Shown: in pieces, positions 1-20,000 of the stretch
How the letters are laid out: each line of letters opens with the position of its first letter
Position numbering within the stretch: the stretch's first letter is position 1
Virus record (IMG/VR): IMGVR_UViG_3300025012_000071
Length of the DNA: 20,000 nucleotides
From: an uncultured virus (IMG/VR IMGVR_UViG_3300025012_000071)
Lineage: Duplodnaviria > Heunggongvirae > Uroviricota > Caudoviricetes
Direction: 5' to 3' (one strand)
The notes under the pieces: generated by a model
The model's input: the letters and a program-made list of their open reading frames with translations, nothing else
Database searches by the model: none
Told to the model about the DNA's origin: nothing
Program-made: the position numbers and the translations under genes

Positions 1-39
1 TTTAGAAATGGTAAAGAAGATGTATGAGGAGGAAGTCAA

Positions 40-366
40 ATGAGAACATGCCGCATTAACGCATCGCCGGATCAGATTAAGCAGATAGTGGAAACTATCA
101 AGGGTGCTAATCCCGACAGTCTCTTAGTGTTACCGCCTGTCAATCCTATCAGCGTATATTCACCGACCAAGAAAAAGAAGTATCACCGGATAACCGTTGA
201 ACTCGTAATACCGGAGGGTGCTTTAAATAGTTCTGCCGACCTTACTGATTTCGGAGTTTTCGCTGTGCTGAGGATACCCGAAAAACATATTTCAGAGCAG
301 TATTTAGTGGATAAAAAGAAGGAGGATACCACTAATGCCGAAACAGAAACGCCACAAACAACCTAA
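40..366 (+). CDS. hypothetical phage protein
   Basis: 108-aa ORF with GAGGAGG SD upstream; no family recognised. Confidence 0.7.
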   Translation: MRTCRINASPDQIKQIVETIKGANPDSLLVLPPVNPISVYSPTKKKKYHRITVELVIPEGALNSSADLTDFGVFAVLRIPEKHISEQYLVDKKKEDTTNAETETPQTT

Positions 367-523
367 ACTAAAAATCATCGTTGACCTGCCGAACGAGAGC
401 AACCGGAAATGGTACGACGAGAAATACCGGAATATGTTCAAAGATCGCCGGGGTGTTTTACACGATTACCGGGATGGAATGTCGCCGGGGTATTGCGTGG
501 CAGCGGTGGAGGTAGTGAGTTGA
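335..523 (+). CDS. hypothetical protein
   Basis: AAGGAGG SD before ATG 335; stop overlaps the TTG start of the methyltransferase. Confidence 0.65.
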   Translation: MPKQKRHKQPKLKIIVDLPNESNRKWYDEKYRNMFKDRRGVLHDYRDGMSPGYCVAAVEVVS

Positions 524-2124
524 TTAACGAAATGACGATGGGTTCACTATTTGACGGAGTGGCAATGTTCCCACTAGCCGCAGAACGCAACGGAATTAAG
601 GCAGTTTGGGCGAGTGAGATAGAAAAATTTCCGATGGCGGTTAGTCGGTTAAGATTTCCCGACATGAAACACCTTGGCGATATTAAAGATATAGGATTAT
701 GTACCTATATCACACATTTCAAAGGTACTAAATGTAATTTTTATATAAATACATCTAAAGACGTTTTAGTTAAACCTGTGGATATAATCACTTTCGGCAG
801 TCCATGTCAGGATCTAAGCGTAGCAGGTAAGCGTGAGGGGATGGCAGGAGAACGATCAGGATTGTTTAGTCAGGCGATACGGATAATTAGAGAAATGAGG
901 TTTGTGACAAATGGAGAATACCCTCGATACGCAATATGGGAGAACGTACCCGGAACATTTAGCAGCAACTCGGGACAGGATTTTAGAACCGTGCTTGAAG
1001 AAATCACAGCGGCCGAAATTCCAATGCCTAAGTCTGGAAAGTGGGCAAAAGCCGGAATGGTCAGAGGGAATGGGCATAGTGTTGCTTGGAGAACACTCGA
1101 TGCGCAATACTGGGGAGTCGCCCAGCGTCGTAAGAGAATCTTTCTTGTCGCAGATTTTAGAGGTCAACGTGCCGGCGAAATACTTTTTGAGCGCGAAAGC
1201 ATGTCAGGGGATTTTGAGACGAGCGGAGAAACGAGGAAAGAAGTTGCCGGAAGTGTTGGAAATGGCATTGAGACAACAATCCTCTTTGAACCACGAAGTC
1301 AGGACGGAGTACCAAGAATTCACGAAAGCGGAATCTGCCCAACTCTTAACACAGCACAGGGGGGGCAACGGCAACCATGTATAGCGCAACCGATGGCATA
1401 CTCTTTTGATGCACTCGGAAGTAACTCGATGAAGTCAAGCAACCCCCATAGTGGAGGAAGATTTATTGATACCTGTTACTGTTTGGATACGTCAGTTCCA
1501 GAACCTTCTAAAAATCAGGGCGGTATTGCAATACTTGAACCTAAAGCATACGTTATTCAATCCGCAACCATGAGCGGAGATAAGAAACAAAACGGTTTAG
1601 GTGTGTCAGATGGTCCGTGCTATACGCTTGATTGTCGGGCGGATCATGCGGTTGCTTATGGCATTAGGAACGCTCCGAAACCCAACATAGGAACTATTTG
1701 CGCAAGCGGAGCAGGGACAAACAGACCAGCAGGGCAGGGGAATGAAACTGATTTAGTTATCTGTTATCCCGAACCTGCAAACGCTCTGCTTGCAAAAGGT
1801 AATCTGTCATACCGTGCCGATGTGGATAATTTAGTTTGTGCTGTAGATGTCAGAAACCTTTACGAAACCGAGGAATTAAGCGGAACACTGCAAAGCAAAA
1901 ACACAGGTGGTTATTCGCTTAACTATCAAAATCCTGTTAGGGTTGGTTATGCGGTAAGGCGACTCCTGCCAATCGAAACGGAGCGCTTAATGGCGATGCC
2001 GGACGGTTGGACCAATATTCCCGGAGCGAGTGACACGGCACGTTACAAGGCGATTGGCAATTCATTGGTTATGCTGATACCTGATTGGATATTTAGTCAG
2101 ATAGTTAAACTGCATGTCAATTAG
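520..2124 (+). CDS. DNA (cytosine-5)-methyltransferase, possibly multispecific
   Basis: Motifs I (SLFDGVAMF, atypical), IV (GSPCQD), VI (ENV), VIII (QRRKRIF), IX (RRLLPIETERLMAMPD) and X (RYKAIGNS). Start re-assigned to TTG 520, with GGAGGT at 508-513. Confidence 0.95.
   Translation: MINEMTMGSLFDGVAMFPLAAERNGIKAVWASEIEKFPMAVSRLRFPDMKHLGDIKDIGLCTYITHFKGTKCNFYINTSKDVLVKPVDIITFGSPCQDLSVAGKREGMAGERSGLFSQAIRIIREMRFVTNGEYPRYAIWENVPGTFSSNSGQDFRTVLEEITAAEIPMPKSGKWAKAGMVRGNGHSVAWRTLDAQYWGVAQRRKRIFLVADFRGQRAGEILFERESMSGDFETSGETRKEVAGSVGNGIETTILFEPRSQDGVPRIHESGICPTLNTAQGGQRQPCIAQPMAYSFDALGSNSMKSSNPHSGGRFIDTCYCLDTSVPEPSKNQGGIAILEPKAYVIQSATMSGDKKQNGLGVSDGPCYTLDCRADHAVAYGIRNAPKPNIGTICASGAGTNRPAGQGNETDLVICYPEPANALLAKGNLSYRADVDNLVCAVDVRNLYETEELSGTLQSKNTGGYSLNYQNPVRVGYAVRRLLPIETERLMAMPDGWTNIPGASDTARYKAIGNSLVMLIPDWIFSQIVKLHVN
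911..1384 (+). CDS. nested out-of-frame ORF inside the methyltransferase, M.EcoHK31I beta-polypeptide-like
   Basis: 157-aa +1-frame ORF with its own SD (GAGGT 897-901). Contains LSQILE..VPAKYFLSAKACQGILRRAEKRGKKLP, which I recall as typical of ORFs nested in phage C5-MTases. Confidence 0.7.
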   Translation: MENTLDTQYGRTYPEHLAATRDRILEPCLKKSQRPKFQCLSLESGQKPEWSEGMGIVLLGEHSMRNTGESPSVVRESFLSQILEVNVPAKYFLSAKACQGILRRAEKRGKKLPEVLEMALRQQSSLNHEVRTEYQEFTKAESAQLLTQHRGGNGNHV

Positions 2125-2233
2125 TCAACCATAATCCAAAATAACCGCAGTAGCGACTCCGTACAGCGACGTAAAACTACAGGACATGCTTTTATACCTG
2201 TTGTCGTGATTGGGGAGTAAAAGGGGGTTTGAA

Positions 2234-2626
2234 ATGGCAAGACCGTCAAGGGTTTTACTTAAAGAAGAATTGGCGTATATGAAGCAATGGGCAGCCAAAG
2301 CGTCCTGCGCTAACATCGGTGAAAACTTGCTAATGTCGGAGCAACAATTGGGCGCATATATGAAAAAACACGGTATGTCGAGAGCGAATAAGGGTGCTAG
2401 ATACCTTGTTGTGCCGGATAGATATACAGGTCCGACTTCCTATGTGCAGCGAGGTAGAGACAATAGGTTTGTAAACCTCTTTACTAGACATAAAATCGAA
2501 GGAAATGTCAAGTTGCCGGAAAAACCTTGGAGCATTGAGCAGAGTTTTGAAAACCCTATCTTGTTGGTGAGTGCAACCGCAGGGGTGATGATTTGGCGCA
2601 ATAGCGGTAAGGGTGAATGTCTATGA
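2234..2626 (+). CDS. hypothetical protein, possible HTH
   Basis: ATG 2234 with AAGGGGG SD; helical N-terminus. Confidence 0.6.
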   Translation: MARPSRVLLKEELAYMKQWAAKASCANIGENLLMSEQQLGAYMKKHGMSRANKGARYLVVPDRYTGPTSYVQRGRDNRFVNLFTRHKIEGNVKLPEKPWSIEQSFENPILLVSATAGVMIWRNSGKGECL

Positions 2627-2847
2627 CTACAGGCGACACGGTAAAAGTTGTCAGGATGCCGAAAGGAGTCAGGAAAACTAAGCACAAATTTGCCATTGGT
2701 GATATTGGCGAGGTTAGAAATATTTACGGCAAATGTGCTTACGTGTGGTTTGATGTTGGCAGGGGCGCACCAATTAGCACGATAAATTTGGAGGTGGTTG
2801 GTGGTAGGGAGGAAGAGCGCAGTAAAGAGGGAACAGGAAATAGGTAA
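2617..2847 (+). CDS. small hypothetical protein, KOW/SH3-like beta fold possible
   Basis: GDTVKV...GDIGEV pattern; overlaps neighbouring genes. Confidence 0.55.
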   Translation: MSMTTGDTVKVVRMPKGVRKTKHKFAIGDIGEVRNIYGKCAYVWFDVGRGAPISTINLEVVGGREEERSKEGTGNR

Positions 2848-3064
2848 GTTGAAAACCGAAGTAAGTGTTTTACAAACTAGATTTGCAGTTTTGAGTGGTG
2901 CATACAACTATCTGCGCGAGGAAAATTTAAGACTTGATAGTTTCGACTACCAGATTAAGTTGCTAAGCAAAAACTTGGACGAGGCGCAGGTAATTATCGA
3001 CAGACTGCAAAATACAGCATGGAGAAGGTTTTGTCGATGGGTACGTCTACTGTTTACGGTATAA
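2798..3064 (+). CDS. coiled-coil hypothetical protein
   Basis: GGAGG upstream; heptad-like sequence. Confidence 0.55.
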   Translation: MVVGRKSAVKREQEIGKLKTEVSVLQTRFAVLSGAYNYLREENLRLDSFDYQIKLLSKNLDEAQVIIDRLQNTAWRRFCRWVRLLFTV

Positions 3065-3141
3065 TGTAGTTGAGAAGGGGAGAAAATTAGGGTGATTTAA
3101 TGCACATTAAAACATACAAAATCTCTCATATAACTCAATAT

Positions 3142-3369
3142 CCCTACTAAGGGTTGTCGAAATCGGACATTGAGACTAAATCAGTCAACAGATAACTACC
3201 CTCAGTCGAGAGGATGTCCGTAGAAGTTCCGGAGATACACCGGGCGCCATATGTGCTAGACGTAAAATTGAGCATGGTTAGGGTTATCTATAGCGGTTCG
3301 TTGCCGTAGGATGTCAATACGGTCCTGCAATCCCACTTAATCTGATAAATCAGGTTATGGTGGCGCAGG
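3142..3369 (+). ncRNA. candidate structured RNA of unknown class upstream of the PAPS-reductase-like gene
   Basis: Pairings CGGACAT 3164-3170/ATGTCCG 3214-3220, AGATAAC 3190-3196/GTTATCT 3283-3289, CCGTA/TACGG 3304-3322 and a long hairpin 3324-3369; no long ORF. Confidence 0.5.
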
Positions 3370-3372
3370 TAT

Positions 3373-4059
3373 ATGAGAGTGGTTGTAAGTGTGTCGGGAG
3401 GCAAAGACTCTACTTATTTAACGGCATATGCTCTTTATAGATATGGTCGAGAAAATTGTATCTTTGTTAGTGCTGACACTGGTTGTGAGTTTCCAGAAAC
3501 ATACGAATACCTGAACTATCTCGAAATAAAGTTGGGTATAAAAATACATCGCATTAAAAGCGATAAGTGGGATTATTTTTCTTACTGCCGACATAGAAGT
3601 AAGTTTCCTGATGCTAGAAATAGATTTTGTACGTCAGACTTAAAACAAGCACCATTAACTAAATGGATAACTAGCGCAGGTATAGACCGATACGATGACA
3701 TAATGCTAACAGGTGAGCGCAGAGAGGAAAGTAAAAAGAGGTCAACTTATCAGGAACATTATTATAACCAAAAATTGAGAATTGGCGGTTGTCGTCCGCT
3801 ATTAAACCTAACAACCGGAGATATATTTACGGGGATTAGACAGGCGGGACTTGTGCCCAATCCGGTGTATAAGCATTTTACTAGACTTGGTTGTTATGGA
3901 TGCATTTTTAATACTATTGACGAGTGGGTTCAGTTGAGTAAATTCTACCCTGACTTATTTAGTAAAATTGCAGATCTGGAAAATGAGATTGGTTACACTG
4001 TCCGGCAAGGAGAAACATTGAGGCAGTTAATTAGTCGCAAAGAAAGGGATTCAGCATGA
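3373..4059 (+). CDS. phosphoadenosine phosphosulfate reductase-like (CysH/DndC family) PP-loop protein
   Basis: SVSGGKDS PP-loop, DTGCEFPET, RFCTSDLK, GERREES..R, RLGCYGC. Confidence 0.9.
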   Translation: MRVVVSVSGGKDSTYLTAYALYRYGRENCIFVSADTGCEFPETYEYLNYLEIKLGIKIHRIKSDKWDYFSYCRHRSKFPDARNRFCTSDLKQAPLTKWITSAGIDRYDDIMLTGERREESKKRSTYQEHYYNQKLRIGGCRPLLNLTTGDIFTGIRQAGLVPNPVYKHFTRLGCYGCIFNTIDEWVQLSKFYPDLFSKIADLENEIGYTVRQGETLRQLISRKERDSA

Positions 4060-4247
4060 CACCAAAACAAGGGCAAACATACAGACATTTTAAGGGCAGC
4101 GTATACGATATTGTTTCGGTCAAAAATGACAACGTGAAATATCGTGCGCGCAGTACCGGCGTAGTTTGGAATAGGAGTTTGGAGGAATTTACCGACTATG
4201 TTTTTAGGGGATTTAAGTTAATGCGGAGATTTGAGAGGTTGATTTGA
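4056..4247 (+). CDS. DUF1653-family protein
   Basis: GQTYRHFKGSVY...VKYRA...WNRSLEEF signature. Confidence 0.8.
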   Translation: MTPKQGQTYRHFKGSVYDIVSVKNDNVKYRARSTGVVWNRSLEEFTDYVFRGFKLMRRFERLI

Positions 4248-4348
4248 TGGGCAGAAAAGTGAGCAGACCAAAGCAAGACCGGCAGACACTTTACAAAGAA
4301 TTCAAGTCTGCTGCCGAGAAAAATTTACCTAAGAAGGGGGAGAAGTAG
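4247..4348 (+). CDS. small basic hypothetical protein (33 aa)
   Basis: ATG overlaps upstream TGA, GAGG SD, fills the gap before the TS-like gene. Confidence 0.45.
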   Translation: MGRKVSRPKQDRQTLYKEFKSAAEKNLPKKGEK

Positions 4349-4349
4349 T

Positions 4350-5075
4350 TTGTTAAAACCGACAATTTTAACTTGTTTCGATATACCGGAAGTATGGTAC
4401 AGGTCGCTTTCTGAGTTATACCATGCTCATAGCGGAGGCGATAATCGGGAATACCTTGTACAACATGGAAGTTTTGAGAATCAACATAAGCGCAAGGAAC
4501 TTGACTATTTTATGGCGGTTATTACTAATCCAGGCAATAGACCGCTAACACCGATTATGCCGGAGGGTTTGAGTGTTGCGCCTCCTACAGATATGGATAA
4601 AATTGAGAAGTATTTTGCCGATTACATTATTGGTGCTGAGGTTGCCGACAATGAGGATTACACCTACGGAGAGCGCATAAGTATTAGTTTGCAGAATGTC
4701 ATAGAGATTCTAAAAATAACTCCAGACACCAACCAGGCTATTATTGAAGTTGGGCAACCTTTAGATATTTATCTGAATGACCCGCCTTGCCTGAGGATGA
4801 TCGATTGCCGGATTAAAGACGGTATGCTACATTTCATAATCTACTTTAGGTCATGGGATATATTTGCCGCATTACCTGAGAATCTGGGAGGGTTGCAACT
4901 CTTAAAAGAATACATGGCGGCAGAAATTGGGGTAAGGGATGGCGGCATGATAATTTCCTCTAAGGGCGCACACGTTTACGACTATGCCTGGGATCAGGTT
5001 AAGCAGTTAGTTAGGTTTAGGGATAAGACAGACCCTATCATCATAGACAATCCCGACGAAGGAGATATTGAGTAA
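4350..5075 (+). CDS. thymidylate synthase-like protein (ThyA/dUMP hydroxymethylase superfamily)
   Basis: YTYGERI, catalytic PPCL, FRSWD, LPEN and GAHVY motifs. Confidence 0.9.
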   Translation: MLKPTILTCFDIPEVWYRSLSELYHAHSGGDNREYLVQHGSFENQHKRKELDYFMAVITNPGNRPLTPIMPEGLSVAPPTDMDKIEKYFADYIIGAEVADNEDYTYGERISISLQNVIEILKITPDTNQAIIEVGQPLDIYLNDPPCLRMIDCRIKDGMLHFIIYFRSWDIFAALPENLGGLQLLKEYMAAEIGVRDGGMIISSKGAHVYDYAWDQVKQLVRFRDKTDPIIIDNPDEGDIE

Positions 5076-5458
5076 TGTCAATATATAATGTACGCAAATT
5101 AGGGCGCGAATACTGTCAAACAGAAGGTTCCGCGCACTATAAAGGCGGTGGTGTTGAACCCATAGACTTAATGATTTCTAAGGGCATCATCGAGGACTTT
5201 TGTATCGGCAATATAGTTAAGTACGCAACACGTTTTAAGCATACGCGCAACCTTGAGGATTTGAAGAAAGTTTCCGACTACTCGCATATTTTGGCCGGTG
5301 TGGAGTTGGAGAAGGTACAACCAAAACTGGAAATTATACCAGATGAAATGTGTTCGAGTTGTAATAAACAAAACTTTTCCAATTTAAGTTATTGTAATCT
5401 AGTATTATCCAAGACCAAAGAGTGTAAGGAAAATAACTTCTGTTATTGGGAGGGTTAA
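5075..5458 (+). CDS. DUF3310-family protein with Cys-rich C-terminus
   Basis: HYKGGGVEPID...FCIGNIVKYATR...EDLKK. Confidence 0.8.
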   Translation: MSIYNVRKLGREYCQTEGSAHYKGGGVEPIDLMISKGIIEDFCIGNIVKYATRFKHTRNLEDLKKVSDYSHILAGVELEKVQPKLEIIPDEMCSSCNKQNFSNLSYCNLVLSKTKECKENNFCYWEG

Positions 5459-5459
5459 C

Positions 5460-5645
5460 ATGAACTTCATCGAGGAACTCGAAAACGCTCCTTGGCCTAA
5501 GTTTTGCCGAGAAGCGGCAGAGCAGCGAAAATGTGAAATTTGCACTAATCCAGAACATGCTAACTCTATCAATACGCTTACTGGTGCTATAAGAAAACCA
5601 ATGTTCTGCCATATAGACTGTGATAAGAGGGAGAAAAGTAAATGA
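5460..5645 (+). CDS. small Cys-rich hypothetical protein
   Basis: GGAGG SD; CxxC motif. Confidence 0.55.
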   Translation: MNFIEELENAPWPKFCREAAEQRKCEICTNPEHANSINTLTGAIRKPMFCHIDCDKREKSK

Positions 5646-5890
5646 AAGGTCACTTCCCACAGATTAAATTTGTCAAACTAAACACAGCATCAGAGCAATG
5701 GAAACACGTTGAATCTGAGTGGAGAGAAGTTAAATTAGCAACATATCCAGAAGATAGATTGATGGAAAAAGTAGACTTGTTTCACTCTCTGGAAACTTAC
5801 TTTCGTAGGTTGGAATTTGAGGGCGTAGACGTTGAAGCATTATTCGGCAAGGTAGTACAGAAGAACCATGAGCGAGGATATTACAAATGA
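5642..5890 (+). CDS. MazG-like all-alpha NTP pyrophosphatase-like protein
   Basis: ESEWRE, EKVD and C-terminal KNHERGYY pattern. Confidence 0.6.
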   Translation: MKGHFPQIKFVKLNTASEQWKHVESEWREVKLATYPEDRLMEKVDLFHSLETYFRRLEFEGVDVEALFGKVVQKNHERGYYK

Positions 5891-6055
5891 TCGCAAAAAT
5901 GGACATGCGAGTGCGGAAAGGAAAATCAGGCCAACGTATTCTCATCGGGGGCAACGACAGTAAAATGCTCCCGGTGCTATGAGGATCACATCATGGAAAC
6001 GAAAACTATCGTAACTAAGTTGAGTTTCGGTAGAACGGAGATTAAAGGGAGTTGA
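5887..6055 (+). pseudogene. frameshifted zinc-ribbon protein (MIAK/WTCECG...KCSRC)
   Basis: ATG 5887 with GAGG SD; the zinc-ribbon frame 5900-6055 is reached by skipping one A of the A5 run at 5895-5899. Confidence 0.5.
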
Positions 6056-6059
6056 TTTT

Positions 6060-6314
6060 ATGTCTAAAGGAACTCCTTGGAGCGCAGAGGAAAAGGAAAT
6101 AGCGAGTCGCAACTTAACGATTAACGATATATATAATCTATTCCTCCGTAATGAATTTAATCGTAGTAGAGAGAATATCCGCAGATGGAGAAATACAAAC
6201 GGTATGGGCAGTTTGAAAAAGTCTGACTTAATAACTGTGCCTAAAATAGATAAAAAACCGAAAGAGCGTAAACGCTTTCCGGTGGGACTTCGGGATTGGT
6301 TGATGTTCGGATGA
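6060..6314 (+). CDS. Myb/SANT-like HTH hypothetical protein
   Basis: WSAEEKE...RSRENIRRW pattern. Confidence 0.55.
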   Translation: MSKGTPWSAEEKEIASRNLTINDIYNLFLRNEFNRSRENIRRWRNTNGMGSLKKSDLITVPKIDKKPKERKRFPVGLRDWLMFG

Positions 6315-6514
6315 AAAAACGCAAAGTAAAGAAAACTCCCCATTGTGGGTGGTGTCTCTCAAAACTCCACCCCGGCAAGATGGGGTGGATTAGGGTACTA
6401 AGTAAAAACTGCTTGCACAAGAACGGCAGGTTTAAGTCGTGTAGGCATTTTAGGCCGAACATGGATCATCCTAAGTGGAAATATGAAGGATTTAAGGATT
6501 TTGGAGGGTGTTAA
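6311..6514 (+). CDS. basic Cys/His-rich hypothetical protein
   Basis: ATGA overlap with the previous gene; CxxC, C, C. Confidence 0.55.
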   Translation: MKKRKVKKTPHCGWCLSKLHPGKMGWIRVLSKNCLHKNGRFKSCRHFRPNMDHPKWKYEGFKDFGGC

Positions 6515-6515
6515 T

Positions 6516-7046
6516 TTGAAAGTATGCGGAATTGATGCGTCCTTAACGAGTACAGGGATAGCAATATTGCATTGCAATAATGAACCGATAACTACAGCAG
6601 TAAAGAATAATTTAACCGGGATACCGAGACTAATCTATGTGCGCGACTATGTTAAGCAGGTTATCGAGGGCGCAGACTTAGCGGTTATCGAAGGATATGC
6701 TTTCAGTAAGGGAGATTTTGCCCATGCTAAGGGTGAATTGGGTGGAGTATTGCGCCTGATGATTGTTGATAGCGGAATGAAATTATTGGAAGTTACACCT
6801 AATCAACTAAAGAAGTTTGCAGTAGGCGATCACAATGCAAGCAAGGAAAAGGTTGCCGTAGGTGTATATAAGCGTTGGGGTAAGGAATTTAAGGAGAATG
6901 ACGAAACGGACGCTTATGTATTGGCTGAAATCGGCAGGGCATATTTAGGACTAACCGATAAACTGACCGCATATCAGCAGGAGGTTATTGACGCTCTGCA
7001 TGGCAAGTCGGAGGTCAGGAAGAGAAAAGCAAGGGGAGGAAAATAG
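6516..7046 (+). CDS. ruvC: RuvC-like Holliday junction resolvase
   Basis: GIDASLTSTG, VIEG, PNQLKKF..G...ASKE, NDETDA; TTG start with GGAGG. Confidence 0.88.
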   Translation: MKVCGIDASLTSTGIAILHCNNEPITTAVKNNLTGIPRLIYVRDYVKQVIEGADLAVIEGYAFSKGDFAHAKGELGGVLRLMIVDSGMKLLEVTPNQLKKFAVGDHNASKEKVAVGVYKRWGKEFKENDETDAYVLAEIGRAYLGLTDKLTAYQQEVIDALHGKSEVRKRKARGGK

Positions 7047-7049
7047 ATT

Positions 7050-7655
7050 ATGGGTTGCGATATTCATGTTTACTTAGAGGTTAAAAAACATATAAACGAC
7101 ATAGAAGAATGGGTAAGTGCTGATTTATTTAAACTAAATCCATATTATCCTGGAGACGAAGAAGACTGTGAGCAACAATATGAAATTTGCCATGCATATA
7201 GAAATAGAGACTACGAACTATTTGCAACATTGGCAGATGTGAGAAATTATAACGGCATAGCACCCATATCGGAACCAAAAGGAATGCCCGATGATTGCTG
7301 TCAAATGGTCATTAATGAGTGTAGAAGATGGGGCGGGGATGGGCACTCTCATAGTTACTTTACGTTAAGAGAATTACAGCAATATGCAGACAGTAAGATT
7401 AAGACAAAATACCAGGGATATATGTCACAAGAAGAAGCTGAAAAGGTAGATAAGGGAGAAATGCCTACCATGTGGTGCGGTTGGGCAAATGAAAAATTAG
7501 GATTTGTTTACCGAGAATGGGAATACGAAGATAATATTCTTGATTCACTTATTAGTTCTATGGTAAGGAGAGTTCATGAAACACACTGGCTTAATGAGGA
7601 ATATTTGAAAGAAAACCCAGATAAGCTAAGAATGGTTTTCTGGTTTGATAATTAA
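7050..7655 (+). CDS. conserved hypothetical phage protein
   Basis: MGCDIH...RDYELFATLADVR...HSHSYFTL..L...RMVFWFDN pattern typical of a phage family; function unknown. Confidence 0.8.
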   Translation: MGCDIHVYLEVKKHINDIEEWVSADLFKLNPYYPGDEEDCEQQYEICHAYRNRDYELFATLADVRNYNGIAPISEPKGMPDDCCQMVINECRRWGGDGHSHSYFTLRELQQYADSKIKTKYQGYMSQEEAEKVDKGEMPTMWCGWANEKLGFVYREWEYEDNILDSLISSMVRRVHETHWLNEEYLKENPDKLRMVFWFDN

Positions 7656-7845
7656 CAATAATATGACCGATCAAGAAAACCAACTAACCAGTGAGTTTAT
7701 CGCGTTCTGCGAGACTCACCGGGAAAAGTTAGCAGGGATGAAGGATAACTCAACTAGGATGAATTTTATGCAGGAGAAGTTGCCGCATATACCGCAATAC
7801 CTCGTATTGAGGGCGGTTAGACCTTATTTGGTTAAGGGGGTTTGA
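7645..7845 (+). CDS. hypothetical protein
   Basis: ORF within the operon; start uncertain. Confidence 0.5.
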   Translation: MIINNNMTDQENQLTSEFIAFCETHREKLAGMKDNSTRMNFMQEKLPHIPQYLVLRAVRPYLVKGV

Positions 7846-8054
7846 TGTTGCGTAGTATTGTTATTGAAACTGTACTTTTAGTTTACGGTTGCTCACTGGA
7901 AATACATTTACCGCTTTGGAAACAGCACTCATTCAACGGCAGAGCAAATTTCCGCAGCAATGGCAGTAACTTTTGCCGGAGTCATTTTCGCAGGCCTCGC
8001 GCTAATCTGTGGTCGGGGCAGAGAAAAAGGCAACAAAGTGATCAACAATGTTAA
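7842..8054 (+). CDS. hypothetical protein, frame uncertain
   Basis: AAGGGGG SD; an alternative frame gives a more hydrophobic C-terminus. Confidence 0.3.
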   Translation: MMLRSIVIETVLLVYGCSLEIHLPLWKQHSFNGRANFRSNGSNFCRSHFRRPRANLWSGQRKRQQSDQQC

Positions 8055-8905
8055 AGTTTTATGTATCTAAAAACAATAACAGACTTAACCGCCGCCCGTG
8101 GGTTCCTGAGTATATAACTGACAACCTTTGCCTTAACCCTATATATAAGACGGTGAGAATATATAGGGGGGGGGTGAACGTCCTCCTTGACTCAGGAGCG
8201 TTCCAAGATGTTGATAAGGATAAAAGACTGACGTATGAAGAAGCACTTAATCGTCAACTCAATTTTGAGCAGGCGGCAGGTTTTGTGTCTCAGCGAATAG
8301 TCAGTTATGACAGGTTAGTTGACGAGCAGTTGAAAGAAGGTAAAAAGGTAAAATGTCGCGTTGACGAGGACAACGGTTGGGAATACGTCAAAGACACTGT
8401 GGGAGCTGCACAGTATTTAGTTAGTCAACGGGATAAATTAGCACCTCGTCAGTTAGTTTTGTCTAATCAGGGTACGACTACAGAACAATATTTGACCTGT
8501 CTAAAAGAGGTGTTACGCATAGCGCAACCGCAGGACTGTATTGGGATGGGTGGGTTTTGTATAATCGGGGCGAGAAAAACACTACAACCGCAATTTTTTG
8601 AAATACAGGAGAAGTCATTTCCGCTAATAAAAGATGCCGGCATAACCGATATTCACCTGTTCGGGGTAACTGCTATACCTGTACTTGAAAGATGGGTAGA
8701 AATAGCAAGACCATATGATTTTAATCTCAGCGTTGACAGTTCATCAGCAGAGCGCAGATCAGTTTTTGGTGGTGTATTTAGTCCCGACACTGGCAAATGG
8801 GAAGCGAAATACACCAGACAAGACAAGTATATTAACTATCATCCGAGGGACTTAGCATTAATCAATACAATAAACTTTAGGGATTATTTGGAGGGCATAG
8901 CGTGA
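8048..8905 (+). CDS. tRNA-guanine transglycosylase-like (TGT/DpdA-like) protein
   Basis: LLDSGAFQ, NQG, IGMGG, IHLFG, SVDSSS TIM-barrel motifs; no C-terminal CxCxxC zinc site. Confidence 0.8.
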   Translation: MLKFYVSKNNNRLNRRPWVPEYITDNLCLNPIYKTVRIYRGGVNVLLDSGAFQDVDKDKRLTYEEALNRQLNFEQAAGFVSQRIVSYDRLVDEQLKEGKKVKCRVDEDNGWEYVKDTVGAAQYLVSQRDKLAPRQLVLSNQGTTTEQYLTCLKEVLRIAQPQDCIGMGGFCIIGARKTLQPQFFEIQEKSFPLIKDAGITDIHLFGVTAIPVLERWVEIARPYDFNLSVDSSSAERRSVFGGVFSPDTGKWEAKYTRQDKYINYHPRDLALINTINFRDYLEGIA

Positions 8906-9417
8906 TAGTATTTCTTTACGTAGCGGCAATTTTGGCCGGAAATTGGTTATCTAGCACCTTCGCACCCGTAAACATTGGCCCATTTTTAATAAGTTTAGGC
9001 ACATTTACGATAGGGGCAACTTTTATTCTCAGGGACTTAGTGCAACAAAAACATGGCAGATATATGACATATGCGTTCATAAGTGTAGCACTTCTTTTAT
9101 CACTGATACAATCGGCAACAATGGGACAGGGTTTACCCGTGGTCATTGCTTCTATAATAGCATTTGCGGTAAGCGAAACAACCGACACTGAGATTTACAC
9201 GAGGTTAAAACTGCCGGTCCACTGGCGTGTGTGGTGGTCAGGTTTCGTTGGAGGAATACTTGACAGTACGGTGTTTATTGTGCTTGGACTATCACCTTGG
9301 GGTATGGGATTTATGCCTTGGTCAGTAGTTCCGATGGCGATAATTGGACAATCGCTGATAAAGTTAACTATGCAGGCAGTCGGGGCAGGTATGGTAAAAA
9401 TGGGAGGTCGTAAATGA
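8902..9417 (+). CDS. VUT/YhhQ-family queuosine-precursor transporter
   Basis: Multi-TM protein with GATFILRDLVQ, ASIIAFAVSETTD.EIY and S..VGGILDSTVF motifs; GTGA-coupled to the TGT-like gene. Confidence 0.85.
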   Translation: MIVFLYVAAILAGNWLSSTFAPVNIGPFLISLGTFTIGATFILRDLVQQKHGRYMTYAFISVALLLSLIQSATMGQGLPVVIASIIAFAVSETTDTEIYTRLKLPVHWRVWWSGFVGGILDSTVFIVLGLSPWGMGFMPWSVVPMAIIGQSLIKLTMQAVGAGMVKMGGRK

Positions 9418-9854
9418 GTAAAATACCTCTCGCTGATCCGTTCAAACAAGAAAAACTAATAGTCGCTAACTATCTAATCAACTATCACGACATAAAACAT
9501 CAGTACGAGCAGGACCGGGAGAGAATACTCGAAAACTCTCCCCCACCTCCCGACGGTATGCCAAGAGGTAGCACGACAGGCAATAGGACGGCATCGGCAG
9601 GGATCGCATTGGCATCGTTAGCGGTAACGGAAACGTGGTTGCAGGTAGTTAAGGAATTGGTAGCAGGTTTGAATGATGATGATAAACTACTGTTGGGATT
9701 AAAGCGGACGCATAAGGATTATGTGCGCGGAAGTTCGGTGAAAAAACTAATTGTCATGGAACTTGGGGTAAGTATGAGAACGGTTTATAATCGCTGGCAG
9801 GTGATATTGGAGCAGGGACGGACGTTGGCGGTTAGAAGGGGATTATTGCGGTGA
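9414..9854 (+). CDS. ArpU/RinA-like late transcriptional activator
   Basis: Last gene of the replication/metabolism operon; C-terminal HTH ELGVSMRTVYNR. Confidence 0.7.
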   Translation: MSKIPLADPFKQEKLIVANYLINYHDIKHQYEQDRERILENSPPPPDGMPRGSTTGNRTASAGIALASLAVTETWLQVVKELVAGLNDDDKLLLGLKRTHKDYVRGSSVKKLIVMELGVSMRTVYNRWQVILEQGRTLAVRRGLLR

Positions 9855-9880
9855 GCAGGGGAGAGATCCCCTGCTTTGCT
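9854..9880. terminator. hairpin terminator between convergent operons
   Basis: AGCAGGGGA-GAGA-TCCCCTGCT 9-bp stem with GNRA loop. Confidence 0.75.
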
Positions 9881-9881
9881 G

Positions 9882-10262
9882 TTATTGCGAAAAAGGTAAA
9901 TAATTCGTAAGAAAATCAACTAATTTCTTACCTTCGGGAGTAAGTATTTTACCTCTCCACAAACATCTATTACACCTACCGCGGTCATTCTTGTCTGGTG
10001 AATTATCAGGATCGCCATTGCAGACGGGGCAAACCTCTTCCATAACAATACCTTGGAAAGAGTAAAATTTAGGGCGATTAAGCAACTTAAATATCTCCAC
10101 ATGATGTTTCTTAATAGCGTCAACTGCCTGCTCTACTGATATTTCCATGATATGTCTACCGAGCGGTAAACCTACTTCAAACTTAATGATGTCCTCAATG
10201 TCAGGACTTTTAATAATTCCTGACAAGATATCTCCAACTAATTTATTAATCTTATCTTGCAT
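9882..10262 (-). CDS. protein with anti-TRAP-like C-terminal zinc-finger domain
   Basis: EEVCPVCNG...CNRCLWRGKILTPEGKKLVDFL resembles B. subtilis anti-TRAP. Confidence 0.6.
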   Translation of the reverse strand: MQDKINKLVGDILSGIIKSPDIEDIIKFEVGLPLGRHIMEISVEQAVDAIKKHHVEIFKLLNRPKFYSFQGIVMEEVCPVCNGDPDNSPDKNDRGRCNRCLWRGKILTPEGKKLVDFLTNYLPFSQ

Positions 10263-10311
10263 AATTATTCCTCCCCTGGGGTTTAAGGTTCACCCCGAAC
10301 CGTTTTAATAA

Positions 10312-10644
10312 CTAAGGTATCATAAACCTTTTGACTCCTGCTATCAACCCCTTACCGTCCCTAACTGCCGAATCAGGGCCAGTGTCGGGGCAAATAACGT
10401 CTGACCTGGAACCGCCCAAAACCTGAGCGACAAGTAGGGCAACTATATAGATTGTTCCTTCCACCTGTTCGGGAAGGTTTTCAATGCTCCCGTAAATGGT
10501 TTTGTGTACGGGCAGACCATTGACGGTATGAGAAAATTCTGATCTTGAAGCAACACGAGCAGCCGTTCCGGCATTAGGGAAAACATACTCTTCGCCGCCG
10601 TAACACAACTTTACGTCGTGTGGGGTAAGGTTGATAATGTTCAT
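10312..10644 (-). CDS. conserved hypothetical phage protein (NLTPH family)
   Basis: MNIINLTPH...LPE...YIV...RSDVICPDTGP..VRD; AAGGAGG SD. Confidence 0.8.
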   Translation of the reverse strand: MNIINLTPHDVKLCYGGEEYVFPNAGTAARVASRSEFSHTVNGLPVHKTIYGSIENLPEQVEGTIYIVALLVAQVLGGSRSDVICPDTGPDSAVRDGKGLIAGVKRFMIP

Positions 10645-10692
10645 TTTTCCTCCTTCATGGTCGGTATTTTTAGCCCCGACCGGCTATTTATT

Positions 10693-10857
10693 TTAGTCTA
10701 CGTAAACTTTAAACATATTTAGGTTGTGGTGATATGAAACTCCGGCAACTTTAACCGCAGTGTCTACGGTATGAATAAACATACCGATTTGCGGCACAAA
10801 ACATAGATTAAGCGCAAATATAAGACGTTTACCTGTGTAAAATTCGCATGTATACAT
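10693..10857 (-). CDS. small hypothetical protein (54 aa, not in the ORF track)
   Basis: MYTCEFYTGKRL...FKVYVD with AAGGGGG SD. Confidence 0.6.
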   Translation of the reverse strand: MYTCEFYTGKRLIFALNLCFVPQIGMFIHTVDTAVKVAGVSYHHNLNMFKVYVD

Positions 10858-10919
10858 CTAAAAATCCCCCTTGTTTTAATCCTTCGGCATCCCCTGACAA
10901 GGCAGGAGATAACGAAAGA

Positions 10920-11222
10920 CTAACGCTGTCCTTGAAGTTCAAATAGTTTTTCAATAACCTCCTCTCCGATGACTTCTTTAACGTCCCTGTCTTTCAGGGA
11001 TCTAATGGTTATCCCCGACGTAGACAAGGCGCAGAACGAAAATTTCAACCCCATTTCTTTTAACTTCGTAATTTCTTCGGGTGCAGAGTTTACTGATACC
11101 TCCTTCACCCAAAATCTTGCTTTGCCTACCTTACTGTAAGGCATATGACTATAATCCATTGCGAGCAATTTACCGCGTATACTAAGTAGTGTTATGCCCT
11201 CTATCCTTATTGCAGTTTTCAT
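10920..11222 (-). CDS. hypothetical protein
   Basis: GGAGG SD; overlaps the upstream stop. Confidence 0.65.
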   Translation of the reverse strand: MKTAIRIEGITLLSIRGKLLAMDYSHMPYSKVGKARFWVKEVSVNSAPEEITKLKEMGLKFSFCALSTSGITIRSLKDRDVKEVIGEEVIEKLFELQGQR

Positions 11223-11398
11223 TTTTCTTCCTCCCCTTGCAATACCTCTTTAACAGTGTTGCAGACTCTAAAACACTGTGTTTTAAGTGAGCAGGTAAAG
11301 CAGCATATTACGCCAAAAGTTATTTCACACTGGAATGGATGTGAAATATTGCACTCACGATCATTGACAAGATGCTTACATTCCGTTATTCTTTTCAT
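11219..11398 (-). CDS. Cys-rich hypothetical protein
   Basis: Start re-assigned to ATG 11398 (GGGAGG SD); multiple Cys. Confidence 0.65.
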   Translation of the reverse strand: MKRITECKHLVNDRECNISHPFQCEITFGVICCFTCSLKTQCFRVCNTVKEVLQGEEEK

Positions 11399-11447
11399 CT
11401 TTATTCCTCCCTCTGTGGTTTTCGCGGTTGACCACAAACCAGATTTT

Positions 11448-11915
11448 TTATAGTAGTTCGCAATCTCCAATATAAATCCACTCCAGGATTTGCGCAAAAA
11501 ACTCTATTTTTTCCTGAACACAAGGGTAACTGCTTTCTCTAACGTCCCAACTATAATATGGTGCGCGGAACTCTCTGACTGGGTTTTTCTCTAAAACTCG
11601 ATCTGCTTTGATCTTGTAGACGCTCGGTTTATTTGCTCCACAACCTACACTGGTTTCTGCTGCGCTGTAACTATCTTTATAGACGAATCCAGGCAACTTA
11701 GACTTAACCTGCTCATGGAGGTAGTTTTCCACTAACTCCAGATCCTCCTGGGTTGGATTTAAGAAACAGAACGCGAACGGAAAATTACAGCAACTTCCTT
11801 CCTCAAAAACCCTGAGTGACTCTATTTCCTTAATCTCGGCAGGCATTACCCACTTATCAAATGCCTTTACACGGTACGGGAAAAAATTCTTTCTGGACAT
11901 CTGGATAGTTTTCAT
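11448..11915 (-). CDS. hypothetical protein
   Basis: 155 aa, GGGAGG SD. Confidence 0.75.
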   Translation of the reverse strand: MKTIQMSRKNFFPYRVKAFDKWVMPAEIKEIESLRVFEEGSCCNFPFAFCFLNPTQEDLELVENYLHEQVKSKLPGFVYKDSYSAAETSVGCGANKPSVYKIKADRVLEKNPVREFRAPYYSWDVRESSYPCVQEKIEFFAQILEWIYIGDCELL

Positions 11916-11984
11916 AGTTTCAATTCCTCCCTCAATTTAATTTCTCCCGTCCTGCCCACATGCGACGTGAGCAGTTACAAGAAA

Positions 11985-12209
11985 CTAAACTCCGCAGTTC
12001 GGCATGTTGCAAATGCGGGTATTTGAGGTAACGACCTCGGACTGGTTGAGACTAACAACTAAGCTACCGGCAATGTCGTGTACCTCTCTAATTTCAAGGG
12101 TACAGTTTTCATCATCGCCTTTGTGAGAGGCGATCATTTCCTCGGCAGTTTTGCCAAGGAATAAAGTTTTGTGACCAAACGGCCCTGTTAGAATTGCTAC
12201 ACTAATCAT
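11985..12209 (-). CDS. hypothetical protein
   Basis: GAGGAGGTG SD. Confidence 0.65.
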   Translation of the reverse strand: MISVAILTGPFGHKTLFLGKTAEEMIASHKGDDENCTLEIREVHDIAGSLVVSLNQSEVVTSNTRICNMPNCGV

Positions 12210-12402
12210 TATTTTTCACCTCCTCGTCTAAATGCCCTTTCTTCCAAGGGCAAAGTTCCGGGCAACAACCGCCCAACCAACCGCGAAATTCTGGCTGTGA
12301 GCAAAAACCTGGGCAGTCGGTTGACATAGCGCAAACACAAGACGGTACAGTTTGAGCAGTTACTCCCATACTAACTAGAGTGCGACATTCTGGTGGTTTC
12401 AC
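12202..12402 (-). CDS. Cys-rich hypothetical protein
   Basis: GTG start with GGGGGTG SD. Confidence 0.55.
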   Translation of the reverse strand: MKPPECRTLVSMGVTAQTVPSCVCAMSTDCPGFCSQPEFRGWLGGCCPELCPWKKGHLDEEVKNND

Positions 12403-12404
12403 GG

Positions 12405-12485
12405 TTATTTCACCCCCTCACACTGCCCGTTGCGGTGACATTGCGCCTCGTGCGGCATGTAACCGCAGGTTATTTTGTATTGCAT
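12405..12485 (-). CDS. 26-aa microprotein MQYKITCGYMPHEAQCHRNGQCEGVK
   Basis: Strong AAGGAGG SD; fills the gap. Confidence 0.5.
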   Translation of the reverse strand: MQYKITCGYMPHEAQCHRNGQCEGVK

Positions 12486-12502
12486 TTTAGTCCCTCCTTT
12501 TG

Positions 12503-12721
12503 TTAATCTGTCGGTGATTCTGGTTTGAAACATATGCATTTAACCATACTGCAGAATTCACAAGAGATGTATATGTAGCACGGTCTTGTGCCACATGTTT
12601 CAAATCCAGCATGTTTACTTTTGTAGTGAATACATCTCTTGCAACATTTCCCAGTGTATGACATGACGTTTACCTTTTCTAGTTTATGTTTCAGTTTTTC
12701 CCCTGATGGCAGATGTAACAT
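12503..12721 (-). CDS. Cys-rich hypothetical protein
   Basis: AAGGAGGT SD; several CxxC motifs. Confidence 0.65.
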   Translation of the reverse strand: MLHLPSGEKLKHKLEKVNVMSYTGKCCKRCIHYKSKHAGFETCGTRPCYIYISCEFCSMVKCICFKPESPTD

Positions 12722-12791
12722 TATACTACCTCCTTAGTTTTTAATCTCCTACCCAACGTCCGTTAGACGCTCGGCAGGGGATTAAACCCTG

Positions 12792-13118
12792 CTAGTCAAC
12801 AATATCGGACTCCCTAAACTGCCAGCGTTCACCGCAGTTCGGGCAAACGGTTTTGTGAAGATGCTCCCCGGTTTGCATATATTCGCGCTCGTTGCCATCA
12901 ATCGTGCTGTCAAAATGTAGTTCTGCACCACAATCACAAATCTTATTTAAGTCTATATTCATCTTTTTTTCCTCCTTCGCCGGTTCTCCCGGCATAAATT
13001 TTCTAACAACTACCTCACTAATTCCCTTCCCTTCCCTCTTTGCCTGCTCCTTCAGTTTTCGGGCAAGCGGCTTGGGGAAGGTTATGCTGATGCGTATTTT
13101 GTCTTTAGGTATAGTCAT
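12792..13118 (-). CDS. ribbon-helix-helix (CopG/Arc-like) regulator fused to a zinc ribbon
   Basis: RISITFPKPLARKLKEQAKREGKGISEVV; C-terminal CDCG...CPNCG; start ATG 13118 (AGGAGG); internal in-frame SD and ATG at 12962. Confidence 0.75.
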   Translation of the reverse strand: MTIPKDKIRISITFPKPLARKLKEQAKREGKGISEVVVRKFMPGEPAKEEKKMNIDLNKICDCGAELHFDSTIDGNEREYMQTGEHLHKTVCPNCGERWQFRESDIVD

Positions 13119-13134
13119 GTTGCCCTCCTGCTTA

Positions 13135-13175
13135 GGTGATGCACTTATTATATAGCTTGGTGAATCACCTGTCAA
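13135..13175 (-). promoter_or_regulatory. consensus sigmaA promoter with palindromic operator
   Basis: TTGACA-17-TATAAT; GGTGATTCACC palindrome in the spacer (13159-13169) and a partial copy at 13135-13144. Confidence 0.9.
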
Positions 13176-13191
13176 GCAAAAAAAATAAATG

Positions 13192-13401
13192 TTAGTCTAC
13201 TATGTTTACGCGGTACAACCATTCCAACCAGAATTCATTGCGATCTCTTAGTCCCAACGTCCAACCATTTTGACCGCTGGATAAATCTTCGACATACATA
13301 AAACTGTTATCCGAATTTAAAAGTTTGTCTACTAACTTTCTTCTCGCTTCCCTCTCGGCGTCCGCATATTTCTTGATGAACTCGTCATATGTAAATCCCA
13401 T
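13192..13401 (-). CDS. hypothetical protein
   Basis: Likely start ATG 13401 (GGGAGG SD after a hairpin). Confidence 0.6.
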   Translation of the reverse strand: MGFTYDEFIKKYADAEREARRKLVDKLLNSDNSFMYVEDLSSGQNGWTLGLRDRNEFWLEWLYRVNIVD

Positions 13402-13511
13402 AATATCATCCTCCCTCTCAATTTCCCTATCGCCACCCCTCTCTAAGGGGGCAGGGTAAGGAAACTTAGCGGTTAAACTCCCGTAAATTCTAAGATAAAC
13501 TAACTTAGTCA

Positions 13512-13646
13512 TCATCCCACCACCTCCGCCCATTCTGCCTTATTCCATAAGACAGTATATATGCAAGCACTTAGAGGGTTAACCGATAGCACGGAAATGA
13601 CCCACGAATAATCCTTACAATAATACCTTACCCTGTATTTTTTCAT
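13512..13646 (-). CDS. 44-aa protein, paralog of the repeats in the upstream ORF
   Basis: MKKYRVRY...NPLSA...WNKAEWAEVVG; GGAGGTG SD. Confidence 0.6.
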   Translation of the reverse strand: MKKYRVRYYCKDYSWVISVLSVNPLSACIYTVLWNKAEWAEVVG

Positions 13647-14050
13647 TATCCGATCACCTCCACCCTCTCCGCTTTTGGCCAATTCCAAACAGCGTTGGCG
13701 CAAGCATCTTGCCGACTGCTGGCCAAAATTTCGTCGTCGTGAACAAATGCAGGACTTCCCCAATTTGCAGGTAAATAGACCCTAACCGGATACCAGTCAA
13801 CCACCTCGGCCCACACTAGAACCATTTCGGGATCCTTGTAGCGGTCAACTTTGTGGATAATCGCATCCAGGGGACTGGTTCCCCAAACTACCTCGGTACT
13901 GGTGCCCTTTGGGATAACCTGACCGGCGCACATAATTTCCCTGAAATGCAGTCTGACACGGTATTTGTTTAACTCAGGTGCTTTTCTACCTTCCGGCGTT
14001 TTGCTCCCCTGTGTGGGGCTGTGGTGCATGTTTTCGGCTGTTGCTAGCAT
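13646..14050 (-). CDS. hypothetical protein with two internal repeats
   Basis: GGGAGG SD before ATG 14050; KYRVR...WAEVV and YPVRV...AERVEVIG. Confidence 0.7.
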   Translation of the reverse strand: MLATAENMHHSPTQGSKTPEGRKAPELNKYRVRLHFREIMCAGQVIPKGTSTEVVWGTSPLDAIIHKVDRYKDPEMVLVWAEVVDWYPVRVYLPANWGSPAFVHDDEILASSRQDACANAVWNWPKAERVEVIG

Positions 14051-14064
14051 TGTGCTTCCTCCCC

Positions 14065-14418
14065 TCAATAGTGTTTCATACTACCTACCCCGGAAGGTAG
14101 GCACCACGAAAGACTATATGTCCCAAATCGGCAGGAACGAGCGGTTGACCATTTCGCGCCTTTTGTATATCCAGTCTCAACTTCGTTTGGTATGGTTTCT
14201 GCCGGTGCGCTCATGCCCTCGCCCTGGATACTACAGTCCCAGTGGTCGGGGTAAATATAAATGCTATATACACTGTTTGCGCCCGACGTGAGGTTTATAA
14301 CCAGATCCCCTCCCTCGTTGCGCTGGGCAACTGGTTCGCCCTCGGAAGTGCGGATTTTTTTGATGTTTTGGCAAAAGTTCTGAGCGTCAATCTTGTTCTG
14401 GATTTTTTGAAATTGCAT
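14065..14418 (-). CDS. hypothetical protein
   Basis: GAGGAGG SD before ATG 14418. Confidence 0.65.
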   Translation of the reverse strand: MQFQKIQNKIDAQNFCQNIKKIRTSEGEPVAQRNEGGDLVINLTSGANSVYSIYIYPDHWDCSIQGEGMSAPAETIPNEVETGYTKGAKWSTARSCRFGTYSLSWCLPSGVGSMKHY

Positions 14419-14460
14419 AGTAAACCCTCCTCGCAAAAGGATTTGGGTAAAACTGCGACT

Positions 14461-14691
14461 TTAGGTAGTCGCGGACCTGGTGAAAATGTTGGCATCACCT
14501 CGGAAGTAGCAGTATTCACCCCCTCGCATTTCACGAATTACTGCATCCTCGCTGGGGTAAGTCCAGGTATTGCCGTTTTTGAACTCAAACTTTTGGCGGT
14601 AAGCAATTAACGCTTGCTTTGCCGGCAAGGTGTAAACTGCCAGTTCGGAAATGTTGCCTTGCTCGTCTAGTAGCATTATTGTTGTTGTCAT
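14461..14691 (-). CDS. hypothetical protein
   Basis: AAAGGAGG SD. Confidence 0.7.
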   Translation of the reverse strand: MTTTIMLLDEQGNISELAVYTLPAKQALIAYRQKFEFKNGNTWTYPSEDAVIREMRGGEYCYFRGDANIFTRSATT

Positions 14692-14753
14692 TGATATTCC
14701 TCCTTTGCCTCAACAAAACCCCTCTCTAAAGGAGTTATGCGTGTGCGGTGCGC

Positions 14754-14816
14754 TTTGTCTGTCATCCTCAGAGCAGGTAGACAAATTCCTGCTGACCGGG
14801 CGAACCCGGTTTCGAC
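14754..14816 (-). ncRNA. type II hammerhead ribozyme with loop I/3'-tail pseudoknot
   Basis: GUC-GAA-ACCGGG-UUCG-CCCGGU-C^AGCAGG-AAUUUGUCUA-CCUGCU-CUGAGGA-U-GAC-AGACAAA; predicted cut between 14794 and 14793. Confidence 0.88.
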
Positions 14817-15034
14817 TAACCTTCCAGGTAGATTTCCATGTCTGCGCCTGTGTAGCATTGTTCCGTCTTACTGTACCAGTTCCCTTCTTCCTGCACATAC
14901 ATGGTGTGGTCGTGCAGGTTTAAGATTGCATCCTCTGGAATTTCGACTTCAACTGTGGTTTTAGCAGGTATTACAGTTTCGCCTAAGTCGGTAACTACCG
15001 TGATGTCGATGTTCTCGCCGTTGTGAATTTTCAT
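14816..15034 (-). CDS. acidic hypothetical protein flanked by two ribozymes
   Basis: GAGGGGG SD; 72 aa. Confidence 0.7.
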   Translation of the reverse strand: MKIHNGENIDITVVTDLGETVIPAKTTVEVEIPEDAILNLHDHTMYVQEEGNWYSKTEQCYTGADMEIYLEG

Positions 15035-15066
15035 GTGTGTATCCCCCTCGTATTTAGTTTTAACTT

Positions 15067-15127
15067 GCCACCTCCCCCGAAGGGGAACGCTTGCGGCTTA
15101 AGGCTGTTTAGACTCTCCGCAAAGAGT
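15067..15127 (-). ncRNA. pistol self-cleaving ribozyme
   Basis: ACUCU-UUGCGG-AGAGU-CUAAACA-GCC-UUAAG-CCGCAA-GCGU-UCCCC-UUCG-GGGGA-GG^U-GGC; P1, pseudoknot, P2, P3 and linkers match the pistol consensus; predicted cut between 15071 and 15070. Confidence 0.93.
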
Positions 15128-15352
15128 TTATTCAACAAAATCAATCTTATAAGTAGATGGTTCGCCGTTTTCCCAAAAGTAGGGGTTTTTTCTTATCTCT
15201 AGGTCGAATCCCATTATCCTGAGTGCCTGCTTTATCCCGGATAGTTCGTGGTCAATTCTGGTTACTCCGGTTTCGCCTTTGCAGTGCTTATTATTTATGT
15301 CCAACAGGGATAGTTTGTTGTTAACCAGTTCCCTTACGTTAGTTATGCTCAT
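15128..15352 (-). CDS. hypothetical protein, first gene of the leftward operon
   Basis: GAGGGG SD downstream of a promoter. Confidence 0.7.
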   Translation of the reverse strand: MSITNVRELVNNKLSLLDINNKHCKGETGVTRIDHELSGIKQALRIMGFDLEIRKNPYFWENGEPSTYKIDFVE

Positions 15353-15401
15353 TCAGTGCATCCCCTCTCGTTGTTATTTTGTTGCTGTGTTCCATGTGCT
15401 T

Positions 15402-15471
15402 ATACTATCATGTGGATACCCATACCGTCTAGCCCGATTTAACGTCATATTCAGCTATTTATGGATACCCA
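15402..15471 (-). promoter_or_regulatory. promoter with TGGATACCCA operator boxes
   Basis: TAGACG-18-(TGn)TAGTAT; boxes at 15413-15422 and 15462-15471. Confidence 0.6.
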
Positions 15472-15485
15472 GCTTATCCAGCCTA

Positions 15486-15686
15486 CTAGATACTAGCCGT
15501 ATCTGCCTTTTTCATAGTTTTTTGATATTCCGCAATTTCTTTTTTGATAGCAGTTCTGGCTATTTCCGATGCTGGAACCCGCGTATTTGTTGATATTTCG
15601 GCTAGTTTTGCTTTATCTTCTATAGACAGGCGCAAATTAAAACTTTCCCAGCCTTCTCTATATTTTTCTTTCCGCTTTGCTGACAT
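15486..15686 (-). CDS. ribbon-helix-helix regulator
   Basis: SFNLRLSIEDKAKLAEIS.....SEIARTAI; start ATG 15686 (GGAGGTG SD). Confidence 0.75.
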   Translation of the reverse strand: MSAKRKEKYREGWESFNLRLSIEDKAKLAEISTNTRVPASEIARTAIKKEIAEYQKTMKKADTASI

Positions 15687-15705
15687 TTGAATCACCTCCA
15701 ATGAT

Positions 15706-15739
15706 AGTATAACATACTGGATATCCATATGGCAACCCA
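15706..15739 (-). promoter_or_regulatory. promoter of the RHH gene with palindromic operator
   Basis: TTGCCA-18-(TGn)TATACT; TGGATATCCA at 15718-15727 and TGGCAACCCA at 15730-15739. Confidence 0.7.
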
Positions 15740-15965
15740 GCTTTTCCGCTACTATAGAAACAACACGAAAACCCCTGCAAACGTGCTTGTAGTGACCATA
15801 CACAAATTGGAGGTACAAACATACCTGCAATGTGTTTTGTGTGGCTGTATGGGCGCTGTGGCGAAGCTGTTTTTGTTGTGGAGGGTGTGGAGAAGAGAAA
15901 AGTGTATCTATTTTCTATGGATATGCGGAAAACGTAAAGTTTTTCTTGTTTTCGGGGTTTAACCG

Positions 15966-15974
15966 TGATAAAAT
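15966..15974 (+). promoter_or_regulatory. extended -10 promoter, candidate late promoter
   Basis: TGnTAAAAT without a good -35, upstream of the RepL/terminase block. Confidence 0.4.
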
Positions 15975-16050
15975 GATATAGTGGGAGTTTTATACCATGT
16001 TTTTTTATTTGTGTCTGCCTACTGTTTTAGGTAGACGAATACTGTTTGTG

Positions 16051-16078
16051 GAGCATCCGAGAGGGTGCTTTTTGTTTT
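16051..16078 (+). terminator. intrinsic terminator-like hairpin in the leader
   Basis: GAGCATCC-GAGA-GGGTGCTT followed by TTTGTTTT. Confidence 0.6.
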
Positions 16079-16263
16079 GTATAGAAGCGAGAGAAAAACC
16101 GACCATGCAAAGATACCTATATATCTTTTATATGCATCTTTTCGTGACCAAAACCTGCAAAGCCAGAAATACCAACGGTTTGAGTTGTTTTTTACTGTTG
16201 GTTTTTTTGCGTGTTTTGACTTTCGAAATAGTACGAAAAACCAACGAGAAATCAGGTGGTAAA

Positions 16264-16785
16264 ATGCTCAAAGAAACACGCTACATAGAAGAGGAAACAG
16301 GAGAGTTGCGCGGAAAAAATGTGCGCTACATAGCATCGTCTTTTGACGAGGAAAAAGGTTATCTGTTTTGGGCGCGGAAAGGTTTCGCAAAATCCTTTTT
16401 GGATATAGACTTCCCACCTGAGACAACGATGAAAGAACGCGGACAAATGGCAACGTTGGCAAAGAAAATTTGGTCAAATACGAATATGCTCGGATACCGC
16501 GGAAATGGTGGAATACGTCCGTACAATGAAAAGCAAATTGGCGAAGTGATAGAACTAAAAGAATACCAGGCAAAGAAGTTTGTGCGTAAAATGATTGATC
16601 TGGGAATCATGGCAAAGGTGAATGTAGAAGCTGGAGAAAAGAAAGAAGTACATTTCTATGTCAACCCTATTTATTTTTTCAGCAGCAACAGGATACCTTT
16701 GAATCTATATCTGATATTCAGGAATCAACTGGATTGTTATTTGCCGGACTGGGTGAAAGCGAAGTATGCAGAGACAAAGAAGTAG
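16264..16785 (+). CDS. RepL-like winged-HTH replication/maintenance protein
   Basis: N-terminal EEETGE, HTH region, FYVNPIYF; start ATG 16264 (AGGTGG SD). Confidence 0.6.
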   Translation: MLKETRYIEEETGELRGKNVRYIASSFDEEKGYLFWARKGFAKSFLDIDFPPETTMKERGQMATLAKKIWSNTNMLGYRGNGGIRPYNEKQIGEVIELKEYQAKKFVRKMIDLGIMAKVNVEAGEKKEVHFYVNPIYFFSSNRIPLNLYLIFRNQLDCYLPDWVKAKYAETKK

Positions 16786-16836
16786 TTTATTGTATCTTAC
16801 ATAAGAATATCTAAGTAAATCGAGGTGAAATGTAAA

Positions 16837-17268
16837 ATGAGCGACCATGACAAATCTGTTCAGGCTAAAAGGGAAGCGTTCTTGGCCGCATATGCAGAAG
16901 TGGGAACGGTTACACATGCAGCCGAATTGGCCGGAATTAGCCGGACATCTCATTATCAATGGATGGAAAATGCTGAATACGTCGAACGATTCCGGGAAGC
17001 TGAGAAACAAGCCTGTGACCGACTAGAGCAGGAAGTCAGGCGTAGAGCCGTCGAGGGAGTTCTGGAGCCGGTATTCTATCAAGGTCAGGAGTGCGGAACG
17101 GTGCGGAAATACTCAGATACATTGCTTATATTCGCCACCAAAGGAGCTATGCCGCAGAAGTATAGGGAAAACGTATCAATGGAGCTCACGGGCGCTGACG
17201 GCGGCCCTGTAGATGTTCGCATAGCTGGGATGTCGGACGAGGAACTCGAAAAGTTGCTGGAGGATTAG
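16837..17268 (+). CDS. terS: terminase small subunit
   Basis: N-terminal HTH (AFLAAYAEVGTVTHAAELAGISR), RRAVEG..EPVFYQG, KYSDTLLIF; upstream of terL. Confidence 0.8.
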   Translation: MSDHDKSVQAKREAFLAAYAEVGTVTHAAELAGISRTSHYQWMENAEYVERFREAEKQACDRLEQEVRRRAVEGVLEPVFYQGQECGTVRKYSDTLLIFATKGAMPQKYRENVSMELTGADGGPVDVRIAGMSDEELEKLLED

Positions 17269-17283
17269 CCCAAAAGTAGGACA

Positions 17284-17311
17284 TGATCCGATAATAAATA
17301 TTATGTAAACT
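17284..17311 (+). other. dif-like XerCD (CodV/RipX) recombination site
   Basis: TGATCCGATAA-TAAATA-TTATGTAAACT; 11-6-11 layout, right arm identical to B. subtilis dif as I recall it. Confidence 0.8.
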
Positions 17312-17383
17312 AGACGTAACCCTGTAACCAGCATTATATAAGGGTTTGTGGATTTATATTATTATTTTGTTGGTTCAATTGTC

Positions 17384-17412
17384 AAATGTCCTTCACTGGT
17401 GGACATTTTTTC
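17384..17412 (+). terminator. hairpin with T-tract downstream of terS
   Basis: AAATGTCC-9nt-GGACATTT followed by TTTT. Confidence 0.45.
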
Positions 17413-17667
17413 GTTCTTGATCCATTTCACAACCGCAGGGTTGTGACACTGTATTGTACGCACAGAGCGCAGCGCATACGCCAGCAGGAGCGCGAGCGCA
17501 CGTATTTGGATAGGATATTCGCCAAAAAGAGGGGGTGGGGGCCAAATACCCCCGGTATGGATTGGCGGGACTCCGGCCGGTGGTACCGGTACTTTATGCT
17601 ATCGCTACCCATCGATTTATTATTTTACGTATATTTATAAAAATTAACTGAGAACGGGAGATTTGCT

Positions 17668-17943
17668 ATGATAATACCCGACAATATCAAGATATTAGGA
17701 CATAACTACACCATAATTATGATTGATGATAGAGAAAGCGGAGATTATGGGAGTCTTAATCCAAATACCAACACTATCCGCTTAAATAAAAACAAAACTC
17801 AAAGTCAGATTGAGTCAACTTTACTGCATGAGATTATTGAGGCACTTAATATTAACCTTGAATTAAGGTTGGAGCATCCGCAAATATCAGCACTTGAAGC
17901 AGGTCTATATCAGGTGATTAAGGATAACCAAATAACATTTTAA
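17668..17943 (+). CDS. phage metallopeptidase-like protein (HExxE variant)
   Basis: IKILGHNY...STLLHEIIEAL. Confidence 0.65.
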   Translation: MIIPDNIKILGHNYTIIMIDDRESGDYGSLNPNTNTIRLNKNKTQSQIESTLLHEIIEALNINLELRLEHPQISALEAGLYQVIKDNQITF

Positions 17944-17961
17944 CCGAGGACGGTATCTATT

Positions 17962-18192
17962 ATGGTTAAAAATATCAAAGCATTGAGAGATAAGAAGAAT
18001 GGTAAAGTCACAATTGAATCACTTGTTAGTGACTTGCAGGATGATGCTAATAGCGGAGAAGTGAAACAGTTAATTATTATTCAAGTTGACCAAAACGACA
18101 GAGTTTATACTGGTTGGTCAACTAATTCCATAGAGGCAATGGGATTAATGCAGGTGGGAATTAGTACAGTTTATGCGGAAATGAAAACATAA
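17962..18192 (+). CDS. hypothetical protein
   Basis: 76-aa ORF in the operon with GAGG upstream. Confidence 0.6.
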   Translation: MVKNIKALRDKKNGKVTIESLVSDLQDDANSGEVKQLIIIQVDQNDRVYTGWSTNSIEAMGLMQVGISTVYAEMKT

Positions 18193-18204
18193 CAAGGTGA
18201 TCTT

Positions 18205-19803
18205 ATGACTGACCAACAAAAGGAAAAGAAAAAACTATCCGCTCAGAAGTTAAGAGAAAAAGCGTCCTTAAAAGTCGAGTTGGAATTTCGTAAATCCTCT
18301 AAGAGTGTAGAGTATTTTATAGATAAATACGCCTACATAGAAGATAGAGACGTTACTGATTTAGTCGCTAAACTTAATTTATGGGACGGTCAGAAGGAAG
18401 CGTTAAGGAAAATTATTGACAGTAAATTGTCGATTATTCTTAAAGCGCGGCAGTTAGGTTTTACTTGGTTGTCTCTTATCTACGGATTACACGGGGTTAT
18501 ATTTAGACCCGGTTATTCTGTTGTTGCTCTATCTAAGAGGGAAGAAGATGCTAAGGAACTTATCAGGCGTATATGCTTTATTCTGAGGTATTTACCTTCA
18601 TGGATGATTCGGCACGTTAAAGGTACTCCGAAGCAATATCCTAACCCTACGTGGGATTCAACGGTATTGTCGGTTACTATCTATCATAAAGGCAAGGAAC
18701 CTGCTGTTTTTAACGCTATGTCTGCCGGTCCTGACAGTGGACGTTCTTTCACGGCAAACCTTGTAATACTCGATGAATGGGCGTTTCAGATGTTTGCTAG
18801 AGATATTTGGTCTGCTGCTTATCCGACAATTAACCGTCCTACTGGTGGACAGGTTATTGGGTTGTCTACCGCTAAAAAAGGTACCTTATTTGAAGAAATA
18901 TTTTGGAAGGCGTACAACGGCGAGAATACGTTTACGCCTATATTTATGCCTTGGAGTACCGACCCTAGACGTACTCAGGATTGGTATGAGCAGGTTAAAA
19001 AGGACTTACCTCATAGTTATATGGCAGAGTATCCAGCGACTCCAGAAGAGGCGTTTACTGCCGGTGAAGGGCAGTTCTTTAAAGAGTTTCGTCGTGATGT
19101 GCATACCATTAAACCGCTTAAGATACCGTCGTGGTGGAAACGGTTCTGCTCGTTAGACTATGGACTTGATATGACCGCTTGTTATTGGTGGGCAGTTTCA
19201 CCGGAGGGCATTTTATATGCTTATCGTGAGTTGTATCAATCGGACTTAACACTAAGTCAAGCGGCGAAAAAGATTATCTCCATGACACCTAAAGACGAGA
19301 AAATAAGTTATACGGTTGCTTCTCCTGACTTGTGGAATAGACGGCAAGAGACAGGTACAAGCGGCAGGGAGATAATGAATCGTGCCGGACTTAATAACCT
19401 CCGCAAAGCAAAGCATGAACGTAAAGCAGGGTGGAGAGCAGTAAGAGAATATTTGTTAGTTAGGGAAGAAAAGCAGGACGTTATTACCGATGAAGGTATA
19501 AAAACTGAGATTTCTTTTACCGCTAAACTAAAGATATTCGATACCTGCAAGAATATGATACGTTGCTTGCCGTTGCTAGAGCATGACAAGAATGACTCAG
19601 AGGATGCGGCAGATACTCCACATGAGGTCACACACAGCAACGAATCCCTTAGATATTCAGTAATGTCAAGACCTCCCATTTCTAAGGATGAAAAGTTTAA
19701 CTTTCCCGATGATATGTCGTTGTCTGAGCAGTCAGCAGTTTTAAATAACATTGCGTTTGAAAAAGAATATGAGAAGTTGCAGGAACATATTGTATGTTTT
19801 TGA
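18205..19803 (+). CDS. terL: terminase large subunit
   Basis: Walker A LKARQLGFTW, Walker B VILDEWAF, coupling motif GLST, nuclease LDYG and H..ESLRY. Confidence 0.93.
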   Translation: MTDQQKEKKKLSAQKLREKASLKVELEFRKSSKSVEYFIDKYAYIEDRDVTDLVAKLNLWDGQKEALRKIIDSKLSIILKARQLGFTWLSLIYGLHGVIFRPGYSVVALSKREEDAKELIRRICFILRYLPSWMIRHVKGTPKQYPNPTWDSTVLSVTIYHKGKEPAVFNAMSAGPDSGRSFTANLVILDEWAFQMFARDIWSAAYPTINRPTGGQVIGLSTAKKGTLFEEIFWKAYNGENTFTPIFMPWSTDPRRTQDWYEQVKKDLPHSYMAEYPATPEEAFTAGEGQFFKEFRRDVHTIKPLKIPSWWKRFCSLDYGLDMTACYWWAVSPEGILYAYRELYQSDLTLSQAAKKIISMTPKDEKISYTVASPDLWNRRQETGTSGREIMNRAGLNNLRKAKHERKAGWRAVREYLLVREEKQDVITDEGIKTEISFTAKLKIFDTCKNMIRCLPLLEHDKNDSEDAADTPHEVTHSNESLRYSVMSRPPISKDEKFNFPDDMSLSEQSAVLNNIAFEKEYEKLQEHIVCF

Positions 19804-19815
19804 GGGTGTGATTAA

Positions 19816-20000
19816 ATGGACTGGAAAAAACCATTTCGTGCGTTAAAAAAGAAGGTGAAAGAAATAGTAGCACCTGCTATAGAATACGATCAAGAGACAC
19901 TTGACTTGCTTAAATATTGGCAAGATCAGTTTGAGATTGACCGTCAGGCAAAGAAAAAATACGATCTTCTCATGGATTCATGGGAAAATATGTACAACGG
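19816..20000 (+). CDS. probable portal protein, 5' part (runs off the window)
   Basis: ATG 19816 with GAGGGTG SD directly after terL; assigned by position only. Confidence 0.55.
   Translation, partial: MDWKKPFRALKKKVKEIVAPAIEYDQETLDLLKYWQDQFEIDRQAKKKYDLLMDSWENMYN

Follow-up and report, generated by a model that had tools for sequence, protein, structure and literature searches.

The idea that ribozymes punctuate phage genes is not new: in the available excerpts of Perreault et al. 2011 (PMC3088659), hammerheads flank non-constant prophage genes, and processing of long transcripts into single-gene mRNAs was proposed. The T7 early mRNA carries five RNase III signals, with 3′ hairpins as stability determinants (PMC3867540, excerpted), while Bs-RNase III cleaves SP82 targets at a single place, on their downstream side (PMC1935012, excerpted); in both phages, these excerpts indicate, cutting separates cistrons and can leave stabilising 3′ hairpins. 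PeSLs in T4-type phages are described as mobile regulatory cassettes in the excerpted part of Arbiol et al. 2010 (PMC2839356).

Here, we analysed a 20,000-nucleotide stretch of viral DNA (the window) holding what is probably an accessory-gene region of an uncultivated tailed phage, whose host is probably a spore-forming Firmicute. Like the prophages in the PMC3088659 excerpts, this region has several self-cleaving ribozymes among small phage genes of inconstant identity, one of them a type II hammerhead with a loop I to 3′-tail pseudoknot; unlike in those prophages, most junctions carry non-ribozyme hairpins or pseudoknots in the ribozyme slot, at one homologous junction the pistol alternates with a type I hammerhead fold, and at another a hammerhead takes the place of two hairpins. 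As in T7 and Bacillus phage SP82 (PMC3867540, PMC1935012, as excerpted), related hairpins about two turns long lie between cistrons of a host-polymerase transcript, whereas here ribozymes are mixed into the hairpin series.

Results

Organisation of the array

The sequence-only reading had described at least nine spaced minus-strand junctions with a structured RNA. We found 19 small genes on the minus strand (15830-9882), whose neighbours abut or stand 42-133 nt apart; 10 of the 11 spaced junctions (42-133 nt) carry a folded element, and the eleventh (13119-13194) is a promoter/operator without one. Gap lengths are bimodal in every module (abutting, or ~60-95 nt), and the slot order is constant: stop codon, element, A-run, SD. 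The genes and their surroundings are as follows:

15486..15686, minus: G1, 66 aa, ribbon-helix-helix-like regulator (Pfam RHH_3, E 0.0028, below cut-off; PHROG repressor families)
15353..15485, minus: junction J4, direct repeats GGGUAUCCA and a leader common to relatives
15128..15352, minus: G2, 74 aa, without family
15035..15065, minus: conserved leader AAACUAAAUACGAGGGGGAU with SD, upstream of G3 (alignment)
14816..15034, minus: G3, 72 aa, family g6, also in relative L013
14461..14691, minus: G4, 76 aa, family g4
13192..14418, minus: block G5-G8 (ORF calls); G5 (14065-14418), G6 (13646-14050) and G7 (13512-13646) mutually abut or overlap, and a 110-nt gap (13402-13511) containing hairpin 13420-13466 separates G7 from G8 (13192-13401)
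12792..13118, minus: G9, RHH-like N-terminus (Pfam RHH_1, E 0.0037)
11985..12721, minus: closely packed G10 (12503-12721), G11 (12405-12485, 26 aa), G12 (12202-12402) and G13 (11985-12209)
11448..11915, minus: G14, 155 aa, without family
10920..11398, minus: overlapping pair G15 (11219-11398) and G16 (10920-11222)
10693..10857, minus: G17, 54 aa
10312..10644, minus: G18, 110 aa, phrog_30542 (function unknown)
9882..10262, minus: G19, 126 aa, Cys-rich C-terminus, Anti-TRAP-like below cut-off
9854..9875, strand unassigned: GC-rich hairpin separating convergent arrays, terminator-like for the plus strand

Reading on in frame from G9 leads into a Cys-rich ORF that has an SD of its own and an ATG at 12962; in L004 the counterpart of G9 is two overlapping genes. 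Searches of the 19 ORFs gave four sub-threshold matches in Pfam and two matches in PHROG, none informative, and the early, host-takeover or anti-defence role suggested for the array gained nothing from them.

Promoters

Two promoter sequences were located:

15706..15735, minus: promoter-like site 5′ of G1, TTGCCA-18-TATACT, TG before the -10 (10/12 matches)
13147-13175 within 13134..13175, minus: internal sigma-70 promoter TTGACA-17-TATAAT (12/12 matches), T-run ahead

An inverted repeat (13134-13170) flanks the -10 of the internal promoter, which is kept in L004, L013 and L018. J4 is a probable promoter region for G2 onward; its equivalents in L011 and L004 carry TTGACA-17-TATACT upstream of the common leader. 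A single transcript is not supported, as the perfect internal promoter splits the array. Of the earlier proposal that one transcript is cut into separate mRNAs, the RNA-level, fixed-slot, conserved and interchangeable elements, described below, are supported. Transcription would start from at least two host-type promoters, each adjoining a ribbon-helix-helix gene.

Ribozymes and their exchange with hairpins

Both ribozymes called from the sequence alone were recovered with Rfam models:

15066-15127, minus: pistol self-cleaving ribozyme (RF02679, 46.5 bits where the gathering score is 34.5, matched over the full model, 1-68)
14753-14817, minus: type II hammerhead overlapping the G3 stop codon (RF02276, 36.3 bits against a cut-off of 37, full model 1-66)

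The pistol begins one base past the G2 stop codon, its P1 loop UUGCGG is complementary to CCGCAA, and it would self-cleave about 36 nt ahead of G3. The hammerhead, 0.7 bit below the Rfam cut-off and with a 2-nt insertion between core and stem II, was matched only in a 131-nt scan, the search filters losing it in a 6.2-kb scan and, on the identical copy in G001, in a 1.8-kb scan. Its core (CUGAGGA/GAAA/GUC) is intact, loop I (UUUGUCU) and the 3′ tail (AGACAAA) complement each other in a 7-bp loop-tail pseudoknot, and homologues score 41.4, 37.4, 36.5 and 35.7 bits. The predicted cleavage site lies after C14794; a cut there would put the stem III hairpin at the end of the upstream message and the stem I hairpin at the start of the downstream one.

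The related viral contigs are mosaics in which junctions persist longer than genes: a relative within the set exists for 53 of 75 long junctions (16 shared families), compared with 47 of 112 genes. Leader AAACUAAAUACGAGGGGGAU is present in 7 viral stretches and in 11 related stretches from metagenomes, preceded by the pistol in the window and L020, and by a type I hammerhead fold, called by manual reading and folding, in 7 distinct sequences. In these, 8 in-register pairs were 100% paired, 3 of them with double changes (0/500 shuffles equal), and unconstrained MFE folding returned the three-way junction in 7/7. Core substitutions (U4C, A9G) occur in 2/7, a U.U mispair lies beside the core in L095 and L100, and the L011 copy, scanned alone too, had no Rfam match. 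The window hammerhead stands in place of the small hairpin and long-hairpin 5′ arm that precede g4 in L011 and L018, and the leftover hairpin beside it is shortened to 11 bp. These comparisons support the view that ribozymes and non-ribozyme hairpins swap at homologous junctions, the comparative pattern to be expected if they are interchangeable signals for processing or insulation.

Long hairpins

All four long hairpins reported previously are present, with 17-22 bp:

13420-13466, minus: 17 predicted pairs, z just -1.5 across the entire 115-nt junction; then AUUGAGAGGGAGGA (SD) and the G8 start
12736-12790, minus: 22 bp, two 1x1 mismatches, z -5.4; then AAAAACUAAGGAGG
11938-11987, minus: 20 bp, z -4.5, starting at the UAG stop of G13
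10877-10922, minus: 19 bp, z -3.95, starting at the UAG stop of G16

Two elements are additions to that list:

14713-14740, minus: long-hairpin remnant, 11 bp (intact 17-bp form in L011, L018 and L020)
14419-14472, minus: small hairpin (14455-14472) over the G4 stop, and a truncated UUUUAC long-hairpin member (14419-14454) whose apical part carries the G5 SD; z -3.2, intact homologues in L018, L020 and L011

No homologue of hairpin 11938-11987 was found. Hairpin 13420-13466 has one in L020, with 1 compensatory pair, and is the best window match of model R1 (12.9 bits, E 0.19). Copies 87-96% identical to hairpin 10877-10922 were found in six relatives (L004, L013, L015/L017/L018, L019, L020, L021; the three joined names are copies of one module, counted once), and gene calling placed them beside genes unrelated to the window's in L004, L018, L019 and L020.

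Across the related modules, 41 of 64 junctions of up to 140 nt hold a hairpin of at least 14 bp. The stem begins on the stop codon in 12/41, and its 3′ base typically lies 14-22 nt ahead of the next start, just before the SD. The sense strand folds more stably than the antisense in 38/41 (mean -20.9 vs -13.7 kcal/mol), G.U makes up 144 of 778 pairs, and with model R1 sense copies reach 53-69 bits but antisense copies 13-32 bits, indicating strand-specific folding. The elements are kept in related phages, and the UUUUAC sister family covaries strongly. In its 18 sequences, 90.3% of cells are paired and 10/18 pairs change on both sides, a covariation score matched by 0/500 shuffles; a one-column slide cuts pairing to 56-60%, and RNAalifold supports the structure. 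The window hairpins are not significant members of this family (E 0.19-2.6), and their own families show double covariation in only 2/19, 0/23 and 1/17 pairs, so their conservation could partly reflect recent recombination rather than structural selection.

At the spaced junctions other than those of the ribozymes, hairpins of two turns fill the ribozyme slot, the 5′ base on or close to the stop codon, and the A-run and next SD following the 3′ base. We regard it as reasonably probable that they belong to a set of exchangeable RNA punctuation marks by which cistrons are cut apart or insulated, being probably sites for a host double-strand-specific, RNase III-type nuclease, or at least insulating or protecting the neighbouring cistrons. 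Any nuclease must be the host's, since a search of 71 of the 89 called ORFs of a complete relative (the other 18 were short ORFs or overlap duplicates) turned up no RNase III, RtcB or RNA ligase. This absence would also suit uncut hairpins and pseudoknots that act as passive exonuclease barriers (3′-to-5′ or 5′-to-3′) or as translation insulators or couplers, only the two ribozymes cleaving. The stems on stop codons, with the 3′ base just before the SD, would bring the spacer ends together. Further, asymmetric internal loops at the T7 and SP82 sites limit cutting to one downstream position (as excerpted in PMC3867540 and PMC1935012), whereas the duplexes here are almost perfect, their mismatches not exceeding 1x1, and their cleavage is only predicted. 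According to T7 work cited in the PMC1935012 excerpt, near-perfect stems tend to be cleaved in both strands; a protective 3′ hairpin would then be lost instead of left behind, which counts against the RNase III explanation. However, ribozymes, known only for cutting, take the hairpin slot at homologous junctions, and the hairpin next to the window ribozyme has decayed, as expected if both do one common job. We consider a purely passive role unlikely.

The mosaic structure also bears on whether the junctions are primarily DNA-level recombination linkers, comparable to T4 PeSLs or integron attC sites, with incidental RNA folding. Junction families stand between unrelated genes in varied orders (J3 in four contigs, hairpin 10877-10922 in its six relatives), and G17 is missing from L004, where the hairpin adjoins the next pseudoknot, a single-gene indel exactly between two junction elements. 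The PeSLs reportedly described by Comeau et al. in 2014 are mobile cassettes of T4-type phages. Precedents include PeSL-mediated shuffling (PMC2839356) and attC-like motifs in consecutive intergenic regions (PMC5737381), both as excerpted; like PeSLs, which flank ORFans in hyperplastic regions, the elements here are conserved intergenic stem-loops that mark points of insertion, deletion and replacement. In contrast, a PeSL combines promoter and terminator and acts on transcription, whereas the hairpin junctions here lack promoters and U-runs and are followed by an A-run and SD, and ribozymes are included, which argues that the elements act on RNA after transcription. Folding is strand-specific and G.U-rich, distal stems covary with pairing kept, the register to stop codon and SD is fixed, and no integrase or recombinase other than RuvC-like resolvases was found in the window or G006. 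As a sole role, DNA linkage is thus quite improbable; as a second role, it is compatible with RNA punctuation.

Candidate pseudoknots

The three H-type pseudoknots proposed from the sequence are as follows:

11414-11441, minus: candidate, S1 UGGUU/AACCG, loop UGUGGU with ACCACA
10659-10686, minus: candidate, S1 UAGCC/GGCUA, loop GGUCGG with CCGACC
10278-10301, minus: candidate, S1 GGUUC/GAACC, loop GGGGU with ACCCC

The sequence permits all three, with weak support from the comparisons. Motifs with a 5-bp S1 and a 5-7 nt loop pairing with 5-6 nt located 4-6 nt downstream occur in 4/11 window junctions and in 128/1260 (10.2%) dinucleotide shuffles, a modest enrichment of ~3.5-fold, and the junction MFE z-scores are unremarkable (-0.87, -1.55 and +1.33). 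Pseudoknot 11414-11441 had no homologue and no Rfam match. In L004 and L019, S2 of pseudoknot 10659-10686 has a single compensatory change, from U-A to C-G; in 10278-10301, S1 has one compensatory change in L013/L019 and is broken in L018, and S2 is almost invariant.

Some of the unclassified elements had been thought possible new cleaving or nuclease-blocking RNA classes. These A-linker pseudoknots and the UAGUUU-base hairpins do occupy ribozyme slots near known ribozymes, the context that yielded pistol, hatchet and twister-sister (PMC4604425, as excerpted), and none has an Rfam match. However, the hairpins have no conserved unpaired core, their conserved bases lying in the paired stem base, and the pseudoknots are tiny, with the slight enrichment and sparse, partly broken pairing support given above, making a new class very improbable. 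It is just as doubtful that the S1 hairpins of 10278 and 10659 serve as weak intrinsic terminators against plus-strand transcripts running in from the convergent array: T-rich runs follow both stems on the plus strand, both were flagged terminator-like, and 10629-10702 (plus) weakly matches a terminator-bearing sRNA in Rfam, but each stem is just 5 bp long, of which 3 are G-C, the A-rich sense sequence past stop codons accounts for the T-runs, and the downstream complementary segment and compensatory change are left unexplained.

Discussion

Taken together, the folded elements probably divide long messages into single-gene pieces, as judged from their sequence and placement. The region would consist of small cassettes, each a leader, a strong SD and an ORF, joined by exchangeable structured RNAs working on the message. 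In synthetic insulators (RiboJ, Csy4 sites, T7 R1.1), ribozymes and nuclease-cut hairpins are swapped to decouple cistrons; those are engineered, and the array here would be their equivalent in nature. The expression of each gene would not depend on whatever neighbour recombination supplies, and the conserved junctions may double as homology for cassette exchange.

Genes and promoters of the module

The window comes from an uncultivated tailed phage, and in it 19 small minus-strand ORFs (26-155 aa) with strong SD sequences lie between plus-strand genes for a DNA methylase, a PAPS-reductase-like protein, a thymidylate synthase and a RuvC-like resolvase on the left and genes for the small and large terminase subunits on the right. 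Pfam matched four of the 19 ORFs, all sub-threshold (two ribbon-helix-helix (RHH) proteins, DUF5433 and Anti-TRAP-like), PHROG gave matches for two, and blastn of the module against the phage GenBank collection returned no match. Across the module, the window shares 99.4% identity with G001, a viral record of 37.7 kb. The genes either abut or are separated by gaps of 42-133 nt, and 11 such spaced junctions are present in the window.

One of these junctions, 13119-13194, is a promoter site and holds no RNA element: a 12-of-12 sigma-70 promoter (13175-13147), with an inverted repeat bracketing its -10, lies directly upstream of the RHH gene G9 and is kept in relatives. The sequence-only reading had taken the array for one transcript, which is contradicted because of this internal promoter. 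The RHH genes G1 and G9 each lie beside a promoter region with repeats (15353-15485 and 13134-13175), the direct repeats GGGUAUCCA being found between G1 and G2; such RHH genes and repeat-bearing promoter regions look like repressor control of both transcription units. G9 (12792-13118) is a single 108-aa frame in the window, and its counterpart in the related contig stretch L004 is an RHH gene whose end overlaps, as ATGA, the start of a second gene downstream; the A-run that precedes the internal ATG (12962) is one A longer in the window than in L004, which fuses the G9 frames.

Pistol and type II hammerhead ribozymes

Two ribozymes were identified by Rfam searches of the junctions.

Ribozymes of the window
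15066-15127, minus strand: pistol ribozyme (Rfam RF02679, 46.5 bits, gathering score 34.5, aligned over the whole 68-position model, 1-68)
14753-14817, minus strand: type II hammerhead (Rfam RF02276, 36.3 bits against a gathering score of 37, a 0.7-bit shortfall)

The pistol, which had been claimed at 15067-15127, was borne out over the full model, and G001 gives the same match. Its P1 loop UUGCGG is complementary to the internal-loop sequence CCGCAA, and this pseudoknot is paired in the MFE fold. Going by the cleavage site of pistol ribozymes, it would cut about 36 nt upstream of G3.

The hammerhead, claimed at 14754-14816, falls under its gathering score, but its catalytic core is intact (CUGAGGA, GAAA, and GUC with C17), with stem III formed by ACCGGG/CCCGGU and stem I by AGCAGG/CCUGCU. 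The core thus has CUGAnGA, GAA, A15.1-U16.1, H17 and three stems with stem II open, and two inserted nucleotides separate A9 from stem II. In addition, the stem I loop UUUGUCU could form a 7-bp pseudoknot with the tail AGACAAA. Perreault et al. 2011 (PMC3088659) describe a tertiary pseudoknot of this kind in type II hammerheads, defined by 4 or more bp that join loop I to the sequence 3′ of stem II. Copies at the homologous junction in relatives scored 41.4 (L004), 37.4 (the complete relative G006), 36.5 (L013) and 35.7 bits (the relative G003), with differing stem sequences. By standard numbering the cut is predicted after C14794, which would leave an upstream RNA ending in the stem III hairpin and a downstream RNA beginning with the stem I hairpin. 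The window hammerhead was reported only in a 131-nt Rfam scan and was missed in 6.2-kb and 1.8-kb scans (the G001 copy is identical); Rfam negatives are weak because the length of the scanned sequence decides whether a hammerhead of 36 bits comes up. Judged by match and core, the pistol and the hammerhead are real ribozymes, and we infer that they cleave.

Replacement of ribozymes at homologous junctions

In the window and in L020 the leader AAACUAAAUACGAGGGGGAU comes after a pistol, which scores 50.5 bits in L020; in other relatives and a metagenome scan it comes after a three-way junction whose topology is that of a type I hammerhead. The metagenome scan gave 18 stretches, 11 of which are related junctions representing 7 distinct sequences, while the other seven look like chance matches. 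Unconstrained folding produced the three-way junction in 7 of 7 type I sequences. The canonical CUGAnGA occurs in five, two of which carry a U.U pair next to the core, and the other two each differ from it by a single core substitution (U4C, A9G). Eight in-register pairs are 100% paired throughout the set, with double changes in three of them, and this was reached by 0 of 500 shuffles. Rfam Hammerhead_1 gave no candidates in the records of five relatives, and the putative type I hammerhead was assigned manually, by topology, core and pairing, because the Rfam type I model gave no match on a single copy scanned alone, the type I element of L011.

A second replacement was observed upstream of g4, the gene family that includes window gene G4 (14461-14691). 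In L011 and L018 this junction carries two hairpins, a small one and an intact one of 17 bp; in the window, the type II hammerhead replaces the small hairpin together with the 5′ arm of the long hairpin, and the junction also retains an 11-bp hairpin remnant (14713-14740). The additions from this locus are two documented kinds of substitution at homologous junctions, between ribozyme classes and between a ribozyme and a hairpin module, and a covarying hairpin family absent from catalogues.

In L004 the type II hammerhead is separated from the long hairpin that follows by a conserved GAA-rich element of ~130 nt (L004:3156-3290; also in L011, L018 and L020, and partly in L019) with closing CCCC...GGGG and CUGCA...UGCAG complementarity. 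This element is absent from the window, and no Rfam family matched it in the relatives.

Intercistronic hairpins

Hairpins were located at further junctions of the window.

Hairpins of the window
12736-12790, minus strand: long hairpin, 22 bp, z -5.4
11938-11987, minus strand: long hairpin, 20 bp, z -4.5
10877-10922, minus strand: long hairpin, 19 bp, z -3.95
13420-13466, minus strand: long hairpin, 17 pairs; z -1.5 covers the whole junction
14419-14472, minus strand: small hairpin across the stop codon and shortened long-hairpin element, by folding; the UUUUAC-family part is 14419-14454

All four long hairpins of the sequence-only reading were thus found where it had placed them, the one at 13420 with a z of only -1.5 over the whole junction. 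With 22, 20, 19 and 17 pairs they are close in length to intercistronic RNase III signals of the T7/SP82 type, approximately two helical turns (about 20-22 bp; the range is 15-26 among the 41 hairpins described below), and 22 bp is given as the ideal RNase III substrate in a section of PMC3867540. Their predicted irregularities are 1x1 mismatches or small bulges only, in contrast to the single-cut-directing internal loop of T7 and SP82 sites. Double compensatory changes in the families of the window's hairpins affect 2 of 19, 0 of 23 and 1 of 17 pairs; conservation is mainly in sequence, stem changes keep wobble pairs, and substitutions occur in loops.

We then considered 64 junctions of at most 140 nt from eight modules, some of them homologous copies, and found a hairpin of at least 14 bp in 41. 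The sense strand is more stable than the reverse complement in 38 of these 41 (mean -20.9 versus -13.7 kcal/mol), G.U accounts for 144 of 778 pairs, and the stem starts on the stop codon in 12, indicating that the hairpins are sense-strand RNA structures.

Abundant in the relatives is the UUUUAC family, whose layout consists of a base AGUUUUACC...GGUAAAACU followed by an A-run and an SD. Over 18 distinct sequences, 90.3% of cells pair and both sides change in 10 of 18 pairs; the covariation score was reached by 0 of 500 shuffles, and pairing falls to 56-60% when partners are shifted by one column. RNAalifold predicted the same stem. R1, a covariance model built on this family, found 25 sense-strand copies of at least 37 bits in the relatives (redundant contigs included), with antisense scores of 13-32 bits. 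In the window R1 gave no significant match: the best scores at the four hairpins were 12.9, 9.6, 9.3 and 8.2 bits, ranking 1st, 4th, 5th and 6th among 17 weak matches. Two of these four alignments rest only on the stem base UAGUUU...AAAUU, the A-run and the SD, and the other two also align, poorly, along the stem. Membership of the four hairpins in the UUUUAC family was rejected on these E-values (0.19-2.6). By these alignments, the window hairpins and the UUUUAC family have a common layout (stem base, A-run, SD) and are not one family.

Pseudoknot candidates

Three H-type pseudoknots had been proposed at other junctions.

Pseudoknot candidates of the window
11414-11441, minus strand: candidate H-type pseudoknot, permitted by the sequence; no homologue found
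10659-10686, minus strand: candidate H-type pseudoknot, permitted by the sequence; one compensatory U-A to C-G change in stem S2, two relatives
10278-10301, minus strand: candidate H-type pseudoknot; one compensatory change in stem S1, S1 broken in L018, S2 barely varies

The sequence allows all three, but support is thin: the compensatory changes are few, and by our own criteria 4 of the window's 11 junctions contain a small H-type motif, compared with 10.2% of junctions after shuffling. A 275-nt Rfam scan of four pseudoknot junctions, with filters that can lose weak matches, gave no relevant match at E up to 10, nor did the 1.8-kb scan, and an assignment to known riboswitch-like RNAs was rejected for lack of an Rfam match. 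On the plus strand, 10287-10301 and 10671-10686 are the reverse complements of two S1 hairpins followed by T-runs and are weakly terminator-like; 8 of 12 terminator-like sites in the region are antisense to the module.

Junction elements in mosaic relatives

When two proteins plus two junction strings served as queries, scans of the viral collection yielded about ten further contigs, representing six distinct modules and L006, which has only gene G14 in common with the window. BLAST alignments with the window are for the most part short islands coinciding with junction elements. The hairpin at 10876 is 87-96% identical in six relatives, and by gene calling it lies between genes unrelated to those of the window in L004, L018, L019 and L020. 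SD-based gene calling placed 53 of 75 long junctions in 16 shared families versus 47 of 112 genes, a comparison that is indicative only, in which DNA and protein criteria differ and junction family J1 is a single-linkage merger. Gene G17, which the window has and L004 lacks, marks an indel exactly between two junction elements.

The gene content of G006 points to a spore-forming Firmicute host, because a Spo0A_C-like protein, an SLH-amidase endolysin and YopX are encoded. A pattern scan of genome contigs for the host returned 42 stretches over many phyla, as chance predicts, and did not find it; the one multi-copy contig from this search (L073/L074) was rejected as an AU-rich repeat that has only 9 terminal pairs and falls outside this hairpin class. 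Among the 71 ORFs scanned of 89 called in G006, none was identified as an RNase III, RtcB or RNA ligase. Just beyond its small-gene module, G006 encodes a phage ProQ C-terminal-like domain (L081:6323-6850, minus strand; Pfam E 8e-14). ProQ-type proteins bind structured RNA, and this protein may be relevant to the junction hairpins. The large terminase of G006 (L082:4820-7540, plus strand) has Hint and LAGLIDADG domains and so contains an intein.

Discussion

We hold with moderate confidence that the junction elements are interchangeable RNA punctuation that would cut or insulate cistrons, the hairpins probably being host RNase III-type sites; cleavage is inferred throughout. The ribozymes would cut by themselves, and the two-turn hairpins would most likely be cut by a host RNase III-type enzyme, or would at least serve as insulators and end-protectors. 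For comparison, the T7 early precursor has five RNase III signals, and the 3′ hairpins left by single cuts are stability determinants, according to part of PMC3867540; SP82 targets are cut once, downstream, by the Bacillus enzyme, according to an excerpt of PMC1935012.

Two known systems resemble this arrangement in part. T4 PeSLs are likewise conserved junctions acting as cassette-exchange sites, as PMC2839356 describes, but they combine a strong sigma-70 promoter with a terminator stem-loop, whereas the hairpin junctions of the window have neither: among the minus-strand promoter-like sites, the two with the highest scores (12 of 12 and 10 of 12, ahead of two weaker sites) lie outside the hairpin junctions, and the stems are followed by A-runs, not U-runs. 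In the case of integron attC sites, an integrase was sought and none was found in the window or G006, and folding here depends on sense-strand G.U pairs.

It is also conceivable, though we consider it very improbable, that at least one uncatalogued element is a new self-cleaving, nuclease-directing or exonuclease-blocking RNA class within a portable "punctuation alphabet" that moves with neither flanking gene. Such an alphabet would comprise the pistol, type I and II hammerheads, two-turn hairpins and small A-linker pseudoknots, and the candidates for the new class would be the pseudoknots, the UAGUUU-base hairpins and the ~130-nt element of the relatives.

Returning to interchangeable punctuation, a portion of Perreault et al. 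(PMC3088659) proposed in 2011 that ribozymes flank non-constant prophage genes and process transcripts into single-gene mRNAs, and in 2019 a review (PMC6765202) still regarded the role of self-cleaving ribozymes in bacteria and phages as unsettled. The present locus and its relatives offer a natural substitution series, in which one homologous junction carries either a pistol or a type I hammerhead fold, another carries either a type II hammerhead or a two-hairpin module, and hairpins take the slot elsewhere. Because different RNA elements replace each other in the same slot, the series points to one shared job, which would be to separate or insulate cistrons, and this question becomes testable by simple element swaps in a Firmicute reporter operon. 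Should the hairpins turn out to be RNase III sites, the module would correspond, in a Firmicute phage, to the early region of T7, and the ribozymes would provide an alternative that does not depend on the host. A cassette with its own RNA boundary can shuffle without disturbing the expression of its neighbours, which suggests why such elements accompany hypervariable phage genes.

Follow-up and report, generated by a model that had tools for sequence, protein, structure and literature searches.

Pseudoknot-capable elements directly upstream of three SD sites in an accessory gene cluster of an uncultured caudovirus

The minus-strand gene cluster and its three leader elements

The window analysed here, the whole 20,000-nt stretch of IMG/VR record IMGVR_UViG_3300025012_000071 (an uncultured virus of the Caudoviricetes), contains a minus-strand operon headed by a sigma-70-type promoter, behind which lie region E and sites 3, 2 and 1 (Table 1). 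The operon's first gene (12792-13118) matches the RHH family PF01402 weakly, at E 0.0037 and short of the family cut-off, and a terminator-like GC-rich hairpin lies at the operon's 3' end, between convergent gene blocks. The gene behind site 1 matches PF15777 at E 1.9e-6, which is also below the family cut-off. The 110-aa protein encoded behind site 2 gave an AF2 model with a pLDDT of 96.3 that matched 9r7b (Crn4) in Foldseek (E 2.3e-9, TM 0.71), and a profile search against the PDB found Crn4b at 1.1e-19. T7, P8, H9 and R95 are invariant across 28 homologues of this protein, which thus combines the Crn4 fold with T, H and R residues (T7, H9 and R95) of the kind described as conserved in Crn4b (PMC12830947). 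On this modelling and homology evidence the site-2 gene is predicted to encode a Crn4b-like ring nuclease and is a candidate anti-CRISPR. The accessory gene cluster around the sites is probably an anti-defence cluster.

The same minus-strand cluster harbours a pistol self-cleaving ribozyme between genes 15128-15352 and 14816-15034, 3.6 kb from the sites, and a hammerhead ribozyme is found in the cluster of a relative. An apparent pseudoknot in region B (14815-14740) was set aside as a divergent version of the hammerhead region in that relative, with which it shares 80% column identity; it gave no match to the hammerhead model itself at E ≤ 10. The phage also encodes 7-deazaguanine-type genes.

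Table 1. Coordinates of the leader elements and associated features in the window. Element strings were read directly from the minus strand; hyphens separate the 5' arm of S1, the loop, the 3' arm of S1, the linker and the loop complement.
Feature	Coordinates	Strand	Description
Site 1 element	10301-10278	minus	GGTTC-GGGGT-GAACC-TTAA-ACCCC
Site 1 helices	S1 10301-10297 with 10291-10287; S2 10296-10292 with 10282-10278	minus	linker 10286-10283
Site 1 SD and start	SD 10276-10270; ATG 10262-10260	minus	A spacer, then GGGGAGG
Site 1 downstream gene	9882-10262	minus	126 aa, Anti-TRAP-like zinc motif
Site 2 element	10686-10659	minus	TAGCC-GGTCGG-GGCTA-AAAATA-CCGACC
Site 2 helices	S1 10686-10682 with 10675-10671; S2 10681-10676 with 10664-10659	minus	linker 10670-10665
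Site 2 SD and start	SD 10655-10649; ATG at 10644	minus	ATGA, then AGGAGG (SD AAGGAGG)
Site 2 downstream gene	10644-10312	minus	110 aa, predicted Crn4b-like ring nuclease
Site 3 element	11441-11414	minus	TGGTT-TGTGGTC-AACCG-CGAAA-ACCACA
Site 3 helices	S1 11441-11437 with 11429-11425; S2 11436-11431 with 11419-11414	minus	linker 11424-11420
Site 3 SD and start	SD 11411-11406; ATG at 11398	minus	GA spacer, then GGGAGG
Site 3 downstream gene	11398-11219	minus	59 aa
Region E	12740..12792	minus	possible extended fourth member; hairpin GCAGGG/CCCTGC, loop TTTAATC
Pistol ribozyme	15127-15066	minus	RF02679, 46.5 bits (gathering score 34.5), full-length model match 1-68/68
Sigma-70-type promoter	13147..13175	minus	TTGACA-17-TATAAT, 12/12 consensus
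Terminator-like hairpin	9853..9876		GC-rich, 10 pairs, 6 G-C

The original prediction, made from the letters of the window, had placed three pseudoknot-capable elements on the minus strand 1-4 nt upstream of SD sites, and the strings read exactly so at each of the three positions; the pattern is real. In each element the helices follow the ABab order of an H-type pseudoknot, with a 5-bp first stem (S1) whose hairpin loop pairs with a 3' segment over 5-6 bp (S2); S1 of site 3 includes one U.G pair. The connecting loops are short (L1 = 0, L2 = 0-1 and L3 = 4-6 nt), an L1 of zero being sterically tight; fully paired loops of 6-7 nt are known from kissing complexes. A strong SD follows the 3' arm of every fold after 1-4 nt and stays outside it, the upstream stop codon ends 10, 6 and 6 nt before the fold at sites 1, 2 and 3, and the intergenic distance from stop to ATG is 49, 48 and 49 nt, respectively. 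Comparison of the three sites, and of the distant equivalents described below, shows no conserved unpaired nucleotide.

Region E may be an extended fourth member of the set. An exact complement of its hairpin loop, GATTAAA, lies 4 nt before the SD AAGGAGG, an arrangement that arose by chance in 489/50000 permutations, and an A>G change in the loop in two relatives (L002 and L009) keeps the pairing as G.U. Region G (10919-10858) was rejected: its stem covaries in L104, and the pairing of its loop with ACAAGG is lost in L002, L104, L003 and L005.

Chance, energetics and covariation

A strict descriptor applied to both strands of the window gave 6 matches, compared with 3.65 ± 2.5 in 60 dinucleotide shuffles, 10 of which reached 6, so the raw number of matches is not special and it is their placement before an SD that is. 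With a relaxed descriptor, both strands of ~69 kb of phage (~138 kb of strand) yielded 24 distinct places, among which only sites 1-3 lie directly 5' of a real SD and start codon. Sites 1-3 were again the only candidates before an SD and start among the 41 returned at E ≤ -9 by an energy scan of ~69 kb of phage. Shuffling each intergenic region separately reached the observed value in 3/200 cases for site 1 and in 0/200 for both site 2 and site 3; moreover, when S2 was held and the flank and loop were permuted, an equally good S1 arose in only 26, 7 and 138 of 20,000 permutations for sites 1, 2 and 3. These tests bear out the structural equivalence that had been claimed for the three sites and show that their shared H-type architecture is non-random. 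Nested minimum free energies were unremarkable against shuffles (z 0.54, -1.31 and -0.47), plain nested folds being no better than expected, a point that counts against the pseudoknot reading.

By Dirks-Pierce-type estimates the pseudoknot is more stable than the best hairpin for site 1 (-10.2 versus -7.5 kcal/mol) and for site 2 (-12.8 versus -9.8 kcal/mol), whereas at site 3 a nested 10-bp alternative hairpin (-9.2 kcal/mol) is more stable than the pseudoknot estimate (-7.3 kcal/mol). An SD-opening test of insulation supported site 1 (0/150) but not site 2 (33/150) or site 3 (53/150).

The occurrence of different sequences with the same pairing had originally been taken as covariation within one genome. 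For sites that are not homologous this falls outside the usual meaning of the term, and the argument was replaced by permutation tests and by comparison of homologous variants. At site 2, S2 carries a compensatory change from U-A to C-G in the relatives L002/L008 and L179 (GGCCGG...CCGGCC), and the variant at 10661 is common in sequencing run X13; an IMG/VR pattern scan in which S2 was left free did not find a third variant of this site. The site-1 family could be aligned in 11 rows representing 8 variants. Within it, S2 is 100% paired and four of its pairs are changed on both sides, statistics that are partly ascertained because variants V7 and V8 were retrieved by a pattern demanding S2 complementarity; the only two substitutions that separate L002b from L166/L170 fall at a single S2 pair. 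None of 500 shuffles of the site-1 family reached any of five measures. S1 of this family is paired in 90.9% of cells (5/55 unpaired) with a single compensatory pair, C-G to A-U. Its sequence GGTT/AACC is conserved together with the TAA linker, and it is S2 that varies. S1 is mismatched in 3/8 site-1 variants: a G.G lies inside the stem of L006, L155 is mismatched at two pairs despite preceding the same downstream gene as site 1 of the window, and L007b and L033 have lost the closing pair.

For site 3 no sequence variant was found, and IMG/VR pattern scans with S1 free or S2 free returned only the phage itself. Unrelated matches containing the same S1 hairpins had the loop complement in 0/6 and 0/11 sequence families. 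Look-alikes in L130, L132 and L139, which lie beside a tRNA gene (an Rfam call in L130) with no SD or start codon behind them, were taken to be unrelated and excluded before any counting, and a search with 2.2 kb of DNA against cultured phage records found no match. As judged by comparison of related genomes, S2 thus shows true cross-genome covariation and S1 is conserved but imperfect and less well supported. The two-stem pairing originally proposed is to that extent upheld for S2, with S1 the weaker partner, and both stems may form simultaneously.

Recurrence of the pseudoknot and SD unit

Together the pseudoknot and its SD make up a unit of ~40 nt that recurs between unrelated genes, and blocks of homology start 0-5 nt before the fold and stop at the SD or ATG. 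The site-1 unit was found before at least six different genes; the site-2 unit keeps its place beneath three different upstream genes and stands before a different gene in L179. Site 3 and the 59-aa gene behind it form a cassette that is missing from some population variants: L004, like contigs of X13 and X4, has 61 nt in place of positions 11455-11235 of the window. The presence/absence joints of the 54-aa and 59-aa cassettes adjoin elements, and a second repeated junction motif is present, consisting of TAGTCTTTCGT plus a hairpin. Within a group of groundwater phages the ~40-nt unit moves from one gene junction to another.

The original prediction had also proposed a search of other phages, and this uncovered sequence-unrelated equivalents before SD sites. 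Among 60 distinct leaders of distant Crn4b-like homologues, 10 contain a compact pseudoknot ending 8-30 nt from the ATG, compared with a shuffle expectation of 1.07 ± 0.93 (maximum 4 in 40 rounds); no such fold was seen in the other 50. In these distant leaders a compatible S1 accompanies 10/19 S2-type hairpins, against 8.3% by permutation. Pseudoknots also precede 26/215 gene starts in the distant-homologue loci, where ~4.3 were expected, these control starts being drawn from the same kind of loci as the Crn4b-like homologues by a crude SD+ATG rule. Elsewhere pseudoknot leaders were rare: 1/48 starts in the rest of this phage, 0/39 in the unrelated 71-kb phage G003, and 0/4 in the cultured Bacillus/Paenibacillus phages Shbh1, Mgbh1, Unity and Scottie, which carry a Crn4b-like gene. 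Presence of the pseudoknot is scattered over the Crn4b-like protein tree (6 changes). An A-rich linker was rejected as a general signature, since linkers of the wider set show no excess of A (33% versus a background of 35%). A literature search for a described class of pseudoknots before SD sites in phages returned nothing on point.

Known systems and possible roles

Translation-helping leader pseudoknots are, to our knowledge, known only as a few isolated, family-specific cases. An Rfam search of positions 9500-12500 placed no family, pistol and riboswitches included, at the three sites at E ≤ 10. The resemblance to pistol (RF02679) that had been suggested extends to topology, a 5' hairpin loop pseudoknotted with a downstream strand, and to a phage intergenic location; it does not extend to identity, because the elements are only 24-28 nt long with an SD directly 3', and have no P2 or P3, no conserved core and no G-U cleavage site. 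The preQ1-I riboswitch has a 5-bp P1, an A-rich linker and a P2 adjoining the SD, and the sites resemble it in their 5-bp first stem, A-rich linker and second helix near the SD. Assignment to this or another small pseudoknot riboswitch was rejected given the lack of an Rfam match, the position of the SD outside the fold and the fully paired loops, which leave no ligand pocket. A stimulator of frameshifting or readthrough was likewise discounted: upstream stops are found at a distance of 6-10 nt, but a slippery heptamer is absent, and read-through frames end after 3-24 codons, the +1 frame being open into the next gene at site 3 only. With stops that close to the folds, a terminating ribosome would be expected to melt S1. 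The elements are not intrinsic terminators either, as on the minus strand the folds run into purine-rich SDs and on the plus strand they give only weak 5-bp matches.

The closest functional parallels are leader pseudoknots of plasmids and phages. Translation of the plasmid replication gene repZ (PMC8053102) and of the timP toxin mRNA (PMC11228461) requires a pseudoknot. As in IncI-alpha repZ, IncB repA and timP, the pairing partner of the loop at sites 1-3 lies immediately before the ribosome-binding site, the 3' arms ending 1-4 nt before the SD, and there is a two-gene context of the kind that shows translational linkage in those systems (PMC8053102, PMC11228461). Whereas the repZ, repA and timP pseudoknots are long-range structures of single conserved families, switched by leader-peptide translation and antisense RNA, those of sites 1-3 are compact (24-28 nt) and diverse in sequence, recur several times within an operon and have no obvious antisense partner. 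The gene 32 leader of T4 and T2 offers an H-type pseudoknot that is compact and coaxially stacked, with A/U-rich sequence and then a ribosome-binding site behind it (PMC3014915). That pseudoknot is placed 67 nt before the start codon and nucleates autogenous repression by gp32, and it is a single gene-specific family, whereas the kind found here is a module common to unrelated genes. In Bacilli, mRNA is stabilised by a strong SD or an occluded 5' end (PMC3997798), and the sites similarly place a stable structure beside a very strong SD, a pairing of features reported to shield mRNA where decay from the 5' end dominates (PMC3997798). Known 5' stabilisers are hairpins or bare SDs at primary 5' ends, whereas sites 1-3 lie inside a polycistronic RNA, so a stabilising role would need an upstream cut. 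The exoribonuclease-resistant RNAs (xrRNAs) of RNA viruses are akin to the sites as pseudoknotted folds, in their case a mechanical block to 5'-3' exonucleases, and in vitro a flaviviral example halts bacterial RNase J1 as well (PMC5760640). They exceed the sites in size, however, and encircle their own 5' end with a ring that is impossible to build from 24-28 nt.

We consider it about an even chance (roughly 50%) that the sites are portable cis-acting leader pseudoknots serving the translation or stability of the downstream cistron. The element itself would be a compact H-type fold of 24-28 nt in which a 4-5-bp stem carries a loop that is wholly paired with a downstream segment of 5-6 nt. A simpler account, to which we give distinctly less weight, is that the RNA forms just a plain hairpin (S2 closing a loop of 9-11 nt, or the nested 10-bp hairpin at site 3), which acts as an ordinary leader hairpin, S1 being a leftover or an alternating hairpin of a bistable leader. 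Nested minimum-free-energy folding does settle on S2 for sites 1 and 2, with another hairpin preferred at site 3, covariation is firm for S2 only, S1 is broken in L006 and L155, and the variation within the site-1 family falls precisely in the S2 loop. What tells against the plain hairpin is the rarity of an S1 in pseudoknot-compatible register once S2 is given, the excess of S1 at distant S2-type hairpins, the lack of a loop complement where the same S1 hairpins occur in unrelated families, and the fact that S1 and S2 have no bases in common, so that nothing forces them to alternate. Chance complementarity in G+C-rich intergenic patches is scarcely credible: the count of the pattern in the window sits at shuffle level, as noted above, but the placement, permutation, homologue-leader and covariation tests all disfavour it.

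It is improbable, too, that the 40-nt units work at the DNA level, as shared linkers for cassette swaps by homologous recombination with the RNA fold secondary. Homology blocks that begin and end at the unit, one unit between unrelated genes, the cassette joints beside elements, the second junction motif (TAGTCTTTCGT plus hairpin) and the scatter of the pseudoknot label over the Crn4b-like tree would all fit such linkers; recombination, however, requires identity rather than base-pairing, and leaves unexplained the compensatory changes, the U.G pairs that work only in minus-strand RNA and the sequence-unrelated folds of the same geometry in distant phages. An equally small probability attaches to operators through which translation of the accessory genes is repressed or timed, either by antisense RNA or by an RNA-binding protein of the phage or its host. 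The elements adjoin the SD, the conserved GGTT/AACC S1 and TAA linker of the site-1 family could, set against its variable S2, reflect recognition, the cluster contains RHH-like genes (the weak match above), and precedents are provided by T4 gene 32 (PMC3014915), repZ (PMC8053102) and timP (PMC11228461). Yet the three sites have no common sequence and a single factor could not read them all, the fold leaves the SD uncovered, and no antisense promoter stands out, a promoter scan giving 12 against 11.2 in shuffles. Very little weight is left for weak terminators of antisense, plus-strand transcription from the convergent gene block. Read in that direction, the S1 hairpins at sites 1 and 2 run into T-rich stretches and were listed by a terminator scan, and site 3 has a six-T run. 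Against this, the stems have only 5 bp with 3 G-C pairs, the S1 hairpins on their own come to -1.9 to -7.4 kcal/mol, the scan found 12 terminator-like sites compared with 7.0 ± 2.6 after shuffling, the U.G of site 3 is C.A in plus-strand RNA, and neither S2 nor its covariation is explained. A new tiny ribozyme, or a riboswitch sensing a ligand such as a cyclic nucleotide signal before the ring-nuclease gene, is also very unlikely. Pistol is nearby and a hammerhead occurs in a relative, unknown motifs near ribozymes have proved to be ribozymes, and a compact pseudoknot beside an SD is the layout of several small riboswitches; against this, the elements measure 24-28 nt with fully paired loops, keep no conserved unpaired nucleotide, match nothing in Rfam at E ≤ 10 and stand in the same form before unrelated genes.

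If the sites are leader pseudoknots, the unit could act as an autonomous translation-initiation region for small cassette genes in a polycistronic accessory or anti-defence operon. By occupying the nucleotides just 5' of the SD, the fold would keep the SD single-stranded whatever lies upstream, and by analogy with the activator pseudoknots of repZ/repA and timP it may present a defined structure to the platform side of the 30S subunit. After a cut between cistrons the same fold might, again by analogy, become a structured 5' end beside a ribosome-bound SD and so stabilise the message, although this recipe for 5' stabilisation is that of RNase J/Y bacteria and may not be the host's; the pistol ribozyme occupies an equivalent intergenic position in the same cluster. 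A more far-reaching proposal, which we advance only tentatively and regard as unlikely, is that a sequence-free pseudoknot and SD unit lets accessory and anti-defence cassettes of phages be expressed independently of upstream context, as a bacterial counterpart of an exonuclease-resistant cap, a 30S docking aid or both, and that it cooperates with intercistronic ribozymes (pistol here, hammerhead in the relative) that cut the RNA into separately stable messages.

Were this proposal true, such units would give the unexplained phage ribozymes a job. The same geometry three times in one operon with unrelated sequences, its spread as a ~40-nt unit between unrelated genes and its reappearance, under different sequences again, ahead of the candidate anti-CRISPR gene in distant phages point to a structural class that is invisible to sequence-based searches for RNA families, comparable in this respect to terminators, and pseudoknot and SD units may find use as context-proof ribosome-binding parts.

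Placement and folding of the three elements

The strings of three pseudoknot-capable elements were re-read on the minus strand and lie exactly at the positions of the original prediction. In each, the loop of a 5-bp hairpin stem (S1) can form a second helix (S2) with a downstream 3′ segment, the two being joined by a linker. The folds end 1 nt (site 1, GGGGAGG), 4 nt (site 2, AAGGAGG) and 2 nt (site 3, GGGAGG) before a Shine–Dalgarno sequence (SD), which is followed after 7–8 nt by ATG. Sites 1, 2 and 3 sit in intergenic regions of 49, 48 and 49 nt, with the fold 10, 6 and 6 nt after the stop codon of the preceding gene, respectively. The frame of the 59-aa gene behind site 3 is open upstream through the element (11398–11497, minus strand) and overlaps, in the +1 frame, the end of a 155-aa gene, where no slippery site is evident.

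Location of the elements and neighbouring features in the window
Feature	Position	Strand	Description
Site 1	10301-10278	-	S1 GGTTC/GAACC; loop GGGGT pairs with ACCCC; linker TTAA
Site 2	10686-10659	-	S1 TAGCC/GGCTA; S2 GGTCGG/CCGACC; linker AAAATA
Site 3	11441-11414	-	S1 TGGTT/AACCG, one U·G; S2 TGTGGT/ACCACA; linker CGAAA
Crn4b-like ring nuclease, 110 aa	10312-10644	-	Fold and profile match; conserved T-P-H and R
Promoter	13175-13147	-	TTGACA-17-TATAAT, perfect consensus; heads operon with sites 1–3
Pistol ribozyme RF02679	15127-15066	-	Full-length; 46.5 bits (gathering score 34.5)
Upstream promoter-like site and AGCTGGGT(A/T)(T/G)CCAT motifs	15706-15735, 15455-15480	-

Chance complementarity was one of the alternatives considered. 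A strict descriptor run on both strands of the window found 6 matches, compared with 3.65 ± 2.5 in 60 shuffles, 10 of which reached 6; the raw pattern count is ordinary, and placement before an SD is the unusual part. When the remainder of the window was scanned together with G002, an IMG/VR contig of 59,949 nt that holds window positions 1–11068, a relaxed descriptor found 24 distinct places, of which only sites 1–3 lay directly before a real SD and start; energy-based enumeration yielded 41 candidates with E of −9 kcal/mol or below, and once more only these three preceded an SD and start. Dinucleotide shuffles of the intergenic regions folded as well in 3, 0 and 0 of 200 cases for sites 1, 2 and 3. 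In the fairest of the chance tests, the S2 hairpin was held fixed while the 5′ flank and loop were permuted, and an equally good S1 in a pseudoknot-compatible register arose in 26, 7 and 138 of 20,000 trials. The formation of only a plain or bistable hairpin was also considered. At site 3 a nested 10-bp hairpin (−9.2 kcal/mol) competes with a pseudoknot roughly estimated at −7.3, using Dirks–Pierce penalty terms, whereas rough estimates favour the pseudoknot over the hairpin at site 1 (−10.2 versus −7.5) and site 2 (−12.8 versus −9.8). Plain nested folding showed no advantage over shuffles (z 0.54, −1.31 and −0.47), and an SD opening-energy test supported insulation only at site 1 (0/150, versus 33/150 at site 2 and 53/150 at site 3). 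A tiny ribozyme or riboswitch was another, improbable alternative, and a likeness to pistol had been proposed; this survives as topology only, the three elements matching no Rfam family, pistol included, at E ≤ 10. Weak antisense terminators were a further alternative, consistent with T-rich runs after S1 on the plus strand.

Variants in relatives and similar folds in other phages

Relatives were drawn from IMG/VR and metagenome contigs. Site 2 exists in two forms, GGTCGG...CCGACC and, in the related loci L002/L008 and L179, GGCCGG...CCGGCC, which differ by one compensatory U–A to C–G change, S1 and linker being invariant. The A>G half of this change is common in sequencing run X13, where the partner position is too close to contig ends for listing. 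The site-1 family comprises eight variants in 11 rows. All of its S2 cells (100%) are paired, and in four pairs both partners have changed (one in L002b, three in L033); in S1 one pair changes from C–G to A–U (L166, L170 and L002b) and 5 of 55 cells are unpaired (G·G in L006, two mismatches in L155, and the closing pair in L007b and L033). None of 500 shuffles reached these values and the signal was lost when partners were slid, although the S2 statistic is partly ascertained, because L002b and L033 were found by a pattern demanding S2 complementarity; before their addition the signal was not significant (34/500). L002b itself is anchored independently of the search pattern; compared with L166/L170 it carries two substitutions over the element and conserved 3′ flank, both on one S2 pair. 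No sequence variants of site 3 were found in relatives or in IMG/VR pattern scans.

For 60 distinct homologues of the Crn4b-like gene behind site 2, all distant (28–55% identity), we examined the 70 nt preceding the start. A compact pseudoknot at E ≤ −8 was present in 11 of the 60 leaders and, in 10 of these, ended 8–30 nt from the ATG, as against 1.07 ± 0.93 (maximum 4) over 40 rounds of shuffling; the other 50 leaders had no such fold. The 10 leaders represent eight distinct elements, which have no sequence relationship among themselves or with site 2 and are mostly followed by AGAAAGGAGG; an A-rich linker is not a trait of this wider set. A compatible S1 accompanied the S2-type hairpin in 10 of 19 leaders, versus 8.3% by permutation. 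Such folds also preceded 16 of 155 other gene starts in these loci, chosen by a crude rule (3.3 in shuffles), including three in a row in L039, and 1 of 48 starts in the remainder of the window's phage; none was found at 39 starts of an unrelated 71-kb phage or before the Crn4b-like gene of four cultured Bacillus and Paenibacillus phages. The trait changes six times on the Crn4b-like protein tree, a scattered distribution that fits a swappable leader. At L039 519–646, in a distant phage, one such pseudoknot precedes a 10-codon mini-ORF; the TGA of this ORF overlaps the next gene's ATG (ATGA), an arrangement suggestive of a leader peptide and translational coupling.

Accessory genes and ribozymes around the elements

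The window is phage DNA with terminase subunit, DNA methyltransferase, PAPS-reductase-like, thymidylate-synthase-like, RuvC, DpdA-like and Vut_1 genes on the plus strand. One block (409–9854) unites the C5 DNA methyltransferase, PAPS-reductase-like, thymidylate-synthase-like, DUF3310 and RuvC genes with a weak queuine tRNA-ribosyltransferase-like match and a Vut_1/YhhQ-like transporter, suggesting a DNA base-modification (7-deazaguanine-type) module. Sites 1–3 lie within a minus-strand run of ~19 small genes, and the first gene of their operon has a weak ribbon-helix-helix (RHH)-type match. Upstream, beside a second promoter-like site, the repeated AGCTGGGT(A/T)(T/G)CCAT motifs adjoin two small RHH-like genes (weak Pfam matches) and resemble operators of an accessory locus that regulates itself.

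The Crn4b-like protein gave an AF2 model with pLDDT 96.3, a Foldseek match to 9r7b (E 2.3e-9, TM 0.71) and a profile match to Crn4b in PDB (1.1e-19); T7, P8, H9 and R95 are invariant among 28 homologues. Besides many metagenomic phages, homologues are carried by Bacillus phages Shbh1 and Mgbh1 and Paenibacillus phages Unity and Scottie; the nearest cellular relatives fall in Bacillota and Saccharibacteria. Phage and plasmid Crn4 orthologues may act as anti-CRISPRs (PMC12830947), and the protein is a candidate phage anti-CRISPR or anti-cyclic-oligoadenylate enzyme.

Pistol is the one Rfam family reaching its gathering threshold in the window. It is intergenic, between two small genes of the cluster holding sites 1–3, and its predicted cut would leave the next gene with a 41-nt leader. 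A relative's small-gene cluster carries a type II hammerhead ribozyme (L122 3096–3155, equal to L002 99–158). Window 14822–14735 (minus strand) shares 80% column identity with it and may be a degenerate or variant version of it, since its core is changed and no Rfam hammerhead matches at E ≤ 10.

Mobility and likely role of the unit

Homology between phages begins 0–5 nt before the fold and stops at the SD/ATG. The site-1 unit stands before at least six different genes and behind at least five; the site-2 unit is kept with the Crn4b-like gene beneath three different upstream genes and in L179 precedes another gene. Some variants in the population are missing either the 54-aa gene or the 59-aa gene plus site 3; the joints adjoin the elements, and the small genes behave as cassettes. 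The fold therefore belongs to a ~40-nt pseudoknot+SD unit and not to the upstream gene. Among metagenome contigs the present/absent stretches are 10685–10877 (54-aa gene) and 11235–11455 (59-aa gene and site 3). A junction motif, TAGTCTTTCGT, is repeated at ~10925 and ~14117 (minus strand) and at ~107 and ~1098 of L104; its TAG serves as a stop codon in relatives, a covarying hairpin follows, and it recurs after unrelated genes.

DNA-level recombination linkers and operators for a trans-acting factor were weighed as less probable readings of the elements. The sequence shows a non-random, partly covarying two-helix element that abuts strong SDs and has spread modularly, its neighbours being cassette-like accessory genes together with a candidate anti-CRISPR and a self-cleaving ribozyme. 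Translation of repZ (PMC8053102) and timP (PMC11228461) requires a pseudoknot adjoining the ribosome-binding site, mRNA in Bacilli is stabilised by an occluded 5′ end and/or strong SD (PMC3997798), and RNase J1 can be stopped in vitro by pseudoknotted viral RNA (PMC5760640). From these precedents we infer that the pseudoknot+SD unit would act as an autonomous initiation region for the downstream cistron. The elements are best seen as compact leader pseudoknots of diverse sequence that are portable and occur repeatedly in the accessory operons of phages.

Follow-up and report, generated by a model that had tools for sequence, protein, structure and literature searches.

Do a pistol and a hammerhead ribozyme that flank a single small gene cut the RNA of a phage operon and, if so, into what? 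The question is raised by a locus in 20,000 nucleotides of DNA from an uncultured virus (IMG/VR IMGVR_UViG_3300025012_000071; this whole stretch is called the window), in which a reading frame of 72 codons, ORF72, lies between the two elements. A sequence-only reading of the DNA had proposed that the downstream element was a type II hammerhead with an extra nucleotide in its core and that, together with the pistol, it would free ORF72 as a discrete RNA that a ligase could close into a circle. These proposals were followed up by covariance-model searches and by comparison with viral relatives and with known ribozyme systems.

Architecture of the hammerhead

The hammerhead, delimited by the Rfam model RF02276, by the covariance model R2 (see below) and by the MFE fold, occupies positions 14748..14817 of the minus strand, beginning with the conserved A that precedes stem II and ending with the 3' tail. 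All positions in this section are on that strand. Its parts follow one another in the permuted order of type II: GAAA, stem III, the cut, stem I and CUGANGA. Stem II is open and has three base pairs, formed by GUC (14816-14814) and GAC (14763-14761); G10.1-C11.1 (G14763-C14814) is followed by A-U and C-G, and an extra U (14764) separates this pair from A9. The core residues G12 A13 A14 are at 14811..14813 (aligned to the Rfam consensus), and next comes stem III, a hairpin of 6 bp (14810-14805 with 14800-14795, counting the A15.1-U16.1 pair at 14810/14795) with a UUCG loop (14804-14801). H17 is a C (14794), and hammerhead numbering and alignment place the predicted cut at 14794/14793, before A1.1 (14793). 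Stem I is a hairpin (14772..14793) of 6 bp (14793-14788 with 14777-14772) with a 10-nt loop. It leads into C3-A9, which reads CUGAGGA (14765..14771), with G at N7. Finally, UUUGUCU in loop I (14785-14779) and AGACAAA in the 3' tail (14760-14754) can form a pseudoknot of seven Watson-Crick pairs, where a type II hammerhead calls for at least four.

All the defining residues of a hammerhead core are present (C3 U4 G5 A6 N7 G8 A9, G12 A13 A14, A15.1-U16.1 and H17). The core, GUC triplet, stems I to III and UUCG loop listed by the sequence-only reading were all found where it had put them, on the minus strand, and it had also correctly seen that the element begins at the TAG of the upstream ORF: this stop occupies 14818-14816, and stem II starts with its G. 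In an 81-nt stretch the MFE and centroid folds are both a three-way junction in which loops close stems I and III and stem II is left open, while the fold energy of the same stretch showed no advantage over shuffled sequences (z 0.07).

As far as the available text of Perreault et al. 2011 (PMC3088659) goes, the permutation, the core and the pseudoknot are those of the type II hammerheads of bacteria and prophages (RF02276), which likewise lie between small genes of phage origin. In the RF02276 consensus two letters stand between A9 and the tail, whereas the window has the extra U and a 3-bp stem II.

Detection by covariance models

An Rfam Hammerhead_II search had been named as a check on the element, and its outcome was mixed. 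When 91 nt were searched, RF02276 matched over its full length (model 1-66 of 66, at 14817-14753) with 36.3 bits and an E-value of 1.5e-6, or about 3e-4 when scaled linearly to the whole window. This score, from a model that leaves the pseudoknot unscored, is 0.7 bits below the gathering cut-off of 37 bits, and a scan of the whole window at the gathering cut-off reported no hammerhead. None was reported at E <= 10 either, in 14600-15250 (651 nt) or in the nearest virus record, G001. The misses at larger scale result from the speed filters and the threshold, as the 91-nt search, with laxer filters, finds the site.

A second covariance model, R2, was built from ten unrelated viral hammerheads, with the window left out. 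Run with filters off over all 20 kb, it gave the site 55.2 bits (E 1.1e-11); the runner-up in the window scored 8.5 bits. The window and G001 (37.7 kb) have one pistol and one hammerhead apiece.

Covariation among viral relatives

Viral contigs were scanned with three patterns in which the motifs GUC-GAAAC, GUC and CUGANGA were fixed. With any one letter before GAC at least 125 loci were found and with no letter at least 130; with this position left free there were 136 matches, of which 70 passed a crude stem filter, 69 of them distinct. A model seeded with eight equal-length sequences, chosen after MAFFT had misaligned two hammerheads of differing stem length, then aligned 109 hammerheads (106 distinct) from 90 sources.

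Stems I and III, to which the alignment was fitted, are paired in 98.4% and 99.2% of cases respectively across the 106 distinct viral relatives, with changes on both sides in 6/6 pairs of stem I and 4/6 of stem III. The pairing of stem II is uninformative, being fixed by the search pattern. The pseudoknot helix is absent from the model behind the alignment; it is paired in 71% of cases, and six of its seven pairs are changed on both sides. The covariation score was 0.639, against 0.135 in shuffles (0/500 reached it) and at most 0.076 with partners slid. The best loop/tail helix (n = 102) had a mean of 4.65, and of 3.37 when the tails were shuffled. Covariation across these relatives is seen in both closed stems (I and III) and in the pseudoknot that joins loop I to the 3' tail, and the 7-bp pseudoknot that had been read from the letters of the window is borne out.

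The full-length match to RF02276, the R2 match and the covariation together uphold the assignment to a type II hammerhead with a U inserted after A9. It belongs to a common subgroup in which stem II is GUC/GAC, loop I pairs with the 3' tail and a U bulges out between A9 and G10.1. Its G at N7 is the rarest choice, seen in 2/106 aligned relatives.

The pistol and the surrounding genes

Upstream of ORF72, at 15066..15127 on the minus strand, a pistol ribozyme was identified with RF02679 (46.5 bits against a cut-off of 34.5; model 1-68 of 68). P1, P2 and P3 are present, as is a G-U cleavage step at 15071/15070. The predicted cut, G15071/U15070, agrees with the cleavage position that a review gives for pistols, a G-U step with P3 on one side and the 3' strand of P2 on the other. 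The window pistol scores lower than the 60-67 bits of its relatives, has C where the well-conserved AUAAA linker begins with A and, by eye, retains the P1-loop pseudoknot with letters other than those of the consensus. The identity, architecture and conservation of both ribozymes were observed directly in the present comparisons.

The genes around the ribozymes are on the same strand. ORF74 (74 codons, 15128..15352) is upstream, and its TAA (15130-15128) abuts the first base of the pistol. ORF72 itself (14816..15034) has relatives at 9 viral loci and 13 homologous proteins, none functionally named, and no match in Pfam or PHROG. Its protein is very acidic by manual count, with 15 Asp/Glu, just 3 Lys and Arg absent altogether; among the early proteins of phages, small acidic ones often mimic DNA or counter host defences. 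Downstream is ORF76 (76 codons, 14461..14691), preceded by AAGGAGG at 14705-14699 and with 10 related loci. A promoter-like module at about 15395..15425 contains a TG-extended -10-like stretch (about 15420-15395) that was seen by eye and is not listed by a consensus promoter scan; the same stretch recurs directly upstream of the ORF72 relative in contig L008. The module would drive ORF74, the pistol, ORF72 and the hammerhead as one transcript.

From about 15830 down to 9882 the minus strand has some twenty small ORFs, almost without family matches. The two ribozymes lie in a putative leftward operon of tiny genes, the expression of which is probably early. The window has genes for small and large terminase, a C5 methylase, a PAPS-reductase-like protein, a thymidylate-synthase-like protein and RuvC, and by this gene content it is a fragment of a tailed phage. 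A blastn search against GenBank phages gave no match. The stretch was present in 13 public runs, all of DNA, from 6 studies of groundwater or soil; no RNA run is listed as containing it, and one metatranscriptome run has next to none of its words.

At 8048-9417 (plus strand), with 3373-4059 (plus strand), there is a weak match to queuine tRNA-ribosyltransferase (PHROG, E 3.8e-4) beside a transporter-like ORF of the Vut_1 family, and a gene with a PAPS-reductase domain is nearby. This neighbourhood hints at a possible module for DNA or nucleotide modification.

The position of the hammerhead at a stop codon is a general one. A stop triplet overlaps the hammerhead start or is at most 7 nt from it in 80/90, 109/123 and 51/65 cases (loci in L011-L390), and therefore a terminating ribosome would cover the 5' part of the ribozyme. 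Often the stop at the start of a type II hammerhead is a TAG whose G also belongs to stem II. Several viral contigs (L082, L106, L069, L341 and others) each have three or four type II hammerheads, spaced by a few hundred bases; many of these multi-copy hammerheads are of a short subtype whose stem I hairpin has 17 nt and whose stem II has 4 bp (GGUC/GACC), and in which a pseudoknot between loop and tail is not evident.

Relatives of the locus

Relatives of ORF72 allow the two junctions to be compared. In L002-L004 both flanks are as in the window, over a region that is identical. L006 has the pistol upstream and, downstream, a canonical hammerhead (CUGAUGA-GAC; 36.2 bits with Hammerhead_II), the closest canonical relative without the extra U; its stem III is swapped for a different paired sequence, and its loop I and tail have compensating changes on both strands with which the pseudoknot still pairs. 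L005 has no pistol upstream, and its downstream hammerhead (36.1 bits) has the same core and extra U with a different paired stem III. In L008 and L009 the promoter-like stretch is upstream of the ORF and a pistol (62.3 bits) replaces the downstream hammerhead, while L007 and L010 have the ORF with no ribozyme on either side. Relatives of ORF76 have an upstream ribozyme at varying distances, a pistol in 5/7 of the loci searched and a hammerhead in 1/7. The class and position of the ribozymes are, on these comparisons, evidently mosaic in this phage group, because relatives of ORF72 have a pistol, a hammerhead or neither at its two junctions, and relatives of ORF76 a pistol or a hammerhead upstream.

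In L005 a segment upstream of the ORF72 relative, at 1443-1478, occupies the place of the window's pistol and resembles the 5' half of a type II hammerhead. It comprises GUCGAAAC, a 7-bp hairpin, GUC and letters like the start of stem I, with no CUGANGA half after them; it extends into the end of the upstream ORF and contains the TAG of that ORF. It matched neither Rfam nor R2. The idea that this half borrows the 3' half of the downstream hammerhead was rejected, stem I being out of register, and it may be a recombination scar.

Proposed processing of the transcript

The best explanation of the locus, and one that is quite likely to be right, is a functional type II hammerhead of a tailed phage that works with the pistol to cut the operon RNA into single-gene pieces. 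Each ribozyme would fold and cut itself while the operon is transcribed, and the polycistronic early RNA would be split into single-gene mRNAs. The first piece would comprise ORF74 and, at its 3' end, almost all of the pistol. The second, predicted by arithmetic from the two sites as 14794..15070 on the minus strand, would be a 277-nt mRNA with a 36-nt leader containing a Shine-Dalgarno sequence, then ORF72, then stem III at the 3' end; the length of about 277 nt in the sequence-only reading follows correctly from cuts at 15071/15070 and 14794/14793. The third would be the downstream RNA, starting with the stem I hairpin. Hammerhead and pistol cleavage both leave 5'-OH and 2',3'-cyclic phosphate ends; the ORF72 mRNA would begin its leader with a 5'-OH and end in a cyclic phosphate, and the downstream RNA would begin with a 5'-OH. 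The likely effect would be to uncouple the stability and translation of adjacent genes. Cleavage in vivo, co-transcription and an effect on expression are what we infer from the arrangement.

Such an arrangement has precedents. Pistols are found in association with both phage genes and further ribozymes (Harris et al. 2015, PMC4604425), and the phage-gene ribozyme clusters of Weinberg et al. 2015, as related in the accessible part of Harris et al. 2015, are matched by the window, where a pistol and a hammerhead are about 250 nt apart on one strand. In those clusters, too, ribozyme classes are interchangeable at similar sites, and the part available reveals no essential difference, the present examples being viral contigs from groundwater and soil. 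According to the text available of Perreault et al. 2011 (PMC3088659), clustered prophage hammerheads flank single genes and are active both in vitro and in E. coli; their proposed task was to cut long phage transcripts into mRNAs of one gene each, differing in stability or translation. The triple hammerhead that flanks ardA in an Agrobacterium tumefaciens prophage, as described there, likewise brackets single small genes of a long phage transcript; all three of its ribozymes are hammerheads, whereas in the window a pistol forms one boundary and the gene in between belongs to no known family. According to a review, a benefit of such RNA processing has never been shown for any phage.

It is also conceivable, if rather unlikely, that the ribozymes are real and their main role is other than simple constitutive processing of mRNA: they might act as switches under regulation, mark the borders of exchangeable gene cassettes, or give phage RNAs ends that evade a host nuclease or sensor. 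The mosaic of ribozyme type and position among close relatives would suit such a role, as would the apparent hammerhead 5' half of L005 at the place of the window's pistol, which is what a recombination scar would look like, and it has been suggested that phage hammerheads cleave in a regulated way (Perreault et al. 2011, PMC3088659, in the portion available). The hammerhead of the window, however, has no ligand-binding or extra domain and is a minimal motif, like type II hammerheads that are constitutively active, which counts against such a role.

The extra U after A9

Were the hammerhead a decayed, inactive copy, spoiled by the inserted U, the 3-bp stem II or the G at N7, only the pistol would work. 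Its score below the Rfam cut-off fits such a copy, and core insertions at other places (A6a, near C3) reduce activity, according to the literature available. This reading has very little chance of being right.

In the scan with the position before GAC left free, the 69 distinct hammerheads comprised 50 with GAC directly, 12 with U and GAC (one of these being the window's own lineage), one each with A, C and G before GAC, and 4 of other form. The stem filter had dropped 66/136 matches, at least 4 of which resemble real hammerheads with bulged stems, all 4 without the extra letter. Roughly a sixth of the viral type II hammerheads with such a stem II carry the extra U. Across the 106 distinct aligned hammerheads the letter at the extra position is U in 98, G in 2, A in 2 and C in 1, with none in 3; a single extra letter is U in 98 of 103. 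The layout with a letter between A9 and GAC, found in 103/106 aligned relatives, was itself required by the search pattern. In contig L341, copies with and without the extra U, otherwise alike, are found side by side. The Rfam cut-off was passed by 8 of 22 hammerheads with an extra letter and, in 20 loci, by 3/3 rows (2 distinct) without one.

A repeated coding sequence in L016, L017, L033 and about 15 more loci fits the hammerhead pattern by chance; it has C at the 'extra' position and no stems, and is the source of most non-U letters in the raw count.

The extra U is on these data a frequent, selected variant within the type II family and no defect, because U predominates among single insertions (98/103), recurs in the free scan (12/69), occurs beside insertion-free copies in L341 and is compatible with scores above the Rfam cut-off (8/22). 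By the first two of these counts the insertion is no rarity. Against decay it may be added that about a hundred distinct viral hammerheads have the insertion, nearly always U, with covarying stems intact. N7 is free in the published consensus (Perreault et al. 2011, PMC3088659, as far as available), and 2-bp stem II is common among type II hammerheads in the accessible literature.

The viroid precedent cited by the sequence-only reading proved sound. The available part of a review reports an extra A10 between 9 and 10.1 in the CChMVd (+) hammerhead, exactly the same core position, and the change of A10 to U, the letter found in the window, gave 3-4 fold more trans-cleavage. In PLE hammerheads, too, a nucleotide between 9 and 10.1 is conserved, according to the text available. 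The CChMVd and PLE hammerheads are of type III or type I, from a viroid and from eukaryotic retroelements, and lack the loop I/tail pseudoknot; the window hammerhead, in contrast, comes from a DNA phage, and its variant is frequent rather than singular. The hammerhead insertions listed in the accessible literature are after A6, after A13 and near C3, with none after A9. An A9/G10.1 insertion is not named in the available text of PMC3088659, and a phrase search of the literature for it returned unrelated papers only. No statement of the frequency of the U insertion was found in the literature available.

Fate of the ORF72 RNA

With both ribozymes taken to be active, the predicted ORF72 RNA might simply be a linear mRNA, as proposed above, or its ends might be joined. 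The sequence-only reading had raised the second course, with an RtcB-type ligase; if the host supplied it, the product would be a circular, translatable RNA. It is established that the ends left by both ribozyme classes suit RtcB, the fragment is a complete gene with its ribosome-binding site, and L006 shares the pistol-ORF-hammerhead order. Ribozyme-generated circles, though, are bounded by ribozymes of the same class, and their joined ends rebuild a helix; viroid-like RNAs and retrozymes are of this kind, compact and highly paired. The unit in the window is unlike these, its ends coming from ribozymes of different classes, its fold being no better than that of shuffled sequences (z -0.02 for the 277-nt RNA) and no helix bringing its ends together. 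The same ORF is found elsewhere with a hammerhead remnant upstream (L005), with only a downstream pistol (L008, L009) or with no ribozyme (L007, L010), and relatives have ribozymes at other junctions. The 2011 study examined prophage hammerhead clusters for products that were circular or spliced and, by its available text, detected none. No gene for RtcB or an RNA ligase was found in G001, which says little, as that record is 53% complete. On this evidence the circularisation of the RNA of about 277 nt finds no support and has scarcely any chance of being correct. If true, it would make the ORF72 mRNA a nuclease-resistant and repeatedly translatable message of a DNA phage for a very acidic early protein.

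That the hammerhead is a chance resemblance in non-coding DNA, as its shuffle-like fold energy and the silence of Rfam at window scale might suggest, has a negligible probability and is ruled out by the E-value of 1.1e-11 with the independent model R2 and by the compensating changes that keep the structure in relatives.

Significance

For annotation there are two practical points. A standard Rfam scan misses the hammerhead of the window and 14 of 22 other hammerheads with an extra letter, and viral type II hammerheads often have a single U inserted after A9 (12/69). The hammerhead and the pistol are real, and the locus adds one example to the known phage ribozyme elements. Since 2011 it has been asked what self-cleaving ribozymes do in phages. 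The locus is a compact test case for this question, as it combines a single promoter-like site and three tiny genes with two ribozymes that differ in class, and its natural relatives supply the ribozymes swapped, moved or missing.
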